Origin: a virus
Direction: 5' to 3' (one strand)
Virus record (IMG/VR): IMGVR_UViG_3300045684_000050
Span: 1 to 64,000 of that record
DNA: 64,000 nt
Shown here: positions 1 to 64,000 of the stretch, piece after piece
Numbering within the stretch: position 1 is the stretch's first letter
How the letters are laid out: each line of letters starts with the position of its first letter
Made by a program: the position numbers and the translations under genes
Notes under the pieces: generated by a model
The model's input: the letters and a program-made list of their open reading frames with translations, nothing else
Told to the model about the DNA's origin: nothing
Database searches by the model: none

Positions 1-188
1 ATATATTCATAGATGACTGAATATGTAACCAGATATATTCATAGATGACTGAATATGTAACCAGATATATTCATAGATGACTGAATATGTAACCAGATAT
101 ATTCATAGATGACTGAATATGTAACCAGATATATTCATAGATGACTGAATATGTAACCAGATATATTCATAGATGACTGAATATGTAA
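1..188. repeat. Perfect tandem repeat, 32-bp unit ATATATTCATAGATGACTGAATATGTAACCAG, 5 full copies plus a 28-bp partial (may continue left of the window)
   Basis: Units start at 1, 33, 65, 97, 129 and 161 and are identical, with no spacers. Confidence 0.97.
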
Positions 189-306
189 TTGTATATAAAC
201 TTTAACATTTCTAATGCAAGTTAAATTATAATATAACGATAATTATAGTTATCTTTATATTATCATTAACAAGATAGTTTATCCTTTAACAATAACAATA
301 ATAACA
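182..306 (+). promoter_or_regulatory. Early promoter/leader module, copy 1 (TATCTTTA box at 250-257; ACAATAACAA-type leader)
   Basis: Near-identical to 3151-3274 (first 26 bp identical). The box resembles the Bacteroidota -7 element TAnnTTTG and lies directly upstream of ATG 307. Confidence 0.7.
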
Positions 307-675
307 ATGACAAACAACATCACGTACAAAGAGACAACCTCATTACTTGCTGATCATGTAAGAACATTTTTTCCTGATAGTGGATATATCATCATCTTAG
401 CCAGAAGAATTGCACAATTGCAAGGTGATACTTTTGATACTGCATTGCCTGTTAATTGGGTGAATGCTGTCAGAGAATTAGGTATTAATACTAATCAATA
501 TATATGGCTATATAAAGGGAAAAGTTTTAATGGCAAGCCTATGCATGTTTTACAGTATATCAGAATGTATATCGTAGAAGTCAACAATGATATACCATTG
601 ATTGCTGAATCAATTCATTTTATGCAAAAGGAATTTGAATCATATTCTAGATACTTTGAAACCGAATTAGTATAA
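307..675 (+). CDS. Hypothetical early protein (122 aa)
   Basis: ATG ORF after promoter module with A-rich leader. Confidence 0.8.
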   Translation: MTNNITYKETTSLLADHVRTFFPDSGYIIILARRIAQLQGDTFDTALPVNWVNAVRELGINTNQYIWLYKGKSFNGKPMHVLQYIRMYIVEVNNDIPLIAESIHFMQKEFESYSRYFETELV

Positions 676-813
676 ATGGAAAGGCAAGAACTTGAAAACC
701 TAGCTTTAAAATATTGTTGCCCTTGTGTCTATTATGAATTATTGGATTGCATGGAGCAGACAACAGACGAACAATTATTAAACCTAATAACAACTAAAAA
801 CAATGGAAAATAA
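676..813 (+). CDS. Small hypothetical protein (45 aa, MERQELENLALKYCCPCVYYELL...)
   Basis: Not in the ORF track. ATG directly follows the upstream TAA and the stop overlaps the next gene start. Confidence 0.6.
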   Translation: MERQELENLALKYCCPCVYYELLDCMEQTTDEQLLNLITTKNNGK

Positions 814-1282
814 AGTTACACTTGACAACATAATGTATATGATCCCAGAGGGAGAAGTAAACCCGTCTTACTGTCAATTTATAAACCCGTTAAACAATAC
901 AGTTCTGTATTGGAGCGGAATGTCACCTGAAGATGTGGCAAAGGAAAAAGGGTATAAATCATATAAGATAGTAGACTCTTACACATGGGTGAAATTTGCC
1001 AATGATTATTACAAATCTTTAGATACACCATTTCAAAGGATAACCGAAGAAAAATTTTATGATATGTTTGAATGTTTACCCCCTCATTCAATAGTTCATT
1101 TCACTAATGGTTTTCTTTTTAGAATGTCAGAATTTAATACTGGTTACAATACAGGTACATATATAAAACTAACCTTCAAAGGTAAAGATTATTTCTTTAC
1201 AGCTGATAGATCAGCATTTATGACGGAAGAAGATACTATGCTAATGGTTAATAATGAAGTAATACCTAAGTGTAAAGAATAA
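803..1282 (+). CDS. DUF1419-like protein
   Basis: Segment ITEEKFYDMFECLPP...FRMSEFNTG..T.TY resembles the DUF1419 core (recognised by eye). Confidence 0.5.
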   Translation: MENKVTLDNIMYMIPEGEVNPSYCQFINPLNNTVLYWSGMSPEDVAKEKGYKSYKIVDSYTWVKFANDYYKSLDTPFQRITEEKFYDMFECLPPHSIVHFTNGFLFRMSEFNTGYNTGTYIKLTFKGKDYFFTADRSAFMTEEDTMLMVNNEVIPKCKE

Positions 1283-1394
1283 TTGTTTTTTGATTTATAG
1301 GTTGAGGAACCTAAAATTGTTTATCATGAACATCTGTCATAAAAGTATGACAGATGTTCTATTTCTAATTCTTAAACATACAACCACATATATT

Positions 1395-1562
1395 ATGACT
1401 GGTATCAAATTAGAAGATATTGAAACGAAAATTTACAGGCATCACATTATATGTACCTATATAGCTAAAGATGGTTCAATAATAAATGAATTTTATACTT
1501 GTAAACTTCCAGAAGCAAAGAAAGCCTTTCAACATTACATTAATTCAAATAAACTACAATAA
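1395..1562 (+). CDS. Small hypothetical protein (55 aa; likely start ATG 1395 rather than TTG 1290)
   Basis: AACCACATA leader motif immediately precedes ATG 1395. Confidence 0.6.
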   Translation: MTGIKLEDIETKIYRHHIICTYIAKDGSIINEFYTCKLPEAKKAFQHYINSNKLQ

Positions 1563-1565
1563 ACC

Positions 1566-1874
1566 ATGAAGATATTTAAAACTGTTTTAGATGTGACTTT
1601 TTACGTTGGAAAGAACAAAACCGTTATAGATAACCATCTCACCAGAGATACACAAAGGCAAAGACTTTCCAGAATCTATGGAATGATCAGGGCAGTTGGA
1701 GCCAAAAACCTTTCCTACATTGACATAATGACAATTGAAGGACAAACAATAGATAGAATAATGTCATTTCATACTATGTCCTACCATGCAGCCGATGAAT
1801 TGACCATTAAGCAAATCAAATCCATCATCAATACCAAAAATCCACATTGGATTAAATTGGTAGCTAAAAAATAA
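1566..1874 (+). CDS. Hypothetical protein (102 aa)
   Basis: ATG ORF 3 nt after the previous stop. Confidence 0.75.
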   Translation: MKIFKTVLDVTFYVGKNKTVIDNHLTRDTQRQRLSRIYGMIRAVGAKNLSYIDIMTIEGQTIDRIMSFHTMSYHAADELTIKQIKSIINTKNPHWIKLVAKK

Positions 1875-2108
1875 TTATTTAACCACATATAAATGACTGA
1901 CCAATGATTGAAGTATATTTTGAAAACAGAATCATATCTGAAAAGATAGCTACCTTTAAACATGAAAGCATATATATTTCTTGTCTTCCTACACTCAAAG
2001 AAATTGCCACCAGACAGGGAATGATCGTTACAGAAGTAACCGTCAACAAAGAACAGATATTCGCATAAATACCACCTTATCTATATGCCTATATGTTCAT
2101 CTATATAA

Positions 2109-2200
2109 CTACATATATTAATAAATGACTGATCATCTATCTGGATATATTTTCAACGGCTACATATATTAATAGATGACTGATCATCTATATGGATATA
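2109..2200. repeat. Two 41-bp direct repeats (2109-2149, 2160-2200; 2 mismatches) containing ATGACTGA
   Basis: CTACATATATTAATA(A/G)ATGACTGATCATCTAT(C/A)TGGATATA; shares ATGACTGA with the 32-bp array. Confidence 0.85.
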
Positions 2201-2475
2201 CACCCTCCAGAATCCCATTTTTTAAAAACTCATTTCCGACAGGAACCTAAACAAAATCTGCCAGAAATTATATATACCTACATATACAACAACCTCTACA
2301 AGTATATATCCACATAATCTACTACCATAATACCTCAAATTGAATCATATTCACTAAACAACCACTATATCTATATAACCTTCAACTAACTACCAAAATA
2401 TTGTCCTGATATATAGAAGTAGGTATATAATGCTGGATAGGTTTGAATATTTATGGGCGTAAAATAAGAAATAAC

Positions 2476-2982
2476 TATAAAGGTATTTGTTGAGTATGTA
2501 TATAAAGGTATTTGTTGAGTATGTAGGTGTATAAAAGTATTTGTTGAGTATGTATATAAAGGTATTTGTTGAGTATGTAGGTGTATAAAAGTATTTGTTG
2601 AATATGTAGGAGTATAAAGAGTACTGGTTGAGTAATGGTTGAGTATGTAGATGTATAAAGGTACTGGTTGAATATGTAGGAGTATAAAGAGTACTGGTTG
2701 AGTAATGGTTGAGTATGTAGATGTATAAAGGTACTGGTTGAATATGTATGTATATAAAGGTATTTGTTGAATATATAGATGTATAAAGGTACTGGTTGAA
2801 TATGTAGGAGTATAAAGAGTACTGGTTGAGTATGTAGGTGTATAAAAGTATTTGTTGAATATGTAGGAGTATAAAGAGTACTGGTTGAGTATGTAGGTGT
2901 ATAAAAGTATTTGTTGAATATGTAGGAGTATAAAGAGTACTGGTTGAGTAATGGTTGAGTATGTAGATGTATAAAGAGTATT
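2476..2982. repeat. Degenerate tandem array: 16 units of 25-41 bp (mostly 29) plus a partial, consensus TATAAA(G/A)GTA(TTT/CTG)GTTGA(G/A)TATGTAG(G/A)(T/A)G
   Basis: Each unit begins TATAAA. The 41-bp variants carry a GAGTAATGGTT duplication. No unique spacers. Confidence 0.92.
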
Positions 2983-3150
2983 ATGTAAATAGATATTAGA
3001 TAGTGAGTATATCTATTAACATAGGGTTTCATATTTATATGATTGTTGTACTAATCATATAGAGAATTTTGAGACTGGGATATTTGATCCTTCGCCACAA
3101 GATGTAGTATTTATAAGGGTTTCATCTGTTTTAGGATATGATGTGCTAAC

Positions 3151-3274
3151 TATGTAATTGTATATAAACTTTAACACTTCTAATGTAAATTAAATTATAA
3201 AATAAAGATAATTATAGTTATCTTTATAACATCAATAACAAAGGAAGTATTTCTTAACAATAACAATAACAACA
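3151..3274 (+). promoter_or_regulatory. Early promoter/leader module, copy 2 (TATCTTTA at 3219-3226; 11-6-11 inverted repeat at 3201-3228)
   Basis: Direct-repeat partner of 182-306; precedes the RadC-like ATG. Confidence 0.7.
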
Positions 3275-3730
3275 ATGAACAATGTAAATCAAATTGGAGA
3301 ATTAAAGTTACAATACATTCCACTACCATTTAAAGGTGCAAAAGTTTATCAATCTGACATGGTGTATAAATATCTTATAGACAATTGTTATGATAAGATT
3401 GATATTCATTTAACCGAGTCTTTCTATGCTCTATATTTAAACATGAATGGAGACATCGTTGGATGGTACAGAATAAGTAGTGGAGGAATCGCATCATGTG
3501 TAGTTGATATTAGGATGGTATTTCAAAAAGCTTTATTGTGTCCGAAGTGTACAAGTATCATATTGAGCCATAACCACCCATCAAATAATCTAAAGCCTAG
3601 TAATCAAGACAAATCATTGACCACTAAAATTTGCCAAGGTGCAGAAATTTTGCAATTCAAAATATTAGACCACATAATTGTGACGCCAGATAATGGGTAT
3701 TACTCTTTTGCTGATGATGGAATAATCTAA
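3275..3730 (+). CDS. radC: RadC-like JAB-domain protein (UPF0758)
   Basis: JAMM motif SHNHPSNNLKPSNQD, plus GIASCVVDIRMVF and ILDHIIV. Confidence 0.9.
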   Translation: MNNVNQIGELKLQYIPLPFKGAKVYQSDMVYKYLIDNCYDKIDIHLTESFYALYLNMNGDIVGWYRISSGGIASCVVDIRMVFQKALLCPKCTSIILSHNHPSNNLKPSNQDKSLTTKICQGAEILQFKILDHIIVTPDNGYYSFADDGII

Positions 3731-3752
3731 ACATGTATACAGATAGAAACAT

Positions 3753-3790
3753 TAACTAAAATTGCCTTCTTTGTAAGGTAATTTTAGTTA
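3753..3790. terminator. 16-bp stem hairpin between the RadC-like gene and the next gene (terminator or RNA processing site)
   Basis: TAACTAAAATTGCCTT-ctttgt-AAGGTAATTTTAGTTA with one G:T pair; no long T tract. Confidence 0.55.
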
Positions 3791-3824
3791 TCTTAGAGTA
3801 ACAATAACAAAATAACTAATAACG

Positions 3825-4280
3825 ATGAAAGAATTAACAATTAAACAAGTTATATCAATAGCTGACTACATTAGATTTTTTACAGGTCACACATTTTTAG
3901 AAGCTAACATACAGACAGATAAAAAGCTATCTAAATACGAAGCTTTAACAATGTACCAGAGTGCCATGAGTATGATCCATGAATGTTCTACCAGTAAGAC
4001 CTATCTAAGCCTTATGCATGCATTAAAACACCCTGAAGACCTTAAATTTAATTTTGAACTTGGTACACCAGTAGTATTTTTATATGATGGAAAGTATAAA
4101 ACAGGTGAAGTAGGTACTAAGAATGGAGTGCAAGGGATTTATCCTTATCCACATACCTCAATTCCTTCTATTCGTGATCTCTTTATAGTTCCTGAAAATT
4201 GGAGCGATGTAATGACCTTCGCCCAAGCTGATGAAAAAAATTTGATGGTATCAAATACACACATTATTACTAACATATAA
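3825..4280 (+). CDS. Hypothetical protein (151 aa)
   Basis: ATG ORF with TAACAATAACAA leader. Confidence 0.8.
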   Translation: MKELTIKQVISIADYIRFFTGHTFLEANIQTDKKLSKYEALTMYQSAMSMIHECSTSKTYLSLMHALKHPEDLKFNFELGTPVVFLYDGKYKTGEVGTKNGVQGIYPYPHTSIPSIRDLFIVPENWSDVMTFAQADEKNLMVSNTHIITNI

Positions 4281-4290
4281 CCACATAATC

Positions 4291-4539
4291 ATGCTAAAGA
4301 ACACCTTATATATAGTCGCATATACTATTGAAGATTGTGGATTGACAATAGAAACCTTTACTTCTTCATTTTACACAGTAGCAGCAATGGCAGACTTAAT
4401 GGAATCCTTTACTGATTATCAAACGCCAGATAGAACCGACTCACCTAGAGACCTGTTAAATGACTTCAATCAATGGGTGACAGAGAAAAACGACAATGAA
4501 TCTGACCTAGTTATAGCACTAGAAACTATTAACATATAA
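4291..4539 (+). CDS. Hypothetical acidic protein (82 aa)
   Basis: Flanked by identical 23-bp stop-start linkers. Confidence 0.8.
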   Translation: MLKNTLYIVAYTIEDCGLTIETFTSSFYTVAAMADLMESFTDYQTPDRTDSPRDLLNDFNQWVTEKNDNESDLVIALETINI

Positions 4540-4549
4540 CCACATAATC

Positions 4550-5068
4550 ATGACAGATAAACTCAATATCTATTTAGAAGAAATGGAGCAATTCAGAACA
4601 TTTCTGAAATCAAAAGCTTCAGACAGAGCATTAAACCTATTGCACCAGATAGAAGAAAATGCTAAAATAAATGAAGTCAATTTATCCAAAGCAAGTAAAT
4701 GGCCTTTTGTAGAAAAAACACTATGTCTAATAAACTTATTAAGGTCAACAAATTATGACTTCAAATCCATTGACGATTTTAATGCAATGGCTTATCTGGA
4801 TACTCAAAGTATGAAGTATAAGACATATTTGATTGACAACCCTATTTTAACATGGGATTATTCCTTACCTAATCACTCGTCTTGGACATCTTTCGATTTT
4901 GGACAAGTTAAAGCCAGAAACAAAGAGCAAGCAAAAGCCAAAGCAATTGAAATGTTAACAGAAGACTTTAATAAAGTCAATGAAGTCTTAGAATCGGCAG
5001 ATGTAACTCAAGGCTATCAACTGGAATGGAATCCAAATTCTTTAGAAATAACATTAGCTGACATATAA
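4550..5068 (+). CDS. Hypothetical protein (172 aa)
   Basis: ATG lies within the linker repeat. Confidence 0.8.
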   Translation: MTDKLNIYLEEMEQFRTFLKSKASDRALNLLHQIEENAKINEVNLSKASKWPFVEKTLCLINLLRSTNYDFKSIDDFNAMAYLDTQSMKYKTYLIDNPILTWDYSLPNHSSWTSFDFGQVKARNKEQAKAKAIEMLTEDFNKVNEVLESADVTQGYQLEWNPNSLEITLADI

Positions 5069-5079
5069 CCACATAAACA

Positions 5080-5511
5080 ATGACACATAAAGAAATAATT
5101 CAAGAATTTATTAAGACAGTCACAGGCATTGATAAATTGGAACTGCCTAAGATGCCAAATGAAATCAATAAAAACATGGCTGAATATCTCTATAACTTTG
5201 TAGATATTCATTTGATAGAAAATGAATTTGAGCCAGAGCCAGAACCAGAGTATAACATATATAAGGTAAGACGCACTCAAACAACCTACCAAGATATATA
5301 TGTAGCTGTATCTTCAAAAGATCATCTTGACAATTGTCTTGATGATATAGAAATCGACACCAAAGAACATATTGAGTCTACGGACACAGAAATATGTGGC
5401 CATATAGAGCCAAATGAATACTTTTTACCAAAATACTGCGAAGTATTAAAACCTGATGGAAGTATAGAGTATTCCGTATTGACTAAAAATATTAAACTCA
5501 AAAAGGACTAA
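5080..5511 (+). CDS. Hypothetical acidic protein (143 aa)
   Basis: ATG after the third linker copy. Confidence 0.8.
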   Translation: MTHKEIIQEFIKTVTGIDKLELPKMPNEINKNMAEYLYNFVDIHLIENEFEPEPEPEYNIYKVRRTQTTYQDIYVAVSSKDHLDNCLDDIEIDTKEHIESTDTEICGHIEPNEYFLPKYCEVLKPDGSIEYSVLTKNIKLKKD

Positions 5512-5513
5512 TT

Positions 5514-5927
5514 ATGAAAACATATAAGCACACAAATCCTATATTATATGATAATGACTATACCTTCAAAGTTGACGAATCATATTTAGTAGAAGTACCA
5601 CTTGGCCCCAATCATTCCGAAATGGGATACAACGCACAGATATTTTACAAAGGATCATTTTTAGTGACGTGTAGAATCACAGAATCCAGATTATTAAATG
5701 AATACAAACCCATGATTGATATTACCAATAGGTTATTCAGAATCAAATCGAAATGGTGTGACAGTCCAGAAGAAAAACATACTCTATATATAGTGACTGA
5801 AGATAATGGAGATAGATTATTTGCCAAACCATTCGAATCAAAATTATCAATAGTTCCAACATCTTTATTTAAGAGAGACATGATAAATCTTTTACCACCA
5901 ATTGATTTACTAGATAAAACCAAATGA
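5514..5927 (+). CDS. Hypothetical protein (137 aa)
   Basis: Tightly packed ATG ORF. Confidence 0.75.
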   Translation: MKTYKHTNPILYDNDYTFKVDESYLVEVPLGPNHSEMGYNAQIFYKGSFLVTCRITESRLLNEYKPMIDITNRLFRIKSKWCDSPEEKHTLYIVTEDNGDRLFAKPFESKLSIVPTSLFKRDMINLLPPIDLLDKTK

Positions 5928-6223
5928 AAAAATTAAAGAAGCATCATAACTGGAATCAATATTCAGAAAAGGAATTACTGGACATCAATGAGAAAATAAC
6001 AGATGCCATCAATTATAAACGTCGCATCAAAGCTATTGCAATCAAAGCAAAGTTATCTATTGGCCAGACAGTCAAAATTGATGATCTTGAAGATAGAAGA
6101 TTTTTAAATAAAGATTTTGTAATACAATCCATCAAAGAAAATCATGCAATGGTAAGATTGTTTTATGAAGAAAAAGAAACTTTTATTACCTATCGAGTAC
6201 CATTATCTATAATTATACCTTAG
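5924..6223 (+). CDS. Hypothetical protein, possible SH3/KOW-like C-terminal half
   Basis: ATGA overlap with the previous gene; LSIGQTVKI...FVIQSIKENHAMVRL pattern. Confidence 0.65.
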   Translation: MKKLKKHHNWNQYSEKELLDINEKITDAINYKRRIKAIAIKAKLSIGQTVKIDDLEDRRFLNKDFVIQSIKENHAMVRLFYEEKETFITYRVPLSIIIP

Positions 6224-6268
6224 ATTATGTCTCACTATCTATGACAATCCTACCTGAAAATGGGATTT

Positions 6269-6299
6269 GATACCTTTCCTTCTGGAGAGGTATCTTTTT
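6269..6299 (+). terminator. Rho-independent terminator
   Basis: GATACCTTTCC-ttct-GGAGAGGTATC followed by TTTTT. Confidence 0.8.
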
Positions 6300-6324
6300 A
6301 ACAATTATTAAAACACATAAACAT

Positions 6325-6849
6325 ATGGACTTCAACTACCTAATCAAAAAATTTAAAATTGCTTATTCTAAAATGAGGATGGTAGATCATAAGACAGCAC
6401 CTAAGATGATCAAAGATATAATTACATATTCCTTTGAAAGTAAGATTTTGATGGAAACTATTAACTGTCTCTATGACAATTTAGATTTATTAACCTTCAT
6501 AGATAGTAATTCTAAAAGAAATGGCTATACTTCTTTCGTAGTCCTTTACGCTGACATCAATGATGCATACCGCAAAAACTATAATGATAAATATAACGAA
6601 ATGCCTGACTATCCAGTTAAAGATATAGTCAAAAAACTCAATGAACTGAAATTCTATAACCTTATCATAATGAAGGACGACAAAACCCCAAAAGCAATAT
6701 TGTCCAAAGAAAAATTCAAAATATTAGATAAAGTCTATATCCAACAACGAGACCCAGATATAATGATCAATAAAGAAATAGTCAATGACCTATTCGCATT
6801 TTTAAATAAATTCAATATGACAGCACCCGCTTTCTTTACTCATTCTTAA
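6325..6849 (+). CDS. Hypothetical protein (174 aa)
   Basis: ATG ORF with A-rich leader. Confidence 0.75.
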   Translation: MDFNYLIKKFKIAYSKMRMVDHKTAPKMIKDIITYSFESKILMETINCLYDNLDLLTFIDSNSKRNGYTSFVVLYADINDAYRKNYNDKYNEMPDYPVKDIVKKLNELKFYNLIIMKDDKTPKAILSKEKFKILDKVYIQQRDPDIMINKEIVNDLFAFLNKFNMTAPAFFTHS

Positions 6850-6861
6850 TATCCAGGTACA

Positions 6862-6955
6862 TATAAACTTTAACAAAATTATTATCATCTTTTATTATTA
6901 AATGTAGATAACAAAACATATCTTTATATTATTAAATAACAATAACAAATTAACA
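6862..6955 (+). promoter_or_regulatory. Third, more diverged promoter module upstream of the clamp gene (TATAAACTTTAACA ... TATCTTTA at 6919-6926)
   Basis: Shares TATAAACTTTAACA, TATCTTTATA and the AATAACAATAACAA leader with the modules at 182 and 3151. Confidence 0.6.
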
Positions 6956-8323
6956 ATGACAACGACAACAAAATCCACAACTAAGGAAGCAACAGCTACT
7001 AAAGCACCTGTAAAGCCTAAAGCTGAAGTTAAGAAAGCAACAGCTACTAAAGCACCTGTAAAGCCTAAAGCTGAAGTTAAGAAAGCAACAGCTACTAAAG
7101 CACCTGTAAAGCCTAAAGCTGAAGTTAAGGAAGCTGAAGTTAAGAAAGCACCTGTAAAGTCTAAAGCACCTACACATAAGAATGTTGAAAAACCTTATGT
7201 GATCGAGATCAAAAATTCCGTTCTATCTGATCTTATTAAACAGGCAGATGTTAAAGCAAGGAATCCAGTCTTACCTATCTTGGAAGACATCTTATTCCAA
7301 GTGAAAGGCAATGAACTGAAAGCAATGACAACCGATCTTGAATTATCCAAGGTAGTCTCCACAACTTTTTTCAAGAAACAGGATGAAAGAGATTTTAAGG
7401 TTATGTATCCTAAGAGGATAAATTTAAAACCTTTTAGTGACTTACTGACTATATCTTTCCAGATAGTAGAATTGACTAGAGGTGCTGATGTGTCTACCTA
7501 TGTACACGTAAGTGTTACAGATGGAGTGAATACCATCAATATGAAAACAGATGATGCCTTAGATTATCCTATATTGCCAAAACTAGGAACGGAAAAAAGT
7601 GTTGACATCTTACATGGTGAAGACCTGAAAGAACTTAAAAAGCTTATTGCCTATACTTCTGATGATGAACTAAGAGCATCAATGACAGGCATATATTTCA
7701 ATGCCAAAAACAACCGTATTGAAGCTACTGATGCCCACAAGTTAAAATGGTATGACAAACAGATGAAAGGAAGCTTTATATTGCCGTCAGCAACAGCAAA
7801 ACATATTACATCATCATTCAGCCATTCGTGTACTATAAAGCTATATGATAAAAATGTAGTTTGTTCTGACAATGACACAGTTATCGTATCAAAAATAATT
7901 GATGCCAAGTATCCAGAGATACAGGCCGTCATTCCTTCAGAAGACATGTTCACTTCAATTGTATCATTCGACAAAAGTGAAATGGTAAATGCTTTAAATA
8001 TAGCATTGCAGACCGTCAACACAACTACCAATAAAGTTGAATTGGACTTGACTGAAAATTCAATTACCATATCATCAGAAGATATTGATTGTTGCATATC
8101 GTCTTCTATCAAAGTATATGCTAATGTAGGCAAAGGTGAAGCAGCAACAAGAAAAGAGAATCCAGAACCACAATGTATGAGAATAGCTTTCAATGGTAAG
8201 TTCTTACTTAGCATACTGAATGATCTCAATGAAGATGTAGCAGTACTAAAACTTTGTGCAGCTAACAAAGCTACAATAGTAAATGACAGAATATTAATCA
8301 TGCCAATCTTGCTTAGTAAGTAA
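6956..8323 (+). CDS. dnaN: DNA polymerase III beta-type sliding clamp with an N-terminal Lys/Ala/Pro-rich repeat extension
   Basis: Clamp motifs PILEDILF..K.NEL..MTTDLELS, SDDELRASMTGIYF...EATDAHKL, IDAKYPEIQAVIP, IAFNGKFL and C-terminal LIMPILL. Confidence 0.9.
   Translation: MTTTTKSTTKEATATKAPVKPKAEVKKATATKAPVKPKAEVKKATATKAPVKPKAEVKEAEVKKAPVKSKAPTHKNVEKPYVIEIKNSVLSDLIKQADVKARNPVLPILEDILFQVKGNELKAMTTDLELSKVVSTTFFKKQDERDFKVMYPKRINLKPFSDLLTISFQIVELTRGADVSTYVHVSVTDGVNTINMKTDDALDYPILPKLGTEKSVDILHGEDLKELKKLIAYTSDDELRASMTGIYFNAKNNRIEATDAHKLKWYDKQMKGSFILPSATAKHITSSFSHSCTIKLYDKNVVCSDNDTVIVSKIIDAKYPEIQAVIPSEDMFTSIVSFDKSEMVNALNIALQTVNTTTNKVELDLTENSITISSEDIDCCISSSIKVYANVGKGEAATRKENPEPQCMRIAFNGKFLLSILNDLNEDVAVLKLCAANKATIVNDRILIMPILLSK
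6987..7129 (+). repeat. Coding tandem repeat, 48-bp unit x3 (ATATKAPVKPKAEVKK)
   Basis: Units at 6987, 7035 and 7083, followed by partial KAEVKKAPVK copies. Confidence 0.95.
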
Positions 8324-8340
8324 TAGGATTATTGGTTATC

Positions 8341-8377
8341 AAGTCAGTCCTATAGAGATATAGGGCTGACTTTTTTT
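8341..8377 (+). terminator. Rho-independent terminator after the clamp gene
   Basis: AAGTCAGTCCTATA-gaga-TATAGGGCTGACTT followed by a T tract. Confidence 0.9.
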
Positions 8378-8414
8378 CACAAATGCTTTTTATTCACAGA
8401 TTAAAATTAAAATT

Positions 8415-8561
8415 ATGTATCAATGTATGTTTACTACTATTGGTTGTGCTTATTCAAGTAATTACTATGACTTACCTACAAACAATGAAAAAGAGATAAT
8501 AGAAATCATAGAAAGTCAAGGACATGAAGTGTTAGAAGTTTTTGGTATTAAAAAACAATAG
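8415..8561 (+). CDS. Small hypothetical protein (48 aa, MYQCMFTTIGCAYSSNYYDLP...)
   Basis: Not in the ORF track; ATG after an A/T-rich leader; fills the gap. Confidence 0.5.
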   Translation: MYQCMFTTIGCAYSSNYYDLPTNNEKEIIEIIESQGHEVLEVFGIKKQ

Positions 8562-8589
8562 ATGCTATTTTCACTTTAAAATCAATAAA

Positions 8590-9018
8590 ATGGTAGATAA
8601 AGAATATACTCCACACTTAGATCAAATGTCAAATCTTATTATGAAGTACCAGACAGACATGCAGAAAATGACTGATGTAGAAATAATGGAACTTCGGGCA
8701 GAACTATCCATAATTAGATATAGATGTATTGAGGAAGAATTTCCCATATTTGGAACTTACAAAACATCTTCTAAATTAGCTTTCACTAGGACAGAAGGAG
8801 AAATATATAAGAAATGCCTAAGACAGGTAATCCAAGAAGGTTATTCTAAATCACAAGCCAAAGAAATGGCAGGAAAATACTTGAAATGTGACCCAGATTA
8901 TCTTTCAGCAATGGAAGACATGGAGACATGGAAGGACGCTTATTGGCAAATGGATGGACTTATTGATGCTGCCAAAGATATTCTCAATACCATGTCTAAA
9001 AGAAAACCTCATGAATAA
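8590..9018 (+). CDS. Helical hypothetical protein (weak resemblance to UvsY-like recombination mediators)
   Basis: Likely ATG at 8590; coiled-coil character, KYLKCDPDYL. The family call is weak. Confidence 0.6.
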   Translation: MVDKEYTPHLDQMSNLIMKYQTDMQKMTDVEIMELRAELSIIRYRCIEEEFPIFGTYKTSSKLAFTRTEGEIYKKCLRQVIQEGYSKSQAKEMAGKYLKCDPDYLSAMEDMETWKDAYWQMDGLIDAAKDILNTMSKRKPHE

Positions 9019-9073
9019 CAAAAAACCATTATATGTATGATTTGCATTATCTAACCACATAAAAAAATAAAAA

Positions 9074-9589
9074 ATGCCAAAATTCACCTATTATCCTATT
9101 GCAGAAAAATTAGAAGTAGATGGTATAGTCTACAATGTACCTATTAAAACCTTTGCTGAAAAAGCAGGAATGAAAATAGTCAGTAAAAATATATCTATTA
9201 GCGGAGATGATGATGATATACTTGTCACCAAACATTTCTTAGATGGTATAGAATCAATGAGTATCAATTATGATAATCACATTGATGTATTAGAATCAAT
9301 ATACAAAGACATATTGGCCAAAGACATTCCTAAAAAGAAAGAGCCTAAAAAATCTATGGCTAATCTTCCGCAAGAAAAAAGGACTCAACACCCGGTAATC
9401 TATTTCATTAAAGATAACATATTCAAAAAATCAGTCATTTGTGAACGATTAGGACTTAATAAGGCCAATATGTCCAGACTGATGAACTCTGATACCCACC
9501 AACCTAATGATAATACCATTAGTAAGCTAGAAAACTTTATGTCTAACTATGGTTATATACCCGTAGACCTATTTGAAGAAAAAAAATGA
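9074..9589 (+). CDS. Protein with a C-terminal XRE/Cro-type HTH
   Basis: KSVICERLGLNKANMSRLMNSDTHQPNDNTISKLENFM. Confidence 0.65.
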   Translation: MPKFTYYPIAEKLEVDGIVYNVPIKTFAEKAGMKIVSKNISISGDDDDILVTKHFLDGIESMSINYDNHIDVLESIYKDILAKDIPKKKEPKKSMANLPQEKRTQHPVIYFIKDNIFKKSVICERLGLNKANMSRLMNSDTHQPNDNTISKLENFMSNYGYIPVDLFEEKK

Positions 9590-10146
9590 ATCTCACCAGA
9601 TTAAAACAGCATGAGAAATGGGAAAGGATAAAGGCAGGTACTACATGTCCATATTGCTTTAAAGCTAGCAAATTAATTCCAGCAGTATATGTATATGGAT
9701 ACAAAAATAAACTCAATGGTAAATATGTAAGGCGATGTAAAAAATGTGATGCATTGGTAGGTTGTCATGGCTATTCTAAAAAAGCTATGGGTATTCTTGC
9801 GAAACCAAATGTTCGTATCCTTAGAAAGAAAGCTCATGAAGAATTTGACTATATTTGGCAATATAAGATCAAACGTGAAAATTGTTCCAAAAAACATGCC
9901 AGACAATTAGCCTATGAATGGTTAGCAAATCAATTAGATGTAGAACTAGAGGATTGCCACATTTCTCAATTTTTCGAATTTGAACTCAAAGAGACAATTA
10001 GAATATGTAGTAAATATGTAAAGAAGATTAAAAAGTTTTTGCGTAACAACAATGGAGAAATTCCTATTCGAACACCTAAAATTAAATGTGTGTCTTCATA
10101 TATCCCAATGACAATTCAATTTATACAAAAATCAATAAATGGATAA
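9586..10146 (+). CDS. DUF3268-family zinc-finger protein
   Basis: CPYC...CKKCDALVGCH...LRKKAHEEFD.IW...AYEWLANQL...CHISQF. Confidence 0.8.
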   Translation: MNLTRLKQHEKWERIKAGTTCPYCFKASKLIPAVYVYGYKNKLNGKYVRRCKKCDALVGCHGYSKKAMGILAKPNVRILRKKAHEEFDYIWQYKIKRENCSKKHARQLAYEWLANQLDVELEDCHISQFFEFELKETIRICSKYVKKIKKFLRNNNGEIPIRTPKIKCVSSYIPMTIQFIQKSING

Positions 10147-10978
10147 CAATAACACCTTTTACAATAGATTTAATGATGATGAACTTGCAGAAGCACTCAA
10201 AGTTTTGCAAGAGACACAGTATACTGGTGAGAATGTAAATTTACAAAGAGAAGACTTTCATTTTGAAGTTAAAGATGGTCATAAGTGGTCTGGATTGCTT
10301 TGTCCAGGAGGATGGCTGACATTTGGTGGGCCAGAAAAATCACGAAAGTCTACTATAATGGGTATGCTATGTTCTGCAGCACTAATACCTGGAGGAACTT
10401 ATGAAAATATATTTTGTAAAATGGACCCCAGAAAGATCGTATACTATGCTGATACAGAAAGATCCAGATTCGAATTTAAAAAAGGAATGGATGTTATAAT
10501 AAAAAGTGCAGGTTTAACACGTAAGCCAGATAACTTCATTTCTCATCAAATGGTAGCTATATCAGATCCCATAATAAGATTTAACTCTATAGTGGCAATG
10601 ATACAAACATACAAAGAAGACTTAGGCTTACTTTGTATTGATGGTATAGCTGATTTTGTGCCTTCAGTAATGGATGAAAAAATATGTAAGGAAATGGGAG
10701 ACATACTAAATGGACTTATTAAAGAATTTAATATTATGCTTATCACACTGGTTCACCTCAATAGACGCGATACAAGACTTAATGGCAGCTTAGGTGTCGT
10801 ATTAGACAAGAAAAGCTCATATATCTCATTACTTGAAGTGTTGGACGAAGACTCACCTACTATTGTAAGTACATATAGAAAAAGAACGAGTGAAAGCTTT
10901 AAACCTTGGCAATTTACATTTGGAGAAAATGGACTGCCGGTAGCAATTGAACAAACTATAGCCCCGAATTTTTATTGA
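10139..10978 (+). CDS. RecA-fold AAA ATPase (AAA_25/RepA/DnaB-like helicase domain)
   Basis: Walker A GPEKSRKS, YADTE, Walker B LLCIDG, LVHLNR, GSLG. Confidence 0.8.
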   Translation: MDNNNTFYNRFNDDELAEALKVLQETQYTGENVNLQREDFHFEVKDGHKWSGLLCPGGWLTFGGPEKSRKSTIMGMLCSAALIPGGTYENIFCKMDPRKIVYYADTERSRFEFKKGMDVIIKSAGLTRKPDNFISHQMVAISDPIIRFNSIVAMIQTYKEDLGLLCIDGIADFVPSVMDEKICKEMGDILNGLIKEFNIMLITLVHLNRRDTRLNGSLGVVLDKKSSYISLLEVLDEDSPTIVSTYRKRTSESFKPWQFTFGENGLPVAIEQTIAPNFY

Positions 10979-11001
10979 TTCCTCAATCCCATGAGCAGGA
11001 T

Positions 11002-11036
11002 AAGCCTTCAGGACTGATATTCTGAAGGCTTTTTTA
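11002..11036 (+). terminator. Terminator of the + strand block
   Basis: AAGCCTTCAG-N10-CTGAAGGCTT followed by TTTTT. Confidence 0.85.
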
Positions 11037-11061
11037 TAGGTATATATGGCTGATTATGAAC

Positions 11062-11099
11062 AAAAAAAAGAAGCTTAAATACCTTTGTATCTAAGCTTC
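11062..11099 (-). terminator. Terminator of the convergent - strand block
   Basis: A8 tract then GAAGCTTAAATAC-cttt-GTATCTAAGCTTC on the + strand. Confidence 0.75.
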
Positions 11100-11168
11100 C
11101 ACAATTTAAAAACCAACTTTCAAAAACAGCAATTCCATTTCACTCTGAAATACTGTTAAAAAATGTCT

Positions 11169-11405
11169 TTAGTCATCTTCGAATTCTGGATCTGGGTAGT
11201 ACCCATCATTATCCACCCGACTTATTTTCCTTTGAGCTGCATCAATAACTTCTTCTTCCAGGCTTATGATATCCCTTTTATGCAAAAAGAGGATGTACAA
11301 AGGCTCAGTGGCTATGATGTCTTGTATTGTATCACCTTTATACTTGCCAAATGGCATTACATATTGTAAACCTCTTTTGGGATTTGTTTCTTCTACTTTC
11401 ATCAT
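11169..11405 (-). CDS. Small FGKYKG-motif protein (DUF3820/ExoX-C-terminal-like)
   Basis: VMPFGKYKGDTIQDII...PLYILFL. Confidence 0.75.
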   Translation of the reverse strand: MMKVEETNPKRGLQYVMPFGKYKGDTIQDIIATEPLYILFLHKRDIISLEEEVIDAAQRKISRVDNDGYYPDPEFEDD

Positions 11406-11713
11406 GCGAAGTACGGCAAATTTTGCTTAGGTTTTAACTTTTTCGTAGTAAAAAAGTATACCATCTCTTTGAGATGTTCCAGATCTCTAATCGCTATCAC
11501 ACCTTCAATATCTCCATTGTCTGGACTATTCACCCTTACCATTCTGCAAAATCTAGTTTCTTGGTCCCATTCGATGAATATCTCTTCTGTAAGATCTAAT
11601 TCGATACGAGAATAATGATATCCATTCTGATTGTAATAGTTTTCGTCACTAACTTCTGTCCGGGTGAACCCTAAGTCCATGACATCTTTGTACCTAATCT
11701 TTTGTTGTTTCAT
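11402..11713 (-). CDS. Hypothetical protein (103 aa)
   Basis: ATGA overlap with the next gene. Confidence 0.75.
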   Translation of the reverse strand: MKQQKIRYKDVMDLGFTRTEVSDENYYNQNGYHYSRIELDLTEEIFIEWDQETRFCRMVRVNSPDNGDIEGVIAIRDLEHLKEMVYFFTTKKLKPKQNLPYFA

Positions 11714-11753
11714 TATTGCTTTCTTTTAATATGTTAATAGTGATGTTGCCACG

Positions 11754-12008
11754 TTATCTTTTTAAGTCTTCTATGTAGTATTCACTTCCCCACTCTGTAG
11801 GAGTGCTATAGTATCCACTTGCCAGGCTGTACAAATAACTCTCATAGTCATATGTCCACTGATCTTCGTCATTTCCAGTTTCTAAAAGTTTCGATATCTC
11901 CTTTTTAAATTTGGTGAGATTCATATTGTTAGCCTTTGCTACTTCTATCCCACAAGTCAATAAGTCTTCATATCACTTCTCTAATGCTTCGTGTTGTTCT
12001 TTATCCAT
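11754..12008 (-). pseudogene. Small gene interrupted by an in-frame TGA at codon 12 (MDKEQHEALEK*YEDLLTCGIEV...)
   Basis: ATG 12008 is in frame with ORF 11754..11960; single TGA at 11973-11975. Confidence 0.6.
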
Positions 12009-12024
12009 TACAGTTAGTTAAATT

Positions 12025-12057
12025 AAAAAGGCCAGTTGCGGGGATGCAACCGACCTT
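12025..12057 (-). terminator. Rho-independent terminator
   Basis: Minus strand AAGGTCGGTTGC-atccc-CGCAACTGGCC followed by TTTTT. Confidence 0.8.
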
Positions 12058-12109
12058 ACAATAACAATAACAATTTTTGAATTATTTCTCAGGTAAGTAT
12101 TAACAACTT

Positions 12110-12117
12110 CAAAGATA
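12110..12117 (-). promoter_or_regulatory. Bacteroidota -7 promoter box TATCTTTG
   Basis: Exact TAnnTTTG in an intergenic AT-rich gap. Confidence 0.6.
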
Positions 12118-12153
12118 ACGCTATTTATTGACATTATTGCTGTTTGTTAAAAA

Positions 12154-12546
12154 TTATTTTATTAATATGTTTTTGACATGTAAAATAGATTGCCGATCAA
12201 CATAAGCTGTTTCACCTTCACTACTTTTTGAAAGAGGATTAGAGTGCCAGAAACCTATTTCAGCTTTCGCATTTTTAAGACACAAATCGACGGTGACATC
12301 AGCAATTTCTTTCATCAAACTTGTCACGTCATCGAGCAAGCCTATATCAATTAACCTCTTGTGTAGATCTCTATCTCTAGTTTCTATTACAGACTCCATA
12401 GATAGGAAAGCTTCACACTTAGGTTCCTCTCTATTGTGATATACCTCTATCGTTTCCTGACCATCCTTTTTAACAGTCTTAATATATGTGCTATTTGTTG
12501 GTCCTGGTGGCACCCATGTTCCACAATTATATTTTTTGTCATCCAT
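12154..12546 (-). CDS. Hypothetical protein (130 aa)
   Basis: TAATG stop-start coupling with the upstream gene. Confidence 0.7.
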   Translation of the reverse strand: MDDKKYNCGTWVPPGPTNSTYIKTVKKDGQETIEVYHNREEPKCEAFLSMESVIETRDRDLHKRLIDIGLLDDVTSLMKEIADVTVDLCLKNAKAEIGFWHSNPLSKSSEGETAYVDRQSILHVKNILIK

Positions 12547-13166
12547 TATAAATTGTTATTCTTTTCGAAATTGTATATACTCAAAGCCATATCGTATTTA
12601 TTAGCACTTTTGAGGTTTCTGAATATGTAATTAAGTGCTACTCCATCAATCTTCAATATCTTGCAAAAACTATACTCATAGTCTGGAAAATGGTATTCGT
12701 CCATCTGTTCGTATAGAACTATTTGTCCTTTCGGAAATCTAGTTCCTTCAAACATTTCATTTACGCTGTAGCCTCTTTTAATCCTGATATAGGCTAAGAT
12801 GTCACCTACAGTGAGATTTCCATTGTAGTAGGCTGTAACTAACTTGCTAAGCATCCAGATATTATTATGCCTAGTGTTTTCCTTTAGGGCCAGAGCTTTT
12901 AGTTGAAGCTTCTTACGATGAATTTCCTGTTCCATTTTCATCTGTCTGGCAAAAGCATCATGCTCTCTTATCCTTCTTTTATGTGCATCTACTTTCATCT
13001 TATAGCTATCATATTTCTCAGGGTGTACAAATGTAGGTTTCTGTTGGGAAGTATGTCCATGTACTACCCATTTGCCCGGTTTGTAACGCTGGTTCCTTAC
13101 AGCTTCCTCCAGTCGATGTAACCGTTGCTCATAACAATGTCTGTATGGATCTGTCATTTGTGCCAT
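12546..13166 (-). CDS. Protein with a probable C-terminal XRE-type HTH
   Basis: VGDILAYIRIKRGYSVNEMFEGT.FPKGQIVLYE. Confidence 0.6.
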   Translation of the reverse strand: MAQMTDPYRHCYEQRLHRLEEAVRNQRYKPGKWVVHGHTSQQKPTFVHPEKYDSYKMKVDAHKRRIREHDAFARQMKMEQEIHRKKLQLKALALKENTRHNNIWMLSKLVTAYYNGNLTVGDILAYIRIKRGYSVNEMFEGTRFPKGQIVLYEQMDEYHFPDYEYSFCKILKIDGVALNYIFRNLKSANKYDMALSIYNFEKNNNL

Positions 13167-13168
13167 AG

Positions 13169-13339
13169 TTATATCAATTTTAAAGTAGAAGTAAGCTCAA
13201 AAGATTGTTCTATTACAATCGTATTTTTATGTTCAGTACGAAAAACATTCAGATCCTCATAAGTCTCAAAACTATAAAGCTCTGTAGTCTCAGGATCTCC
13301 AATAGTGTGCCAATAGCAAAAGTAAATTGTCGTTGTCAT
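13169..13339 (-). CDS. Small hypothetical protein (56 aa, MTTTIYFCYWHTIGDPET...)
   Basis: Not in the ORF track; fills the gap exactly with a TATAACTATG leader. Confidence 0.65.
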   Translation of the reverse strand: MTTTIYFCYWHTIGDPETTELYSFETYEDLNVFRTEHKNTIVIEQSFELTSTLKLI

Positions 13340-13350
13340 AGTTATAAGTT

Positions 13351-13644
13351 TTATTCCATGTCTGGATCTGAATAATGTTTGATCTTACAAATATTTTCAA
13401 AATCTTTTTCTAGCAATTTTATTTCCGCTATGTACAATTCATTCATCTTTTTAATTAGAGGTTCAACTAAGTCTATATGAATAGGAGATTTATCAAACAC
13501 ATTATCACTGTATTGATACAAAAGATAAATTTCGTTAGCATTATTTATCGTAGTACTCATTCTTGTAATAATCTTCAACTTCTTTCTTTTTTCTTCAATC
13601 TTTGCTAGTATTTCAGTAGCTTTTTTATAGTCATATCGTGTCAT
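13351..13644 (-). CDS. Hypothetical protein (97 aa)
   Basis: ATG ORF in the operon. Confidence 0.7.
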   Translation of the reverse strand: MTRYDYKKATEILAKIEEKRKKLKIITRMSTTINNANEIYLLYQYSDNVFDKSPIHIDLVEPLIKKMNELYIAEIKLLEKDFENICKIKHYSDPDME

Positions 13645-13864
13645 TATTCTAAGTTTTTCAATTCAATAATTCTAATGTCTTAATGACATCAGAAACTTCT
13701 CTATATATTTATAAATTTTGATTCACAATCCGTTCCGGAAAATAATTTGGAATTCTTTGTTCTTTATTAAAACCAATAAAGGCATCTATTCCTGATTAAT
13801 AAATAATTGCATCACATTTAATCTCCAGATACATTAATTTCTTGACATTTATTCCTGTTATCTA

Positions 13865-14038
13865 CTACAAATATTTAGGCTTCTTGGAAGAATACCGACT
13901 TTCAATTAGATATTTATCAGTTTCTTTTTGAATTCCTTCATGAAAATCTTTTTCTAGCTGATGCAAGCTTTTACCACCTGCATTTGCATCTGCTCCTTTT
14001 TCAGAATAGGTTGACTTTACTACTTTATCTTTTTTCAT
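13865..14038 (-). CDS. Small hypothetical protein (57 aa, MKKDKVVKSTYSEKGADANAGG...), possibly the 5' part of a decayed gene
   Basis: ATG 14038 to TAG 13865-13867; the downstream 200 bp hold only short open fragments. Confidence 0.5.
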   Translation of the reverse strand: MKKDKVVKSTYSEKGADANAGGKSLHQLEKDFHEGIQKETDKYLIESRYSSKKPKYL

Positions 14039-14054
14039 AATTAATTAAATATGC

Positions 14055-14333
14055 TTAATGCCCATTAATTCCAATATAACAATGGTTTCTTAGATCGTCT
14101 GGATCCCAAGTATCGCCATAATCCACCGACGCACTGTTCCATAATTTATTTGTGTATTCCAAATATTCATGAGCTTTATTGTCTAAAGTTATTATTTTAT
14201 TTTCCAAAAGCCAGTATACATAATTGGGGTTGATTTTGATTATAAAACCCAACTCCGTGCCTTTGTATTTACCGAAAGTTAAAATCCAATTTACTCCTTT
14301 TTGAATATGTGTATCTACTTTCATCTTAATCAA
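14055..14333 (-). CDS. Second FGKYKG-motif protein (DUF3820/ExoX-C-terminal-like)
   Basis: ILTFGKYKGTELGFII..NPNYVYWL. Confidence 0.75.
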   Translation of the reverse strand: MIKMKVDTHIQKGVNWILTFGKYKGTELGFIIKINPNYVYWLLENKIITLDNKAHEYLEYTNKLWNSASVDYGDTWDPDDLRNHCYIGINGH

Positions 14334-15969
14334 ATATTGTTAATGGTTGTTGTTTGTGTTCCTTTACTAATTCTTCTTTCTTTTGATGCTTCTTGTTCTT
14401 AGACTTTTTAGCCATCTCTGGAGGGAGTTGAAAACCTTTAATCCGGGATATCTCTTGATTGAATCGGGCCCATATATCATCATCCAAAAACTCAACATGG
14501 GCAGTTCCCTTTTTGAATCCCTTAATCCTAAAGAATCCAAATTCAAACCACTTGCCAAAAGGTAAGTTAATTCTTATGTCCTTTTTCTTGAATGACAGAT
14601 CAATACAATTCTGAATATACTCATCTTTGGTAATCTTGACTTTTTCAGCGTTCCAAGAATCTCTTAGATAAGCATCATATCTTTTACCATACTTCTCTCT
14701 GATCTCAGGAGTATCGTATACTTCATATTCTTGCTCATGCCTACTGCCTACAAAGTGATGAAGGTCATTAGGTACAGAATTGTAATCAGTACCTGTAATG
14801 TGGCATAAGATACGGACTAAATCATCTATGTATTCATTGTTACCATTCCAATGTACACTCATTTTACCATAATCATTATTGAATACTCTAGGAAGGATAA
14901 ACTTCTTGTTGAGCATGTAGTTATTGTTAGTCACCCAACCTTCACGACCATACCTGTTTTCTTTATAATATTGAGTTAGATTATCAAAGGCAGTAATATA
15001 TGCTTTGTCCATCCTTTCACTATTCGTGCCTACAACTATCTCGATCATCTTCATAACATTCTTATAGGTGAAAGGGATCACTGTCTGCTGCTCTACAAAT
15101 TTATCGATATCATTTTTCAATTCACTGGTAAGAAATTTCTTCATATCCATCTCTGCAAAAATCGTTCTCCATGCTTTCTTCTGGAGATCCTTGGCAAATG
15201 CTTCCTTACTATATACAGTCTCATCTCTACCTACAGATAAAGTAAATTGAAAGTTACTGAATACTGATCCTATCTTTGACATCTCACCACACTTGGCATT
15301 GACTTCATCGAAGAAGTTTACCGCTGCCTTATATCTATTTACAAGTTCTTTCAGCCTATTGTAAGGAACCAACCCTTCACCTTGATAGTCTTCACTATCC
15401 ATCATCTCGAACTCATCACCAAAACCAATTGAATCATTCTCAGGATACTTTACACGAATCAATCCTACCGATACACTTGTCTTTCTTTCAGCATCTTGGA
15501 AACATTGGCCTATATGTCTATATGATCCGCTATACATTGCTACCGTCTTCCTAACTTCATTCCACTTCTTATTTTTATTTTCCGTATAGCTATCATGGTT
15601 CACTAAGAATCTCATTTCGCAGCCGGCAGGCATTATACTAAAACAATGTAATACATGATCCACTGCATCACTGAAAGGAGGATTTGCAATGATGTAATCC
15701 ACATGGGTAACTTGCTCCATCGTAACATCAAAAAAATCTCGACATAAAAAAGTGTCACAGTTATATTTAACTGTATAGCTAAGATCCTGATCCAATTCAC
15801 AGGCCAACATCTCTTTAGGACCAAACTGCTTTATAAATTTAAGGATATTAGCTTTGCCTGCCTGGGGCTCCAATATCACCTTATCTTTAAGGTCCAACCC
15901 TTCAGTCATATCTAATATGATCTTATCTGGAGTAGGATAGAAGTTCTTGTTATCTTTAAAATAATTCAT
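14326..15969 (-). CDS. Class I SAM-dependent (N6-adenine-type) DNA methyltransferase with a DUF4942 domain
   Basis: NFYPTP, ILEPQAGKANI, IIANPPFS; C-terminal FRIKGFKKGTAHVEF. Confidence 0.88.
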   Translation of the reverse strand: MNYFKDNKNFYPTPDKIILDMTEGLDLKDKVILEPQAGKANILKFIKQFGPKEMLACELDQDLSYTVKYNCDTFLCRDFFDVTMEQVTHVDYIIANPPFSDAVDHVLHCFSIMPAGCEMRFLVNHDSYTENKNKKWNEVRKTVAMYSGSYRHIGQCFQDAERKTSVSVGLIRVKYPENDSIGFGDEFEMMDSEDYQGEGLVPYNRLKELVNRYKAAVNFFDEVNAKCGEMSKIGSVFSNFQFTLSVGRDETVYSKEAFAKDLQKKAWRTIFAEMDMKKFLTSELKNDIDKFVEQQTVIPFTYKNVMKMIEIVVGTNSERMDKAYITAFDNLTQYYKENRYGREGWVTNNNYMLNKKFILPRVFNNDYGKMSVHWNGNNEYIDDLVRILCHITGTDYNSVPNDLHHFVGSRHEQEYEVYDTPEIREKYGKRYDAYLRDSWNAEKVKITKDEYIQNCIDLSFKKKDIRINLPFGKWFEFGFFRIKGFKKGTAHVEFLDDDIWARFNQEISRIKGFQLPPEMAKKSKNKKHQKKEELVKEHKQQPLTIFD

Positions 15970-15989
15970 CTTGTTATTGCTTGTTTTTA

Positions 15990-16406
15990 TTACTTAATCA
16001 TTTTGTCAAGTACTTTGCGTACTGTTATTAGATCATGATCGAATCCTCGTTTAATCTTTTCAGCAAGTAATTCTTTGACTGAAAATACACCCATAAATCT
16101 TTCTTTCCAAACGATTAAATGTATAGGAAGAAAACCTTCTTTTTTAACCCTATGATTGAACTTTAAACTACCTTCTTCAGGTTTATACCCTGGATAATTT
16201 TTAGGTGGAGAAGTTTCGTTGTAACCTTTATCTGATAGATAAGATCTTACATTATCTAATTTAAGCTCACTAATAGCAATATCAATGTCATGAATATCCT
16301 CAATTTTTAATAAGTCCAGTTGAACTAAGAGATATGTACCAATTACTTTTCCATCAAAATATCGGCAAATATTATTGACTGTTCTTTTTTGTTCTGTGAT
16401 TTCCAT
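15990..16406 (-). CDS. Hypothetical protein (138 aa)
   Basis: First gene after the - strand promoter; CAATAACAAGATG leader. Confidence 0.75.
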   Translation of the reverse strand: MEITEQKRTVNNICRYFDGKVIGTYLLVQLDLLKIEDIHDIDIAISELKLDNVRSYLSDKGYNETSPPKNYPGYKPEEGSLKFNHRVKKEGFLPIHLIVWKERFMGVFSVKELLAEKIKRGFDHDLITVRKVLDKMIK

Positions 16407-16426
16407 CTTGTTATTGTTTGTTGAAT

Positions 16427-16474
16427 CAAAGATAATAAAATATTTTTTTATTTCCTAATTAAAGTGTATATTTG
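16427..16474. promoter_or_regulatory. Divergent promoter pair: TATCTTTG (-, 16427-16434) and TATATTTG (+, 16467-16474)
   Basis: Two back-to-back TAnnTTTG boxes at a strand switch. Confidence 0.75.
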
Positions 16475-16613
16475 TCATTATTAACTTAATACAATTGCAA
16501 AAAACAATAACATGAAAGAATTTAAAGAGTACGTATCTCCTTGCGATATTGAAATTGGCAAAGGAATAAATTCAGCCACCAAAAATTAATTAACTGGTTT
16601 ATAAAATACTAAT

Positions 16614-17177
16614 ATGAATTTAAACTTCATGATAAATTGGCCTGACCATGCAGGTGGCGGCAGAACTAACTTCCCTGAGAAGATACTAGCATCTCTCATT
16701 CAACACTATAGGGATGAAGTTATAGACTTCTATAAAGAGAAACATGGAATACATATCTATGACCCGATAACGACTGTAGACCTATTCAAAACTGCAGCAA
16801 ATTATGACTTCAACTATAATTTTTTTTGGAAAACATATGAAAAAGCTTATCCTGCTAAGATCCACACATTCAGAAGTAATTTTAGGTGGACAGAAGCAAC
16901 AAAAATACATTTTCAAATATGGACAGGAAAACCCTACAACACTCCTACCTTCCAGTTTGCACCTGTAATTCAATGTGTAAGCACTCAAAAGATAGAGATA
17001 ATATATGCAGAACACACTGAATCTCCGTTCATATGGCTAGATGATAAGCCTTTTAACGATAGCATCTATGACATTTCTGTTAACGATGGGTTTCCTACAT
17101 TAAATAAATTCAATAAATTCTTTAACAAGGACTTCGAAGGACAAATTCTCCATTGGACTCCATACAAATACATATAA
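16614..17177 (+). CDS. ASCH/PUA-like phage protein
   Basis: KIHTFRS..RWTEATKIHF..WTGKPY....FQFAP pattern; family call by eye. Confidence 0.55.
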   Translation: MNLNFMINWPDHAGGGRTNFPEKILASLIQHYRDEVIDFYKEKHGIHIYDPITTVDLFKTAANYDFNYNFFWKTYEKAYPAKIHTFRSNFRWTEATKIHFQIWTGKPYNTPTFQFAPVIQCVSTQKIEIIYAEHTESPFIWLDDKPFNDSIYDISVNDGFPTLNKFNKFFNKDFEGQILHWTPYKYI

Positions 17178-17178
17178 C

Positions 17179-17400
17179 ATGACAACAGTTACCTTATCAA
17201 CAACCAAAGCAGCATTTAGGAAAGCTAAAAATAAATTACCTAAAGGAGCTGCAGCAATTCTTATTGTACTCAACCCTCATAATCCAGAACAATTACTATA
17301 TGCTTCTAACCTCAATGACAATGGAGTGTTAATTGCTATCGATTCACTACAACAAACTATTAACTCAAAATCTACAACCGATGGACCAGAAATATCTTGA
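17179..17400 (+). CDS. Hypothetical protein (73 aa)
   Basis: ATG 1 nt after the previous stop. Confidence 0.7.
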   Translation: MTTVTLSTTKAAFRKAKNKLPKGAAAILIVLNPHNPEQLLYASNLNDNGVLIAIDSLQQTINSKSTTDGPEIS

Positions 17401-17725
17401 AGCATTGCACCTAACATCCAGAGCACTATCTCATGGACTAAGATCTGAAATAATAGACCTACTCAAAGACGGGAACCCAAGATATGTCACTCAAATCCAA
17501 ATACACTTCAGAATAGATGATCATTCATTAATATCTCAACATTTAAAGATATTACGTGAAGCTGGATTCGTTAATACCGTAAGTTCCGGTAAGAAAGTAT
17601 TTTATGCATTGTCAGACTACTACTATAACATGGAAAAGTTCATCAATGAACATAATTTTCCAATACCTAAATTCTCAGGTCCAAATAACGGACTGACAGT
17701 CACTACTAAACAAATAGTGAAATGA
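17381..17725 (+). CDS. ArsR/SmtB-family winged-helix regulator (likely start ATG 17381)
   Basis: ALSHGLRSEIIDLL...SLISQHLKILREAGFV....GKKVFYAL. Confidence 0.85.
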   Translation: MDQKYLEALHLTSRALSHGLRSEIIDLLKDGNPRYVTQIQIHFRIDDHSLISQHLKILREAGFVNTVSSGKKVFYALSDYYYNMEKFINEHNFPIPKFSGPNNGLTVTTKQIVK

Positions 17726-17919
17726 GCTGGAGAAACTTAAACAAAGAAGACATACAAATAACTAAGTATACAAACAGTTCTCCTTTTTATTCTATACAGA
17801 TAATACATCTGCCTACTGGTATTAAAGTTGAAAAAGATAGATGTAAATCATACTTTAGAGATGAACTTCCTTTGTGGGAGGAATTAGAAAAACTTGTAAC
17901 CGAAGCACTAATAAAATAA
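17722..17919 (+). CDS. Release-factor (RF-1 domain)-like small protein lacking GGQ
   Basis: DIQITKY...SIQIIHLPTGIKVEKDRCKS aligns by eye to the RF segment DLRIDTY...AVRITHLPTGIVV.CQ.ERS. Confidence 0.55.
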   Translation: MSWRNLNKEDIQITKYTNSSPFYSIQIIHLPTGIKVEKDRCKSYFRDELPLWEELEKLVTEALIK

Positions 17920-17920
17920 C

Positions 17921-17928
17921 TATATTTG
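17921..17928 (+). promoter_or_regulatory. Bacteroidota -7 promoter box TATATTTG
   Basis: Intergenic, 47 nt upstream of ATG 17975. Confidence 0.6.
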
Positions 17929-17974
17929 AGTCACTAATTAATTTTAACACTTTTATTCACTAAAACACAGAATC

Positions 17975-18253
17975 ATGGCAGGACAATTAGATAATATTTT
18001 TTACCCTACAAATAGGGTGAGAATTAAAATGGAAAGAGGTAAAGCAACAGAGCATGTTGATTACTCTAATTCACTTACAATAGCATATACAAAACTTAAA
18101 GACAGGTTCGCTAACTGGCCGACTGAAGATGGACCTAAAGAAATGGAACTGTATAAAGTAGAAATTGTCAGAGATGATGGAGCATTGATTGATATCTTTG
18201 AAGCAGGTATTATAGTTCCTGAAGGGAATAGCTACCCATTCCATAAGCTATAA
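17975..18253 (+). CDS. Hypothetical protein (92 aa)
   Basis: Has its own promoter box and an AACACAGAATCATG leader. Confidence 0.75.
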   Translation: MAGQLDNIFYPTNRVRIKMERGKATEHVDYSNSLTIAYTKLKDRFANWPTEDGPKEMELYKVEIVRDDGALIDIFEAGIIVPEGNSYPFHKL

Positions 18254-18295
18254 TTAAGACAAAATTGAAAAGGGGTTTGTTTTTTCATAGAGATT

Positions 18296-18328
18296 GATCC
18301 TACAGCTAACGAGTTGTAGGATCTTTTT
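18296..18328 (+). terminator. Terminator at the convergent junction
   Basis: GATCCTACAGCT-aacg-AGTTGTAGGATC followed by TTTTT. Confidence 0.85.
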
Positions 18329-18332
18329 AACT

Positions 18333-18650
18333 CTAATCTTTGATGTAATATCCTTTCTTCCGTAACTTCCGGATTGCATTTTTTAGGTTCAATGCTGAGA
18401 TATACAAAGCTTCTGGATCTATTTTTATTTTTCTTCTTTTATGGTAATCTCCCTTCATGTTCAACAGAACTTCATCTTCTACCCATTCTTCTTCAGGAGT
18501 TAATGTAACCTGGAAATTCTTCAACTTGAACAACTTGTGTCCTCGATGAGGTCTTATTCTTGCTAGTAGCTTCTCTTGCTTAATCTGAGCATGCACAGCA
18601 CTCTCTTTGTCAATACTTATTTTTTTTAATGGCAGATTTTGATCTTGCAT
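18333..18650 (-). CDS. Hypothetical basic protein (likely start ATG 18650, MQDQNL...)
   Basis: TATCTTTA box (18671-18678) and A/C-rich leader upstream; the ORF-track extension crosses a terminator. Confidence 0.7.
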   Translation of the reverse strand: MQDQNLPLKKISIDKESAVHAQIKQEKLLARIRPHRGHKLFKLKNFQVTLTPEEEWVEDEVLLNMKGDYHKRRKIKIDPEALYISALNLKNAIRKLRKKGYYIKD

Positions 18651-18693
18651 GTTAGTGTTATTTGTTGTTGTAAAGATAATTAATTTTTTAAGT

Positions 18694-18721
18694 AAAAACC
18701 CTGGCCTAGAGAAACCAGGGT
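18694..18721 (-). terminator. Terminator after the SET gene
   Basis: Minus strand ACCCTGG-N10-CCAGGGT followed by TTTT. Confidence 0.7.
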
Positions 18722-18746
18722 ACTCAATCCCAAAAACCAAAATATC

Positions 18747-19145
18747 TTAAAATTTCACATCTTTACAGGTTCCTTCATCTACTCCACATACGTTTTCTGC
18801 ATAATCTAATGTCAATTCCTCTCCTCTCTTTACATTAACTATCGTGACAAGATGATAGCTTATTTGTTCAATATACACAATTTTCCCATAAGTATCAAGT
18901 ATATCTACAATTTGATACTTGGTTTCAAGCTTACAGTTAGGTTTGCAAGAATGATTTATGTAACCACCAAGTGGAGATCTCAATAAATTATTATGTAACC
19001 TATGTACCGGATGTACCTGGAGATGTGACAACCCTAAATCATGACCTTTATAAAGTGCTTTCTTAGTGAATAGACCCTGACCATGGATTTTAGAGTCTCT
19101 GACCTTTAAAAATGGTGGCAAAGGATGCCATGAGTGCTTTATCAT
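18747..19145 (-). CDS. SET-domain protein-lysine methyltransferase
   Basis: Motif I HGQGLFT, motif III YINHSCKPNC, motif IV GEELTLDY, short Cys-containing post-SET tail. Confidence 0.92.
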   Translation of the reverse strand: MIKHSWHPLPPFLKVRDSKIHGQGLFTKKALYKGHDLGLSHLQVHPVHRLHNNLLRSPLGGYINHSCKPNCKLETKYQIVDILDTYGKIVYIEQISYHLVTIVNVKRGEELTLDYAENVCGVDEGTCKDVKF

Positions 19146-19270
19146 ACTATTGTTCTTTTAGAATTTATTCTAAGTTTTTTATTTCTTGCTTTAATTCTAA
19201 TATTCTATCCTCAATGCTTTTTTTATACATTTGCAATCGTCAATGTCATTTATAAAATGACATTTCATAT

Positions 19271-19867
19271 CTACTCTACTAAGACGATGTAATCATCTGT
19301 AATTGCAAAATCTATTGCTTCCACAAATACGTCAGGGTAGTAAATCCCACAATATCTACTTGTCATCACATATACAGCGGAGTCCGGAGATGTTGTTGCT
19401 ACACCATAAATTGGCAAACTTATTCCAGGCAAATAGTGCAGATAATCAGACCCTTTTGATATAATCGTATGTATAGCTCCACCTATGTAAGGAACTTCAT
19501 CTGGACCTACTGATGGACCTATATTCTTCATAAACAATGTATCTGCATTAAAAGTATCACAATCCTCATAGAACTTGAATGCACAGTTATTGATTAATTC
19601 CGATCCGATTCCACCACCTCCTTCAATCCAAAGAGTATTTTTAACTGGTGGTAGTTTGTATACGAACCTGCAGCTCCTTGGTTGTGATGCTCTTTTATCT
19701 TTTATGATAGGTATTGAAGACAATGAGGAGTCACGATCCGGGTGATCATCTGGACATTTATATACAACACTTATTGGTCCAAATCCTGTAGTATCGTTTA
19801 AGTCTTTATCACATGCAAAAAAGACGACTATAGTAAATACGAATAATGATAATATTGATTTTTTCAT
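19271..19867 (-). CDS. Predicted lipoprotein (198 aa)
   Basis: MKK + hydrophobic stretch + lipobox FFAC followed by acidic DKD. Confidence 0.75.
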   Translation of the reverse strand: MKKSILSLFVFTIVVFFACDKDLNDTTGFGPISVVYKCPDDHPDRDSSLSSIPIIKDKRASQPRSCRFVYKLPPVKNTLWIEGGGGIGSELINNCAFKFYEDCDTFNADTLFMKNIGPSVGPDEVPYIGGAIHTIISKGSDYLHYLPGISLPIYGVATTSPDSAVYVMTSRYCGIYYPDVFVEAIDFAITDDYIVLVE

Positions 19868-19920
19868 GTTAGATTAGTTTAATACTTTGTTAATTTATGA
19901 GTAGTTCCATTACATGAGAT

Positions 19921-20394
19921 TTAAGTCCTCTTGTTTTTATTTTTGAAGCAATCTACACAAGATCCTTTTTTCGAAGGACCAGGTATTTTCCTTGCTATTA
20001 TGCTATCCTGAGTTACTATGTAAGTATATATGCTGTCTATTTGGGGCACATATGGCAACGTGTAAGAGATAATGTCACATCCGACTACTTGTGAAGGCCT
20101 ATTAAATTGAAGCCCTGACATGCCATCTAATTCGTTTATCTGGTACTCGATTATCCAGCTATAAAACTTAGATTCAAAAAAAAGAAATACTGGATCTCTA
20201 TCGACTGGGAAAACACATTGGTTATTATACAGTCCAAATGTTACAGAAATAGTGGTATCCTGCCCATGGCATACTTCGTATATCCATTCTGATGTACATC
20301 TCTTCTCATTATTTTTTACCTCAATGAAGTTCACTAACTGAGCTTGAAGGAAAATCAATGTAAAGACGAATATGGTTGTTAATATACTTCTCAT
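19921..20394 (-). CDS. Predicted secreted protein (likely start ATG 20394, MRSILTTIFVFTLIFLQAQ)
   Basis: Sec-type signal peptide; TATCTTTG box at 20400-20407; the frame stays open upstream through hairpin site S1. Confidence 0.7.
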   Translation of the reverse strand: MRSILTTIFVFTLIFLQAQLVNFIEVKNNEKRCTSEWIYEVCHGQDTTISVTFGLYNNQCVFPVDRDPVFLFFESKFYSWIIEYQINELDGMSGLQFNRPSQVVGCDIISYTLPYVPQIDSIYTYIVTQDSIIARKIPGPSKKGSCVDCFKNKNKRT

Positions 20395-20435
20395 AAAACC
20401 AAAGATAATTATTTTATTTATAAATTGAAAACACA

Positions 20436-20494
20436 TCCTAACAGTCGCTGATGATTCCATTTTTTTCAAAACGGAACATAGATTGGTGTTATAT
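20436..20494 (-). repeat. attC-like site S1 (59 bp, short family)
   Basis: ATATAAC-accaatctATGTTCC..GGAAtCATcagcgact-GTTAGGA; the 3' 20 bp are identical to S8. Confidence 0.75.
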
Positions 20495-20498
20495 GCAA

Positions 20499-20702
20499 TT
20501 ATAAAAGAGCCTTGTGGTCACGGATGGAAATTTCACATTGAGCTACCTTGCTACTTAATTTCGCTTGTAGTTGTTTGTATGTTTCATCTTTCAACCCAAC
20601 ATCGGTGTTTAACTCTTCAATTCTGTTCCAAAGCCAAAGCCATTTATCACGCTCTTTTTGCTTTTTATCAATATGAAATTCAATACTTGTTTTATTTGAC
20701 AT
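20499..20702 (-). CDS. Cassette ORF, hypothetical (67 aa)
   Basis: Between S2 and S1. Confidence 0.7.
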   Translation of the reverse strand: MSNKTSIEFHIDKKQKERDKWLWLWNRIEELNTDVGLKDETYKQLQAKLSSKVAQCEISIRDHKALL

Positions 20703-20720
20703 AATCGTTTAAATAACTGC

Positions 20721-20837
20721 CGCCAACAATGTATATAAGCCATTGTGTCGGTTCATTTCTGAAAGTGAATAGTTAATATTTATATTTGTTTTTCAATTTA
20801 ATTCTGTATTCAACGGCTCATATACAAACCGTTAGTC
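20721..20837 (-). repeat. attC-like site S2 (117 bp, long family)
   Basis: GACTAAC-ggtt-TGTATATGAGCC ... GGCTTATATACA-tt-GTTGGCG. Confidence 0.8.
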
Positions 20838-21038
20838 GCCATTAGACAATAGTTTTTCATGGTCTGATATAGATTTGTCTAGATAATACCATCTATTGTT
20901 TATGACCGTATGTATTTTTTTATACACCTCATCGCTCATTGAATTATCTGCATGTAGAATATCAGTGTATTCTTTGTACTTTTTTAGGGTCTCTTTTTCG
21001 TTTTTTATTTTTTGGATATGATGTTTTATTAAGTCCAT
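20832..21038 (-). CDS. Cassette ORF, hypothetical (68 aa from ATG 21038; in-frame TTG at 21077)
   Basis: Stop TAA lies inside the GGCGACTAAC box of S2. Confidence 0.7.
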   Translation of the reverse strand: MDLIKHHIQKIKNEKETLKKYKEYTDILHADNSMSDEVYKKIHTVINNRWYYLDKSISDHEKLLSNGD

Positions 21039-21068
21039 TTGAATAATTTTAGTGGTGAAATAAACGGC

Positions 21069-21136
21069 GACTAACAAAGTTTATCACGCTATGTCTCCCG
21101 ATGGTCGCCACATCGGATACACTTATCACGTTAGTG
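21069..21136 (-). repeat. attC-like site S3 (68 bp)
   Basis: CACTAAC ... TCCGATG-tgcgac-CATCGGGA ... GTTAGTC. Confidence 0.8.
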
Positions 21137-21517
21137 ATAATGCCATTCGAGCTTTTGCCCACAATTTGAGCAATTATTATCACCATGACCTATTTCTACT
21201 TCCTTACAATTTGGACAGATATACATTGGTGCACCATTATCCCATTGTTCATACGGGTGTTTATCTTTAATTTCATCAACAACTAAGGCACTATCACTAA
21301 CACCCAATAAACCCAATAATTTTAACTGTTTAATCTTACCTTCTTCTTCAATAAACCTAACTATTTCATCTCGTAGTCCTTCAAGATGTTCTGTAAGTGA
21401 TAATGAAGCTGGTGGTCCATCCCAAGATTGGAATTTAATCGCATTTTCTCTTGTTTGATATAAGTACCCTTGATTAAATTTCTTCTTAATTTTTTCAGTC
21501 AAAATTTTATTGTCCAT
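21131..21517 (-). CDS. Composite cassette ORF with a C-terminal Zn-ribbon (CPNC...CSNC)
   Basis: Internal GTTAGTGATA box at 21292-21301 marks the fusion point; stop lies inside S3. Confidence 0.75.
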   Translation of the reverse strand: MDNKILTEKIKKKFNQGYLYQTRENAIKFQSWDGPPASLSLTEHLEGLRDEIVRFIEEEGKIKQLKLLGLLGVSDSALVVDEIKDKHPYEQWDNGAPMYICPNCKEVEIGHGDNNCSNCGQKLEWHYH

Positions 21518-21546
21518 TTTTTTAATTTTATTAGGTAATAAAAAGC

Positions 21547-21676
21547 ATATAACAATAAATATAAGTAATAGGGCGAAGGAACGACTTTCACGGTCTGTGT
21601 TAAGCTATTTTATAAGCGAAACATTCATAGGTTTGATTCTCACATAAGCCCACTACTCATATTCTTGTAATTAGGT
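21547..21676 (-). repeat. attC-like site S4 (130 bp, long family)
   Basis: ACCTAAT..AATATGAGTAGTGGGC ... GCCCTATTACTTATATT..GTTATAT. Confidence 0.75.
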
Positions 21677-21680
21677 ACAA

Positions 21681-21860
21681 TTAAACCCAACTCTTCCAAT
21701 GTGTAGGTGTATAATAAACATACATACTTCCATCAGGTATCCACCAAAGTTTACCATCAAACTTTAATTCTTGCTCATTCCTTGTTCCGTTTTCATCTTC
21801 AATTCTAGTCATCATCACCTTATTCTTTAGTGTATGCTCTTCTGTTACTTTTTTCCACAT
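21681..21860 (-). CDS. Cassette ORF (59 aa, DUF551-like), paralogue of 25350..25550
   Basis: Not in the ORF track; ...RNEQELKFDGKLWWIPDGSMYVYYTPTHW. Confidence 0.8.
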   Translation of the reverse strand: MWKKVTEEHTLKNKVMMTRIEDENGTRNEQELKFDGKLWWIPDGSMYVYYTPTHWKSWV

Positions 21861-21870
21861 AATTAACTGT

Positions 21871-21993
21871 GCCTAACAATGTGTATAAGCAATAGCCGTT
21901 AGGCATTTTAAACTATTGCAGTTGGTAATATTTAAGTTTCTACTTCTAATCAAGTTCTGTATTCGGCTACTTGCCATATAATTAACGTTGTGC
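21871..21993 (-). repeat. attC-like site S5 (123 bp, long family) with two extra stacked left boxes at 21995-22001 and 22007-22013
   Basis: GCACAAC..GGCAAGTAGCCG ... CGGCTATTGCTTATACACATT-GTTAGGC; loop shares AATACAGAA and TAAATATTA with S2. Confidence 0.8.
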
Positions 21994-22021
21994 GGTTATA
22001 CTAAGCGTTACCTACAAGTGC

Positions 22022-22795
22022 TTACTTCTGTGTTCCAAATAAAGTTTGTGCTTGTAAATCTTTTTCTTTTCTTTTTTCTTCCACCCTCTTTTTTGAGTTA
22101 TCAAAGTGTTCTGTTTCGTTCTCAATACCAATGCCATTCCTATTAGTTTCAATACAAGAAACCATTGTTGTTCCACTTCCCATTGTCATATCCAATACCG
22201 TTTCGCCTTCATTTGTATAGGTATTAATCATATAAGAACAAAGTTCGGTTGGCTTCTGTGTTGGATGTAATTTACCGCTACTATTGTGGACGCATTTGAA
22301 GTTTAACAATGCTGTATCAGGAGAAATCCAATCGCTTTGTCTATCCAAATATTCTTCTTTTTGCTTTCCGTAGTTGCTTGTTTTCGAGTTGTACTTATTA
22401 CCGCTTTTGACCTCTGTAGTTCTTTTTTTCTTCTGTGGATTGTAAGTCGGTGGCTTTTTATAAAATACCTGCAAAGTTTCGTGTCCACCCATAGGCATTC
22501 GTCTTGCGTTTAGGTTTCCAGTCTTTAAGTTTTTTACCCATACCCACTCGTATTTGTGATATTTTATTTGTGAACTTATTAGAGTGGTTGTAAACGGTTG
22601 AGCAGAAAAAATAACTACTGCTGCATTAGGTTTACATACACGCCATACTTGTTTCCACATTTCTCCCAAGTCAATTATACTATCCCATTTGTTCTGAGTA
22701 GTCCCATAAGGCAAGTCGCAAAGTATCATATCAACACTTCCGCTTTCAATCGTTTTCATTACTTCGAGGCAATCGCCATACTTTAAGTCAATCAT
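22022..22795 (-). CDS. N4/N6 DNA methyltransferase (beta class), cassette cargo
   Basis: YGDCLEVM, DMILCDLPYG, HPTQKP, VLDMTMGSGTT. Confidence 0.92.
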   Translation of the reverse strand: MIDLKYGDCLEVMKTIESGSVDMILCDLPYGTTQNKWDSIIDLGEMWKQVWRVCKPNAAVVIFSAQPFTTTLISSQIKYHKYEWVWVKNLKTGNLNARRMPMGGHETLQVFYKKPPTYNPQKKKRTTEVKSGNKYNSKTSNYGKQKEEYLDRQSDWISPDTALLNFKCVHNSSGKLHPTQKPTELCSYMINTYTNEGETVLDMTMGSGTTMVSCIETNRNGIGIENETEHFDNSKKRVEEKRKEKDLQAQTLFGTQK

Positions 22796-22894
22796 ATATT
22801 TTAATTTTTCAAATTAATTTTGCCAACGCTCAAAAAAAGAAGAAAAAAGGTCTGTGTTTATAATCAAAGTTTGTGCTTTAAAGTCGCACCAGAC

Positions 22895-22955
22895 ATACAA
22901 CACGTAATATAATTAATGGCAAAAAAGCCACTAACCATATTACCATACGTTATCT
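22895..22955 (-). repeat. attC-like site S6 (61 bp); additional orphan GTTGGCA box at 22821-22827
   Basis: AGATAAC-gtatgg-TAATATGG-TTAGTGGC-tttttt-GCCATTAA-TTATATTA-cgt-GTTGTAT. Confidence 0.8.
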
Positions 22956-22960
22956 ACAAA

Positions 22961-23167
22961 CTAATCCTCATTTGCTAATTTATCACGCCATCCAATAATT
23001 TCTTGGCAAGCACCCGTACAAAAACATTGTTGGTTTTTGCACCCTTTTTTTATAGCTACTTTTCCGTTAGTCTGTTCTTTCATTGCATCAAATTTGAAAG
23101 TAATGTTGCTGTTATCGGCTATAAAATCATTGCATTGTTTTTCTTTTGAAATGTTTTTTGTACTCAT
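22961..23167 (-). CDS. Cassette ORF (68 aa) whose start and first ~20 codons lie inside site S7
   Basis: QCNDFIAD is encoded by the right arm of S7. Confidence 0.7.
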   Translation of the reverse strand: MSTKNISKEKQCNDFIADNSNITFKFDAMKEQTNGKVAIKKGCKNQQCFCTGACQEIIGWRDKLANED

Positions 23168-23243
23168 AATTTTATGCTTTTAATTAATATTATTGTTTTA
23201 TTTTAGGTCGGCAACGAGAGTTTACCCGTAGCCGTTGTTGTAA
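23108..23243 (-). repeat. attC-like site S7 (about 136 bp; right box degenerate and inside the CDS)
   Basis: TTACAAC-aa-CGGCTA...GTTGC pairs with GCAAT...TAGCCG. Confidence 0.6.
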
Positions 23244-23252
23244 AACACAGCC

Positions 23253-23807
23253 TCACTTAACTAATCGTTCTTTCAACCATTCAGCCCCAGCTTTAAAAGA
23301 GCCGTAATTATCTCCTGCTGTATTGTTATTATTGCTCCACTTGTGGCCATTCAGATCAAACACCCAGTGGTCGGCTGCATCTGCAATTTGTTCATCGCTC
23401 GGCAACCAGTTTAAAACAATGTGTATATTGCATTGCTGATTTAGTTCTGCACATAGCTTAGTATTCGCAGCATTTTTACGAGTGCTATTAAGAAAGTCTG
23501 CATATTCTTTTGCATAGATTTCTAATCCTTTTGGGAATATTACAACCTCATAACCTCTTGCATCTAATACTGATCGCATATGCTTTCTTCCAACTCTAAA
23601 TGGCTGAAAAAAAACGGGTGCTAACAAATTATTTACGTCAGTTTGGTTATCTTTCTTTTTTAGTTCTCTATTCCAAACCATATTTATAGAGTCAGCATTA
23701 TTTTCTATAAATCTGCTGTCCCACTTTAAAAAGGATAATAACATATTTAGTAAGTCAGCTATAATCGCCAAAGGACTTAGTATTGTTTTAATTATAAGTA
23801 TTAACAT
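23253..23807 (-). CDS. Three-part composite cassette ORF (184 aa)
   Basis: Internal right-arm relics at NNLLAP (GTTAGCACC, 23617-23625) and QCNIHIV (ATATACACATTGTT, 23415-23428). Confidence 0.7.
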   Translation of the reverse strand: MLILIIKTILSPLAIIADLLNMLLSFLKWDSRFIENNADSINMVWNRELKKKDNQTDVNNLLAPVFFQPFRVGRKHMRSVLDARGYEVVIFPKGLEIYAKEYADFLNSTRKNAANTKLCAELNQQCNIHIVLNWLPSDEQIADAADHWVFDLNGHKWSNNNNTAGDNYGSFKAGAEWLKERLVK

Positions 23808-23837
23808 AATTTAAGTTTAAAAAACATCATAAACACA

Positions 23838-23892
23838 TCCTAACAGTCGCTCACGATGCCATCTTTCAGACGGCACATAGCTTGTCTTTATG
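23838..23892 (-). repeat. attC-like site S8 (55 bp, short family; left box degenerate)
   Basis: caagctATGTGCC-gtctgaaagat-GGCATCGT-gagcgact-GTTAGGA. Confidence 0.75.
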
Positions 23893-24328
23893 TGTCATCA
23901 GATAGTAGCCTTTTCTTTAATACTTGGGTACAGAAATCATCTTCTTTTATATCACCATCAGCGAAGCAATGATCCCATAATTCAGTATTCGACATAGATA
24001 AAATATCATTCTCATATTCAGAGACCCCATTTTCAATATTTTGTTTTAATCTAATCCCAACTAAAGCATCATTAATGCCTCTCAACATTTTAGCCTTCTT
24101 TGGATCTTTCCCCTGTACCGCATCAGCAGTATCTATTAATGTACGCTTTTCAGTATGCCTAACACCTTCTACCTTATCTTCATATCTGCGTATAGTAGCT
24201 AATGCTTCAAAGAAGTCTTCAGTATCCCAATTTTCCCAACAGGCGTGAACCATTGCATGATTAAGGTACCATTTTTTTAAATTTTCGCTGATTTTCATAA
24301 GTTGAAATTTATGCACGATTGATAACAC
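23888..24328 (-). CDS. Cassette ORF, hypothetical (about 136-146 aa)
   Basis: Between S9 and S8; stop lies inside the left box of S8. Confidence 0.75.
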   Translation of the reverse strand: MLSIVHKFQLMKISENLKKWYLNHAMVHACWENWDTEDFFEALATIRRYEDKVEGVRHTEKRTLIDTADAVQGKDPKKAKMLRGINDALVGIRLKQNIENGVSEYENDILSMSNTELWDHCFADGDIKEDDFCTQVLKKRLLSDDT

Positions 24329-24384
24329 TATGTATGATGTCAGACTCGTGCCTCATCCGAACACATACATTTTAACCGTTAGCG
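24320..24384 (-). repeat. attC-like site S9 (65 bp)
   Basis: CGCTAAC..ATGTATGTG-TT-CGGA-tgaggcacgag-TCTG-a-CATCATACAT-agt-GTTATCA. Confidence 0.8.
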
Positions 24385-24588
24385 AAAATAATCACCTAAC
24401 AATTTTATTATTTCATTTGATATATCTTGCCTACCTTGAAAGTATTTAACATTTGAACTATTGTGAGGTAATTTACCTATTGTTTCGCCTGATTCTTTTT
24501 TGTCATTTTTGACAAAAGAATTTACTTTTGCTAACAAGGTATAAAGTTCATTGCTTAAATCTTTTTTGAGGGTATTTTCTGTACTCAT
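24379..24588 (-). CDS. Composite cassette ORF (69 aa) with a site-derived leader ELYTLLAK
   Basis: Internal GTTAGCAAAA at 24526-24535; stop lies inside S9. Confidence 0.7.
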   Translation of the reverse strand: MSTENTLKKDLSNELYTLLAKVNSFVKNDKKESGETIGKLPHNSSNVKYFQGRQDISNEIIKLLGDYFR

Positions 24589-24617
24589 AATTTAAGTTTA
24601 AAAAATATTATAAAGTT

Positions 24618-24680
24618 ACCTAACAGTCGCTATATGATCATTCTCCTTGCGTCGAACGACTACATAGCTTAGTGTTATCA
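24618..24680 (-). repeat. attC-like site S10 (63 bp, short family)
   Basis: TGATAAC-actaagctATGT...CATATagcgact-GTTAGGT. Confidence 0.8.
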
Positions 24681-25058
24681 TCAATTGATTCCAAAACCAC
24701 CATCTACTATTTCGATACATTCATTTACACTATCTTTTACTTTGTAGTCATAATTTCCTCCATCATCTTCTTCTAGTATGCTTTTCAGCTTTCTCATCGA
24801 GTTGATATTTTCTAGTTTTGATTTCCCTATCATTTGATGCTCTAGTATTACTTTGTCACCATTTGTTTCATAGTCTTCATCGTACCCTTTTAGGATTCGT
24901 AGTATGTGGTAATCGTTAGTGTCTGGAGTGATGTATATTTTTTCATACTCATCATACATTCCTTCAAAGTTCTTTTTTGCGAACTCTGTTATGTCTGTCG
25001 CTTTTGCAAATTCAAATTTCATTGTTTTAGTTTTTACGTTTAAAAAAGATGATAACAT
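24681..25058 (-). CDS. Cassette ORF, acidic hypothetical (113-125 aa)
   Basis: Between S11 and S10. Confidence 0.75.
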   Translation of the reverse strand: MLSSFLNVKTKTMKFEFAKATDITEFAKKNFEGMYDEYEKIYITPDTNDYHILRILKGYDEDYETNGDKVILEHQMIGKSKLENINSMRKLKSILEEDDGGNYDYKVKDSVNECIEIVDGGFGIN

Positions 25059-25114
25059 GGATTATACTCCATATTCCGCTTTGCTCCATACATGATCATA
25101 CTCAGGCGTTATAC
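25050..25114 (-). repeat. attC-like site S11 (65 bp)
   Basis: GTATAAC ... GTTATCA; inner stem imperfect. Confidence 0.7.
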
Positions 25115-25363
25115 AGAATGTAAAGAAAGCAGATAGTCAGCGGCTTGTATCTCCTTATCAAACCATCCCTCTGGATATTCAACCCATCTTTTATTTTCTG
25201 TTTTCATTTCAACTAATCTAAGCCGCCAATCAAGCAGTTCATTAATTGATGGAAGTTTATTTGTTCTTTGATAATCGGATATTAATACACTCTGTATAAC
25301 ACCCGATATGTCGCTATATTCGTTCCTCATACATCGCATATCTTTACCGTTAGTGACCATTAA
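25109..25363 (-). CDS. Cassette ORF whose start codon and leader (MRCMRNEYSDISGV) lie within site S12; exact start uncertain
   Basis: 3' part of ORF 25109..25447; stop lies inside the left box of S11. Confidence 0.55.
   Translation of the reverse strand, partial: LMVTNGKDMRCMRNEYSDISGVIQSVLISDYQRTNKLPSINELLDWRLRLVEMKTENKRWVEYPEGWFDKEIQAADYLLSLHSV
25294..25355 (-). repeat. attC-like site S12 (62 bp)
   Basis: CACTAAC-ggtaaag-ATATG-CGATGTAT-gaggaacga-ATATAGCG-a-CATAT-cgggt-GTTATAC. Confidence 0.8.
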
Positions 25364-25550
25364 TAGAAGAAAGAACATAATCCCAATAATGGGTAGGAGA
25401 ATAGTAAACATACATGGAGCCATCGGGAAACCACCAAAGTTTACCATCGAATTTTAATTCTTGTTCATTTCTAACTCCGTTTAGGTCATCAACCTTGGTT
25501 TTCAAGATTTTATTTTTCGGAGGATTTTGTTTCGATATTTCAATCCACAT
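25350..25550 (-). CDS. Cassette ORF (66 aa, DUF551-like), paralogue of 21681..21860
   Basis: RNEQELKFDGKLWWFPDGSMYVYYSPTH; stop lies inside S12. Confidence 0.8.
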   Translation of the reverse strand: MWIEISKQNPPKNKILKTKVDDLNGVRNEQELKFDGKLWWFPDGSMYVYYSPTHYWDYVLSSINGH

Positions 25551-25556
25551 GATTTT

Positions 25557-25925
25557 TTAATTTGAGTGACGTTGTGAATATACCCGAAGGCAGTTTTTAC
25601 AGGCATTGCCGAGAGGTAGGTTTATTGTCATCCTAAAGTTGCCATTTTCATCAAATCCACGTCCGCAAATTGGAGCGGAAACATGGCTTGCTGGAATTAG
25701 ATTTTTAGAGTCTTTTCCTTCTCCGGCTTCATATACGAGGTGTAATTTTTGACCTCCTTTGATTTGCATATATCGCATGATAAATAATTGAAAAGATGAA
25801 AAGAAAACGGTCATTAACAAGGTACTCAACGTCAATACCTCCCATACGGTCGGTACTGCGTGAGTACAAACCGATATGTCCATTGCTCGTGCCTCACAAC
25901 GGCACATAGCCAAACCGTTGTGCAT
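25557..25925 (-). CDS. Cassette ORF; the N-terminal ~38 aa are site S13 read in frame, the true start is probably MRYMQIK
   Basis: C-terminal part KLHLVYE...APICGR...CKNC. Confidence 0.65.
   Translation of the reverse strand: MHNGLAMCRCEARAMDISVCTHAVPTVWEVLTLSTLLMTVFFSSFQLFIMRYMQIKGGQKLHLVYEAGEGKDSKNLIPASHVSAPICGRGFDENGNFRMTINLPLGNACKNCLRVYSQRHSN
25812..25923 (-). repeat. Composite attC-like site S13 (112 bp, two hairpins in tandem)
   Basis: GCACAAC..TATGT-GCC-GTTG-tgaggcacgag-CAAT-GG-ACATA, then GTACTCA-CG-CAGTACC..GGTATTG-a-CG-tTGAGTAC-ctt-GTTAATG. Confidence 0.75.
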
Positions 25926-25930
25926 AATAG

Positions 25931-26092
25931 CTACACACCAGATATACCCAATAATTTTAACTTAGCTTGGTGGTATTCTTCCATCGCATCGCTTATTCCA
26001 ATGTGTATATTGCCAATCATATAATAATACTCGCCAACGTGTTTCTCTAATATTTTAAGTCGTTCTCTATGTTCTATTGCTTCTTTGTTCAT
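25931..26092 (-). CDS. Small ORF (53 aa, ...HQAKLKLLGISGV*) ending at a degenerate right box
   Basis: Not in the ORF track; preceded by a left arm ATACAAC-gcttac-GGCTATG (26138-26144). Confidence 0.6.
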   Translation of the reverse strand: MNKEAIEHRERLKILEKHVGEYYYMIGNIHIGISDAMEEYHQAKLKLLGISGV

Positions 26093-26156
26093 TTCTGTTT
26101 TATTTAGTCGTTAAAATTTCTGTGCATAGCCGTAAGCGTTGTATCACATACGCCCA

Positions 26157-26294
26157 CTAATAATTCAAGCAACTACGGAAGTATTGTAACCCTTTTCCGT
26201 ACCCCCAATACCATCTGTGGCTTATTGTGTACATTCCAAGAAATCCATGCTCTACATAAGCCCATTTTTGTTGTCTGTTAAATCGTATTTTCAT
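26157..26294 (-). CDS. Small Trp/Tyr/Gly-rich ORF (45 aa), first cassette position
   Basis: Not in the ORF track; MKIRFNRQQKWAYVEHGFLG... Confidence 0.5.
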   Translation of the reverse strand: MKIRFNRQQKWAYVEHGFLGMYTISHRWYWGYGKGLQYFRSCLNY

Positions 26295-26448
26295 ATTCCT
26301 TTGAGTTACTCCTATTTATAACGCAAGTTAAAATAATATTTTAACTTAAGCAAATTAATTCGTACATCATGATTAACAATAACAAAATATAAATGATAGA
26401 AGACATTATATGTAACTGTGATAAATATATAGTTACATGTTCAGGTAG

Positions 26449-26670
26449 CAAGTTTGGGCAATAATAGAACGATGGAATATAGTAGTTCATCCTTGCTATT
26501 ATGCCGGGTGGTCTCGATGTTCTTGTAAATTTTGCACCTTTGGAAACAAAGGCCAATTTGCCAGTTCATTTAAAGTAAGCCTAAAACAAGGAGAAAAAAT
26601 AATCCAATGTGAAAAAGCTTATCCAGGAATCACATTTCAATTTATCGCTATAGCAACATCAAAAGAATAA
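26449..26670 (+). pseudogene. Fragment of a PAPS-reductase-family (Fe-S, DndC-like) gene
   Basis: No start codon, upstream TAG; reads QVWAIIERWNIVVHPCYYAGWSRCSCKFCTFGNKGQFAS. Confidence 0.5.
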
Positions 26671-26759
26671 AATGGAAATATATTTACAGGTGACTGGAAA
26701 TTACCAGCAGGTTCCTATGGTAAATCATATGGGCCAACCTAAATATCTACAAATTTATT

Positions 26760-29700
26760 TTACATATCTTCTGTATCGATACTTAATATAAGTCTTCTAA
26801 ATATCACCTCTACATTCGCAGGTTTAAGACTAAGTAATCTTATAACTACATAGTCATCATTAAATACTCCTTTCTGTTCTTTTTGGAGATCCCCAGCTTC
26901 ATAAATCTTTAATTCACTGTTATACTTGTTAAGTGGTGAAATACCATCAGGTACTTGATTTTTAAATTCTTCAACAACGATCCGGTTAGTTGACATTCTA
27001 AACTTAATTTCATCAGTCTCATTGATGTCGTTCAACAGATTCTCGTCAGTATCAATACCTAAATCTCTGAAATCTAACCATCCAGTAGATTGTCTTCCAT
27101 TGTGTACACTAAATTTCTCAAATAAAGGTATATCTAATTCAGTAACTACATCTCCATTATGTTGAAGCACCTCTCCAACCACCATGAAATTCCTTACTAT
27201 CCAATTCTGATATGTCTCTTTATCTACAATCGGAATCTCAACATACACAGGCGTAAGCTGTCCATAATATTCATTAAACCTACCTTGCACAAAATGTGTA
27301 TAGATGATACTCTCACTTAAACTAAACAGTTCAAATCTATTAAACAGAAATAAATCAGGTCTGTATAAATGGAAAGATAAGTAATATTGATTCTTAATAC
27401 TAAACGATACCAAGAAACTCTCATCCTTAAATCCTACTGGATCTCCTAATGTAATAGGACTGCCTTCTCTCATGAATTTGCCGTCACTATAAGTTGTTCC
27501 AGGATGACAGCTAAAGTCATATTTATATAGGTATATGATATCTTTCGCATAATCTATTCCTATATCGAAATATACTCCATCCTTACACTTTTGATCTACT
27601 ATGCTGAAGTCCGGGACATCATCCAATATTTTGAACCGTAAGTTCTCATCCATAAAATCTTCAAGACCTTTGAATGTGATATCCGTATCCTGTCGCCCTG
27701 TATACATCTTAAACCTTCTAGCATCTCTGTCAATATAAAAATATCCTCTGGCCGTTATCTTCGATGCATTAGGATCTTTATTCCCACCGTATCCAGTAAT
27801 TGCTCCTCCGTATATGTCTACCGGCTCGCCAAACAAATTAGCTTGTCCTAATAATATCTCTGTAGAATCTAGTTGAAGCCTTTGTCCTTTAAATGGCACA
27901 TGAAATATAGAATCAGTAGTATGAACACTCAATACATTCTGCATGTATATAAGCCTAGATATTTGACCTCGATCTCTTGGAATGGTTAATAATTGATTAG
28001 GTTTGAAATTTCTCCAGCTATCTAAATGGCTTTCTAATACCTGTTGATCTGACATTATAATCTTAGATGAATATCTACCTTCACATACCTGGGTGTCATA
28101 GTTCAATGGCATCCCAAAAATAAATCCTTCATAATTGATATCTGAGTGACTTACATCGTAGTTATAATGATTGTCCTCGAATCCTTTTGCTCTACCTGGA
28201 TCCATGGCAAAGTCTCCTCCGGGACCATCAGGCATCTTTCTGTCAGGTCTACACCATTCTAATCCTAAGATGCTATCTATAACTTTGTTATCAAGGTCTG
28301 AGTTTGCCCAATCTTTAATCCAAATGATACCTGCAGCTATTAATGCTATACCAAAACCCACAGCAAGTCCAGCTCCAACAGATCCGGCGAAAAAGAACCC
28401 ACTACCAATTTTTGATAAACCAGTATAAATAGCGATAATACCTTGATAGATAAAAAAGAATCCTGGTCCATATACCCATATGATATTTAATATCATTCTA
28501 AGTATCATCTTCCATCGTGGCGGTTCTTCCATAAAGAAAGCTATTCTATCTAACCATCCAAGTTCATAATCAGTACCTTCAGGAAAACTACTATCTAACT
28601 TCAATGTCTTTAATCTATCTTGATGTACCTCTGCAGTTCCGAAATCTAAGTTCTTATAATCACCTATTCTTATTGCCCCTGCTGCCCTATAATGTAAATT
28701 AGCATCTGACTGTAAGTAAGTCCTTACTAATGTCTTTAGTAAATGAGGAAAGTATGCATCAGGTGGTGTCTGTAATGTTATTGTAATAAACCATAGCTTA
28801 ATAATAATACCATCTTCTGATGGTGGTAATAATCCTGCCCCATCCTTGTCCGTTATAGCTCTCATTCCCCTCCTTAGAGATCCTAATGCATTCCTTACAT
28901 CATCTTTATCACCTGTCATAGGAACAGTGCCACATTCTTCAAAACCTGCTACCTTTAATATAGATCTAGCAATTGATGTCAGTAAATCAGAAATAACTCC
29001 ACCAATGATAGGAATATCAACTTCTATCTCTACAGAACCAAAATCTCCACTAGGACTTATTTCTTCAGGAACCTTATCAGATACAAATGCCGACCTCTTT
29101 ACACTAAAAGGACCAGTAAAGCTATCTCCACATATACCTTCCACTTCTCCTGTATCAAAACTTGTGCTGTCACCATGCAAACCTATAGGTATATATACCC
29201 TGTTTATAGAGCTGCCATATTGATTAGGCAGGTACTTCATTGTTGTTACATTCCAAGCTCTTGAGTCACCGATTAAACTTTCATGATCAATAGTATCACC
29301 AATGAAACTCAAATCATCAGCTCCATCACTACCATTCAATGATCCGGCTAATGGTCTGCTTCCGTTCTCTAAAGCTATCTTGCTACCATCAATCTCGACA
29401 TACATAGAACTCTCTCTATATGTATTCACTAAAGTATGAGTGAATTTATTATCCTTTGTGACTATAGAATCTGCAGGTGCATACTTCATTGCTTTTAAGC
29501 ATCTCAATATTGGACCTCCATCAGATCCTATTGGCGGCTGAAAATGATTCAATGATATACTCTGTGTTGTTCCGGCAAGATTTAACTTACTCTCAAATGG
29601 ACTCTCTGCAGGCCGGCCTTCAGAATATTGCTTGAATCTCCAACCACATCCAAATGTCTCTTGCTCGATTAGCAAATAATCACCATCAGTCCTTTTACCC

Positions 29701-32171
29701 CACAAGTGAATGTCAGACCCATGCAATATATAAGCAGGTACAGTAGATGCTGATCCTCTTCTGAATGTATTATTCCCTCCTGGATTGATGTCTTTATCGT
29801 AATATTCCAATGAATTAACCCCTAGTTTACCAAATAATGCTGTCTCTCCCTGAATCAAACCTGAATAAGTACCTATCATTAGGTTGTTACCAATGTTTGT
29901 TTTGTTCTGCTCAGTTCTAGGAGCATAGTATATGGTAAAAGGATTGGCCTTGCATAATCTTTTCTTAAATTCATCCGGAAGACTCTCCATTATCTTTTTG
30001 ATAGATAGTCCAGTAAAGATGGCAAAGGTGTCTCCATCAGGAGTATTGATGACATCATACTTATTCTCTACTCCACTCCTTAGAGATACATAATGTGGCT
30101 CTTTCGTTAATGAAGGAACTCTAAACCCTCTGACATTCTTCCCTGCCCACTCTCTATATACTGGAGGACATCCTTCTTCAGCTTTATCAACAATATCAGG
30201 ATATAACTGGTTAGTAAGTCCACAACCAAAGATGCCTTCGCTGTAAGGGATAGGAATAATATTAGAGACACAATCTAAATCTGATCCTAATATGTTTGGA
30301 CTAAAACCATTTGTATCTGTACCTCTAGCCTGTATATCTCCTCTTAATGATTGCCCTGATGGGAATGTCTTGTTCTTATTATCTCTCTTATACTCAGTCT
30401 GCTTGTCGTAGTGATAAGCATTATTTACATACTTCCATTTACCTCCCTGACACTCATAGCATGTCTGGCCGGAACATCGGATCTCTCCTTCTTTACTACA
30501 AGCTATCTGTGTATCTATATATTTTATCTTGTCACTAGGAGTTTTTGTGTCTGCATCGATCTTGGCAAAGTTCTTATTAGCATTGGGTAATGCTTGCTCT
30601 CTGGCACAATCAATAGGACTATGCCAACAATCCATATATAATGATGAATTTGCACCAAAAAAATCAGCTATAGCTATAATAAGATTATCTAAAAAAGATC
30701 TATTACAGTTAGCACAATCCAAATACTCATCTGCGTAATCTAACGCTTCTTCATCACCTGGAGTAAGAAATCCCTGGACATCACCTTCATCTCCTGAAGT
30801 CGTAGGAGGATCAACAATATTGCCAGGATCCGTAGCAGATTCTGTGCTCGTATCTCTAGGATCTATCTTAGGAGTTATGTTATTGTCAAACTCGAACTTC
30901 TCATTGCTATTGCTAAACTGCTCCTGGAATGCCTTGGATAACTCATTGGCATCAGTAATGTATAATTTTGTTCTTTGGGATGTATCTTGATAGGTAGGTA
31001 CTGCACACGTTCCACATTGTTCCCCTATAGGAGCACACTGACCCATATGATTAATGAATTCAAATGCTTTGGTCCGGGTGCCATCATCAAAGTTGAAACC
31101 AATGGCAGGAATATACATCTCATTAGCTTTCAATCCTTTATAATTCTTAGCTTCAGACATAGGTACTGCCCAACGCTTATAAAATACCTCCATCTTATTT
31201 ACATACTGCTGTAAACTCCAATCTCTCTCAGGCTCGACATTGAATAAGACTAATCTACCATCTACCGATTCATGATCTGCACCATTGTAATTGTGCTTGA
31301 TTCTGCTAGTAAGCTCAGTAAGCTTATCATCACCATCAGCAACATAACCCTCAACACCTGTATATGTATATCTTAGATATCCATTTCCGTAGCCTACATT
31401 CTCTATAACCCTGTATGTTTTTTTGGAATCTATTGTCCCGATGATCACTATGTCAGCTAGACTATATTCTTTCGGTAAGTCAGCGATCTCCATGGCTAAT
31501 GCTCCTTTTCCTTCTTCTCCAGGTCTGAAGTCTCCATGAGCAACACTTAGCGGTTGGCTGGTAATTGAATAATTGGTAGGATTACCATCGCTATCCTTTA
31601 CTCTTACAGATACTTTATAACTTCCATTAGCTAACCTGCCCATGCCATCGATGACAACAACTTTAGCTACTGCCACACACTTAGGTCTACATAACTTGGT
31701 ATCTGTGTAATCACAACAGGGATCTGTAATGTTTATAACCCGGTATACATTATCCGTCTGGAAATAAATGTGGATGTTATTGCAGTGAGATACATAGTTG
31801 ACATCTATATCTGTCCACACACAAGGAGAAAAACCTAATGGCATGTCTAACCCTGATGAGCTGTCATCCATTACTTTCATATACTGCTTTCTTTTGTAGT
31901 CTACTACTCCAACTTCTGATTGACCACCATTTAATATGAATGTAATGAAAACATCTTCTTCTTCTAATTCATAACACCCTCTCAAGTCTGCTCCTTCAGG
32001 AAGACATACTGATATCTTATTTGCTGTATCCGAAGAAATATAAGATAAAGCATGATCGGCTTGCTTCTTTGTAGTTCCGTAAGAATTAGTATAAGTATGA
32101 TCAGGCTGTTCTTGTGGTATTCCATCCCTATAAAGATGTGAAAATAAACGAACAATCGACTTTATTGGCAT
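26760..32171 (-). CDS. Large tail protein, crAss-like muzzle/stabilisation-protein type (1803 aa)
   Basis: N-terminal LYRDGIPQEQPDHTY, beta-rich and Cys-rich, C-terminal SFHLYRPD/FNEYYG pattern; family call by eye. Confidence 0.55.
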   Translation of the reverse strand: MPIKSIVRLFSHLYRDGIPQEQPDHTYTNSYGTTKKQADHALSYISSDTANKISVCLPEGADLRGCYELEEEDVFITFILNGGQSEVGVVDYKRKQYMKVMDDSSSGLDMPLGFSPCVWTDIDVNYVSHCNNIHIYFQTDNVYRVINITDPCCDYTDTKLCRPKCVAVAKVVVIDGMGRLANGSYKVSVRVKDSDGNPTNYSITSQPLSVAHGDFRPGEEGKGALAMEIADLPKEYSLADIVIIGTIDSKKTYRVIENVGYGNGYLRYTYTGVEGYVADGDDKLTELTSRIKHNYNGADHESVDGRLVLFNVEPERDWSLQQYVNKMEVFYKRWAVPMSEAKNYKGLKANEMYIPAIGFNFDDGTRTKAFEFINHMGQCAPIGEQCGTCAVPTYQDTSQRTKLYITDANELSKAFQEQFSNSNEKFEFDNNITPKIDPRDTSTESATDPGNIVDPPTTSGDEGDVQGFLTPGDEEALDYADEYLDCANCNRSFLDNLIIAIADFFGANSSLYMDCWHSPIDCAREQALPNANKNFAKIDADTKTPSDKIKYIDTQIACSKEGEIRCSGQTCYECQGGKWKYVNNAYHYDKQTEYKRDNKNKTFPSGQSLRGDIQARGTDTNGFSPNILGSDLDCVSNIIPIPYSEGIFGCGLTNQLYPDIVDKAEEGCPPVYREWAGKNVRGFRVPSLTKEPHYVSLRSGVENKYDVINTPDGDTFAIFTGLSIKKIMESLPDEFKKRLCKANPFTIYYAPRTEQNKTNIGNNLMIGTYSGLIQGETALFGKLGVNSLEYYDKDINPGGNNTFRRGSASTVPAYILHGSDIHLWGKRTDGDYLLIEQETFGCGWRFKQYSEGRPAESPFESKLNLAGTTQSISLNHFQPPIGSDGGPILRCLKAMKYAPADSIVTKDNKFTHTLVNTYRESSMYVEIDGSKIALENGSRPLAGSLNGSDGADDLSFIGDTIDHESLIGDSRAWNVTTMKYLPNQYGSSINRVYIPIGLHGDSTSFDTGEVEGICGDSFTGPFSVKRSAFVSDKVPEEISPSGDFGSVEIEVDIPIIGGVISDLLTSIARSILKVAGFEECGTVPMTGDKDDVRNALGSLRRGMRAITDKDGAGLLPPSEDGIIIKLWFITITLQTPPDAYFPHLLKTLVRTYLQSDANLHYRAAGAIRIGDYKNLDFGTAEVHQDRLKTLKLDSSFPEGTDYELGWLDRIAFFMEEPPRWKMILRMILNIIWVYGPGFFFIYQGIIAIYTGLSKIGSGFFFAGSVGAGLAVGFGIALIAAGIIWIKDWANSDLDNKVIDSILGLEWCRPDRKMPDGPGGDFAMDPGRAKGFEDNHYNYDVSHSDINYEGFIFGMPLNYDTQVCEGRYSSKIIMSDQQVLESHLDSWRNFKPNQLLTIPRDRGQISRLIYMQNVLSVHTTDSIFHVPFKGQRLQLDSTEILLGQANLFGEPVDIYGGAITGYGGNKDPNASKITARGYFYIDRDARRFKMYTGRQDTDITFKGLEDFMDENLRFKILDDVPDFSIVDQKCKDGVYFDIGIDYAKDIIYLYKYDFSCHPGTTYSDGKFMREGSPITLGDPVGFKDESFLVSFSIKNQYYLSFHLYRPDLFLFNRFELFSLSESIIYTHFVQGRFNEYYGQLTPVYVEIPIVDKETYQNWIVRNFMVVGEVLQHNGDVVTELDIPLFEKFSVHNGRQSTGWLDFRDLGIDTDENLLNDINETDEIKFRMSTNRIVVEEFKNQVPDGISPLNKYNSELKIYEAGDLQKEQKGVFNDDYVVIRLLSLKPANVEVIFRRLILSIDTEDM

Positions 32172-32192
32172 GTCTTAATGAATTAGCTATGC

Positions 32193-32200
32193 CAAAGATA
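32193..32200 (-). promoter_or_regulatory. Promoter box TATCTTTG for the stand-alone tail gene
   Basis: Exact TAnnTTTG 22 nt upstream of ATG 32171. Confidence 0.65.
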
Positions 32201-32220
32201 ATATATATAGACTTATATTG

Positions 32221-32412
32221 CTAATTTGTATTCTGCAGGTGACAGATCTCGATCATTCCTTTCGCGTCTATGAACTTTGCGTAAGTATGACGTATATTGT
32301 CAATGCTGCAATCATGCTTCTGAGCTACCTTGTGAACGTGCCACTTATCTGATGATTTTATGTCTTTGTTTTCTTTGCTCATTGTCTTAACGTTTAATAT
32401 GTTCTTTTCCAA
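32221..32412 (-). CDS. Hypothetical protein (about 53-63 aa; start uncertain)
   Basis: ORF track; internal ATG at MSKENK. Confidence 0.45.
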   Translation of the reverse strand: MEKNILNVKTMSKENKDIKSSDKWHVHKVAQKHDCSIDNIRHTYAKFIDAKGMIEICHLQNTN

Positions 32413-32510
32413 TATTTATGTTTACCCAATTTATCTTGACGATAACAACTTCTTCGATCTAATCTATAACCTACTGTTATTTTATCTCCTAATTTCATAT
32501 TTTTTCTTTT

Positions 32511-32541
32511 AAAAGGAACCCGAGATTTTACCCCGGATTCC
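32511..32541 (-). terminator. Rho-independent terminator
   Basis: Minus strand GGAATCCG-N11-CGGGTTCC followed by TTTT. Confidence 0.65.
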
Positions 32542-32565
32542 AAATGGCGAACCACATCACAACTA

Positions 32566-32910
32566 TTACATATCTGAAGGAAGAATCACATTAGCCAGTA
32601 ATTTAGCAAAATATGCATCTCCTTGTTCTTCTATTCGAAAATATTCATTATACTCATCCTCAGTTATCTCTTTCCAATCTACACTCCGGATTCGATAATG
32701 TAACGTCTCTGGCTTCAAAGCATGAGATCCAGGATCTATCTTTACATAATCAGAAAAATTAAATCTTAGCTTCATGGGATTTCCAGAATAATTGAAAACC
32801 TTTCTCTCTTTTATGAAATCTATGTGATGGCCACTAGGAGTTCCATTTACATCATAGCTAGACATCTCAATCTTCCATTCTTGTTCGATATTTAAAATGT
32901 AGTAATTCAT
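32566..32910 (-). CDS. Hypothetical protein (114 aa)
   Basis: ATG ORF in the operon. Confidence 0.75.
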   Translation of the reverse strand: MNYYILNIEQEWKIEMSSYDVNGTPSGHHIDFIKERKVFNYSGNPMKLRFNFSDYVKIDPGSHALKPETLHYRIRSVDWKEITEDEYNEYFRIEEQGDAYFAKLLANVILPSDM

Positions 32911-32917
32911 GATATTA

Positions 32918-33130
32918 TTATTTATAATTTTCTAATCTTTTTTCCATATTCTTCCTATCCGTCCGTAACTTTTTTAAATCTTCTCTCAGATGAAGGATAT
33001 AGTCAGCCTCGTTTGCAGTTATCTTTGACTTCATAGTGAGCTCTTGTATCCTACTATTAAACGTTTCAATCTGAGAATTTATAGCGGCTAATCTCCTTTC
33101 CGAATATCTCTTAAATGTAACGTATCCCAT
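32918..33130 (-). CDS. Coiled-coil hypothetical protein (70 aa)
   Basis: ATG ORF in the operon. Confidence 0.7.
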   Translation of the reverse strand: MGYVTFKRYSERRLAAINSQIETFNSRIQELTMKSKITANEADYILHLREDLKKLRTDRKNMEKRLENYK

Positions 33131-33139
33131 ATCAATATA

Positions 33140-33313
33140 CTATTTAACTTTTACTTGAATATCTTTCACATAACCTTTAGGCAAATCAAATATGCCTTCA
33201 CTATGCCAAATAGCATATTCGTGATTATTTCCTTTGGTGATAGTAATCGTCTCATTTTTATTTATGACGTAATCACCTAATGGTATTTTAACTTTTGCTT
33301 TTGCTTCTGCCAT
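33140..33313 (-). CDS. Small hypothetical protein (57 aa, MAEAKAKVKIPLGDYVINK...)
   Basis: Not in the ORF track; fills the gap after the helicase. Confidence 0.65.
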   Translation of the reverse strand: MAEAKAKVKIPLGDYVINKNETITITKGNNHEYAIWHSEGIFDLPKGYVKDIQVKVK

Positions 33314-33320
33314 CCACATA

Positions 33321-34778
33321 TCAAAATGCTACTTTTTGTCTAATGATTTCATTTGCTTTATCTAAAAATTGGGACATCTCATATCCTACCATATTTGCAT
33401 CAAACTTGTTAACACAGTACTGAAGATATTCTGTAGGTATCTCAGTCATCTCAGAGCCTACATGCATCCCAAAATGTACATACCGGTATTCTCCATACTT
33501 CTTATTCAACTCTAACGCTGCTTCCTTCTTACTTTTCTTGTGAAACCTCATCGTAATCATCTCCTTAGTAGTACGTACTCCTCCCATCGGAATATTGCTA
33601 AGTAATACATCTTTGGAAAACACCCCCCAACCATGGCCTGGGAAGTCCTCTATAGTTATATTTTCAAGGTATCCAAATCTCCTAATATTACCACAGAAGT
33701 CTATAGCAAATCCATTCCTCTTATTCATTGAAGGTCTTGTAAGTCTCCCAAGCATCTGATAATATAATGCAAAACTATTCGTTGGCCTACCCATCATTAC
33801 GCAATCTAAATCAGGATGATCAAATCCATAACTGAAGATAGAGTGATTGAAAACTATTTGTATATCACCATGTTTGAAGTTCTCTACTATCTCAGCTCTT
33901 TTCTTAGCAGGTGTGCTTCCACTTATAGCTACAGAATTCTTAAATACTTTTGACATACTATTAGCAGTAGCAACACTATCAACAAATACTAATATGTTCT
34001 TCCTCGATGGCATTAACCTTTTCACATTAGCTATTATTCGTTCATTTACTTTGTTGTCAGCAATAGCTATCTTAATAGATGCATCTGTAAATTCAGATCC
34101 AGTTGAGTTTAATCTCAACGATTGATCATTAAAGTCGTAACCTTCATACTTCATAGCAGCCCAATGATCATGCATTATCTCTTGAATTTGTATGACCCTT
34201 ATTACATGATTAAAGAATCCCGGTTCCATGCGTGTCAAGAAGTTTAACCTTGCACCATCAGCCCCATTAAATAGCCTCACAGGAGTAGCTGTAAATCCTA
34301 TACTAACTTTAGGCTGTAAATCATCCATAAACCTAGTAAACATAGATCCAGGCTCAGGACTATATGATGTGTGGCATTCATCCAATAACACATGCTTTAC
34401 ACCTAAATCCTTAAACATCTTACCCTTATTTTTAATGCTTCCTAGCGTAGCAAATGTTATCCTTGATGCTTTCTTTTTATTTAGAGAGGAACTATAAATA
34501 GATCCTTGACCTCCGAAGCTAAGAAACTTCTCAAAGTTTTGCTTCAATAACTCAACTCTAGGCTGCAAGACTAGTATGGGTTCATCTATTATTTTTGCTG
34601 CACTACCTAATAACAAAGATTTTCCTCCCGCTGTAGGAACCACAATAATGCCTTTGGCATGTTTAGTTCGCTTCTCCTTATTGATAGCAAGATAGTCCTT
34701 TATCTTATCCTCACAGTCTTGCTGATAAGGCCTTAACTTAAACTCTGGTAGTGGGTTAAATAAGTTATGCTTTGTCAT
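33321..34778 (-). CDS. SF2 DEAD/DEAH-box helicase (T5 D10/YejH-like) with a C-terminal FG(K/M)H.G domain
   Basis: VPTAGGKS, LLDECH, GFTATP, FSYGFDHP, QMLGR. Confidence 0.92.
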   Translation of the reverse strand: MTKHNLFNPLPEFKLRPYQQDCEDKIKDYLAINKEKRTKHAKGIIVVPTAGGKSLLLGSAAKIIDEPILVLQPRVELLKQNFEKFLSFGGQGSIYSSSLNKKKASRITFATLGSIKNKGKMFKDLGVKHVLLDECHTSYSPEPGSMFTRFMDDLQPKVSIGFTATPVRLFNGADGARLNFLTRMEPGFFNHVIRVIQIQEIMHDHWAAMKYEGYDFNDQSLRLNSTGSEFTDASIKIAIADNKVNERIIANVKRLMPSRKNILVFVDSVATANSMSKVFKNSVAISGSTPAKKRAEIVENFKHGDIQIVFNHSIFSYGFDHPDLDCVMMGRPTNSFALYYQMLGRLTRPSMNKRNGFAIDFCGNIRRFGYLENITIEDFPGHGWGVFSKDVLLSNIPMGGVRTTKEMITMRFHKKSKKEAALELNKKYGEYRYVHFGMHVGSEMTEIPTEYLQYCVNKFDANMVGYEMSQFLDKANEIIRQKVAF

Positions 34779-34792
34779 TGTATTCTTTGATT

Positions 34793-36307
34793 TTAGATAT
34801 TTTTAACACTTACAGATATATGCTCTCCCAATACAGCATAATGTGCTGCCTTCATCGCATCTACTACACATTGAGTTGCTACTTCATCCAGATCTACTGT
34901 CAATATCTCATCATGCCTTAAACACTTAATAGCATTTAAGGGGAAAGTCCGATCCTTCCCTAAATTAATAACCGCTAACTTTAAAATAACTGAAGCTGTC
35001 CGCTGTACATTGAGACCTATTACTTTCCTGGACAAAATCTTATGCTTATCCATCGCTTCCATAATAACACCCCTCTCCTCTGTATCTCTTTCATGCTTAG
35101 GTATCTTCCAGAAATTATTAGCTTTAGATCTTATTCTTTGATAACCGTCTAACAATTCATCTTTCATGTATTGACCAAGATATCTGCATGTCCAATAATA
35201 ACCCTCTTTGATAGCTACATTGATAAGCTCATTTCTATTCTTAGTAAACTCACAAAGATCATCGATATTTTTATATAAATTATATAGAGACAATGGACTT
35301 ACTTTTATTTTAAATGCTAAACCATCGATTCCCATTCCATTCATCATAGATAATACAGTAATCTTCATCTTATCTCGTTTCGCCTTATGCTTCTCATTCA
35401 TCTCCCCGGGTTGATACTTAACCTTAGACACATAACAATACAAAAATTCATAAAAATCACTATATTCTGACTCTCTAAACACATAAAATATTGGGGGCTT
35501 GAAAATATGCATGTAAATCATTATCTCCTGACTTACATAATCAAAAGACATTATGTTACCATCATAATAGTCAGAACTTAAAGCCTGAATATTAGGTGCA
35601 TAAGTATGAACCCTTCCAGTAATCGAACTATAAGGTTTATGATTAATAGGAATATAGTCACCTATATATGGCTGTATCATTATCCTGTCTGATCGCAACA
35701 AAGAGAATAAAACATATTTGTCAATAGCTTCATCCTTAAATGATCTCAAATTATTAAAAGATAAATCTTCCTGGCCGCTATCAATATCGAAGTAGTTATA
35801 CTTCTTCTTATCAAGATACTTTGTTAATGAAGTCTTTGAAGGAAATGGATTTTTTAACTCTACCATTTTCTTCTCCAACTCAACATACTTCTTTTTTATT
35901 AATTCAGTATTTACAGGAAACTCATGAGCATTTATCCTGTTAAGATAAGAGTGAAATAATGACTCCATATTAATTACCGTCTCAAGCTTCATCGATTTTA
36001 TTATCTTAATCTGTTTATAAAAAACTTCATAAATATGTTTTGGATAGTTTTCCGGCTTATATTTAGGACCAATAGTCTTGTGTAAATATTTCTGAAATAA
36101 AGACCTTAATGTATTACTTTTATGGTAAAATATCACTTTCTCTAATGTCTGTATATCAAGTATTCTAGCATTTACAACCAACTGACAATCATAGCCTATA
36201 ACTGACTTTACACCTTCAGGAATAAATAATTTTTCATCTTTATAGCTATTAGTGCCATCATAATAATAGTACTTAGACTCGAAATAATATATTGCTATTG
36301 AAACCAC
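34793..36307 (-). CDS. polA: Divergent family A DNA polymerase
   Basis: ITGRV.T..PNIQ, motif A SFDYVSQE, motif B RDKMKITVLSMMNG, NVQRTAS, motif C RHDEIL. Confidence 0.75.
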   Translation of the reverse strand: MVSIAIYYFESKYYYYDGTNSYKDEKLFIPEGVKSVIGYDCQLVVNARILDIQTLEKVIFYHKSNTLRSLFQKYLHKTIGPKYKPENYPKHIYEVFYKQIKIIKSMKLETVINMESLFHSYLNRINAHEFPVNTELIKKKYVELEKKMVELKNPFPSKTSLTKYLDKKKYNYFDIDSGQEDLSFNNLRSFKDEAIDKYVLFSLLRSDRIMIQPYIGDYIPINHKPYSSITGRVHTYAPNIQALSSDYYDGNIMSFDYVSQEIMIYMHIFKPPIFYVFRESEYSDFYEFLYCYVSKVKYQPGEMNEKHKAKRDKMKITVLSMMNGMGIDGLAFKIKVSPLSLYNLYKNIDDLCEFTKNRNELINVAIKEGYYWTCRYLGQYMKDELLDGYQRIRSKANNFWKIPKHERDTEERGVIMEAMDKHKILSRKVIGLNVQRTASVILKLAVINLGKDRTFPLNAIKCLRHDEILTVDLDEVATQCVVDAMKAAHYAVLGEHISVSVKNI

Positions 36308-36439
36308 GTATATAAAAAGTTTGTAATATCAAAATTATTTAACTATTTTTGAACCAGTTTATAACACAAGGACACTGCCAAATTCCTGGAGGTCTATGAT
36401 TAAGTTCGTAGACCTTTTTTTAGATAACTTTTTGTGCTT

Positions 36440-36748
36440 TTATACTGCTCCATCCCTTAGCTGTTTAGATATAACATCATTGATTAATATCCTGGCTTGT
36501 TCTTTTATGTAATTTGGCTTATTCCAACCAGTACTCCCAGTTAACTCACGATACACAAGTCTCTCTATTTCTTTTTTCATTATTGACTCAGTATTTTCAG
36601 TGTTAATGTTTTTTATTCGATCAGACAATGCTTCCATCACAAGCCCTCTAATTTCTTTCCTAGCTATGGACATTATTTGCCCTTTTATCATGTCCTTGAT
36701 ATAGTCCCTTAGCTCTTTATCTTCTTTGATGTTTAATGTTAATTTCAT
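36440..36748 (-). CDS. Helical hypothetical protein (102 aa)
   Basis: ATG ORF in the operon. Confidence 0.7.
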   Translation of the reverse strand: MKLTLNIKEDKELRDYIKDMIKGQIMSIARKEIRGLVMEALSDRIKNINTENTESIMKKEIERLVYRELTGSTGWNKPNYIKEQARILINDVISKQLRDGAV

Positions 36749-36762
36749 AATCCTTTTTTTTG

Positions 36763-37686
36763 TTAGATAACTTTTCTTATTGCATCGTTTATGTAGAATT
36801 GGGTGTCAGTCTTTATGATGATATCTGAAGGATCTTTTGCTATGTCACAATGGATAACTTTATCTGTCTTTAGCAACCTGGAGACTACAGTATTATAAAC
36901 CCATCCTGCCGAATCATTATCCCCCCACACTAACCTTATTGGAAATCGTTCTATTAGCTCTGGTGCCATCTTCTCTAATAAGCTGAACATTCCTTCACCT
37001 GAAGTACAGAACGCTTTATACTCATAAGAACAAGCTTCCACACTTACAATATCCTTCATACTTGTAACTGCTATTAGAATATTCCCATTTCTAGGAAGTG
37101 TATCATAGCCTTCTAACTGCCTCATATTTTCATGCCAGAACTTATGAGGTCGATCACCATAAAAATTAAAAGGAGCATAGCCTTTCTTTCCTCCACCTGC
37201 AGGCCAAAAGAAACCAAAATTATCAACACTTGATGTGAAATAGTTTTTAGATAATTTATTAACACTTACTAGTCCTTGGTATTTGTGCCTGTGAAGTAAT
37301 TCCCGAGGAACAAATAAAGACTTAAAATAGTCATAGTGCTCTAACTGTAAAGGCTTCGTTTTAAATGTCAAGGGAATAGAAACATTAGACATTCTCTGCA
37401 TATAACTCCTGGAGTTACTTATCTGTCCATAATTACCGGACTTTATAACTTCCAATGCTTCTTCCCTTGAGCTAACGCCTATCTCCATTTCTGCTACAAA
37501 TCCTATCACATCACTGCCAAAATTTCCTGCATAGCCAAAATCCTTCCAGTATATCCTCTGATTATACATCTTGGTTGAAAAAGAAGGATTATCATCAGAC
37601 CTTCCAGGCAGTGGAGACTTTATTTTCTTACCAATCTGATAATGACTCCCTATATAATGACGATATATAGAAAGCTCGTCAAACAT
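36763..37686 (-). CDS. DNA primase (Toprim; crAss-like type)
   Basis: SPLPGRSDDNPSF...YWKDFG...GDVIGFV N-terminus; TSMKD; WGDNDSAG; KDPSD. Confidence 0.8.
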   Translation of the reverse strand: MFDELSIYRHYIGSHYQIGKKIKSPLPGRSDDNPSFSTKMYNQRIYWKDFGYAGNFGSDVIGFVAEMEIGVSSREEALEVIKSGNYGQISNSRSYMQRMSNVSIPLTFKTKPLQLEHYDYFKSLFVPRELLHRHKYQGLVSVNKLSKNYFTSSVDNFGFFWPAGGGKKGYAPFNFYGDRPHKFWHENMRQLEGYDTLPRNGNILIAVTSMKDIVSVEACSYEYKAFCTSGEGMFSLLEKMAPELIERFPIRLVWGDNDSAGWVYNTVVSRLLKTDKVIHCDIAKDPSDIIIKTDTQFYINDAIRKVI

Positions 37687-38165
37687 TATTTGATTTGAAT
37701 AGTCTTCTTAGGAACAAAGATAGCGTTGAATTTATTCTCAGGATTATCCTTGGCCCACTTCTTAAAGTCTGCTAATTTAATCTTTTCTACTATTTCCTTA
37801 ACTACAAATTCTTTAGGAACTTTATCATAAAAGAAATCAGATCCTTTCCTATATCCAATATTGACTACATCTTTTTTGTATGATTCCATTTCATGGACTC
37901 TAAGATATGTGTCAATATTCATAGAGAACCAATTCAATGAATTCTGAGCAGACTTCTTCATAGCAGTAAGCCTCTTTATCTCTTTGTCTATTGCGTCAAG
38001 TTCATCACTCTTCATCTTGTATACGAAATAGTATCCTCTTATCTTATCTTCTCCGTCTGCAATATTCTTGTCATAAGCTTCTAATAATTCATCAGTTGCT
38101 TCTCCTGACTCTAACAGTTCTACCAATTGTAGAAACTCTTGGTTTATTTCATATAACTTTGCCAT
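37686..38165 (-). CDS. Siphovirus Gp157-family protein
   Basis: MAKLYEI...K...Y......EI.RL...KK pattern. Confidence 0.8.
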   Translation of the reverse strand: MAKLYEINQEFLQLVELLESGEATDELLEAYDKNIADGEDKIRGYYFVYKMKSDELDAIDKEIKRLTAMKKSAQNSLNWFSMNIDTYLRVHEMESYKKDVVNIGYRKGSDFFYDKVPKEFVVKEIVEKIKLADFKKWAKDNPENKFNAIFVPKKTIQIK

Positions 38166-38236
38166 ATTCTTAATTTAATTTAATTGTCAATTATTCATAC
38201 TTATGGATATCATGTCATAAGTAAAGGCTACCATGA

Positions 38237-39397
38237 CTAAAATGGTAAATCCTCATAATCCTGTAATGGTGGTGCATCTTCAGGGAAATTAGTATTCTCA
38301 ACACCTGGAGATTTAAAAACTAATCTATCAGGTCTCACTCTATCTTGCCCTACTGCAGGGGGTGGCTGCATCTGTGGTGGCGGTGGAGCTTGTTGTACCT
38401 GTGGTGGTGGCTGTGGTGGTTGATATTGCTGTACTGGAGGCCCTTGTGGTGGAGCTATCGGTGGTGCTTTAACAGGAGGTGGAAATCCAAAATCATCAGG
38501 CCTGGTAGCTTGTCCAAACCCAGCTTGTGGAGAATCAGGAGGTTTTTGGTATCCACCAACTTGCCTTGAAGGGTCAGTATTGTACGTCTGATTTATCGGA
38601 GGTGGTGGTGCCGGCTGCTGATACTGTTGCGGTGGTGGTGCCGGCTGCTGATACACATGAGCCGGAGGTTGCGGCTGCTGATACTGTTGCGGTGGTGGTG
38701 CCGGCTGCTGATACTGTTGCGGTGGTGGTGCCGGCTGCTGATACTGTTGCGGTGGTGGTGCCGGCTGCTTACCTGTAGTCTGCGGTGCATATTGCTGCTG
38801 TTGTGCATATTCATCATATTCGTTTGGGCCCTTTATGCTTTTCAAAATACTTAGCTTGTGAGCAACATCCTGAGTAAACCAACTATACAATGTAGCATTC
38901 TGCTCCCTATAATCCCAAGTCATCCCTTCATACCCCCTAACCTGTACAGGCGGTGGTAAATTATCTGAAGAATATGCTGGAGTTAACTTACTACCGTCCT
39001 GGAATAAATTTAACCCTACATTCCTTTTTCCATCATTCCCGGTGATATCATAAGGAACAATAGTCATTTCTTTCATAATATCTACGTTCCTAAAAATCTT
39101 AGCAAACCTTTTGCCATATCCACTATCAAAAGGAAATGCCAATGAAATTTTATCACCATCAGACTCCATCCATAACCGGATCTCCATGGCATTAAACTTC
39201 TCGTTATTCTGAACTTTAATATCAGAAATATGAGCACTAATGCTACTGAATGAATAGTAGTACAATATACTACCATCTTTCTTCTTTCTAGTGTTCAACT
39301 GATATTGTGGCTGCTCTGGTTGCTCATTAAATGATTGTGTCAACTTACCATTGTAAAAAGATAAGTAAGATGACGAAGATGCTTGTGTTACCTTCAT
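38237..39397 (-). CDS. Probable single-stranded DNA-binding protein with a long Pro/Gln linker
   Basis: Folded N-terminal ~190 aa, PQ-rich linker, acidic C-terminal tip DYEDLPF; located in the replication cluster. Confidence 0.65.
   Translation of the reverse strand: MKVTQASSSSYLSFYNGKLTQSFNEQPEQPQYQLNTRKKKDGSILYYYSFSSISAHISDIKVQNNEKFNAMEIRLWMESDGDKISLAFPFDSGYGKRFAKIFRNVDIMKEMTIVPYDITGNDGKRNVGLNLFQDGSKLTPAYSSDNLPPPVQVRGYEGMTWDYREQNATLYSWFTQDVAHKLSILKSIKGPNEYDEYAQQQQYAPQTTGKQPAPPPQQYQQPAPPPQQYQQPAPPPQQYQQPQPPAHVYQQPAPPPQQYQQPAPPPPINQTYNTDPSRQVGGYQKPPDSPQAGFGQATRPDDFGFPPPVKAPPIAPPQGPPVQQYQPPQPPPQVQQAPPPPQMQPPPAVGQDRVRPDRLVFKSPGVENTNFPEDAPPLQDYEDLPF
38601..38770 (-). repeat. Coding tandem repeat, 30-bp unit (QPAPPPQQYQ), about 5-6 copies, one degenerate
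   Basis: GGTGGTGGTGCCGGCTGCTGATACTGTTGC repeated on the + strand. Confidence 0.92.
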
Positions 39398-39422
39398 GAT
39401 ATAATTGTGATTTAAAAATTAA

Positions 39423-39965
39423 TTAATTTCCTTCTTTAGTGACTGGATCTTCCTCTTTAATTTCAGGAGACTCAGAAATTACTGCATTTTCTGACTGAAT
39501 ACTGAATTCTTCATGATACTTCATCTTCATCCAGTTAAACATGCATGCAGCTTGCTTCTTAAATGTATTCTCATTCCAAGCTTTACCTACCATCAAATCC
39601 TTAGAATATGACGCTGATAAAGTAATCATTTTAGTGAATTCCTGAAATATCTGCTGTTGAGCTATATACTCAACAGGAATATCCTGTTGGAAAAAGTCAA
39701 ACTTTGTCTTTGTTTTTTCAGTAGGCAGGCCAGGATTACTTATCTCATCCTTCAGCCTATAAAAATAATTATAACCCTCTCGAAGATTATAAATGTTGTG
39801 AAAGTCAGGATGATAGTGCCTAACACTATCTCCGTTTTCAAATTCTACTTGAACTCCATAAAATGTTATATTGGACCCTGTAGGTGTAAAATCTTGCAAT
39901 CTGACTACTTTAGTCAGCTTTGATGTTCGCCATCCATGATAGCGAACTTTTATGTTATTGTTCAT
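39423..39965 (-). CDS. Hypothetical protein (180 aa), first gene of the replication operon
   Basis: Promoter box TATATTTG at 40003-40010. Confidence 0.75.
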   Translation of the reverse strand: MNNNIKVRYHGWRTSKLTKVVRLQDFTPTGSNITFYGVQVEFENGDSVRHYHPDFHNIYNLREGYNYFYRLKDEISNPGLPTEKTKTKFDFFQQDIPVEYIAQQQIFQEFTKMITLSASYSKDLMVGKAWNENTFKKQAACMFNWMKMKYHEEFSIQSENAVISESPEIKEEDPVTKEGN

Positions 39966-40050
39966 GATTAGTTGTGATTTAGTTGTGAATCAATTACAAT
40001 ATCAAATATAACACTTTATAATTAAAAATAAAATTATTTTTAATATTTCT

Positions 40051-43000
40051 TTATTTTTTCTTTTTGGCGACTCTATTTGCTCTAAGGAAATCAAGATATC
40101 TGGAATCATTTTTCACTTTCCTAGCTAGTCTAAATACTTCTTCTTGCCTTTCTTCAGGATCTTTTATGCGTTCTAATGACTTTATATCTTCAGATACATA
40201 TTCATTGAATATATCTGACCAAATTTTTTGTGCATCTCTCTTGGCAGCAGTCTCTAAATAATAGTCACTTGTATTGACTTTCAGTTGAGCTTGAGATCTA
40301 TATTTATATAATTCATAGCTATCAATATCTTTACCATGGATAATTTTATATGCCGGGTTCTTTTCTGCTTCATTCATGTATTGACCCATCCTATCCGCAA
40401 ATGCATCAGGAAAGAAGTAAGTGTCAAAAGTAGTAGGGATTTCATTACCTAAAATATCGTGTCTGGAATCATCATCTTTCTCAAATAACGGTACATTCCT
40501 TAAAAAAGCATTCATAAAGGTTTCATTAAAATCCTCTCCATATAGATTCTGTCTTGGAGTTCCTGCAAACTCTTTATATTGTGTGAACCCTTGTCTATAA
40601 AAACTAGAGAATGTTTGAGCATTTAGTAATCCACCCATCTTAGATGCCAGCCTATTCTTAGCAAACTCTTTATCATTCTGATACCTTCGCTTCTCGTTAT
40701 CGTTCTCTGCTCTTAATATATTTCCATCAGCTTGTTTGATGGCAGTATAAGAATCTACCATATCAATAGCTGCATCAATACCAATTTCAAACCCTTCACC
40801 ATATATATGCTTTAATGCTCCCATAGCAAAAGTCTGTGCCACAATACCTGGACTTACCTCCTGTCCTGTATCAATCTTATCTCCAATAACACCAATCATT
40901 CCTAATGGTGCAGATAATGGCGTTTCAGTCCAATTCAAATGAAAACCTCCTATAGATATCGTGTTTTCTCTGAAATCATTACCAAGTCTATTTCTATTTG
41001 TTGTGTAATCTCTATAACCTTCAGAAGTAATACTTACCATATCCCACCAGTATTTATTCTTTACTGGCTTTAAATTCCCATCCTCATCTTCTTCCCAATC
41101 AAAAGCCATGGCTATTAAACCCAAAGCCATTCCAGTTCCTACTCCAGCCCTTATTCTAAAAGATTCTCTGTCTGCTTTACTTTTACGATTGTCTTTTATT
41201 AAAAGACCAGCTTCATCATTCTTTCGCCATAAGGATGAAAAAGAAAATCCAGGAACTCGCTTTAAATCCTCTAACGATACATTATTAATTAATACCTTTC
41301 CAGAACTAATATCAAAGGATAATCGGTCAATATTTGTGAATTCAGTAAGACCGGCTTGAATAAGTGCTAATGGAGACCAGTTATAACCTAAATATATACC
41401 ATTCCCTACAGTTCTTACAATAGGAGCAAAAGTTATCCTTAATAGTTGATCCGCTATTGCAGCTACAGTACTACCCTTATTTGCCCCTCGTGTAGTAGCT
41501 GTCAATGCATAAGCAATACCTCCACTAAATAATCCATTTACTTGACTATTTAAAACAGACGTTGTTAATGCTCTATCGTGAGCCTCTTTCCGAACACTTC
41601 TTGCAGCAACATTATCTTTACCTAACTTATCGACACTAGCCTGATAGGCTTTTTCCCTATTTTCTAACACTAAACTTTTTTTAATAGTAGCTAATTCACC
41701 TTTTGATAAATTTGGATCTTCTTTTATTATTGCGTTTATCTTGTCATTCAGATCCTTAGTATATTCACCTCCTACTCCTAATGCCGTTTCCATCTCATTA
41801 AAGAATTCAGCATTACCTCTTTTGAAGTCATAATCATACTTCTTCATTACTTGATCATGTGCCTCAATAAATGTAAGTGGCTCAACAGCAAATGTATTCA
41901 AGAATACATCAATAGCTTGTAATGACCTTACCATTATTCCCGGAAGAAATATAGCAGTACCAAATAAACCATTAAGAATAGATTCAGCTTTACCTAATTT
42001 TGTTTTGCCACTAAATTTTTGTAGATGATTAGAGATAAGTTCTTTTCTTGTTTTAGCATCAGGACCCCTCTGCCCAAAGATAAGATCCATACCATGATTA
42101 AGAATTACATCAATACTACTATACCCTTGATCTGGTATCTCCTCATAACTAACTCCAGGAGCTCCTCGCTTGAATGCATCAAAAAATAATTTAGTAGCAG
42201 TTGCTCTAAATAATTCCTTATTATTCTTTTGATATTTTAAGAAATTACCTATCTGACCTCTTAATGCTAATTGAGGTAAAGCTACAAAAGCAGCTTCTAC
42301 TAGGACTAATATTCCGGATGCGGCAACAGCCTTTAATACTGTATTTTGACCAGAAAGAAGATTTATAAATCTGACACCTGTCAATATCTTCATATACCTT
42401 TGCTGCTTACTCTCTTTAGCTTCTCTCATTATAGTATGCAGCTCCCTAGATGCAGCTTCCCTATTTCTAGGGTTTACATCTTCTTCAATTATCTTTGTAA
42501 GATCTGCAGCCCTTTCAACTTCTTCTTCCGTTAATTCCCGAAGACCAAATTTTTCTGCAAATCTCGCAACAATACCTGCATCTGTCATATCACCTATCCT
42601 AATGATATCTCTCATTCTTTCTTCAATAGTAGCTCGCTGTCTATTACTCCTAACACTTGATTTTAACAATCGATTTACTAACTTAATCCTTTTCTCTCCA
42701 ATAACCTTGTGGTAGGTCCCATTTAATACTTCAGCTAAAGCGGTAGCATCAGCTACAGATAGATCCATATCCCTAATTAACGAATCAGTAAGCATTCTTA
42801 CACTAAGATTGCCTTGTTTTACACTCTTTCTCATTATAGCTCCCATGGCTATATTCGAATAGTTCTGTGGCTTAGTACCATAAGGAATATCAATGCCAGC
42901 AGCTTTCAATTGCTCAGGACTCAACTTAGAGATACCATATGTTATAGCACTCATTATCTTTGACCTACTAGCATTAACAAAATTCTGATCAAGACTTAAT

Positions 43001-46000
43001 GCATCAATCAATGACTTGACCTGGCTAAATTGCTCTCTATATTTCGCTAACCCTTCACTTGTCGTCTGTGCATTAAGATGTGCTTCTATATTTGATAATG
43101 ACTTCTGTAAAACTTGTAATGCATTCTCTCTATTTAAAAATAAATCAGTCAATGCCTTTACACTATCATTTGAAATAATGAAATCTTCTGGCAATGCACT
43201 CTTTAAAAATTTACCTGTATGAAGTTTCTTGAATTCATTCCTTAATGTATTCCTTAAAGTACTATCAATTTTCCCAAGCCTTGTTGTAAACTCAGCAACT
43301 ACTTTATTCGCATATTGATTATCAATATATTTTACAATATCAAGATTATCTTTAAAAAAAGCACCGATATCATCGATATAATCTAACTCTAATAAAAAGT
43401 TCTTTACAGCATCTAACGCTGCATCAGCACTAATTTGTGGATCTTCAAAAATTACACCTATGGTTCCTTTTACTTCTTCCTTATTCTTAATATTAAGTTT
43501 TGAGAAAAATGGATTATTATCAATATTAGTGTCTGTCCTAGAAGTACGTTTTTCTCCAAACAGCTTCAACATTCTGTCAACTAATTCTCTCTGATCCTGA
43601 CTTAAATTGTTAAGTCTCGATGCAGCATTAATTATTTCTTGATTAGATAACAGGTCTTTAGTCTCAGAATCAGCATTTTTTGCAACTTCACCTGATATGA
43701 ATTTAGAGAACTCCGCTAACGTCATACCATCTTTATCCATAGTAACTTTCTCAGCTTCTTTAAAATCAACACCACTCATTCTATTACTAATATTGATAAA
43801 CTCTTTACCCATAGTAGCACTCTCTAAATTCCTGGCCGCATGGCCAATAGCAGGAAAAGCACTGGTGACTTGAGTGATCTCAGCTCTGGTAATATTTATT
43901 TCTTCTTGAATTCCATCAACTTCTACTCCAAATGGAGCAGCAGATAAAGCTAATTGCTTATTTAATAAATGGTCTAATGTAAGAACATATATATCTAAAT
44001 CTCTTAAATCAAAATCTCCTCTCCTAAAGGCTTTTAATTCATTGACAAAATTACTTAAAGAAGCTTGATCATTACCGATACCAACTAACATTGAATCTAC
44101 TGCAGCAAATAATTCCTCAGTAGTCCTCCTATAAGATTGAATATCATTAAGGTCATCTAACTGTGCATCACGCAACTCTGGACCTAACTTAGTGAAAAGT
44201 CTACGCATGGTCCTATTAACTTCTGGATCAGATACAAAGTCAGCAGATCTCTGAATAGACGATTTTGCACTCTCCCGGGTATATGCCTGTCTTACAAATT
44301 CTTCCTTGATCCCTCTTCTATCAAATTCAGGCTTAAATGCTTCATAGAAAACATCGAATGTAGCTTCATCTTTAAAACGATCTACTCTCTCATTCAAATA
44401 GTCTTGTTGCTCCTTTAATAACCCTCGATCCCTAAGAGATCCTTCGAATTGCTTTATGTAAAACTTCCCATTAGCATCCTTTCTAAGTATATCAGCAAAA
44501 AATGATGTATTACCAATCCTAACTACATACCTACCTCCATCAACTTGATATATATGCCTTACGTTTCCAGATGCATATTCTCTCTCTCCTTGGAAATTCT
44601 TAATCCATATAGTTACTTTATCTCCAACCTTAAAATGCCTATTCCTATTGAACCTGGCAAAGAATGGTTGCGTTTGTCTATTAAAAAGATCAGCACCCCC
44701 TCTATAGTCTTCAATCCTAAAAACTTCGCCCTTGCTAAAAGAATCAGCAATACCATTAACAACATTGATTAAGTCATTAATCGTATCTACCTCTATATCA
44801 ACATCTCTGCCTATCAACTCATTAAACCAAGCTTTTATACCATCTATTATCTGTTGAGTTTTAGGTTTTGATATCCTTCCAGAGACTGTAGATAACAATC
44901 CGACTAACTCAGCAAAAAATTCATTGGCCCGGACAATATCTAATGGCCTATTACCTTGAGCCTTTGTATATTGAGATACAAAGGTCTCTACCTTCAATGC
45001 TAAATCTTTCTCGAAAGCATTACCATTGTTCAGTACACTACTAATGATGTTATGTAATTCTACAATTCTATCTGAACTAGATAAAAATGTCTTTACAGCA
45101 ATAGCATGTACAGCTTCGTGTACTACATCCTTTGAAGTTGATACTTCTGAATTTATATATATGGTATCAGTTATAGGATCATAAACTCCTTTGACATTAA
45201 CACCATACTTACTATGTAATCCTATAGTATTCGAAACAACAAATTTCGTCCCAGGACTTACCTTAGACAAAACTATCTTAGCTTTACTTATTGCATCCTG
45301 AATATCTGTTCCTACACTGACAGATACTTCTTCTACATTAACACTATCAAGATCAGTATCACTCATGGAGATGACGGTACCATCAGCAGCCTTCAAAATA
45401 TAATTCCTTACTCCATTGTCATACTCAATACCATCTACAGTAAATATCCCTTCATATCCAATCTCTCTTAATTCATAAACATCACCTACATTTAGCAATG
45501 CATCTGGGTCTTGAACATTTAACTCAGAAACTAGCTTTTTATATTGTGAAGCTAAAGGCACATTATTGCTTACCGCCAATTCCAATACGTCACGCATGAA
45601 CTCATCGACACCTGCAAAACCATCGTTAGGCTTCCTATTCAATACATGCATATAATATGCATTAACAATAGAATCAGGACTCGTTATTCCATAGTTCTTT
45701 TGTATATCTCTCATCTCCTCTCTAGTGAAAGGATATAACTCCATAGCATCAAACTTTCCGCTTTCAGGAAATGCAACAGCATTGGCCAACATCAACGCAC
45801 CCTTTGTTTTATTAAATTCGCTAGGGAATAGATCATAGTAATCCGCTGCCAATCTAGCAACATTCCCATCAACATTCATCGACAAGTAATACTGATAAGG
45901 GTTTGCTACTGCATCTGGAAGATCCATCTGCTCAATAGCGTCCAAGGTATAATTGCTATCAGTGATGTTCTCAACACCTGCTTGGGAATACCTATTTGAT

Positions 46001-49000
46001 AAATCTCCAAAACTGATATCATTGTTTAAGAAGTCAGCAGCATAAGCATCCCATACCTTAGTTATATCTGCCTTTAATAACCCTCCTTCCAAAAGATCAG
46101 AAATATTATCTAGGATTTCATTCTTTTTCGTTGAATTTGGTAATAAATTTCCACTAACCAAAGACACATATGCCCTGTAAACATTTGTATTTGTATTTCT
46201 TATAAAATCTGACGGGTTCTCTACACCTAAACTACTCAATGCCCTTCGCATGGCACCTTTAAAAATATCAGTCAACCTCTTATCTATACCAGACTTTAAT
46301 GTGTTAACAGCAGAGTTATATTGAACCGGGTTAATCCCGTTCTCCATTATCTCTGCATCAATATTTTCATTTATCTCACCTAAAGCAATATCTACAGCTA
46401 CTTGATTGATAGAGTCATTAAGACTATAAAAAATATCATTATCATTACTGAAGCCTTTTTCAATTAAAGTTTTCAATACATTGATATCCGCTGCATCTTT
46501 CGATGGGTCCAAACTATCAACAAATAAATTAGTCTTCCCTGTAAGTATATCTGCCTTACCTAAACTCTGCCCAAACATATCAGCTCCTGAATTGTCTTCA
46601 GCAGATTTATTGAAACTCTTGACATAATCCTTAAAGGCTCTCTCTCCACGAGTAATATAATAGGCAGCTAAAATACTATTTGTAGTATATCCGGATCCAG
46701 AAAATAATGACAACTGATTTACTAACCCAGCAATACCACTTAACCCTTTTGATCCATTAGTATAATCATTTAATAATCGAATAGCTCCATTGATATCATC
46801 AATAATACTAAAACCTTTTAATCCTGAATTAACAAGCAAATCGGCACCTGCATAAGAAATAGCATTGAAGACAGACTTTAATCCATCTTTTCTTGCTAAC
46901 GAAAGCAGATCGTTATCAATGGTAGCAGACATTATCGTTACCTTTAATAGATCCTTTCCTAGATCAGTAAGTCTTGTTGATTTACCTTCTGTAGCAAAAT
47001 ATAAAGGAGCCTCATTGTTATTGATTATCTCTGACTTTAATAATATCTTTTTGAATTCATTGACATTAGAAGTCACAGCATAGTACTCACTAAGCACATC
47101 ATATTCTGACACACTTTGTGCAATTGATGATATTATCTTAGCTGAAAGCTGACTCTTTATTCTTTGTGATTTCTCCTCTATAGATTCACTTTTTATAGCA
47201 CTTGCATTGAATTTATGGAATTGAGCCTTTGTATATGCCGCTTCATCTGTCAACTCTCTAACAAGGACAGGAGTATCAAAAGCTTCCATCGCAGCATCAA
47301 ATTCCTTCTTATTGAATCCTAATCCTTCCGAATAATCAGGTAAGGCAGAAACATACAATCCATCAGTTCCATTAGTAGCTGCTAATTTTCTGGACATGGT
47401 TCTATTGTTACCACTAATAACAATACCATCTCCGGTAACTACAATAGGTTCATCTAATGCTCTCTCATCAAACCTGGATGCAAAAGTAACTACAGCAGCC
47501 TTAGCATCTTCGTTACTCTCATAGTTCCTTGAATTTACGGTGGTGCCATCTTCATTCGTAGGAAACCCTTCTGTCTGGCCGAATGTGTTTTCATCATGTG
47601 ATGCAAATATATTAGATGCATCTACTAATACATATTTAGCATTTAATCTCTCACCACTAGGTAATATTATTGGTCTTGATTTACCTTCTACTTTCCGAGC
47701 ATTAGTATAACTACCAATTACCGCTTCGCTCGCCTGACCTGTAGTTCCATCATCTGGAATATCTTCGCGTCCGTACTCTTCAAAATCTTGATCATCTTGT
47801 AATTCTTCTTCAATTTCAAATTCAGGATAGTTCTCAATGATATATGGAGACTTCTTTAACTCAGTAAATAACCCAGCAACAAATATATCCTTTGAGCTGT
47901 TATTAAAAGCTCTTAACATTCCAGCCTTTAAGTCTACTGAACTGATATTGCTACCATCAACAAACACTTCATTGCCAACTACAGTAACAGGATCATTAGT
48001 ATAATCTACATTGCCTGCCAAGGACATGAAAGGTTCTGCATCAACAGATGACCTTACTATCCTTACTCCTTGAGCTCTTAACCTATTCTCTACCTCTACA
48101 TCTGTACCTTCAGGAACAATAGCTACTCCAAAAGCTCCTACAGATACTGGATGATTTAAATTAGTCTGTGATACACCTTCTGGATAATCCCTCACCTGGG
48201 AAACAAAATTGTCAACTAGCTCTTTTAATTCTGGATCCACCAAAGCACCTTCATCACCAGTCCTAAAGTATTCATTTATTGAATTCAATACAGCATTGGT
48301 AGCATCAGAATTTTGCCTCAAATATAATTGCTTGCCTTGATTTACTATATTCATCATACTACCCTTGGCATCTTCCAATAGTGTGCCTACATATTTAGGA
48401 TTACTGCTCTCTGATTTATTGACAGCTATATCCCTAACACTGGTAAACTGAGAATTGTCATTTTCAAAAACTCCTACACTACCTGCAGCATTCTTCGCAG
48501 CATTGATGAAGTGTTTCGTTATCCTCTCAATAGGATTGCCTGAGAACTCTATGACACCTGTCTCCTCAAAAGGAACAAATACATTCTCTGCATTGATATT
48601 GTTATTTGATAGATTCAATGCATCCTGAGTGCCAACAAGAACTATCTGTCCTGATGAGCCGGCCACATTATCTGTCAATGATATCGAAGTTATAGAATCA
48701 TCACCTGTAATGTCTTTAGCATCTAATTTAGCTATTACACTTAATCCCTGTGGATTCCTGGAAAATAAAGCATTTTGACCTTCAGGTGCCTTTTCTTTTC
48801 CCTGTAATACATTAGCTACTTCAGAAACATAATCTCCATTATTAGAATACACATTTACCTTTATACTTCCTCTTAAAATAAAAGGAATATATGGTTCTAC
48901 CTGAGCATATAATTCAGGATGATTCTTTTTCCAATTCTTTATAGTAGCTGCATCAACTTCTAAGCTTACATCATCTATCTCCTCAGAGATATCGATACTT

Positions 49001-52000
49001 GTAGTATTGAAGATTACAGATTTCTTTTTAGAAAGATTAGTGTTATCTACTCTTTTAGCTTCTACCTCATTCTCTATACGTCTTGACTCGGCTGCACTAA
49101 GGATGGCTCCGTTCCTACCTGTGCTGGGGTTGTACCTGCGATACCTTCCTGCATCAACGTCCCATCGGTAGTTTTTTCCTCCATTGCTGGTGTAGAACTC
49201 GGGTTTGCCACCTGATTCGTTATTTCTGTCTTCAGGTCTTGTGCTTCTTGTCGGAGTTTGCTGTTCTGTGCCCCTTCTTGTGTTGGGCTGTCCGGAACTG
49301 CGGATACCACGGATGGTCCGGGCCTTACCTCCTTCTGTGAATCCAGAGACGACGCCTTGTTCTGCTTTCTGAACTCCATCAACCTGCGGAGAATTGGCAT
49401 CTGCTTCTCTTGTGATAGCTTGTTCAGCCTTTGTAATAAGCTGCTCTGATTGCTCGAGCTGCTCAAGATCGGATTGGATATTAGGATCATTGTTTAATAA
49501 GTCTTTTTGAATTAAAAATGCGATGTCATTAGCTTCCTTTCCTGTAAATTCTACTTCTTCAGTATTGATAGCTGCATCATTACCATATTCACCTGTAAGT
49601 GTACTCTTTTGTAATACTACAGATGTAACATTTCCTTGATCATCATATGTGATAGCATCTACTATGTCCGGAGCAGTATACTTCTCTCCATTAATATTAA
49701 AACTACCATCACTTGTAATATTAATAGCAGTAACAGGAGATACTCCTAGTTCAGATAAACTTACATCTACCTGATCATTAATGTTACCTAATTCCCTAAT
49801 AGTATTGTTCTGTTCAACTTCTAACCTACCACCTTCAGTAAGCCTTAATATCGCAGGCTGTCCGTCAGTAGTAAGGACTTCTACCTCTTTATCACCTTTA
49901 AGATCCTGATTGTCTAAATCGAAAGCATTATAAACACTATCATCTGGGATCCTGGTAAATTTCTTTCTCTTTCTTATTTCTTCATCCTGAAGATTCTCGT
50001 CAACTGGAGGAACAACAGTTCTTGCATTAGTATCTGCTATCTGACCAAAATCATAAATATCCCTAAGTTTATTTACAAATTTCTGAGAAGTAGTATTATT
50101 AAAGTTCTCTATAATAGCTGCTGATTGTTCAGGACTTGCACCTTGGAATAACCTACTATTGGTTATATCATCTTCTGTAAGCTCACCAATTTCAGCTAAG
50201 TATTCTAATTTGCGAATCTCCTTCCCTGCATCATAAGTAACATCTTGAGTAGTAGGATTTCCTTCTCCATCCACATCAATTACTTGCACTTTACCTTCAG
50301 CTGCTTTCTCTTCTTTTATATAATCAGTAAGAACCTTATCTGTATTAGTCATTGGCCTTAGTGGCTCATCTGGGTTGTCAATGACTTCTTCAGGATCCTC
50401 GTCTATCAAGTTCTCTTTTGCAGCTTGAGCCCTTAGATCATTAGCCGTAACTTTTGGTGGTATTGGAGGTGCCTTAATATCTTCCTCTGCCCGGGACTGT
50501 GAAGTATCAACAACATTTTCTTTAACTACCTCGGCATTAGCAAATATAGCATCTACTCTCTTATCAAATAAACCCTTGACATCTTTGCCTCTTACTGTCT
50601 GACTTGTTTCCCTATAAACAATATCTTCTAATTCTGCCTGTTGAGATTTAGTTAAATTGACGTTTGTTTCTTTCTGTTTTTCACTGATATAGTTAAGCCT
50701 ATTCTTGGCCTGAACTACCATCTCAGCTTTTTTTATAGCTTCTTCTTCTGTGATCTGGCCGTCAGCAATCATTTGTCCTAATGTCTCTGAAAACCTCTCA
50801 TAGTTATGAGCAGCCTGGACTACCATCTTCCCATATTCATTCTTTAATGTATTGTAGTTTGATACTGCAGCTATAGGTGCAGTAGCTAATGGTGTAGTTA
50901 CCAATGTTGTAACAAAATCATTAATTGTCACATTACTCTCAGCACCAAACAAACTATTAGCCATGGCTTGACTATACAATACCGATATCTCCTCCGCTTC
51001 CTCTCCTACAATTTCCTTTTTTATACCCTTAAATAAACTTTTATTGAAATTAAATTCTAATGGAGACTTAATAGCATCTTCAGCAGCTCTCTTCCCTGCA
51101 TTTTTAAATGCTGTGCCTCTCGCTGCATTGATAACACCTTTCTCAAATCCACCTATCAATGTACCTCCAGATTCAATACCTGCAGTTATTGATCCATATA
51201 AAGCAGCTTTTCCTGCATCTCCACTCCTTGCTAATTCCTCTTGATAAGCAGTACCATACGTCTGAACAAATAATGTGCCTACCAATCCGGCTCCCCCTGT
51301 AGCAGCACCAGCAGCCAACATAGGAGCCATCTGAACTACAGTATTAAATGTATTGTATGCAGCAGACTTAACTTGACTGGCACCAATACTCAACTCAGGA
51401 GTATAAGACCCTTTGTTTATATTATATTTATCAACAGCAGCCTTTTCTTCATCTGTCATGTTAACAGCAGTCTTCCCATCTGGCCTTATTATCCTAGTAA
51501 ATTCTCCACTATCATCAACCGCTACAACATGACCATCTATGTTGACAGTCTTTTCCCATAAAGGAGCAGAATAATCACTCCTTACCGTCGTTTCTTCTAA
51601 TTTCTTGACCTGCTTTAAAAAGTCTTGATTTGACAACTGATTAAAAAGTCTTTTCTTAGCCGGCCCAAAACCAGGTTCCTTATTCGCTGCTTCCAGCAAC
51701 TCTTTATTAGGATCTCCAGACACTAAACTTGGTAATGATTCCCAAAAATCAAGATATGATTGCTTTAGACTATTCCTTACCGTGCCAACAACACTAGGCT
51801 TTTGACTCGGCATTAAGTTCTGAATTGGATTCAATAAGCTAGGAATATCACTAATATTAAATAAGGATTGATCCTCATCCCTATCTGCCTGAATATCTTG
51901 TTGTGCTGCACCTACAGCTTCATCGACTCGATCTCCTTCCTCTACACCTTTAGTTCCGAAACCAGAAGTTACACTAAATCCCTTTCTTATCTCTTTACTT

Positions 52001-52920
52001 TGTTCGCTAGAATTTCTTAATTGTTCCATGAACCTTTCCATCCCATCACTAAATCCATCAAGATCAGCAATGCCACTATTCGTTACATCTTCATTAGTCT
52101 TAGCTTGTAATATCTTATTTGCTACTTCTCTCTCCTTCCCGTTAAGTTGTTCAGCACTATATTGTAGCTGCATATTCATCATATCAGAATAATCCTCAAG
52201 GTAATTCTTAGACTGAAAATATATCTCTTTGCTATCATTATCAGTAACCAAATTTCTCTTTTGGTTTTCTAACTTCTCCTTTGTCTTATAATAAGCATCG
52301 GCAACACTAATCACAGGAAGATTTGCTCCTCTGACAATGGCAGCATGTTCATCCTGCTTCTTGTTTAAGTTTTCTCTCCTTGACCTTACTCCTTTCTCTA
52401 TATTCTCATCCTGAGAACCTAGAGTTACAAATGGATTCCTACTCTGAGTAGCCAACTCTGTCTTTTTTCTTGCTACTTCATTAGCGATATCAGCTTCTTC
52501 TGAATCCCTCTTTATAGGTGATGCTTCTTCTTCTGACTTTATCTTTCGATGCTGATCTACAAGATTGTCAACATCTGGATCCGCAAATGTGATTCCTTTT
52601 ACCGTATACTTATTAGGTATTTTTACACCTAACTCTCTAGCTATACTCTCTACCATATAGATCGATGGAGTATCACCCTCTTTTTCTTTTAATATTCCTG
52701 CAATAAAAGAACCAGGATCATTAATATTATTCTTATATACCCTGGATACCGCACCTGTAGTTATCTCTTGACCTTGATCTTCAAGATATCCTTTTATATA
52801 TCTGATAAACCCTCTACTTACTTCTGCAGTTAACTTAGGTGATGCTTCTGGAGGAGTATCATTACCTTCTAAATCTTGAACGGTTGTCTGTGCTGCTTCT
52901 TGTAATTCTTCTTCTTCCAT
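40051..52920 (-). CDS. Giant polyvalent virion/ejection protein (4289 aa) with a DdrB-like ParB domain and a zincin HExxH metallopeptidase domain
   Basis: YVLVDASNIFASH...SRNY...EPIVVTGDGIVISGNNRTMS (about 47300-47650); GVYDPITDTIYIN...VVHEAVH...EFFAE (about 44900-45200); Gly/Ala-rich hydrophobic segments near both ends. Confidence 0.75.
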   Translation of the reverse strand: MEEEELQEAAQTTVQDLEGNDTPPEASPKLTAEVSRGFIRYIKGYLEDQGQEITTGAVSRVYKNNINDPGSFIAGILKEKEGDTPSIYMVESIARELGVKIPNKYTVKGITFADPDVDNLVDQHRKIKSEEEASPIKRDSEEADIANEVARKKTELATQSRNPFVTLGSQDENIEKGVRSRRENLNKKQDEHAAIVRGANLPVISVADAYYKTKEKLENQKRNLVTDNDSKEIYFQSKNYLEDYSDMMNMQLQYSAEQLNGKEREVANKILQAKTNEDVTNSGIADLDGFSDGMERFMEQLRNSSEQSKEIRKGFSVTSGFGTKGVEEGDRVDEAVGAAQQDIQADRDEDQSLFNISDIPSLLNPIQNLMPSQKPSVVGTVRNSLKQSYLDFWESLPSLVSGDPNKELLEAANKEPGFGPAKKRLFNQLSNQDFLKQVKKLEETTVRSDYSAPLWEKTVNIDGHVVAVDDSGEFTRIIRPDGKTAVNMTDEEKAAVDKYNINKGSYTPELSIGASQVKSAAYNTFNTVVQMAPMLAAGAATGGAGLVGTLFVQTYGTAYQEELARSGDAGKAALYGSITAGIESGGTLIGGFEKGVINAARGTAFKNAGKRAAEDAIKSPLEFNFNKSLFKGIKKEIVGEEAEEISVLYSQAMANSLFGAESNVTINDFVTTLVTTPLATAPIAAVSNYNTLKNEYGKMVVQAAHNYERFSETLGQMIADGQITEEEAIKKAEMVVQAKNRLNYISEKQKETNVNLTKSQQAELEDIVYRETSQTVRGKDVKGLFDKRVDAIFANAEVVKENVVDTSQSRAEEDIKAPPIPPKVTANDLRAQAAKENLIDEDPEEVIDNPDEPLRPMTNTDKVLTDYIKEEKAAEGKVQVIDVDGEGNPTTQDVTYDAGKEIRKLEYLAEIGELTEDDITNSRLFQGASPEQSAAIIENFNNTTSQKFVNKLRDIYDFGQIADTNARTVVPPVDENLQDEEIRKRKKFTRIPDDSVYNAFDLDNQDLKGDKEVEVLTTDGQPAILRLTEGGRLEVEQNNTIRELGNINDQVDVSLSELGVSPVTAINITSDGSFNINGEKYTAPDIVDAITYDDQGNVTSVVLQKSTLTGEYGNDAAINTEEVEFTGKEANDIAFLIQKDLLNNDPNIQSDLEQLEQSEQLITKAEQAITREADANSPQVDGVQKAEQGVVSGFTEGGKARTIRGIRSSGQPNTRRGTEQQTPTRSTRPEDRNNESGGKPEFYTSNGGKNYRWDVDAGRYRRYNPSTGRNGAILSAAESRRIENEVEAKRVDNTNLSKKKSVIFNTTSIDISEEIDDVSLEVDAATIKNWKKNHPELYAQVEPYIPFILRGSIKVNVYSNNGDYVSEVANVLQGKEKAPEGQNALFSRNPQGLSVIAKLDAKDITGDDSITSISLTDNVAGSSGQIVLVGTQDALNLSNNNINAENVFVPFEETGVIEFSGNPIERITKHFINAAKNAAGSVGVFENDNSQFTSVRDIAVNKSESSNPKYVGTLLEDAKGSMMNIVNQGKQLYLRQNSDATNAVLNSINEYFRTGDEGALVDPELKELVDNFVSQVRDYPEGVSQTNLNHPVSVGAFGVAIVPEGTDVEVENRLRAQGVRIVRSSVDAEPFMSLAGNVDYTNDPVTVVGNEVFVDGSNISSVDLKAGMLRAFNNSSKDIFVAGLFTELKKSPYIIENYPEFEIEEELQDDQDFEEYGREDIPDDGTTGQASEAVIGSYTNARKVEGKSRPIILPSGERLNAKYVLVDASNIFASHDENTFGQTEGFPTNEDGTTVNSRNYESNEDAKAAVVTFASRFDERALDEPIVVTGDGIVISGNNRTMSRKLAATNGTDGLYVSALPDYSEGLGFNKKEFDAAMEAFDTPVLVRELTDEAAYTKAQFHKFNASAIKSESIEEKSQRIKSQLSAKIISSIAQSVSEYDVLSEYYAVTSNVNEFKKILLKSEIINNNEAPLYFATEGKSTRLTDLGKDLLKVTIMSATIDNDLLSLARKDGLKSVFNAISYAGADLLVNSGLKGFSIIDDINGAIRLLNDYTNGSKGLSGIAGLVNQLSLFSGSGYTTNSILAAYYITRGERAFKDYVKSFNKSAEDNSGADMFGQSLGKADILTGKTNLFVDSLDPSKDAADINVLKTLIEKGFSNDNDIFYSLNDSINQVAVDIALGEINENIDAEIMENGINPVQYNSAVNTLKSGIDKRLTDIFKGAMRRALSSLGVENPSDFIRNTNTNVYRAYVSLVSGNLLPNSTKKNEILDNISDLLEGGLLKADITKVWDAYAADFLNNDISFGDLSNRYSQAGVENITDSNYTLDAIEQMDLPDAVANPYQYYLSMNVDGNVARLAADYYDLFPSEFNKTKGALMLANAVAFPESGKFDAMELYPFTREEMRDIQKNYGITSPDSIVNAYYMHVLNRKPNDGFAGVDEFMRDVLELAVSNNVPLASQYKKLVSELNVQDPDALLNVGDVYELREIGYEGIFTVDGIEYDNGVRNYILKAADGTVISMSDTDLDSVNVEEVSVSVGTDIQDAISKAKIVLSKVSPGTKFVVSNTIGLHSKYGVNVKGVYDPITDTIYINSEVSTSKDVVHEAVHAIAVKTFLSSSDRIVELHNIISSVLNNGNAFEKDLALKVETFVSQYTKAQGNRPLDIVRANEFFAELVGLLSTVSGRISKPKTQQIIDGIKAWFNELIGRDVDIEVDTINDLINVVNGIADSFSKGEVFRIEDYRGGADLFNRQTQPFFARFNRNRHFKVGDKVTIWIKNFQGEREYASGNVRHIYQVDGGRYVVRIGNTSFFADILRKDANGKFYIKQFEGSLRDRGLLKEQQDYLNERVDRFKDEATFDVFYEAFKPEFDRRGIKEEFVRQAYTRESAKSSIQRSADFVSDPEVNRTMRRLFTKLGPELRDAQLDDLNDIQSYRRTTEELFAAVDSMLVGIGNDQASLSNFVNELKAFRRGDFDLRDLDIYVLTLDHLLNKQLALSAAPFGVEVDGIQEEINITRAEITQVTSAFPAIGHAARNLESATMGKEFINISNRMSGVDFKEAEKVTMDKDGMTLAEFSKFISGEVAKNADSETKDLLSNQEIINAASRLNNLSQDQRELVDRMLKLFGEKRTSRTDTNIDNNPFFSKLNIKNKEEVKGTIGVIFEDPQISADAALDAVKNFLLELDYIDDIGAFFKDNLDIVKYIDNQYANKVVAEFTTRLGKIDSTLRNTLRNEFKKLHTGKFLKSALPEDFIISNDSVKALTDLFLNRENALQVLQKSLSNIEAHLNAQTTSEGLAKYREQFSQVKSLIDALSLDQNFVNASRSKIMSAITYGISKLSPEQLKAAGIDIPYGTKPQNYSNIAMGAIMRKSVKQGNLSVRMLTDSLIRDMDLSVADATALAEVLNGTYHKVIGEKRIKLVNRLLKSSVRSNRQRATIEERMRDIIRIGDMTDAGIVARFAEKFGLRELTEEEVERAADLTKIIEEDVNPRNREAASRELHTIMREAKESKQQRYMKILTGVRFINLLSGQNTVLKAVAASGILVLVEAAFVALPQLALRGQIGNFLKYQKNNKELFRATATKLFFDAFKRGAPGVSYEEIPDQGYSSIDVILNHGMDLIFGQRGPDAKTRKELISNHLQKFSGKTKLGKAESILNGLFGTAIFLPGIMVRSLQAIDVFLNTFAVEPLTFIEAHDQVMKKYDYDFKRGNAEFFNEMETALGVGGEYTKDLNDKINAIIKEDPNLSKGELATIKKSLVLENREKAYQASVDKLGKDNVAARSVRKEAHDRALTTSVLNSQVNGLFSGGIAYALTATTRGANKGSTVAAIADQLLRITFAPIVRTVGNGIYLGYNWSPLALIQAGLTEFTNIDRLSFDISSGKVLINNVSLEDLKRVPGFSFSSLWRKNDEAGLLIKDNRKSKADRESFRIRAGVGTGMALGLIAMAFDWEEDEDGNLKPVKNKYWWDMVSITSEGYRDYTTNRNRLGNDFRENTISIGGFHLNWTETPLSAPLGMIGVIGDKIDTGQEVSPGIVAQTFAMGALKHIYGEGFEIGIDAAIDMVDSYTAIKQADGNILRAENDNEKRRYQNDKEFAKNRLASKMGGLLNAQTFSSFYRQGFTQYKEFAGTPRQNLYGEDFNETFMNAFLRNVPLFEKDDDSRHDILGNEIPTTFDTYFFPDAFADRMGQYMNEAEKNPAYKIIHGKDIDSYELYKYRSQAQLKVNTSDYYLETAAKRDAQKIWSDIFNEYVSEDIKSLERIKDPEERQEEVFRLARKVKNDSRYLDFLRANRVAKKKK

Positions 52921-52923
52921 TAT

Positions 52924-55581
52924 TTATTGGATTCCAGTTTTTTTATTAATACTATCGAAAAAATCTATATCTGATACAGGATCAGACGCTAACACAGGAC
53001 CAACATTAGATGTTGTATTACCACTAACTAATTGATCATAATAAACCAAAGCATTCTCAATCAATGGATTAGTTTTTTTAGGGAGCCCATCACTTTTTCT
53101 AGCACTACCATGCCATTTCTTTTTACTCAATCCTTTATTTAAATCAAATCCATCTAAAAATGTAGTCTCATCTCCGACACCTGACTTTGGTAACTTTTTA
53201 CCAGGTGCCTTAACAGTAGTTTCATATTGACCTAGAACCCTTTGCATCACATCTTCTTTTGTAATACCGTTCTCTATCATTTTAACTGCAAGCAATTTAG
53301 CACCTGCATCTAATTGTGCATCAGTCCACGTTTCATATGTACCTCTTTTAGGATCTATCTGTAAAGCCTCAAACTCTATTCCAAGGAAATTTGCATTGAT
53401 ATCATTACTACCTTTATATTTAGCTAAATGTTTTCCTTTTCCACCTCCATGATGTGCAACTAAATCATCATTAACTAACTGTATTATATTTCCAGACTTT
53501 GTAACTAAGTAATGGGCAGAAGTGCTGCTGTCTTTTGTAAATGTATCTAATGCACTGGCACTACTTGATCCGGTCTCATGAATCATTATACCATATTTCT
53601 TAGTGCTTAAATCTGGATTAATAACTTTACCTCCAGAACTTCTTCCTAAATTAGTTTTAGGAACACTATCAGCATAACTATTTATTGTTATAAAGTCACT
53701 AGGAATACTAACATCTTTCGTAGAATTATATAACTCTAAAATGCGATTCCTTTCATTAAAAAACCTCTGCTCTACATGTGGATGCTTTCTAATTACACTG
53801 TTATATGCCTTTACTTTTTGATTAGCAAAATCTACAGCAAATTCTCCACTGTTAGTATACGTCTTTTTAGGTAAACCTTCTAAAGCTTTTTTAAATGATA
53901 CAGGACCCTGATTGTAAGAACCAAACAGAATATCACCAATTACAGGAGACATAACAGATCCTAAATTAACCCCTAAATCATTCAAAACAGTCTCAACTTT
54001 TGGGACTACTTTATTTACAACAAAATCATCTTGTAATCTAGCAAATCCTCCAAAATTTGCATCCGTTGAATCATTGAACCACTTATCTATATCATCGTCA
54101 TGTCCTGATATAGGTCTTCCGTATCCATTCTCTTCAGCATAATTAATAAATTCGTCTAACTTGCCACTCTCCCTATTAAATTGATATAACCCCCAGGAGT
54201 CCTCTTGCTCACCTGTATCCGGATTTATTATTTGACTTCTCATCGCTGGGTTTAAAACAGATCCACTTTCTGCACCTATTGTAATTGGAAATGTTAAATC
54301 ATCAATAGTGAAAGTATTACCACTTCTATTCTCAATAACTTCACCTGTACCAGTACTTGATGTTGCTAATTGGTTATTTGCTTTTTTTTTATTATTACTA
54401 TTGCTAAAGGTAGTAGCTCCTAATTCTTCCTCAATAACCTGATCTATTGCATCTCCATTGGCTCCTGCACCAGCCTTCTTAAATGGAATAAATATTCTGG
54501 TCGTCTTGTCAGGATCAGAACCATATTCTAATTCTATCCCTCCATCTACATCTCTAATTTTCTTGAAATTAGCCTTCGCATAACCAAATACATCATTTTG
54601 GAAATTAGTGAAATCTACATTAGGATATAACCTAGAAAATGCATCTGTCTGAACCAATGCCCTTTTCTCTCCTTCTGTTAAGTTCTCTCCACTTCTACCT
54701 CTACTGTTATTCCTACTGGCTAAATCAGCTTCAGCTTGAGTAGTAGTAACTCTCCTAGATGCATAATTATCAATAACTTCATTCAGGTAATTATTAATTA
54801 CCGTTTTATCATTAGGATCTCCATACTCAGAATTAGTAGCTATCAACGCTTTTAAATTGTTGTTGAATGCAGGACTATTTCTTAATTGATCAGTAAACCG
54901 AGATACAATGCCTTTTACTTGTTCACTATTTAGATTGACTCCAGTAGTCTCATCAACAAAAACATATCCATTTGGCCCCTGCCTAATATCTAGTCCTAAT
55001 TGCTCAACAAAACTATTCAATCTGTCTCCTACTACCTGATCTACATCCATGCTCTGGAATGGAGCCGTAGATAATGATAGATCTCCTCTTTCCTTCTTGG
55101 TAGTATTGTAATAATTTAAAAGCTCTCCCCTAGCTAATGTAGCCAATCCACTATTTACACCCTGCAAATCAGATATATGAGTCTTTAATTCATCAGCCTT
55201 TTGTTGATCATTAATTACATCAATAAAATCTGCATCTTTTAACATGCCTTGGACACCTTTTTGGATAAAAGAAACCTTTGCAGGATTACTCAAATCCTCA
55301 ATACCTAATGATATGTCATCCTCATGGACACCATATTTTTTCTTCAAATCATTAATTACTGATCTCTGATGATCATTGTCAAGTCTTAATCCCAATACAG
55401 TATCAAAACTTTCAGCAACAGTAGAGAAACCTTCCTCTATCTGATTTAATGTTAACTCTCTGGAATTGGAAATACGATCACTGAAATTTAATAACTGATC
55501 TACCGGTATTACCGTATTCGATTGTCCAGGTACATATTGTCTTTGTCCTGCACCAAAACTTTTAAAGACGTCGTAGGGCAT
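52924..55581 (-). CDS. Virion/ejection protein with lysozyme-like and Amidase_2 peptidoglycan-hydrolase domains (885 aa)
   Basis: IGAESG...SWGLYQF; IMIHETG...SAHYLV..SGNIIQLV......HHGG...NFLGIEFE...TDAQLDA. Confidence 0.8.
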   Translation of the reverse strand: MPYDVFKSFGAGQRQYVPGQSNTVIPVDQLLNFSDRISNSRELTLNQIEEGFSTVAESFDTVLGLRLDNDHQRSVINDLKKKYGVHEDDISLGIEDLSNPAKVSFIQKGVQGMLKDADFIDVINDQQKADELKTHISDLQGVNSGLATLARGELLNYYNTTKKERGDLSLSTAPFQSMDVDQVVGDRLNSFVEQLGLDIRQGPNGYVFVDETTGVNLNSEQVKGIVSRFTDQLRNSPAFNNNLKALIATNSEYGDPNDKTVINNYLNEVIDNYASRRVTTTQAEADLASRNNSRGRSGENLTEGEKRALVQTDAFSRLYPNVDFTNFQNDVFGYAKANFKKIRDVDGGIELEYGSDPDKTTRIFIPFKKAGAGANGDAIDQVIEEELGATTFSNSNNKKKANNQLATSSTGTGEVIENRSGNTFTIDDLTFPITIGAESGSVLNPAMRSQIINPDTGEQEDSWGLYQFNRESGKLDEFINYAEENGYGRPISGHDDDIDKWFNDSTDANFGGFARLQDDFVVNKVVPKVETVLNDLGVNLGSVMSPVIGDILFGSYNQGPVSFKKALEGLPKKTYTNSGEFAVDFANQKVKAYNSVIRKHPHVEQRFFNERNRILELYNSTKDVSIPSDFITINSYADSVPKTNLGRSSGGKVINPDLSTKKYGIMIHETGSSSASALDTFTKDSSTSAHYLVTKSGNIIQLVNDDLVAHHGGGKGKHLAKYKGSNDINANFLGIEFEALQIDPKRGTYETWTDAQLDAGAKLLAVKMIENGITKEDVMQRVLGQYETTVKAPGKKLPKSGVGDETTFLDGFDLNKGLSKKKWHGSARKSDGLPKKTNPLIENALVYYDQLVSGNTTSNVGPVLASDPVSDIDFFDSINKKTGIQ

Positions 55582-55583
55582 CG

Positions 55584-57491
55584 TTATCTTTTTAGGTTGT
55601 TTAACTTGTCTGTATATTGCTGTGCAGCATCTTTGAATTGCTTTAACCTTCTTAAAGCTAAATCTCTGTCAGCAGCAGTTTGAGCATTAATAACATCAAG
55701 TGTTAATCGCTGAGAAGATATATTGGAAAGATTTTGACCTACTTCTGAATCTATCTGCCTAGATACTAAATCTTCATTTAATAATCTCTGATTCTTACTA
55801 TTTATATAATTTCCTAAAATCTGAGATCCTTGAGCTATTTTCTGATTTACTTCTTTTCTGCTTTGTTCGTCAGCAGCAGCTAATTGGCCTTGATTGAAAT
55901 CATTGACATTAGCTAGCTCATTATATTTTGCCTGCTCTTGTTGTCTATTGAAAATCGCTAGATTTTCCCTGGTGCCTGCAGACCTATTTAACAATCTAGA
56001 AAATAAAATAGGAGCTACTGATGCAGCTACACCTTCAGCCCCCTGAAAACTCTTTACTATATTTTCTCCTTGGCCTAATATAGCATCAGATTGAGCACTT
56101 ATTTGCTGAGGAGTAAAACCCCTAAATCTTTCTTCAATAAATTCAGGTCTTCTAAGTCTTACCTTTGGAGTTGTACTCTGAGCACCTAAAGCTACAGTGC
56201 TACCTACCAATGATATCAAATCATTAGATCCTAGCATGCTAAATATATCTCTATTTTGTTGTTGCCTTTGCTCTCCATTAACAACCACAGCCTGAGCATC
56301 TTGATCTAAGATATCATTTGATCTCTCAAGCAAATTATCTAATCCACTGCCTGACAAACCTAGTGAATCTAATATATCATTTATATTCCCGGATCCAGCA
56401 CTGGCAGCAGCTGTAGAATTCCCTTCTCTTTGAATTAGAGGTGCCATCTGAGTTATAGTATCTGCTCCTTGATCAGAAGTAAAAGAACCATTAGATTGAC
56501 TTGTCAATTCATTAAGTAAATTTGGATCACCTAATACTTGCAATAAATTATTCCTGATAAATAAATCATTTAATGGCAATCCACCTAACAAATATTGACC
56601 TATTGGGGTTATATCCTGATAATCTAATTCTATATCACCTTTAGCCTGTTCATTCGAAGCTAATAATGCTTGAATAGGAAGTCTCCTGCCCCTAATGTTC
56701 TCTTTGTTTGTAACATCATCAAGATAACTAAGACCTCTTTTTTGGTCCTTTACCTTAAATTTCCTTCTTATTGTCTTTCCTGCATCAGCAATAGTCTCGT
56801 CACTCTCATTAACATAATCACTTAGCTCTATAGGCTCAGCCTTATAATTGCCTTTCCCTTCTTCATATACAGGAGTAGAATAACCTATAGTTCTATCACG
56901 ATTCTTTTGTGAAAGTTTAAGTTTATTGGAAAGTATATAATCGCCTGCAGATGCAAAATCAGTAACCTTGTTTTTTGACATATCACTATGCATTTCATCT
57001 GAATGCACATCAACTAAACTACCATCCTCCCTGACCATTATTTCATTGTATTCAGCCTGAATAGGAGCAATAATGCCAGATAATTCATCGCCAGGAGCAA
57101 GATTCTCTACATCAATATATCCTCCCTTTCCAAATAATCCAGATCCATCACCTATAGATCTTGAATACAACCTATTTCTTGTCTCGATCCTGTCTCTCTC
57201 CATGTTATTATTCTCCTGTAACCCTCCAGTGATACCACCTAATATGGAGCCTAACAATCCCCCACCTAATCCACCAAGCAATCCAAACTGACCTAAACCT
57301 AATCCACCAAACTGCAAAGCACCTCCAACAGCACCAGCTTCAGAAGTAGCATTGTCGCCTACATTTGTATTTAAAATTGCTTGCCCGGTAATCTGACCAA
57401 TAGATGAAGTACTATTCCTTAACCCATCTAAAAACTTTCGCAATCTTTTTCGTTCAAGATCCTGAACATTTCCAACGATATCCTTTGGCAT
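55584..57491 (-). CDS. Internal virion/ejection protein (635 aa)
   Basis: Gly-rich membrane-like segment GGLLGSILGGITGG, Q/N-rich helical C-terminal half; located in the cargo-gene block. Confidence 0.6.
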   Translation of the reverse strand: MPKDIVGNVQDLERKRLRKFLDGLRNSTSSIGQITGQAILNTNVGDNATSEAGAVGGALQFGGLGLGQFGLLGGLGGGLLGSILGGITGGLQENNNMERDRIETRNRLYSRSIGDGSGLFGKGGYIDVENLAPGDELSGIIAPIQAEYNEIMVREDGSLVDVHSDEMHSDMSKNKVTDFASAGDYILSNKLKLSQKNRDRTIGYSTPVYEEGKGNYKAEPIELSDYVNESDETIADAGKTIRRKFKVKDQKRGLSYLDDVTNKENIRGRRLPIQALLASNEQAKGDIELDYQDITPIGQYLLGGLPLNDLFIRNNLLQVLGDPNLLNELTSQSNGSFTSDQGADTITQMAPLIQREGNSTAAASAGSGNINDILDSLGLSGSGLDNLLERSNDILDQDAQAVVVNGEQRQQQNRDIFSMLGSNDLISLVGSTVALGAQSTTPKVRLRRPEFIEERFRGFTPQQISAQSDAILGQGENIVKSFQGAEGVAASVAPILFSRLLNRSAGTRENLAIFNRQQEQAKYNELANVNDFNQGQLAAADEQSRKEVNQKIAQGSQILGNYINSKNQRLLNEDLVSRQIDSEVGQNLSNISSQRLTLDVINAQTAADRDLALRRLKQFKDAAQQYTDKLNNLKR

Positions 57492-57574
57492 ATAATAAAT
57501 TATTTTATAAAATAATTAAAATATTAAAACCTAAAGGTAGTCATTTTTAACCAAAAGTGAAAGGGTAACTTTTG

Positions 57575-58591
57575 TTATGATAGGCCAGTAAAAAGATGAT
57601 CGTCATAGATTTTCAGCCAATCCGGATAATTATGAGCACTACTCGATAGGAAGTTGTTATTTACATGGCCTCGTCTCATGAATGTTCCTAAAGCCATAGT
57701 TAGTTCATCGTAAGGTACATGGTATAAATCTCTCTCTGCAATGTTATGGGCATCGACCCATTCTTCCTTGTGTACTACAAATAAATTTCTATAGGTATTA
57801 TCCTTGAATATCCTATACATATGAGTATACATCTCTTTCAAAGCATAAGCAGTAACAGCACTAATAAAACTCTCTATTTGAGGAATCATTACAGTTCCAT
57901 CTTTATCCTTAGATTTACCTAGATAACTCAACAGAACTAATCCTTCTTTAAAATTAGTTTTAATTTTACCATTATAGATTTCGTATTCATAATCAGTACC
58001 TAAAGAATCATATAATCTAAGATTAAGACATTCATTAATATGAGAATCCTTCATATTGAAAAAAGGTGCCCTATTTGGTCTCATAAGGAAAAACCTCCGA
58101 TCATAAGGACTACACTTCTCTTTCTTTTCATTCTCCGAATATCCCCGGACATGTCTTGTTAACCAGTACTCTGTTCCTGAAGCTAACTCGTGCTGAAGAT
58201 GTTTAGACGCTAATACTACAGGATGATCACAATCATCTTTATCACATTTATCACAATTCTTAAATACTGTATATGTACAACCTTCAGTAGCTTTCTTCAT
58301 CCAACCCTGGATCTCTTTTCTCCAATGCATATGCCTTAACTTTTGATCAGTAGACCCACAAACCATAACAACACTATTGAATCCATCCGGAAGCTTTCCT
58401 TCCTTATTGTCAATATGAACAACAGTCACCATATGTTCCATCCATGACTTAGGCACCATTCGACTTACATAACCATCACAGACAGACTTTAAGAACATCT
58501 TTAAATTAGATACATACATCCTGTCATCTTCAGGAATTCGCATCATAATCTCAGCCAATATGCTGTCTAATGTAATTAACTTGTAGTCCAT
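57575..58591 (-). CDS. Probable tail ring/adaptor protein (crAss-like)
   Basis: VVHIDNKEGKLP, IKTNFKEG.V.LSY..., MIPQ pattern; gene position. Confidence 0.5.
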   Translation of the reverse strand: MDYKLITLDSILAEIMMRIPEDDRMYVSNLKMFLKSVCDGYVSRMVPKSWMEHMVTVVHIDNKEGKLPDGFNSVVMVCGSTDQKLRHMHWRKEIQGWMKKATEGCTYTVFKNCDKCDKDDCDHPVVLASKHLQHELASGTEYWLTRHVRGYSENEKKEKCSPYDRRFFLMRPNRAPFFNMKDSHINECLNLRLYDSLGTDYEYEIYNGKIKTNFKEGLVLLSYLGKSKDKDGTVMIPQIESFISAVTAYALKEMYTHMYRIFKDNTYRNLFVVHKEEWVDAHNIAERDLYHVPYDELTMALGTFMRRGHVNNNFLSSSAHNYPDWLKIYDDHLFTGLS

Positions 58592-58593
58592 GG

Positions 58594-59184
58594 CTAACTT
58601 TCTTCTAGTGCTTCAAAATCTTTAATGTATTTGTTCTTTATTTTTTCCTCTATGATATTTATCAACTTACGGTACCCTTTAGCTTCCTTATAACCCCTTG
58701 AAAAAGAAGAATGATAATTAGTATTATACATCCTATTAAATCCAGACTTTCTATGCTCTAAGAACATATTATATGTCCTGAAAAAAGAATCTAATGCTAG
58801 AACTGTTTTATTAACAAATACACCTTTCTTTTCGTCAAACATTTTTCCTCTAGCCCTTTTAAACCTTCGCTTTAATTTGCGAACAACAAACTTACCCCAT
58901 CCTGCAGGTAGATCTAAAAACTTATAAGACTCAGCCATCTCCTCCCAAAAATAAAACCCAATTCGCATTAATATCTTCTTATATAATCGAAATGATTTTA
59001 TCGCATTATTCCCATCCATATAACCTATATACCAGTAATAAAAACTTTTTAAAGGAACCCACCTTACAGCATATTTATCAATGGTGCCTTTGGATATTGC
59101 TTCCACCACCATTTTCTCAAACTTAATATGCGTCTCTAAGTCCGTCGTATTTTTATTATATTGATATAGTAAATCTAATGGCAT
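58594..59184 (-). CDS. Divergent HU/IHF-like basic protein
   Basis: KKIL..IG..FWEEM....FLDLPAGWGKFVVRK; position between ring genes as in crAss-like phages. Confidence 0.5.
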   Translation of the reverse strand: MPLDLLYQYNKNTTDLETHIKFEKMVVEAISKGTIDKYAVRWVPLKSFYYWYIGYMDGNNAIKSFRLYKKILMRIGFYFWEEMAESYKFLDLPAGWGKFVVRKLKRRFKRARGKMFDEKKGVFVNKTVLALDSFFRTYNMFLEHRKSGFNRMYNTNYHSSFSRGYKEAKGYRKLINIIEEKIKNKYIKDFEALEES

Positions 59185-59904
59185 CTATAAAGGATTTACC
59201 GTCTGTGAAGCATCTTTGTCATCTGACTTGACATCAGTAGCTAATGTTATATTCAATAAGCCAGCAAGTAACTGTATACATCTCTGGACAACCGACTCTT
59301 GATACTTAGGATCTAAGAAAAACTCTTGGTCTAAGAACTTACATATTGTCTTTTCATCACAAGTCTCATACTTAACTAAATCTAATGGATTCGTAAATGG
59401 GCCTTCTACACTTAATGTCTTTGGCTTCGCTCCTTCTCCATGCAACACATATAAACTTTTCTTACCGGCACGATCTTTTATACTGTAAATATTGCCAGAT
59501 GAAATAAATGACTTTCTCGATCCAGAAAACATAGATAAGTCTCCCCAATTGATAAAATCAAAATTGGTGCCATCAGGTAAAGTGATTTGCTTCAATTGAT
59601 CTCCTAAAAATTCCGGAAGATGCTTTTCAGACTTCATCCAGGTACATCCTACAGGAGGCAGACATGGACACTCATTTAAATCAACTTCACACATATGAAC
59701 ACAATCAAGAAAATATTGATCGATAGTTTCTCTAATTCCGGCCTTTAATTTAGTCTCTTGTTGATTAAAAATAACAGCATTCTTGACCATCATAAAAAAA
59801 CGATACACTAACATATTTGGAAGTGAAATTGCTCGCTGGGGATGCAAACTCTTATCCTCTAGTGGTAAGCGAATATCATCAATATATGATTGTATAGTCC
59901 TCAT
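59185..59904 (-). CDS. Tail tubular/ring protein (crAss-like)
   Basis: CVHMCEVD..ECPC.P..GC, SVEGPF.NP.DL, C..LDQEF pattern. Confidence 0.6.
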   Translation of the reverse strand: MRTIQSYIDDIRLPLEDKSLHPQRAISLPNMLVYRFFMMVKNAVIFNQQETKLKAGIRETIDQYFLDCVHMCEVDLNECPCLPPVGCTWMKSEKHLPEFLGDQLKQITLPDGTNFDFINWGDLSMFSGSRKSFISSGNIYSIKDRAGKKSLYVLHGEGAKPKTLSVEGPFTNPLDLVKYETCDEKTICKFLDQEFFLDPKYQESVVQRCIQLLAGLLNITLATDVKSDDKDASQTVNPL

Positions 59905-59958
59905 TTATCTTTTACGTTTACCCTTCTTCTTTGGATTTTTATTCTTGTTTTTTCCCAT
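59905..59958 (-). CDS. Tiny basic peptide MGKNKNKNPKKKGKRKR (17 aa)
   Basis: Fills the intergenic gap; stop abuts the next ATG. Confidence 0.45.
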   Translation of the reverse strand: MGKNKNKNPKKKGKRKR

Positions 59959-59968
59959 GCCATAATTT

Positions 59969-60478
59969 CTATATTTTAGTAGCCAATAAATATCCAGCGG
60001 CCCCCGGAACTAAATACTTTAGCTTCAAAGGACCAAACCCAAAACTAATAATATTTTCAAAAACAGATTTCCTTTTTAATTGCTTGACTTCTAACTCTAA
60101 CTTTTCAATCAAGACATTAGACTCATTTATACTCTTTATGCTCATGTTATACATGGTAGCATATCTCTGAATTTGCATATCCTTCTCTTCAATCTGCATT
60201 CTTAGATTGTCCTTGATATTCACCAAAGACCCTACTACTAAGCTATCTGACTCTATCTGTTTGCCTAATGAAGCAATATACTTATAATTCTGCTCTATCT
60301 CATTCTTGAGCAATGGATTCTCCTCCCATGCTTTATAAAGACTATGCACAACCCAATCATCCAATACAAAAGTCTTGGTCTTAGCTTGGTATAGTTTTAT
60401 TCCTACCTGTGAACTAATACTACTGGATAGTATCAGACTTGTAGAAAGTATTAATAAGATGTATCTCAAGCTCTGCAT
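59969..60478 (-). CDS. Spanin-like/secreted coiled-coil protein
   Basis: Signal peptide, coiled coil, overlap with the upstream gene in the lysis block. Confidence 0.5.
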   Translation of the reverse strand: MQSLRYILLILSTSLILSSSISSQVGIKLYQAKTKTFVLDDWVVHSLYKAWEENPLLKNEIEQNYKYIASLGKQIESDSLVVGSLVNIKDNLRMQIEEKDMQIQRYATMYNMSIKSINESNVLIEKLELEVKQLKRKSVFENIISFGFGPLKLKYLVPGAAGYLLATKI

Positions 60479-60845
60479 TATTATAGATTTTCTTTGACAT
60501 TAATTCTTCTCTAGCTGCTTTCATTTGATCTAGTGCTTTCGCTCTGGTCTTATTTGACCAAGCTAACTTCTTATTCCTGTCTATGTGCTCATCCAAATTT
60601 CTACTCAATACCTCATTCAAAATCTCCAAATCTGCAATCTCATTAGAGGTTACATTTATGCTATCTTGATATATTTCCAACACTTGATTAATTGAATCTA
60701 TGTATTGCTTATGCTTATCGATAGCTAACTCATTGTCACTTGTACGCGTAAAAAACCACCAATTCAATATAAAGCTACATATAAATAAGACACTAAGCAA
60801 TATTGTCTTATTGTATGATATAAATGCTAGTATTTTTTTAGCCAT
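60420..60845 (-). CDS. Inner-membrane spanin-like protein
   Basis: N-terminal TM helix plus coiled coil, following the endolysin. Confidence 0.55.
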   Translation of the reverse strand: MAKKILAFISYNKTILLSVLFICSFILNWWFFTRTSDNELAIDKHKQYIDSINQVLEIYQDSINVTSNEIADLEILNEVLSRNLDEHIDRNKKLAWSNKTRAKALDQMKAAREELMSKKIYNNAELEIHLINTFYKSDTIQ

Positions 60846-60847
60846 GG

Positions 60848-61387
60848 TTATTCTCCTATAAAATTAGTAATCGCATAAACAGTGCTCTTTGCCCTGATAC
60901 TTCTAAATATCCCATCATTACCATTGTCACCCATATCACTCGTATTGGCCTCCACCGTATATAGATAGTTGCCGTGACTTTTGAGATAAAGACCTACGTG
61001 ACCTATTCTACCTTTACTTTCTCTCCAATAAGTTACTGCGTCTCCTGGCTTCGCATCCGTAATCTTACCTCTTTTATTTTTCACGTAAACAGCTTCTGAC
61101 TTCTTAAACCACGAAGGGCTCCAAGCACTATTAGGATTATTAAGAATACCACACTCTCGATATATGTAAGATGTAAATAGAGCACAATAGGGGGTGCCTT
61201 TGCTAAATCCCATTGAACGCTGAAGTTTCTCTATAAAATCCCCATCATTATTATTCGTTTTCTCTCTTATACCAATATAGGTTTCTGCACATTCAATAAC
61301 ACATGATCTATCACTTGACTCATTTGCATAAACAGGTCCACATAATATAATAGACAATGCAATAAGAAACTTTGGCAATATTTTCAT
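60848..61387 (-). CDS. CHAP-domain endolysin with a signal peptide
   Basis: IGIREKT.NNDG, PYCALF, GDAVTY, GHVG, TVEANT. Confidence 0.85.
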   Translation of the reverse strand: MKILPKFLIALSIILCGPVYANESSDRSCVIECAETYIGIREKTNNNDGDFIEKLQRSMGFSKGTPYCALFTSYIYRECGILNNPNSAWSPSWFKKSEAVYVKNKRGKITDAKPGDAVTYWRESKGRIGHVGLYLKSHGNYLYTVEANTSDMGDNGNDGIFRSIRAKSTVYAITNFIGE

Positions 61388-61425
61388 CCTCCTTGGCTTT
61401 TAATTCACGGAATTCTTTAACATTA

Positions 61426-61433
61426 CAAAGATA
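61426..61433 (-). promoter_or_regulatory. Promoter box TATCTTTG upstream of the endolysin
   Basis: Exact TAnnTTTG in the holin-endolysin gap. Confidence 0.5.
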
Positions 61434-61442
61434 ATCTTTTTT

Positions 61443-61871
61443 CTATAATCCGGTTGGAGGTGAATTTAGAATCGCAAAAATTATTGAGAATAAAAAAACA
61501 ACAGAAATAGTCGCTCTTTGCCATCCTTCAAGCTCAGCAAACTGTCCATTAAATATCCCCTCAATGCCTTTATGGATAGAATTGAAACCTATAAATATGA
61601 ATACCCTGGCAAGCAAATATATCGTAAGAAACGACACCATCTTAGTTATCAATATTGAGATAACAGGTAATTGCAAATTATAAATTTCAACAGTTCCTGG
61701 ATCTGATCCGACATTTTCTAAATAATCCTTAAACCAATATAATCCTATAAATATTGTAAGTATTATGAACGTTGCAGGCAGCTCCTTTAGCTGTTTTAAT
61801 GTAGTCCATAAACTCCATTTCTCTTTCACTAATTTTTTCATTGAATCTATTTTTAATTTGTATTGTGCCAT
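61443..61871 (-). CDS. Holin-like membrane protein
   Basis: Three hydrophobic segments; directly upstream of the endolysin. Confidence 0.6.
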   Translation of the reverse strand: MAQYKLKIDSMKKLVKEKWSLWTTLKQLKELPATFIILTIFIGLYWFKDYLENVGSDPGTVEIYNLQLPVISILITKMVSFLTIYLLARVFIFIGFNSIHKGIEGIFNGQFAELEGWQRATISVVFLFSIIFAILNSPPTGL

Positions 61872-61969
61872 TTCCTGTGATTTTAGTTAATATTTGATAC
61901 ACTCAAGTATTTCTAAAACCGGAATTTAATATTGTTTTTAAATCCTATTTATGTTTAAGCTCATATCGC

Positions 61970-62137
61970 TTATATTATATTTGCATCTTGCGTTAGTCTA
62001 CCAAGAATATTGTTTACATTTACCAACGATCCTATACTGTTTGCGTTAGTGGCATCAATATCTGTCCCTTTTCTAAAACCCTTAAACTCCCCGTTGTAGA
62101 ACTTGATTCTAAGAAGATACTGTATCTTATGACTCAT
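61970..62137 (-). CDS. Small protein (55 aa) ending LTQDANII
   Basis: Not in the ORF track; ATG 10 nt after the fibre stop. Confidence 0.55.
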   Translation of the reverse strand: MSHKIQYLLRIKFYNGEFKGFRKGTDIDATNANSIGSLVNVNNILGRLTQDANII

Positions 62138-62146
62138 ATTACTTCA

Positions 62147-63676
62147 TTATTTAAAATTAGCATCCCTTAATATTGTTCCTCCAACAGGATTAACATTTGG
62201 ATCTGCATTACCGATTAATACATTAGTTGCCACATTATTTATAATAACATCATTAGCTTCATCAATATCATCATTAGCAATTGCAGCTACTGTACCATCA
62301 TTTATAAGTTTAGCATTTTGAACTGTTAAACCTAAATCTTGATTACCAGGAGTATCTTGCAATCTAATTACACTTTGAGCGGCTTCTTTAGTATAAAAAT
62401 TACCAGATACTATAGTAGATTGATTAGTAATAAGTTGAGTTGTCCATACAACAGGTCCAGTTTCAGCAACACCATGATTAACATTAATCATAGATTTATG
62501 ATTACCTGCGGAACCATATGCTGTGACAGCAGCAACTGGACAATTATTAGTTGTATAAGCATTATTTACATTAATAGAATTAACACAATTCCTAGAAATA
62601 AACCCACCATTATCTATTAATGCAGTAAATATTCCAGCAGAAATAGTGCCGCGTAAAGTATTGATATTTATATTAATAGCACTATTACCTCCACTAGCTG
62701 TTCCATTTTGTTGATATATAAATCCTAAATTACTTAATTTATTAGCACTTACAGCATCTGCATTATTAACCTCCGTTGTATCATCTAATACAAAATCTGT
62801 AAAATTACCTAATTCTATACCTGGATGTTGAACATCAAATGTTCCTATATTAACATTTATACTAGAATTATTAAAGTATCTACCATAAGAGTTAAATCCT
62901 GCAACTACTGAATTACCAGAACTATATCCGTAAAAATTACCAACATTAGCAGTAACTTTAAGATTTTCACAACTTCTAAGATTTGCTATACCTCTTAAAT
63001 CTTTTGCTACATTAGCACCTCTCTCGTCTACAAAATAGTTTCCTATCTCAATAGCTATATTTCCTGATTGTACCACATTAGTACCACTATCACCAACATA
63101 AAAAAAAGCTAATCCCCATGTTTCTAATGAACTTTCAATAGCATTTACTTGATTAACTTTAATAATAGCATTTACATTTTCTGCTGCCCTAAAAAGAAAA
63201 CCTAGAGGACCAAATGTTATAGTATCTGCATTAAATACTACATCGACCATATCTGTTATATCACCATCTTGTTTTTCAAAAAGAGAACTATTTGCTGCAA
63301 TAAATTTACCGTGTCCTAATATTTTAGTAGATAAATTTCCAGCAACTCTTTTAGAAAATAAATATGGTGATACAGTAACAGCATCATTAACAGAAGTTAA
63401 TCCTGTGTTTTGTTCCCAATACCAGTTTACATTATCTTTTAACAAAAAATCAGTACCCGCACCAGTATGAATGATATCAGGAGATGCCTCTGCAAGACCT
63501 ACTGTCCAAGTACCATCTAATACATGAATTATATCACCAGTTTCTGCTGCTAACCAAGCAGTATGTGGATCTTTCCATGATCTAGATGTATAACCTTTTA
63601 ATGCAGATTGATTATTCCCAGTACTCTTACTAACATATAGTATTCTAGAATTATCTTTTTCAATTAAATATGTCAT
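62147..63676 (-). CDS. Tail fibre/spike-like beta-helix protein (509 aa)
   Basis: YVSK.TGNN....G....WK...A...AETGDIIHVLDGTW start and N/I/V-rich beta-helix repeats. Confidence 0.65.
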   Translation of the reverse strand: MTYLIEKDNSRILYVSKSTGNNQSALKGYTSRSWKDPHTAWLAAETGDIIHVLDGTWTVGLAEASPDIIHTGAGTDFLLKDNVNWYWEQNTGLTSVNDAVTVSPYLFSKRVAGNLSTKILGHGKFIAANSSLFEKQDGDITDMVDVVFNADTITFGPLGFLFRAAENVNAIIKVNQVNAIESSLETWGLAFFYVGDSGTNVVQSGNIAIEIGNYFVDERGANVAKDLRGIANLRSCENLKVTANVGNFYGYSSGNSVVAGFNSYGRYFNNSSINVNIGTFDVQHPGIELGNFTDFVLDDTTEVNNADAVSANKLSNLGFIYQQNGTASGGNSAINININTLRGTISAGIFTALIDNGGFISRNCVNSINVNNAYTTNNCPVAAVTAYGSAGNHKSMINVNHGVAETGPVVWTTQLITNQSTIVSGNFYTKEAAQSVIRLQDTPGNQDLGLTVQNAKLINDGTVAAIANDDIDEANDVIINNVATNVLIGNADPNVNPVGGTILRDANFK

Positions 63677-63729
63677 TTTTATAATACTTTACTTATAATA
63701 GATTCCAAATATTAAATCATGTGCTGCCA

Positions 63730-64000
63730 TTATATAATATTTGTGTTCCGAGTAATAGTGTCAATGGTCTCTGTTATGTTTACATCTAATACTAAGGAGT
63801 TAGCATAACAATTTATAAAATTAATATTTATAGGAGCACCAGCATTACTAACTACAGGAGCAACATTCATATCATTTATGAAAGTACAATTCTCAAATTG
63901 AATTGTACTATGATCAACAGAATTTCCATTAATTGCAACCACTGGTTGGCCAATTCCTTGTGATTCAAATCTACAGTCTTTAAATATGAGCTTACCTGTA
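63730..64000 (-). CDS. 3' end of another beta-helix fibre-like gene (truncated by the window edge)
   Basis: FENCTFINDM...NFINCYANS...ITRNTNII; C-terminus resembles that of the 509-aa protein. Confidence 0.6.
   Translation of the reverse strand, partial: TGKLIFKDCRFESQGIGQPVVAINGNSVDHSTIQFENCTFINDMNVAPVVSNAGAPININFINCYANSLVLDVNITETIDTITRNTNII

Follow-up and report, generated by a model that had tools for sequence, protein, structure and literature searches.

Small accessory genes bounded by repeated stem-loops are known from T4-type phages, in which these PeSL (promoter-early/stem-loop) cassettes are thought to be exchanged by homology between their promoter-bearing repeats, so that modules are shuffled among related phages. 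In CTX-type phages, host XerCD recombines a folded single strand and thereby integrates the whole phage at dif. The array described here likewise consists of stem-loop-bounded small accessory genes with modular shuffling, but unlike PeSL cassettes it has a shared core of only 3-6 nt, elements related to attC sites and no evident promoter.

The closest described systems are the integrase-less clusters of attC-like hairpins (CALINs) that Qi et al. (2023; PMC9892861) found in virulent phages, including the Polaribacter phage P12002L. The preliminary description of the present locus could name no characterised case from a phage of this sort, a view that this publication overturns. As in those CALINs, the hairpins lie between small genes of a lytic phage, no integrase is encoded and a DNA methyltransferase, a frequent cargo there, is among the genes (PMC9892861). 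The published clusters go down to two predicted sites, with two in P12002L, and are read in the canonical orientation, whereas the present array has 8-13 sites and a polarity that is inverted with respect to the genes. Qi et al. report neither complementary cassette ends, nor cassette differences between P12002L and P12002S, nor a single site family across unrelated phages (PMC9892861).

A hairpin array in a marine phage genome

The window analysed comprises the first 64,000 nucleotides of a complete, marine, lytic-type phage genome of 116,794 bp with direct terminal repeats (IMG/VR record IMGVR_UViG_3300045684_000050). About 6 kb of this genome is a run of small genes with an attC-like hairpin 5' of each. 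A covariance model, R1, whose 20 training elements came from other contigs, the window contributing none, matched eight hairpins, all of them on the minus strand and within positions 20427-25931 (5.5 kb). Six of the eight scored E<1e-4 (sites b, c, e, f, i and n, from 5e-12 to 1.5e-5), and the values for o and d were 0.03-0.09. The remainder of the 116.8-kb genome gave a single marginal match (E 0.79). These results confirm that the hairpin array is real and that it has one orientation, as first described. A further four or five degenerate copies can be seen by eye, which makes 12-13 in all, and the original figure of at least 13 was thus slightly generous. Because a bare YAAC..GTTR hairpin descriptor showed no genome-wide enrichment over shuffled sequence, the signal lies in the family and its clustering and not in the motif alone. 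The suggested comparison with the Rfam Flavo-1 motif gave no match: in the window no Rfam family, Flavo-1 included, scored at its gathering threshold, 19500-27500 contained no relevant match at E<=10, and a search of eight outside loci gave none at E<=5.

Constrained folds and reading of the minus strand agree on imperfect hairpins of about 41-124 nt that start with YAAC and end with (T)GTTR, the TAAC of sites c, d, f, m and n containing the stop codon TAA, much as the preliminary description had it. AAC and GTT occur in 11 of the 13 sites and are near-invariant in the family alignment. The outer four R-box positions depart from the RYYY/RRRY of RYYYAAC/GTTRRRY. Inside them lie an unpaired spacer (5-7 nt vs 2-4 nt), a bulged inner stem of 8-17 bp and a variable apex, and with these features the phage sites fit the length and second paired region of attC sites (L boxes, spacer, about 57-141 nt). 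The covariation expected of such stems is present, since 94% of the cells of the family alignment pair, compared with 26-46% when partners are slid, and compensatory changes occur at eight pairs. Across the family, four G.T pairs vary little or not at all. In 13 of 14 phage sites the coding strand gives the more stable fold, by 7.7 kcal/mol over its complement, the genome control giving 2.6. Bulges are present too and are candidates for the extrahelical bases, canonically G and T, that set the choice of strand. Taken together, the folds and the alignment support the view that the hairpins are attC-like and structured.

The complete phage genome gave no match to tyrosine (PF00589), serine (PF00239) or Y1-HUH (PF01797) recombinases, and PF00589 occurs in just one of 15 site-bearing viral records. 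The locus does not have the composition of a complete integron (adjacent intI, attI and Pc), and as PF00589 is absent from the whole genome the array is at most a CALIN. With eight R1-supported sites in 5.5 kb on one strand and no integrase it is a CALIN, provided that its sites count as attC-type. No IntI was found among 301 genomes of Flavobacteriaceae, the likely host family, and the cassette-capture platform proposed at first is therefore unproven.

Sites and cassette genes of the array

All sites lie on the minus strand and are given here in the direction of transcription. Site b (25812-25931; R1 match 25855-25931, 54 bits, E 5e-12) consists of a family-consensus hairpin, CAACGG.. with the apex GTTGTGAGGCACGAGCAATG, and then an extra hairpin and GTTAATGACC. 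Site c (25285-25363; 36.2 bits, E 6.5e-7) contains within its TAAC the stop TAA of the gene at 25350-25550, which has a tblastn match to a DUF551-annotated phage protein and a paralogue further along the array at 21681-21860 (61% identity, E 1e-29). Site d (25041-25122; 18.2 bits, E 0.09) is followed by site e (24609-24688; 31.4 bits, E 1.5e-5), which shares the word AGCGACTGTTAGG with g and o, and by site f (24311-24392; 39.5 bits, E 7e-8), whose apex TGAGGCACGAG is also found in b. Among the copies without an R1 match are site g (23830-23895; fold of -23.7 kcal/mol), in which the 5' arm is degenerate, with AAAGAC in place of AAC, and the 3' half is common to e and o, and site h (about 23209-23250), a partial copy recognised by reading (CAACGGCTACGGGTAAAC) and related to P12002L attC1.

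Site i (22886-22963; 33.2 bits, E 4.6e-6) lies 5' of an N6/N4 DNA methyltransferase gene (22022-22795, minus strand; PF01555, E 1e-27). It is homologous to the hairpin that precedes the MTase-A gene in P12002L and P12002S, with 74.6-79% nucleotide identity from the hairpin into the start of the gene and a compensatory change in the stem (GTAATAT/ATATTAC vs GTTATAT/ATATAAC). Weak or degenerate copies are found at about 21980-22015 (j) and 21690 (l). Folds support site k (21867-21907), a short hairpin GCCTAAC..GTTAGGC that is alone in having flanks that pair with each other (5/7), and site m (21065-21139). Site n (20712-20845; 38.8 bits, E 1e-7), which has the word ACATTGTT in common with k, is a long-loop member, and its stems occur with a short loop on other contigs of the same sample (joint 20744>20812). 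The array ends with site o (20427-20502; 19.8 bits, E 0.03), which also folds. The recurrent site families of the preliminary description were thus recovered as e/g/o, k/n and b/f.

The genes form a co-oriented block in which the sites are intercistronic and the leaders, at 16-47 nt, leave no space for separate promoters. One of them (21131-21517, minus strand) encodes a putative C-terminal zinc ribbon (PF13248, E 4.5e-6; 26.4 bits, below the 27-bit Pfam cut-off), and this part of the gene is flanked by a 15-nt inverted repeat of the GTTA../..TAAC kind (21287-21301 and 21130-21144, 93% complementary).

Cassette ends and natural differences between cassettes

The 7-nt flank after the GTT of each site was compared with the flanks before the AAC of the sites in a 12x12 matrix. 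The flank after GTT is the reverse complement of the next site's flank at b>c (6/7), c>d (7/7), d>e (6/7) and m>n (7/7), and no other between-site cell exceeds 5. In a separate 93-kb phage, three consecutive pairs reach 7/7 and no further cell does so, and the MTase-A cassette of P12002L and P12002S has complementary ends as well (GTTGTATG vs CATACAAC). The junction is at the gene-proximal AAC of the coding strand, equivalent to G|TT on the opposite strand, and not at the distal coding-strand GTT where it had been placed. The phage coding strand therefore corresponds to the bottom strand of an integron, and each hairpin moves with the gene downstream of it. Of the integron attC architecture claimed for the locus, the attC-like, structured and cassette-delimiting character of the hairpins holds, but the junction and polarity are inverted with respect to the genes.

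Comparison of relatives pointed to the same position. P12002L and P12002S are 98.6-99.9% identical in blocks and differ by whole cassettes; for instance, P12002S carries a complete MTase-B cassette between ..GGTAAC and the MTase-A hairpin. Five breakpoints are associated with sites, and at four of them the block ends fall at YAAC|G. These ends, together with the complementary flanks, match the attC boundary (G|TT of R', AA|C on the bottom strand), the exception being one breakpoint that lies off the AAC, 11-14 nt within the conserved element, and is consistent with homology-driven exchange.

Evidence at the population level came from Logan contigs of one run, probably the source sample. One contig begins exactly at the C of the AAC of site d (25108), two contig-end nodes at site f overlap solely in the AAC (24378-24380), and at site e a break node (24649-24678) is 2 nt off TAAC. 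No intragenomic repeats that could explain these contig breaks were found. The two cassette genes between them, at 24681-25058 and 24379-24588 on the minus strand, lie on contig pieces of reduced depth (15.4 and 17.9, with 12.4 for the junction contig, compared with 21.3-22.3 in the flanks of 24379-25058), and because of this lower depth both are probably carried by part of the phage population only.

Spread of the site family and proposed routes of exchange

The site family occurs on at least 15 phage contigs of IMG/VR, on contigs of Flavobacteriaceae MAGs and in P12002L and P12002S, and one other phage has about 17 R1 matches at E<=0.01. P12002L_attC1 of Qi et al. is itself a member (R1 match L084 29996-30067; primer sequence). 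This site was called by HattCI only, without Infernal, whereas attC2 was called by both, and it was the sole one of six phage sites that gave no recombination in the IntI1 assay (PMC9892861).

Against true attC sites R1 gives marginal matches only (E 0.013-0.5). The apex 20-mer of the family is also the apex of the ~99-nt attC repeats in a cassette array of Aliiglaciecola litoralis, a marine gammaproteobacterium with sedentary chromosomal integrons whose genome has three IntI genes over the NCBIfam cut-off. The four best R1 matches there (E 0.017-0.49) are weak, lie beside two of the intI genes, and are all on the intI strand and opposite the cassette ORFs, that is, on the bottom strand. One ORF of the array, a CdiI-like immunity gene, likewise lies opposite the motif. 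Both systems have the AAC/GTT core, unpaired spacer, inner stem and variable apex, as well as the apex 20-mer, complementary cassette ends and G.T-driven folding of one strand, the Aliiglaciecola bottom strand being favoured by 6.6 kcal/mol. They differ in the length of the sites (41-124 nt in the phage) and in that the bacterium encodes an integrase and has its genes mostly on the top strand, whereas those of the phage are on the bottom-strand equivalent. Neither the phage nor the 301 genomes of its likely host family yielded an integron integrase.

On balance we consider it probable that the region is an integrase-less cluster of attC-family recombination hairpins in which the joints between cassettes fall in the AAC of the 5' arm or beside it, the hairpin staying with its downstream gene. 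The missing recombinase, the failure of P12002L_attC1 with IntI1, the breakpoint off the AAC, the deviating outer R-box positions, the marginal R1 matches to true attC sites and the origin of the population evidence in a single run speak against it. On the minus strand the exchange unit would start with the C of AAC and the 5-7-nt unpaired spacer, followed by the imperfect inner hairpin and (T)GTTA; a variable flank and a short leader would then precede the gene, and the complementary flank and TAA would close the unit. This would be the topology of an integron cassette on the bottom strand, with the phage genes inverted compared to usual integron cassettes. Phages may swap accessory genes through such arrays. 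Exchange could use folded single-stranded DNA, with circular or tandem intermediates, and a tyrosine recombinase that acts in trans and comes from outside the phage, such as the IntI of another bacterium, a host Xer-like protein or a novel enzyme. As the folding strand is here the transcribed one, the same hairpins would also form in the mRNA, possibly as stable structures between cistrons.

This last property leads to the main alternative, that the hairpins act chiefly at the RNA level, as stabilisers, processing sites or weak terminators of a polycistronic transcript (early or accessory), and that shuffling is a by-product of homologous or microhomology recombination between these repeats, as proposed for PeSL cassettes. 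The preference for structure on the transcribed strand with its invariant G.U pairs, the intercistronic sites and short leaders, the conserved 5' stem word (TTGTATATGG-like) and apex, the P12002L/P12002S junction inside a conserved word, and the lack of a recombinase in the phage and the 301 Flavobacteriaceae genomes would all fit it. However, the IntI-bearing arrays of Aliiglaciecola have the motif on the strand antisense to their cassette genes, so a role in mRNA cannot account for the common architecture or the G.T bias; four of the five P12002L/P12002S breakpoints and the source-sample breaks share just 3-6 identical bases, too short for ordinary homologous recombination; and complementary cassette ends are not predicted unless identical elements formerly flanked each gene. 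We thus regard this explanation as rather unlikely.

More improbable still is that the units are palindrome-linked mobile elements whose single strands are cut at TAAC, by the hairpin foot, and moved by a HUH (Y1) transposase of the host, of the IS200/IS605 or REP/RAYT kind. A junction at a fixed tetranucleotide 5' of the hairpin foot, strand-specific folding, and units that end in the word serving as the next target, and so form tandem arrays, would be expected of such elements, but the phage lacks PF01797, each unit has a single hairpin instead of subterminal hairpins at both ends, and the sites are akin in sequence and architecture to the attC repeats of IntI-bearing integrons. An origin of the palindromes by chance, or as ordinary terminators that resemble attC, agrees with the unenriched bare descriptor and the lack of an Rfam family, yet can hardly be reconciled with E values down to 5e-12 from an independent model, on one strand and within 5.5 kb of 116.8 kb, nor with the covariation and the conservation across unrelated phages.

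Returning to recombination at attC-family hairpins, a wider reading, which we put forward tentatively and think clearly less likely than not to hold, is that unrelated lytic marine phages belong to a common exchange network served by a host Xer-like or novel recombinase, the hairpin doubling as an RNA structure. If true, cassettes would circulate among such phages on inverted attC-type hairpins without an integron integrase. As in the CTX-type system, a folded single phage strand would be the substrate of a host tyrosine recombinase acting in trans, but that system integrates the whole phage and Xer is here a candidate. The site-bearing phages are lytic, marine and unrelated, range from 34 to 117 kb and from 29 to 47% G+C, and have almost no genes in common; the methyltransferase is the only gene family common to six of the eight genomes compared.

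The hairpin array and the phage that carries it

On the minus strand, from 26.3 down to 20.4 kb, small genes succeed one another and each is followed by an imperfect hairpin, the first being site b (25812-25931) and the last site o (20427-20502). Each hairpin opens with YAAC, which in five cases (c, d, f, m, and n) is a TAAC that includes the TAA stop codon; there follow an unpaired spacer of 5-7 nt, a bulged inner stem of 8-17 bp, a variable apex, 2-4 unpaired nt, and (T)GTTR. The recurring word families of the preliminary description are indeed present in these hairpins, and an Rfam search including the Flavo-1 motif, which it had named for comparison, gave no match to them. No such sites were seen in the intergenic regions downstream of 20.4 kb. 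As a bare hairpin descriptor was not enriched genome-wide, independent evidence was sought. The loop of site n (20744-20812) differs among contigs of the source sample, in which the same stems enclose a filler of 2-3 nt in place of the 67-nt loop, so that this loop may carry an insertion or the other contigs a deletion.

The array is flanked by a structural-type gene of 1803 aa (26760-32171) and by the gene at 19921-20385. The phage record (116,794 bp, of which the window is the first 64 kb) has direct terminal repeats and is rated complete; its G+C content is ∼34% and the minus strand is the coding strand from 12 kb onward. The helicase has its best match in phage csAssE-Sib (41%), followed by Cellulophaga phages (∼35%). 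Searching IMG/VR with flanking or cassette proteins revealed no close relatives, and an exact-protein look-up found no record. The early block on the plus strand contains a gene with a RadC-like JAB domain (3275-3730; PF04002, E 7.5e-33).

A phage site family and its relation to integrons

At its apex site b has the 20-mer GTTGTGAGGYACGAGCAATG; the hairpin preceding a methyltransferase gene in the Polaribacter phages P12002L and P12002S has it there too, and a scan found it in 15 IMG/VR and 10 GTDB contigs. In nearly all phage and Flavobacteriaceae cases its context is YAACGG, stem, apex, stem, and GTTGTTA. Alignment of 20 such elements gave a consensus fold of 21 pairs, in which 94.3% of cells pair (vs 26-46% with slid partners), compensatory changes occur at 8 pairs, and four G.U pairs vary little or not at all; the covariation score was reached by no shuffle and the count of compensated pairs by 2 of 500. 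A covariance model built from these 20 elements, none of them from the window, recovered eight sites in the 116.8-kb genome, all on the minus strand and within 20427-25931 (b, f, n, c, i, and e with E values of 5e-12 to 1.5e-5; o and d with 0.03-0.09), its only match elsewhere being marginal (E 0.79). The same model revealed one-stranded arrays of ∼17 sites along a 22-kb terminal stretch of a complete 93-kb phage, where ORFs and sites share a strand, of five sites in a 47-kb phage, and of five in P12002L, one of which is the published P12002L_attC1.

Several other leads were discarded. The pattern AGCGACTGTTAGGA gave 73 matches in viral contigs, of which the ones inspected appeared to be coincidental or coding; a gapped pattern from sites e, g, and o matched only an unrelated terminator; and the one scan of metagenomes, for the end of cassette c>d (between sites c and d), yielded six chance matches. 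The methyltransferase gene of Cellulophaga phage phi18:3 is accompanied by an ordinary terminator and no such site. In Pseudoalteromonas phage H101 (PH101 in Qi et al.) the sites on which IntI1 is active gave only marginal model matches (E 0.22-0.94), from which no link or polarity was drawn. In a Winogradskyella MAG contig (L104, 7193-7274) the 20-mer caps a different hairpin devoid of AAC/GTT arms, and this apex may be a module that functions by itself.

The polarity of the family is given by Aliiglaciecola litoralis, where a classical cassette array has ∼99-nt repeats (TATAACGCCCC..GATTGTTATAC) with the 20-mer at their apex and three IntI genes are present (389-450 bits vs a cut-off of 265 bits). 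The cassette ORFs, one of them a CdiI-like immunity gene, and the motif are on opposite strands, and beside two of the intI genes the best four model matches (weak, E 0.017-0.49) are all on the intI strand, that is, the bottom strand, which folds 6.6 kcal/mol better than the top. Of 14 phage sites, 13 fold better on the coding strand than on the complementary one, by 7.7 kcal/mol (compositional control, 2.2-2.6). From the motif strand in Aliiglaciecola together with this folding bias it follows that the phage coding strand is equivalent to the integron bottom strand; the genes of the phage have an inverted orientation inside their cassettes, and the junction seen in phages, at the AAC of the 5' arm, corresponds by homology to the canonical AA|C cut.

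Cassette junctions and ends

P12002L and P12002S consist of blocks of 98.6-99.9% identity that end at YAAC|G. In P12002L a gene ending in ..GCAGGTAAC is followed by the MTase-A hairpin, while in P12002S the MTase-B hairpin and, after it, the MTase-B gene (with the end ..GCTAAC) stand between the same gene end and the MTase-A hairpin; CATACAAC is another end of the MTase-A block. According to these block ends the hairpin moves with the downstream gene, and not with the upstream one as initially proposed. Two more breakpoints fall at ACAAC|GT and before AACGG, and one is found 11-14 nt into the conserved word of the 5' stem. An automated test of breakpoint-to-site distances was uninformative, as there were too few related pairs. 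A second variable block (P12002L, 37265-39700), in which ∼2 kb are replaced, starts at ACAAC|GT and contains further model matches and methyltransferase genes.

For the source population, we used the Logan contigs of the only public run that contains the phage, which is probably its source. One contig starts at the C of AAC in site d (25108), two end-nodes overlap only in the AAC of site f (24378-24380), and a third break lies 2 nt before the TAAC of site e. Depth between the breaks was 12.4-17.9, as against 21.3-22.3 outside, and no 20-mer repeat in the phage genome accounts for the breaks. At contig level and in this one sample, these data suggest that part of the phage population carries other cassettes at these positions.

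Furthermore, the two ends of a cassette are complementary. When the 7 nt after the GTT of one site were compared with the 7 nt before the AAC of another, for 12 sites, 6-7 matches were found only at consecutive pairs (b>c 6, c>d 7, d>e 6, m>n 7; all other between-site comparisons ≤5), so that the gene leader begins with the reverse complement of the gene's own last codons. In the 93-kb phage three consecutive pairs, and no other combination, match at 7/7; the ends of the MTase-A cassette of P12002L/S are likewise complementary, as are those in a bona fide integron array when its bottom strand is read. Counted genome-wide, such inverted pairs (GTT+7 and 7+AAC) were not above shuffles, and only the short-range pairs between consecutive sites are special.

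In the gene at 21131-21517 only the C-terminal zinc-ribbon part is bracketed by a 15-nt inverted repeat (GTTA../..TAAC type; 21130-21144 and 21287-21301, 93% complementary), which looks like the in-frame fusion of a sub-gene cassette. Homology between the N-terminal part of this gene and the gene at 25931-26092 was dismissed (BLASTP E 4.2; only ∼23 nt of DNA shared). The genes at 25350-25550 and 21681-21860 are paralogous (61% identity, with a DUF551-like conserved motif), each in its own cassette, and are flanked by hairpins of different site families.

Mode of exchange and the search for a recombinase

The main alternative to integron-type recombination is that the hairpins act at the RNA level and that the cassettes are shuffled by homology. 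The bias toward the transcribed strand and the single breakpoint inside the stem word favour such an explanation, but the same motif is antisense in IntI-bearing integrons and the junctions span only 3-6 nt, both of which argue against it.

Integron-type sites on lytic phages are a recent discovery, with small clusters so far. CALINs, attC clusters lacking an integrase, have been described in virulent phages, P12002L among them (Qi et al. 2023, PMC9892861), so the bare claim was already known and the statement in the preliminary description that no characterised example was known on such a phage does not hold. What is new here is the size of the array, the spread of one family, in arrays of ∼8 to 17 hairpins, across unrelated phages that otherwise share almost nothing but a methyltransferase cassette, the inverted polarity, the natural gain and loss of cassettes, mostly at the AAC triplet, and the absence of a cognate integrase from the phage and from the Flavobacteriaceae searched, the family whose MAG contigs and Polaribacter phages bear the sites. 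If the exchange is enzymatic, it would require a recombinase not yet recognised, or a host recombinase in a role not yet recognised, which would influence the accessory and anti-restriction genes that marine phages carry. The inverted polarity makes a prediction as to the strand and the arm of the cut, and this can be tested in the cultivable pair P12002L/S with their Polaribacter host.

We found no tyrosine recombinase, Y1 HUH transposase, or serine recombinase in the phage genome, and no IntI in 301 Flavobacteriaceae genomes with the model that gave the three matches in Aliiglaciecola. In the IntI1 assay of Qi et al. (2023, PMC9892861), P12002L_attC1 was the only one of six phage sites without recombination. 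A comparison of eight site-bearing phage genomes for a common gene, as candidate recombinase, returned only the methyltransferase cargo. PF00589 was present in only 1 of 15 site-bearing viral records, a 64-kb phage with direct terminal repeats (G008), in which the tyrosine recombinase gene is ∼3 kb away from a methyltransferase cassette and the three sites of this phage (21.3-25.9 kb).

Follow-up and report, generated by a model that had tools for sequence, protein, structure and literature searches.

Integron-like hairpin sites with matching unit ends among small genes of a lytic Bacteroidota phage

Introduction

The DNA analysed here, a stretch of 64,000 nucleotides hereafter called the window, comes from a complete DTR phage of 116.8 kb, of which it covers the first 64 kb. 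The phage (~117 kb) is lytic and has marine Bacteroidota as hosts. About a dozen of its small accessory genes lie between hairpin sites of integron-like type. The locus raises the question whether these genes are mobile cassettes and, if so, at which end of the hairpin they recombine and which gene each hairpin belongs to.

Classical attC sites are imperfect inverted repeats of about 55-141 bp with conserved AAC and GTT ends, in which the recombining strand is marked by extrahelical bases and by an unpaired spacer separating the R and L boxes. In a classical integron the gene lies ahead of its attC, with the poorly folding top strand as coding strand. Sedentary chromosomal integrons, such as the superintegron of Vibrio cholerae, are long arrays of co-oriented cassettes. 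Groups of at least two attC sites that the IntegronFinder model recognises and that have no intI in the vicinity are denominated CALINs. The crossover of integron cassettes follows the G/TT rule (Hall, Stokes and colleagues; Bouvier 2005; MacDonald 2006). CALINs, or attC clusters lacking the integrase, have been described in virulent phages, including Polaribacter phage P12002L (Qi et al. 2023, Front Microbiol 14:1091391, PMC9892861).

Results

Organization of the array

Sites were called by R1, a covariance model built in this analysis. Across the whole phage R1 matches are found only at 20.4-25.4 kb, on the minus strand throughout. Ten R1 matches and two hand-called sites form a co-oriented array on the minus strand (20433-25919), with mostly single small genes in between (Table 1). 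All 12 sites (A-F, H-M) were delimited by hand without regard to the complementarity of the ends described below. The left arm of site A is detected by nhmmer (E=0.4), and the right arm and tail of site F are the same as those of site M. The tails of sites D and F have in common a conserved leader that reaches the ATG. The right half, tail and start codon of site I are 88-94% identical to sites of a dozen viral contigs. Site H and the start of the adjoining methylase gene are 74.6% identical to positions 32002-32288 of P12002L.

Table 1. Positions of the array, its hairpin sites and the methylase gene in the window
Feature	Position	Strand	Basis
Whole array, 12 units, AAC triplet to AAC triplet (site, then gene or genes)	19868..25917	-	unit table
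Site A, long type, first recognisable	25816..25919; AAC 25919-25917, GTT 25818-25816	-	hand call; missed by R1
Site B, short type	25291..25358; AAC 25351-25349, GTT 25300-25298	-	R1 36.4 bits, E=7e-6
Site C	25047..25117; AAC 25110-25108, GTT 25056-25054	-	R1 38.3 bits
Site D	24615..24683; AAC 24676-24674, GTT 24624-24622	-	R1 38.7 bits
Site E	24317..24387; AAC 24380-24378, GTT 24326-24324	-	R1 35.2 bits
Site F, degenerate left box (GAC for AAC)	23842..23886	-	hand call; missed by R1
Site H, head of DNA methylase cassette	22892..22958	-	R1 39.6 bits
N6/N4 DNA methyltransferase, carried by unit H	22022..22795	-	Pfam PF01555, 1.1e-27
Site I, long type, outside R1 training set	21868..22016	-	R1 23 bits, E=0.01
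Site J, long, degenerate (AAT for AAC)	21544..21679	-	R1 18 bits, E=0.16
Site K	21066..21139	-	R1 28 bits
Site L, long type, top score, outside R1 training set	20718..20840	-	R1 48.1 bits, E=1e-8
Site M, last	20433..20497	-	R1 30.7 bits

The cargo consists of ORFans of 32-184 aa plus the DNA methylase, and comparison with Pfam and PHROG assigned no function except to the methylase and a zinc ribbon. Site M too is followed by an ORF (19921-20394). The methylase unit is common to the 117-kb phage and to P12002L, a 49-kb siphovirus. A search of the phage record for IntI, PF00589 and resolvase matches revealed no tyrosine or serine recombinase.

Read 5' to 3' on the coding strand, each phage site is composed of box-N7, AAC, arms around a variable middle, GTT and tail-N7'. 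Sites are imperfect hairpins of 51-139 nt. In a 34-site alignment AAC and GTT are invariant, and of 11 predicted stem pairs 8 feature compensatory changes. In 9 of the 12 window sites folding is better for the AAC...GTT strand than for the opposite one. In the L stem a G-T pair (A-C on the opposite strand) is conserved, an unpaired T at -8 is invariant in 73/73 boxes, and the spacers are unequal (5-6 nt vs 3 nt); none of these features sits at its canonical attC position. Conserved G-T pairs are found on the AAC...GTT strand in bacteria as well, where this strand is non-coding.

Complementarity of the unit ends

According to the initial annotation the two ends of each cassette are complementary. 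The motifs quoted there all lie where they had been placed, and five of the seven pairs bring together consecutive hairpin sites, the end of the first with the start of the second (A to B 9/10, B to C 12/13, C to D 9/9, I to J 8/10, K to L 10/10). The other two pairs involve internal motifs and not hairpin ends: GTTAGTGATA (21292-21301) and GTTAGCAAAA (~24526-24535) are located inside ORFs 21131-21517 and 24379-24588, respectively, and adjoin degenerate right-arm remnants.

The 10 nt past each GTT were compared with the reverse complement of the 10 nt ahead of each AAC. Scores of at least 8/10 were obtained in 5/11 adjacent pairs (among them A to B and I to J with 8/10, and B to C and K to L with 9/10, the latter reaching 10/10 if the conserved triplet is included), and in 1/121 non-adjacent pairs, in which the tail of J matches the box of M at 8/10 positions with a run of 6. 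Permutation of own against shuffled ends gave 63/110 matched positions vs 43.6 +/- 4.7 (p=2e-4), and within single sites the tail pairs with its own box at chance level (43/120). The proposal that complementarity extends beyond the usual 7-bp core was borne out: the triplet is followed by 6-7 bp, a fixed T mismatch and 2-3 bp more, and the 6 nt past the core are significant alone (p=0.0014, permutation in the window). When the circles were reconstructed in silico and refolded, the mean gain was -2.25 kcal/mol, vs -0.32 +/- 0.48 with random partners.

The pattern was replicated in 29 adjacent site pairs from 20 other viral contigs (176/290 vs 118.5 +/- 8.5, p<=1e-5), and 32 adjacent pairs of bacterial arrays have a position profile identical to that of the window and the other phages. 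Six adjacent window pairs match poorly (D to E, E to F, F to H, H to I, J to K, L to M), so that the array must have undergone rearrangement or decay.

The site family in other viruses and in Bacteroidota chromosomes

An 18-nt arm motif is matched in 44 viral contigs and in 88 genome stretches, nearly all from Bacteroidota; both sets include arrays with several co-oriented sites each. The site family is thus shared by phages and bacteria. In Tenacibaculum insulae an array of about 133 kb, with more than 50 motif copies at 115.6-248 kb, starts 3.8 kb downstream of a gene encoding a 394-aa recombinase. Against TIGR02249, for which at least 265 bits were required for IntI assignment, this protein scores 193 bits in two pieces, with model positions 180-237 skipped; its best solved relative is XerA. 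By its sequence the recombinase beside the bacterial arrays is Xer-like and devoid of the IntI insertion. In four further genomes a recombinase of this kind has a site at most 1.5 kb downstream, with the geometry seen in T. insulae. In the literature we found no published description of integron-like arrays of Bacteroidota with an Xer-like recombinase; IntegronFinder 2.0 reports for this phylum only In0 elements plus one Salinibacter integron.

Genes and sites are oppositely arranged in the two groups. Genes are antisense to the sites in 14/14 bacterial arrays and sense in 10/10 viral arrays as well as in the window; counted by flank, bacteria feature 151 antisense and 3 sense genes, phages 53 sense and 1 antisense. 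Bacteria thus have the classical order, gene then site, and phages site then gene. Since phage genes are sense to the folding strand, phage cassettes constitute a mirror-image pool.

Position of the crossover

The complementarity of the ends is symmetric, and as such fits a crossover at the upstream AAC and one at the downstream GTT equally well. The linkage of hairpin cores to their flanks is informative in this respect. In bacterial site pairs that have only the downstream flank in common core identity is 0.99; in those that have only the upstream flank in common it is 0.61, equal to background, and the identity switch falls exactly at AAC. The breakpoint of the bacterial arrays is the AAC triplet, and the site is inherited with the GTT-side flank. 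Phage linkage comes from few pairs: six downstream-only pairs of long-type viral sites have a core identity of 0.94 vs 0.85 background (p=4e-4), and upstream-only pairs are absent among the long-type sites. In two of the pairs compared (contigs L016/L044 and L170/L171) cores are identical and homology runs from AAC onward. Short-type viral sites are so alike that their linkage is uninformative (p=0.08).

Contigs of the source metagenome, assembled from one run that is probably the source sample, break at the triplets with 30-nt overlaps (depths 21.3, 12.4, 17.9, 15.4 and 22.3). At site E two contigs meet flush with AAC, the first ending at 24380 and the second starting at 24378; at site C a node begins at 25108, again flush with AAC; at site D the node 24649-24678 ends 2 nt past AAC. 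The methylase cassette behaves differently. Its similarity to contig L023 begins only at the downstream GTT, and the hairpin cores differ, so that at least one boundary fits the downstream GTT originally taken as the crossover point. Apart from this cassette, core-flank linkage and contig breaks turn against that assignment and favour the upstream AAC. The crossover in the phage is most likely at the AAC upstream of the hairpin (G/TT on the other strand), a position supported but not settled by these data. If it takes place there, the hairpin belongs with the gene that follows, not with the preceding one.

Discussion

The array is probably made of about 12 mobile cassettes, each a site followed by its gene, which would cross over at AAC, move as circles with the likely help of a host enzyme acting in trans, and form part of a mirror-image pool. 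A unit would be excised as a circle and enter another site by site-specific recombination inside the upstream AAC triplet, the AAC...GTT strand (the integron 'bottom' strand) being the one that folds. After insertion, the 7 bp past GTT and the 7 bp ahead of AAC of the circle would become the opposite ends of the unit. The two ends would thus match because the unit was once a circle recombined at the conserved triplet. The earlier suggestion that integron-style units were inserted as circles keeps its footing in the cassette-specific matching of the ends, and the circles themselves are deduced from it. Circular junctions were not observed. As the phage has no recombinase, the likely catalyst would be a host enzyme, supplied in trans during infection.

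An alternative is the classical layout, in which every hairpin goes with the gene ahead of it, recombination takes place at the downstream G/TT, and a host IntI has filled what is an ordinary CALIN. It accounts for the complementarity of the ends equally well and for the similarity of the methylase cassette to L023, which starts exactly at the downstream GTT. The sites of P12002L have moreover been called attC, and IntI1 was active on five of six phage sites (Qi et al. 2023, PMC9892861). The sixth, P12002L_attC1, the only one that gave no IntI1 recombinants in that study, belongs to the same family as the window sites (L001:1001-1061, R1 50 bits) and is its sole member tested. Cores, however, are linked to downstream flanks in bacteria and in long-type phage sites, contig nodes sit at upstream triplets, and the genes face the opposite way to those in bacterial arrays with the same site family, which has no true IntI alongside. 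We regard the classical layout as unlikely. The view of the locus as a classical integron fails likewise, since the phage has no recombinase, the bacterial one lacks the IntI insertion, and the phage gene is reversed in sense.

Somewhat less probable still is that the hairpins are mainly regulatory or RNA elements of the phage, akin to the promoter-early stem-loops of T4-type phages, and that the genes were shuffled by ordinary homologous recombination from one repeat to another. Phage sites do lie ahead of the gene on the transcribed strand, an RNA copy would have G-U pairs at the conserved G-T positions, and the leader of the D and F tails runs up to the ATG. Breakpoints, however, fall at a single triplet and are not spread over the conserved arms; the strand asymmetry is the same in bacteria, where the strand is antisense to the genes; and the variable N7 ends can match only if a circle has recombined at one fixed position. 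Neither promoter-like (33 vs 31.8 expected) nor terminator-like (1 vs 3.0) sequences are in excess. Sigma-70-like and Bacteroidota -7 motifs are not enriched in the array, in which the host-type TAnnTTTG occurs only once on the coding strand, although the phage's own promoters may differ from these motifs. That the end matches are a chance likeness of AT-rich intergenic palindromes is hardly credible, in spite of the poor match of 6/11 adjacent pairs, given the chance-level pairing within sites and the permutation results in the window and in the 20 independent viral contigs, which refute it.

PeSL cassettes of T4-type phages (Arbiol, Comeau and Krisch 2010) reportedly have an early promoter inside the element and would recombine by homology. 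The phage array resembles them in having a repeated stem-loop ahead of small accessory genes, within a hyperplastic region where units of element and gene are shuffled. It differs in that no promoter signal was found among the motifs searched for, from which phage-specific promoters may differ, and in that each cassette has ends of its own, with breakpoints confined to one triplet.

Like sedentary chromosomal integrons, the array has homogeneous long imperfect-palindrome sites with AAC/GTT ends, co-oriented cassettes with matching ends, one folding strand and, most likely, a crossover in a conserved triplet. In contrast to them, the site family is found without IntI, the neighbouring bacterial recombinase is devoid of the IntI insertion, the R stem is extended (by the mismatch-interrupted stretch described above), and the phage gene comes after its site, on the folding strand. 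With the Xer-like arrays of Bacteroidota the phage array shares site family, triplets, G-T-bearing arms, invariant T and end complementarity. Those arrays start downstream of the recombinase gene and have antisense genes, whereas the phage array has sense genes and no recombinase; the AAC breakpoint is clear there, while in phages it is seen in few cases, with one exception. As for CALINs, the phage has no intI, as the definition requires, but the window sites were called by R1 and not by the attC model of IntegronFinder. P12002L is similar to the window phage, being lytic and recombinase-free, with co-oriented hairpin sites between small genes and orphan DNA methylases, and its methylase cassette is homologous to that of the window; it has two called sites, the window phage about 12. 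The link to chromosomal arrays of Bacteroidota, the mirror orientation and the side of the crossover are not reported by Qi et al. 2023 (PMC9892861).

More tentatively, and with the balance slightly against it, Bacteroidota phages may keep a mirror-image pool of cassettes that the host Xer-like recombinase would cut and paste at AAC, and that would be exchanged between unrelated phages, for example in the case of the methylase unit of the window phage and P12002L. If this is true, the reversed polarity would make the folding strand the coding strand, probably the lagging-strand template, and cassettes passing from host to phage arrays, or in the other direction, would end up in the wrong orientation.

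Hairpin sites and cassette content of the phage array

The window makes up the first 64 kb of a 116,794-bp IMG/VR virus record that carries direct terminal repeats and is estimated to be 100% complete. Its DNA has a GC content of about 33% and encodes phage replication and virion functions, including a helicase, a DNA polymerase, a sliding clamp, an 1803-aa virion protein and a giant ORF of 4289 aa. Searches for relatives via the neighbouring 1803-aa virion protein found none, and no Rfam families or tRNA genes were detected in the phage DNA. Between 20.4 and 25.9 kb every credible gene is small and lies on the minus strand, and the genes are separated by imperfect palindromes, organized on that strand as N7-AAC, arm, variable middle, arm, GTT-N7. 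The N7 preceding AAC is called here the box, the N7 following GTT the tail, and the hairpin in between the core.

Twelve sites (A-F and H-M, along the minus strand) were defined without reference to the claim of the initial annotation. Two other site finders, an arm-alignment scan and a constrained-energy scan, were discarded, as neither told real sites apart from background. The covariance model R1, which includes R and L stems, was trained on 34 aligned short sites, taken from viral and bacterial contigs, the window and Polaribacter phage P12002L. In the 116.8-kb phage R1 identifies 10 sites, all located at 20433-25358 and all on the minus strand, and recovers L, I and J, sites outside its training set. 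A single weak match was found outside the array. One gap between ORFs hosts an AAC-GG left arm with no matching right arm, and may be a truncated site (G). Two further contigs from the same metagenome carry site L in short form, with AAA or TA in place of the central 67 nt; these are probably sites of different phages present in the sample. In 9 of the 12 window sites the AAC...GTT strand forms the better fold of the two strands. The sites of contigs L022 (near 3442-3499) and L038 (near 1939-1996) are followed by identical sequence, and both stem arms carry several compensatory differences between the two; the pattern of substitutions indicates selection for the hairpin.

The cargo consists of one N6/N4 methylase and of ORFans of 32-184 aa; PHROG and Pfam searches of the cassette proteins revealed no function besides the methylase and a zinc ribbon. 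Five ORFs use as stop codon the TAA of the ...TAAC box, so that the N7 box belongs to the coding sequence and the tail to the leader. The motif NG.RNEQELKFDGKLWW.PDGSMYVYY.PTH is common to two small paralogous proteins (59 and 66 aa), which match no family.

Features of the phage array and of related elements
Feature	Location	Strand	Remarks
T. insulae array, ~133 kb	G058:C1:114600-248100		downstream of Xer-like recombinase
T. insulae 394-aa Xer-like tyrosine recombinase	L150:3672-4856		co-oriented; first site 3.8 kb downstream
Weak R1 match outside array	L002:8946-8996 (genome 72946-72996)	minus	15.3 bits, E=0.7
Possible truncated site (G)	window 23180-23266	minus	between ORFs 23253-23807 and 22961-23167
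Site L, short in other contigs	window 20744-20812
Cassettes of 59- and 66-aa paralogues	window 21681-21860 and 25350-25550	minus
J tail	window ~21550		8/10 with M box
M box	window ~20491-20500
Right-arm remnant GTTAGCAAAA	window 24529-24551	minus	inside ORF 24379-24588
Right-arm remnant GTTAGTGATA	window 21292-21320	minus	inside ORF 21131-21517
GTTGGCAGTA	L001 (P12002L) ~2115-2125	minus	inside ORF P12002L_0037
TACTGCCAAC	L001 (P12002L) ~1950-1960	minus	start of next site

Complementarity of cassette ends

The initial annotation had proposed that the two ends of each cassette are complementary, and that pairing extends beyond the usual 7-bp core. All the motifs that it quoted are in place; five of the seven quoted pairs join a site tail to the next box, and the remaining two use motifs located inside ORFs. 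Permutation of partners upheld the proposal, since own partners of the 12 window sites gave 63 matches vs 43.6 +/- 4.7 for shuffled ones (p=2e-4), and the 6 nt past the 7-bp core were significant alone (p=0.0014). When circles were reconstructed in silico and refolded, the outer stem was longer, with a mean gain of -2.25 kcal/mol vs -0.32 +/- 0.48 with random partners. In the comparison of all tails to all boxes of the 12 sites, scores of at least 8/10 were reached by 5 of 11 adjacent pairs and 1 of 121 non-adjacent pairs; tails matched the box of their own site at chance level (43/120). The same holds for 29 adjacent viral pairs from 20 other contigs, which gave 176/290 matches vs 118.5 +/- 8.5 (p<=1e-5), with at least 8/10 in 10 of 29 adjacent pairs vs 1 of 50 within-site pairings.

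Pairing was profiled along adjacent pairs from bacteria (n=32), viruses (n=32) and the window (n=9). Positions 1-7 past the triplet pair at frequencies of 0.7-0.8, vs 0.3-0.5 when shuffled. Position 8 is never paired, the box having T in 73/73 cases and the tail G, T or C, and in bacteria pairing resumes at positions 9-11. The lone mismatch in a 12/13 example of the initial annotation is this fixed position. The profile shows that the end signature, with its fixed unpaired T, is a rule throughout the family.

The J tail and the M box form the one strong match between non-adjacent sites, which includes a run of 6 and spans units K and L; the match suggests either a nested insertion or a rearrangement. 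At the far end of the array, AATCTAAC, preceding an ATG at 19867, matches the M tail at only 5/10 positions, and a clear entry scar was not found there. Degenerate right-arm remnants reside inside two ORFs of the window, and each pairs with the box ending the same ORF. In a 128-aa protein the zinc-ribbon match begins just past the remnant, which suggests an in-frame fusion of two cassettes. In P12002L, GTTGGCAGTA complements TACTGCCAAC at 10/10 positions, which marks it as a further internal cassette start, lying within coding sequence.

Distribution of the site family

An 18-nt right-arm motif from sites I and L matched 44 IMG/VR contigs, a complete site being present in about 40, and R1 identified co-oriented arrays of 2-5 sites in other viral contigs. 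Seventeen CALINs have been described in phages, one of these being P12002L, a virulent Polaribacter phage carrying methylase cargo; IntI1 recombined 5 of the 6 assayed phage sites with attI1, P12002L_attC1 being the one without verified IntI1 recombinants (Qi et al. 2023, PMC9892861). P12002L_attC1 belongs to the family described here (R1 50 bits), hence the published assay lends no support to an action of IntI on the family. The other published P12002L site, attC2, was called on the opposite strand and is weakly palindromic. Site H and the start of the methylase gene (window 22674-22959) are 74.6% identical to P12002L 32002-32288.

A 21-nt version of the motif matched 88 stretches in species-representative genomes, nearly all from Bacteroidota, including Flavobacteriaceae, Cyclobacteriaceae, Sphingobacterium and Balneolaceae. 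The arrays that R1 found in these stretches hold as many as 8 co-oriented sites in 8 kb. The complete chromosome of Tenacibaculum insulae hosts over 50 copies of a ~137-nt site at 115.6-248 kb, all in a single orientation. The interval from the Xer-like recombinase to the first site encodes a Dcm methylase and a MvaI/BcnI nuclease, and the array itself contains an IS-type transposase. Against a cut-off of 220, the recombinase reaches 216.6 bits on the 'XerA / integron integrase' model; on TIGR02249, for which the cut-off is 265, it reaches 192.9 bits, in two pieces skipping model positions 180-237, which are the place of the IntI insertion, absent from this protein. XerA is its best solved relative, and VchIntIA is matched in two pieces. 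The same geometry recurs in 4 other genomes, where a site lies downstream of a recombinase of this type, at most 1.5 kb away. The elements that IntegronFinder 2.0 reports for Bacteroidota are limited to In0 and a single Salinibacter integron, and a literature search found no description of Bacteroidota arrays with a Xer-like recombinase.

Orientation of genes relative to sites

Genes are opposite to the model orientation in 14/14 bacterial arrays, and on the same strand as the model in 10/10 viral arrays, and likewise in the window. Flanking genes are antisense in 151 cases vs 3 sense in bacteria (60 loci to 0), and sense in 53 vs 1 antisense in phages (27 loci to 1; window 9 to 0). Conserved G-T positions of the stem reside on the AAC...GTT strand in bacteria too, where it is the non-coding strand, which points to an asymmetry at the DNA level. 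The AAC...GTT strand is equivalent to the integron 'bottom' strand. The coding strand of the phage array is the G-rich strand throughout; a possible reason for the mirror orientation is a placement of the folding strand on the probable lagging-strand template.

Position of the crossover

End complementarity fits equally a hairpin travelling with the preceding gene, with crossover at the downstream G|TT, as held by the initial annotation, and a hairpin travelling with the following gene, with crossover at the upstream AAC. In bacteria, core identity is 0.99 in pairs sharing only the GTT-side flank (n=23), and 0.61 in pairs sharing only the AAC-side flank (n=10), no higher than the 0.58 of the background in effect; AAC is the exact point at which the identity profile switches. 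Read in the coding direction, the bacterial sequences fit the classical gene-then-site layout, in which the crossover is at G|TT.

For phages, the set of long-type sites was enlarged by a second motif search and flanks were classified by BLAST; global alignment was discarded for this purpose, its background identity being about 0.6. Long-type pairs sharing only the downstream flank (n=6) have a core identity of 0.94 vs 0.85 background (p=4e-4), and the pairs L016/L044 and L170/L171 feature identical 115-nt cores, with homology from AAC onward. No pairs sharing only the upstream flank were found among long-type viral sites. For short-type viral sites, which are too uniform to inform, linkage did not reach significance. 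Only one public run, probably the source sample, contains the array region, as contigs and not as reads. Its contigs break with 30-nt overlaps at 24351-24380, 24378-24407, 24649-24678 and 25108-25137, with depths of 21.3, 12.4, 17.9, 15.4 and 22.3. At E and C the nodes coincide with an edge of the AAC triplet, and at D the node is offset from the triplet by 2 nt; the nodes are suggestive of alternative neighbours joined at these triplets. As a counter-example, the methylase unit and contig L023 have different cores, and their shared sequence begins only at the downstream GTT. On balance, core-flank linkage and contig nodes disfavour the downstream G|TT in the phage, and make the upstream AAC the rather more probable crossover point.

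The hairpins might alternatively be regulatory, PeSL-like elements; this reading is weakened by scans yielding no excess of promoter or terminator matches, by breakpoints fixed at one triplet, and by the same strand asymmetry in bacteria, where the AAC...GTT strand is not transcribed with the genes.

Recombinase content and significance of the array

The integron integrase model, the general tyrosine recombinase family and serine resolvases gave no matches across the whole phage record; all control genomes gave recombinase matches in the same profile searches. A tyrosine recombinase was found in 1 of 40 array-bearing viral records, and in none of the 9 that are at least 90% complete. This sole enzyme, an ordinary phage integrase, is encoded at a distance from the sites and is unrelated to the recombinase of bacterial arrays. 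Under the mechanism that we propose, a host Xer-like recombinase acting in trans would move the cassettes as circles.

The usual view of integrons is that of bacterial devices operated by IntI, and matching cassette ends are textbook integron biology; to our knowledge, Bacteroidota are regarded as nearly integron-free. Since matching ends and phage CALINs were known already, the advance is a variant and not a new kind of element. A lytic phage carries about 12 cassettes with sites of the family that builds 100-kb chromosomal arrays in Bacteroidota, and the phage sites face the opposite way to the bacterial ones. Should these units be moved by a host Xer-like enzyme, phages would be exchanging accessory genes, anti-restriction methylases among them, via the gene-capture machine of the host, and the orientation rule would offer a direct handle on strand choice in hairpin recombination.

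Follow-up and report, generated by a model that had tools for sequence, protein, structure and literature searches.

Putative in-frame cassette fusions within an integron-like cassette array of a crAss-like phage

An integron-like array on the minus strand

The minus-strand stretch 21131–25925 of the window (the whole 64,000-nt stretch of viral DNA that was analysed) is a piece of an integron-like cassette array of a crAss-like phage. Comparison with related sequences shows that the cassettes recombine and join at the coding-strand AAC triplet, and that genes of several families often have their start codon in the 5' hairpin arm or loop. As far as sequence can tell, real fusion proteins would arise secondarily. 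Taken whole, with AAC joining, starts within hairpins, secondary fusions and frozen junctions, this reading is in our judgement probable.

On the coding (minus) strand, each cassette extends from just past one AAC triplet to the next. A 5' hairpin arm comes first, followed by a loop of 3 to ~170 nt, the 3' arm, a short spacer and the GTT box; the gene body is next, and the cassette closes with a terminal AAC box, which usually contains the TAA stop and is complementary to the GTT box of its own cassette. The GTT/AAC box sequence (R box) is particular to each cassette, with complementary ends (up to 14/15) and compensatory changes, own-end complementarity being seen in only ~7 of 12 cassettes. 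The hairpins are under selection as DNA, since a hairpin-coding stretch is free of substitutions, compensatory pairs occur in both stem and R box, and the stems beat shuffles (0/500, 1/500, 10/500 and 13/500 shuffles were as good for the long-loop stems). No homologues were found for 24681–25058, 23888–24328, 20832–21077 and 22961–23167.

The TGTTAG 6-mer has 28 minus-strand copies in the window, 10 of which fall within the array (9% of the window), and a longer arm motif (TATAYA, 2–3 nt, TTGTT) has three, all of them array copies, with ORF 23253–23807 containing one. Complementary GTT...AAC pairs, defined as at least 11/12 complementary and 40–700 nt apart, number four in the array (0.69/kb) versus two in the remaining 57 kb (0.03/kb), with a mean of 0.25 in shuffles. 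This ~4- to 20-fold enrichment of motif and pairs speaks against the view that the region is unremarkable, with in-ORF boxes that arise by chance where coding sequence is AT-rich and long ORFs that are artefacts of calling or assembly. Such a view can draw on the over-called ORFs described below, on five minus-strand copies of TTGTTAG outside the array, and on the number of boxes crossed by an open frame: the 12 of 18 given in the preliminary description was roughly reproduced (13 of 20), but equals the two-thirds expected by chance since GTTAG yields TAG in just one of its frames, and only 7 of the 13 crossed boxes are in well-supported coding sequence. It is nevertheless largely refuted already and almost certainly wrong, as the in-ORF boxes and their partner boxes are conserved in other phages, homology-based module boundaries match the boxes, and a single unitig of the source run spans 20300–24380 with zero differences at a depth of 21.

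Cassettes join at AAC rather than GTT

Identical or near-identical blocks common to different phages begin just past an AAC or stop at one, between unrelated flanks. The AAC-bounded blocks and differences are:

25108–25348, minus strand: block, the 241-nt cassette, compared with L043–L045
Zinc-ribbon cassette (terminal AAC box 21130–21144), minus strand: block, in four contexts (L027–L030)
L037 versus L038: difference, an additional ~220-nt cassette in L037
23253–23807, minus strand: block, the end of module 3 of this ORF
25349–25872, minus strand: block, the two-gene cassette, compared with L050

Since cassettes join at AAC, a hairpin and its GTT box go with the gene that follows them. About 10 of 24 mosaic boundaries lie at (T)AAC. 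Source-metagenome unitigs are broken at 24378–24380, 24649–24678 and 25108, and unitig depth is reduced in two cassettes (17.9 and 15.4 versus 21–22). All clean presence/absence differences and unitig breaks fall at AAC boxes, none at GTT boxes. The stretch from GTT to AAC had been proposed as a mobile sub-gene unit, which is contradicted by homology blocks and population polymorphism that end at the coding-strand AAC; we infer that it is the stretch between the two halves of a cassette's own R box and no separately moving unit.

It is accordingly very unlikely that GTT-to-AAC sub-gene cassettes are moved through crossover in the GTT box, on the other strand for instance, with domain shuffling as the normal output. 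Classical integrases can act at low frequency on the other strand (PMC5027507), many N-terminal partners are known for the zinc-ribbon body and for modules 2 and 3 of 23253–23807, many homologues begin just past the box (their own residue 3–6 corresponding to query residue 63–66 or 135–142), and the break in L031 lies at GTT, within ~3 nt. For the same zinc-ribbon body, however, breakpoints are spread around GTT from −18 through ~0 to ~+15 nt, P0007 and P0008 diverge ~25 nt beyond it, the clean differences are confined to AAC, and in two of the cited cases (24379–24588 and 25109–25339) both parts co-occur in homologues, so that these two are not the fusions they had been taken for. Site-specific crossover at the V/L codons is thus not seen. 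Since breakpoints are not fixed at GTT, the proposal that the system shuffles protein domains as well as genes is not supported as a programmed process. The occurrence of one body with several N-termini, and of one arm with unrelated ORFs, would also fit recombination at or near the 3' arm.

Start codons within hairpins and translated arms

The following cassettes and genes bear on where translation begins:

25108–25348, minus strand: single 241-nt cassette with hairpin 25292–25348, ATG 25337–25339, 76-aa gene 25109–25339 and terminal AAC box 25108–25118
24378–24673, minus strand: cassette with small hairpin 24615–24673, leader, 69-aa gene 24379–24588 and terminal AAC box 24378–24388
25349–25872, minus strand: two-gene cassette with hairpin ~25821–25872, GTT box 25809–25818 and terminal AAC box 25349–25358
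25557–25778 (73 aa) and 25350–25550 (66 aa), minus strand: genes of the two-gene cassette
24674–25107, minus strand: cassette of the 125-aa ORF 24681–25058, with GTT box 25048–25056

Where the start lies in the 5' arm or loop, the 3' arm and GTT box are therefore ordinary N-terminal codons of a single gene. In-hairpin starts are found in P0158 and P0159, the L046/L047 homologues, P0009, P0008, P0002 and the 101-aa gene of L030. P0158 (73 aa) and P0159 (76 aa), the homologues of 25109–25339, start in the 5' arm; a 112-aa ORF at 25109–25447 was over-called, the true gene being the 76-aa one. The GTT and terminal boxes of this cassette are 11/12 complementary. Aligned to L043, the cassette is free of mismatches over its first 86 nt but has 29 over the other 155 (57-nt hairpin region versus remainder, Fisher p = 3e-4), and its flanks are unrelated (12/40 identities each). 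In 24379–24588, codons 14–22 come from an orphan 3' arm with its GTT box (24525–24546). Its homologues in L046 and L047 (47% identity, 70–71 aa, full length) keep the arm-encoded residues, and their cassettes have the matching 5' arm directly past the AAC, where it has been replaced in the window.

The two-gene cassette matches L050/L051 by blastn from 25832 to 25348 (85% over 486 nt), stopping exactly at AAC, with two compensatory pairs differing in the stem arms. Its 73-aa product has 176 homologues of 67–127 aa, mostly ~72, which start at an internal Met; the true gene is therefore 25557–25778, and the GTT box at 25818 is untranslated leader. In the cassette 24674–25107 the first ATG (25056–25058) overlaps the G of the GTT box and a second ATG follows 12 codons further on, the GTT and terminal AAC boxes are 10/12 complementary, and the reduced unitig depth of 15.4 is flanked by breaks at both AAC boxes.

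The preliminary description had held that hairpin arms are translated as protein, and this is supported. The seven peptides it quoted are all encoded on the minus strand where it had placed them. Translation through boxes 24535 and 25300 follows from the presence of the arm-encoded residues in homologues. For boxes 21301, 23417 and 23625 it is supported by the lack of an alternative start and by modules defined through homologues; among the boxes thought to be translated 25818 is the exception. Arm-encoded peptides recur in otherwise unrelated proteins, as had been expected, and islands of 24–75 nt around the 3' arm are common to otherwise unrelated ORFs.

In-frame fusion of cassettes

Two ORFs combine parts of different cassettes, and a third probably does so:

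23253–23807, minus strand: 184-aa ORF with module 1 (23649–23807), module 2 (~23466–23640) and module 3 (~23253–23450)
23617–23654, minus strand: fusion junction 1, with AAC box 23646–23654, a 20-nt hairpin-less remnant and GTT box 23617–23625
23409–23471, minus strand: fusion junction 2, a decayed full site read through in frame (5' arm, 3' arm, GTT box 23409–23417)
21131–21517, minus strand: chimeric 128-aa ORF with N-terminal module ~21344–21517, junction 21302–21345 and zinc-ribbon body 21134–21301
21287–21301, minus strand: in-ORF GTT box of the zinc-ribbon cassette, preceded by 3' arm and spacer 21302–21319
21130–21144, minus strand: terminal AAC box of the zinc-ribbon cassette, with the TAA stop inside
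22961–23167, minus strand: probable third chimera, with leader, N-terminal codons and 3' arm resembling 24379–24588 and an unrelated Cys-rich body
25917–26092, minus strand: 53-aa gene whose 3' end (25917–25965) is homologous to the junction of 21131–21517

In its sequence, ORF 23253–23807 is an in-frame fusion of three cassettes. A phmmer search against 1.8 billion representatives gave matches that split into residues 1–53, 55–117 and 113/120–184, each module being matched by stand-alone proteins (57 aa in P0010, 60–75 aa in P0009 and P0018, and many others). At junction 1 the window is short of 13 nt compared with the stand-alone gene in L034, which shifts the TAAC-box TAA out of frame. In its native form, in L036, the module-2 cassette shows a 9/9 stem and 119 nt between AAC and GTT, with the ATG within. 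At junction 2, which coincides with the homologue-derived module boundaries, the AAC is mutated to AAT (23463–23465). The 5' half is otherwise that of site 24615–24673, and the 3' half matches the arm of site 21866–22000 at 13/14 positions.

In 21131–21517 a foreign N-terminal module is joined to the zinc-ribbon body. Residues 4–59 share 86% identity with the C-terminal part of P0007 (149 aa), which has its own stops at the end and is without a zinc ribbon; residues 72–128, including the zinc ribbon itself (Pfam PF13248, residues 97–123), are 79–94% identical to P0002–P0006, whose N-termini are of three other kinds. Elsewhere the body has at least four different N-terminal partners. The unit 21131–21300 had been described as a startless zinc-ribbon domain between perfectly complementary ends; it does hold only that domain, but 21287–21301 and 21130–21144 are 14/15 complementary. 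The GTT box and the 18 nt upstream are identical across L027–L030 while the gene interior has 17 substitutions, and L031 has a compensatory change in the R-box pair. Past the AAC of 21130–21144 inter-phage homology stops at once, L027/L028 and L029 differing in their downstream neighbours. The junction itself lies on no recognisable AAC or GTT crossover. A local alignment of ~60 nt with one gap relates it to 25917–25965, where the relative of the GTT box is a stop codon; L035 has the same tail.

The third chimera is suggested by a local alignment of 22961–23167 to 24379–24588 over ~75 nt at ~75% identity, limited to the 5' regions. After its 3' arm come two in-frame AAC triplets (~23106–23116); the site at ~23103–23135 (S7), listed earlier among the translated right-arm boxes, is homologous to a 3' arm, but AAC boxes and no GTT box come after it. 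The parts of 23253–23807 and 21131–21517 therefore do occur alone or with other partners, as had been predicted, with junctions at or near boxes, though those of the zinc-ribbon body are scattered around GTT.

Two routes to fusion would account for these cases. In the first, the TAA of a terminal TAAC box would fall out of frame or the AAC would mutate, and with the next hairpin deleted or decayed translation would run into the following cassette, as at both junctions of 23253–23807. In the second, another ORF would take the place of a cassette's 5' arm and loop (21131–21517, probably 22961–23167). The fused ORFs could also be untranslated wreckage.

Recombinases and comparison with known systems

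A search of the complete 116,794-bp genome with profiles PF00589, PF00239 and PF01797 gave no recombinase, although the controls were positive. As the genome is without a recombinase, the fusion junctions are probably frozen decay products, tolerated or used by selection with no dedicated domain-shuffling step. In related phages, Xer-like recombinases lie beside such arrays, and in L048 a bona fide integron integrase (TIGR02249, 460 bits versus a cut-off of 265) is encoded at a distance of 1.5 kb from a homologue of 25557–25778.

Clusters of attC sites without integrase (CALINs) have been published for virulent phages (Qi et al. 2023, PMC9892861), and an attC of Polaribacter phage P12002L is recombined by IntI1 (PMC9892861). 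The array resembles integrons and CALINs in its imperfect hairpins with conserved AAC/GTT triplets, complementary cassette ends and cassette presence/absence exact to the triplet, and CALINs in its small cargo, which includes a DNA methyltransferase related to that of P12002L. In classical cassettes the attC follows the ORF, and opposite-facing cassettes are said never to have been seen (PMC5027507). Unlike in integrons, the array hairpin travels with the downstream gene, which often starts inside it, the AAC-side arm is the one with extra bases, and the genome lacks an integrase, the recombinases of related phages being Xer-like and not of IntI type. In its mechanics the analogy with integrons may not hold. 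Class 1 integrons contain fused gene cassettes formed by attC loss (PMC4670013), which both junctions of 23253–23807 fit. This ORF differs in being a triple fusion of phage proteins of unknown function, in keeping a whole decayed site as translated linker at one junction, and in losing a stop through the out-of-frame TAA of the TAAC box.

PeSL promoter/stem-loop motifs mediate modular shuffling in T4-type phages (PMC2839356, PMC4122927), likewise with repeated stem-loops flanking small accessory ORFs in hyperplastic regions and inter-phage exchange at the motifs. The arms could by this precedent be mere short homology patches for general or illegitimate recombination between co-infecting phages, with no site-specific enzyme, swaps on either side giving both cassette exchange and new pairings of N-terminus and body. 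The islands around the 3' arm, the scattered breakpoints and the recombinase-less genome agree with this. We nonetheless regard it as unlikely: PeSLs are shared homology patches outside genes, but the array boxes are cassette-specific and complementary end to end with compensatory changes, which patches do not predict, part of the motif is coding, junctions stay sharp to the 3-nt AAC even between unrelated neighbouring sequences, and related arrays adjoin Xer-like recombinases. IS200/IS605 elements share a hairpin beside a short cleavage motif, a single-strand logic and insertion 3' of a fixed short motif. They have two subterminal hairpins, however, versus one per array unit, the genome yielded no Y1 transposase (PF01797), and the end-to-end box complementarity seen in the array is typical of integrons, not of IS200/IS605.

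Returning to joining at AAC with secondary fusion, the window shows secondary cassette fusions, replacement by a foreign N-terminus and within-population cassette polymorphism in a genome without a recombinase. In two or three of its longer genes adjacent cassettes would have been joined in frame, which makes visible one route to new small phage proteins.

Genomic setting of the cassette array

The complete virus record comprises 116,794 bp with direct terminal repeats, and the window is its first 64 kb. The gene content, including ORFs of 4289 aa and 1803 aa in the window, suggests a crAss-like phage. Between ~20.4 and 26.2 kb lie about 15 small minus-strand ORFs with imperfect hairpins between them, of which the following are referred to below (the minus strand is the coding strand).

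21131-21517, minus strand, 128-aa ORF with a C-terminal zinc-ribbon body
22961-23167, minus strand, small ORF
23253-23807, minus strand, 184-aa ORF comprising modules 1-3
24379-24588, minus strand, small ORF
25108-25348, minus strand, 241-nt cassette
25557-25778, minus strand, gene in one cassette with 25350-25550
25931-26092, minus strand, small gene

No tyrosine recombinase, serine recombinase or Y1 transposase was found in the complete 116,794-bp genome, control genomes being positive in each search, and an integron integrase (IntI, TIGR02249) is absent beside the array, with PF00589 unmatched across the genome and its controls positive. An integrase nearby is not required for a CALIN. Clusters of attC without integrase have been published for virulent phages, for example Polaribacter phage P12002L (PMC9892861), so the parent system is not new. 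The best DNA match of the array is the methyltransferase region of that phage; blastn with the region detected the methyltransferase alone, and tblastn of three array proteins against 50,697 phage records gave no match. A related-locus search in IMG/VR returned nothing for the C-terminus of the 1803-aa neighbour or for 25112-25300, 24382-24588, 24684-25058 and 23891-24328. Scanning IMG/VR with a 15-base pattern built on three sites produced 26 single, unrelated, chance-like hits and was discarded. Rfam, which includes no attC family, gave 0 matches in 20300-26400 at E-values up to 1, and apart from the zinc ribbon Pfam and PHROGs produced only weak hits. Among sequencing runs, the probable source DNA run was the single one listed, and there was no RNA run.

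Elsewhere in the window, 32-nt and 29/41-nt tandem repeats (1-224, 2476-2976) and a ~96-nt block repeated three times (177-272, 3146-3241, 6845-6935) are located close to the left end of the genome and may mark an origin/iteron or early-promoter region. In-frame tandem repeats of 48 nt (6934-7167, ORF 6956-8323) and 30 nt (38571-38799, ORF 38237-39397) were also observed.

Hairpin sites and complementary boxes are concentrated in the array

Folding and arm inspection identified several sites that form imperfect hairpins. They carry the conserved AAC ... GTT triplets, R and L boxes that pair and a spacer that stays unpaired, and stem covariation is seen against L050, a homologous locus on another contig. 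On the coding strand, TGTTAG is enriched four-fold in the array, and the three copies of a longer arm motif in 64 kb all fall within the array, one of them inside ORF 23253-23807. GTT...AAC pairs with at least 11/12 complementarity number 4 in the array versus 2 in the other 57 kb, a twenty-fold enrichment (shuffle mean 0.25). Both enrichments argue that the boxes are not due to chance, and that the pattern is a coincidence or artefact is extremely improbable. No such weight attaches to the tally of 12 of 18 boxes crossed by open frames in the preliminary description: we roughly reproduced the count (13/20), but GTTAG reads TAG in just one of its three frames, so that two-thirds of the boxes would be open anyway.

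The two ends of a cassette are complementary at 14/15, 13/13, 11/12, 10/12 and 9/10 positions in five cassettes, and this relation fails in about five of twelve. The ends of 21131-21300, described earlier as perfect, pair at 14/15. By eye, the AAC-side arm of the coding strand has the longer spacer and an extra G, whereas in classical attC sites the extrahelical bases lie on the other arm, across from the AAC of the recombined strand (PMC5027507).

In three otherwise good sites the AAC triplet is mutated (AAA/GAC at 23836-23886, AAT at 23463-23465, ATC at ~25873-25879), consistent with site decay in a genome without recombinase. At 20712-20845, other contigs of the source run have the same two hairpin arms around a loop of 2-3 nt instead of 67 nt (joint between 20744 and 20812), which makes the loop a variable insert.

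Cassettes are exchanged at the coding-strand AAC

Other phage contigs encode proteins identical or close to those of the array, and we read their DNA. The zinc-ribbon gene (protein 100% identical) stands behind two different upstream genes and before two different downstream sequences, and DNA identity between the copies begins directly past the preceding AAC and stops directly past the gene's own terminal AAC. Three further loci (L043-45) carry cassette 25108-25348 between unrelated flanks (12/40 identities on either side), another locus (L037) has one AAC-bounded cassette more than L038, and the match of block 25832-25348 to L050 stops exactly at AAC 25349. In the probable source run, the assembly graph branches exactly at three AAC boxes (24378-25137), with unitig breaks at 24378-24380, 24649-24678 and 25108; the GTT boxes 24535, 24624, 25056 and 25300 show no such break. 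The two cassettes between these breaks have depths of 17.9 and 15.4 compared to 21-22 outside; the cassettes are thus polymorphic for presence and absence within one natural population.

These comparisons place the crossover within the conserved triplet, at the coding-strand AAC, and consequently the hairpin and its GTT box pass on together with the gene downstream. Our first working model, in which attC follows its ORF in canonical orientation and crossover occurs at the coding-strand GTT, was ruled out by the cross-phage comparisons. A cassette boundary considered near 25571 was dropped, as L050 shows 25557-25778 and 25350-25550 to be one cassette. The array resembles integrons and CALINs in its AAC/GTT hairpins, complementary cassette ends and crossover within a triplet; in a classical integron each attC follows its ORF, an order of which the present arrangement is the mirror image. 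Cassettes 85-100% identical in DNA occur in the crAss-like phage and in unrelated 40-60-kb phages, and the array is polymorphic in one sediment population, which is evidence that the array is active.

Recombination between homologous arms would also shuffle ORFs, as in the PeSL type, in which the same conserved promoter and stem-loop flank the shuffled ORFs and exchange occurs by homology (PMC2839356). In the array a common leader precedes three genes only, the boxes are instead cassette-specific and the junctions are triplet-precise, making this explanation unlikely.

Several genes start inside their own recombination site

The ATG of cassette 25108-25348 is in the 5' arm, 9 nt past the AAC, and homologues of 73 and 76 aa begin there; the 112-aa ORF (25109-25447) is an over-extension. 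Compared with L043, this cassette has 0 substitutions in its first 86 nt (hairpin, GTT box and slightly beyond) and 29 in the other 155 nt. Homologues of 24379-24588 are full-length, and in their cassettes the 5' arm right past the AAC pairs with a 3' arm formed by the codons just before GTT, the 117-nt AAC-to-GTT interval containing the leader and ATG. The native cassettes of module 2 (in L036) and module 3 (in L038) follow this long-loop design as well, and so do those of the zinc-ribbon gene (L027) and of a 101-aa gene (L030), the last with a 16-nt stem reached by 0/500 shuffles.

The 173-nt AAC-to-GTT interval of this 101-aa gene (L030:5513-5818) holds its ATG, and the gene, though unrelated to the zinc-ribbon gene, shares the latter's exact last 24 nt including the terminal AAC box. 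At L047:780-1147, the 5' arm and leader of a cassette homologous to 24379-24588 occur a second time behind it, a tandem cassette duplication.

The peptides attributed to translated right-arm boxes (LLGVSDS at 21292 and NNLLAPV at 23617 among them) are all encoded there, and arms do serve as codons in 25108-25348 and in the homologues of 24379-24588. Box 25809-25818 is a genuine GTT box, pairing with terminal box 25349-25358 and adjoining a stem that covaries with L050, but it lies in the leader, since 176 homologues of gene 25557-25778 begin at an internal Met. The unit 21131-21300 encodes only a zinc ribbon and is indeed startless, yet it is probably not the separate sub-gene cassette proposed earlier: with starts located in hairpins and long loops, it reads as a gene body between the two halves of its own R box, whose start normally lies upstream in the hairpin.

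Chimeric ORFs and a cassette fusion

Searched against 1.8 billion representatives, ORF 23253-23807 resolved into three parts: a stand-alone 57-aa protein matches residues 1-53 (85%), residues 55-117 have counterparts in many proteins, 49-198 aa long and mostly 57-110, and the part from residue 113/120 to 184 corresponds to a 45-residue domain that is very widespread. A 331-aa hit (P0037) that seemed to span nearly the full length aligns convincingly over module 3 only. In junction 1 (23617-23654) an AAC box and a GTT box stand 20 nt apart without a hairpin; the junction has 13 nt fewer than the stand-alone gene in L034, which puts the TAA of the TAAC box out of frame. Junction 2 (23409-23471) is a complete, decayed site, AAC having become AAT, and is translated through in frame. 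With parts standing alone elsewhere and intervening sites lost or decayed, 23253-23807 reads as fused cassettes. In ORF 21131-21517, an N-terminal module 86% identical to the end of a 149-aa protein that has stop codons of its own is joined to the zinc-ribbon body, which has three other kinds of N-terminus elsewhere; the junction resembles the 3' end of gene 25931-26092. ORFs 22961-23167 and 24379-24588 have only the leader, first codons and 3' arm in common, and the former is probably a third chimera. One copy of the zinc-ribbon cassette (L031:200-300) lies ~100 nt downstream of an apparent tRNA 3' end, a position that may be an insertion hot spot.

The observation of in-frame fusion is thus partly confirmed and its interpretation as domain shuffling partly supported. 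Parts of 23253-23807 and 21131-21517 occur alone or with other partners, whereas homologues of 24379-24588 are intact. Arm-encoded peptides do recur, through arms common to one site type and not necessarily through domain exchange. The breakpoints expected at V/L codons show no fixed crossover: those of the zinc-ribbon body lie -18, ~0 and ~+15 nt from GTT, and two unrelated proteins have in common a 69-nt island around an arm that breaks ~25 nt past GTT. Programmed exchange at GTT would account for new partners at these junctions, but scattered breaks and unitigs that break at AAC and not GTT render it very unlikely.

Probable source of the recombinase and origin of the fusions

L040, a 40.8-kb phage contig with a Mu-like portal, encodes an Xer-like tyrosine recombinase beside such an array (IntI model 92 bits against a cut-off of 265, XerD model 151). 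The gene (5644-6678) lies directly upstream of ten small genes (6657-10264), the last being the zinc-ribbon cassette. We rejected it as an IntI, given its sub-threshold score and only 22% identity to the true IntI of L048. That Malikia-like contig (L048:4900-7791) encodes two neighbouring integrases, one a bona fide integron integrase (TIGR02249, 460 bits) and the other of phage type, together with a 66%-identical homologue of gene 25557-25778 flanked by a 9/9 complementary GTT/AAC box pair. Its small genes point towards intI.

We consider it probable that cassettes are swapped at AAC by a recombinase supplied in trans, and that the fusions are secondary lesions. Such a recombinase would act at AAC to exchange cassettes, and later lesions would freeze neighbours together, as in class 1 integrons, where fused cassettes are known (PMC4670013). 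This model leaves unexplained the apparent position of the extra bases on the AAC-side arm, unlike classical bottom strands (PMC5027507), and the cassettes, about five, whose ends are not complementary.

Because genes start inside their own recombination hairpin, we also entertain a more speculative and rather unlikely extension. Each site would have two cargo compartments, a loop encoding an N-terminal leader and a body, and the 3' arm with GTT would form a second, low-frequency exchange point that re-sorts leaders and bodies and welds cassettes, either site-specifically on the other strand or by arm homology.

Implications

For annotation, starts may lie inside hairpins, ORFs may be over-called through sites, and recurring arm peptides do not equal protein homology. 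Small lesions can freeze cassettes: a TAAC box may shift out of frame, an AAC may acquire a point mutation, or a hairpin may be lost. The array thereby offers a sequence-level route to new phage ORFs, in which mobile cassettes with a recombination site that extends into the gene can become multi-module proteins. Were the two-compartment extension true, the system would have a built-in means, comparable to exon shuffling, of generating new small phage proteins.
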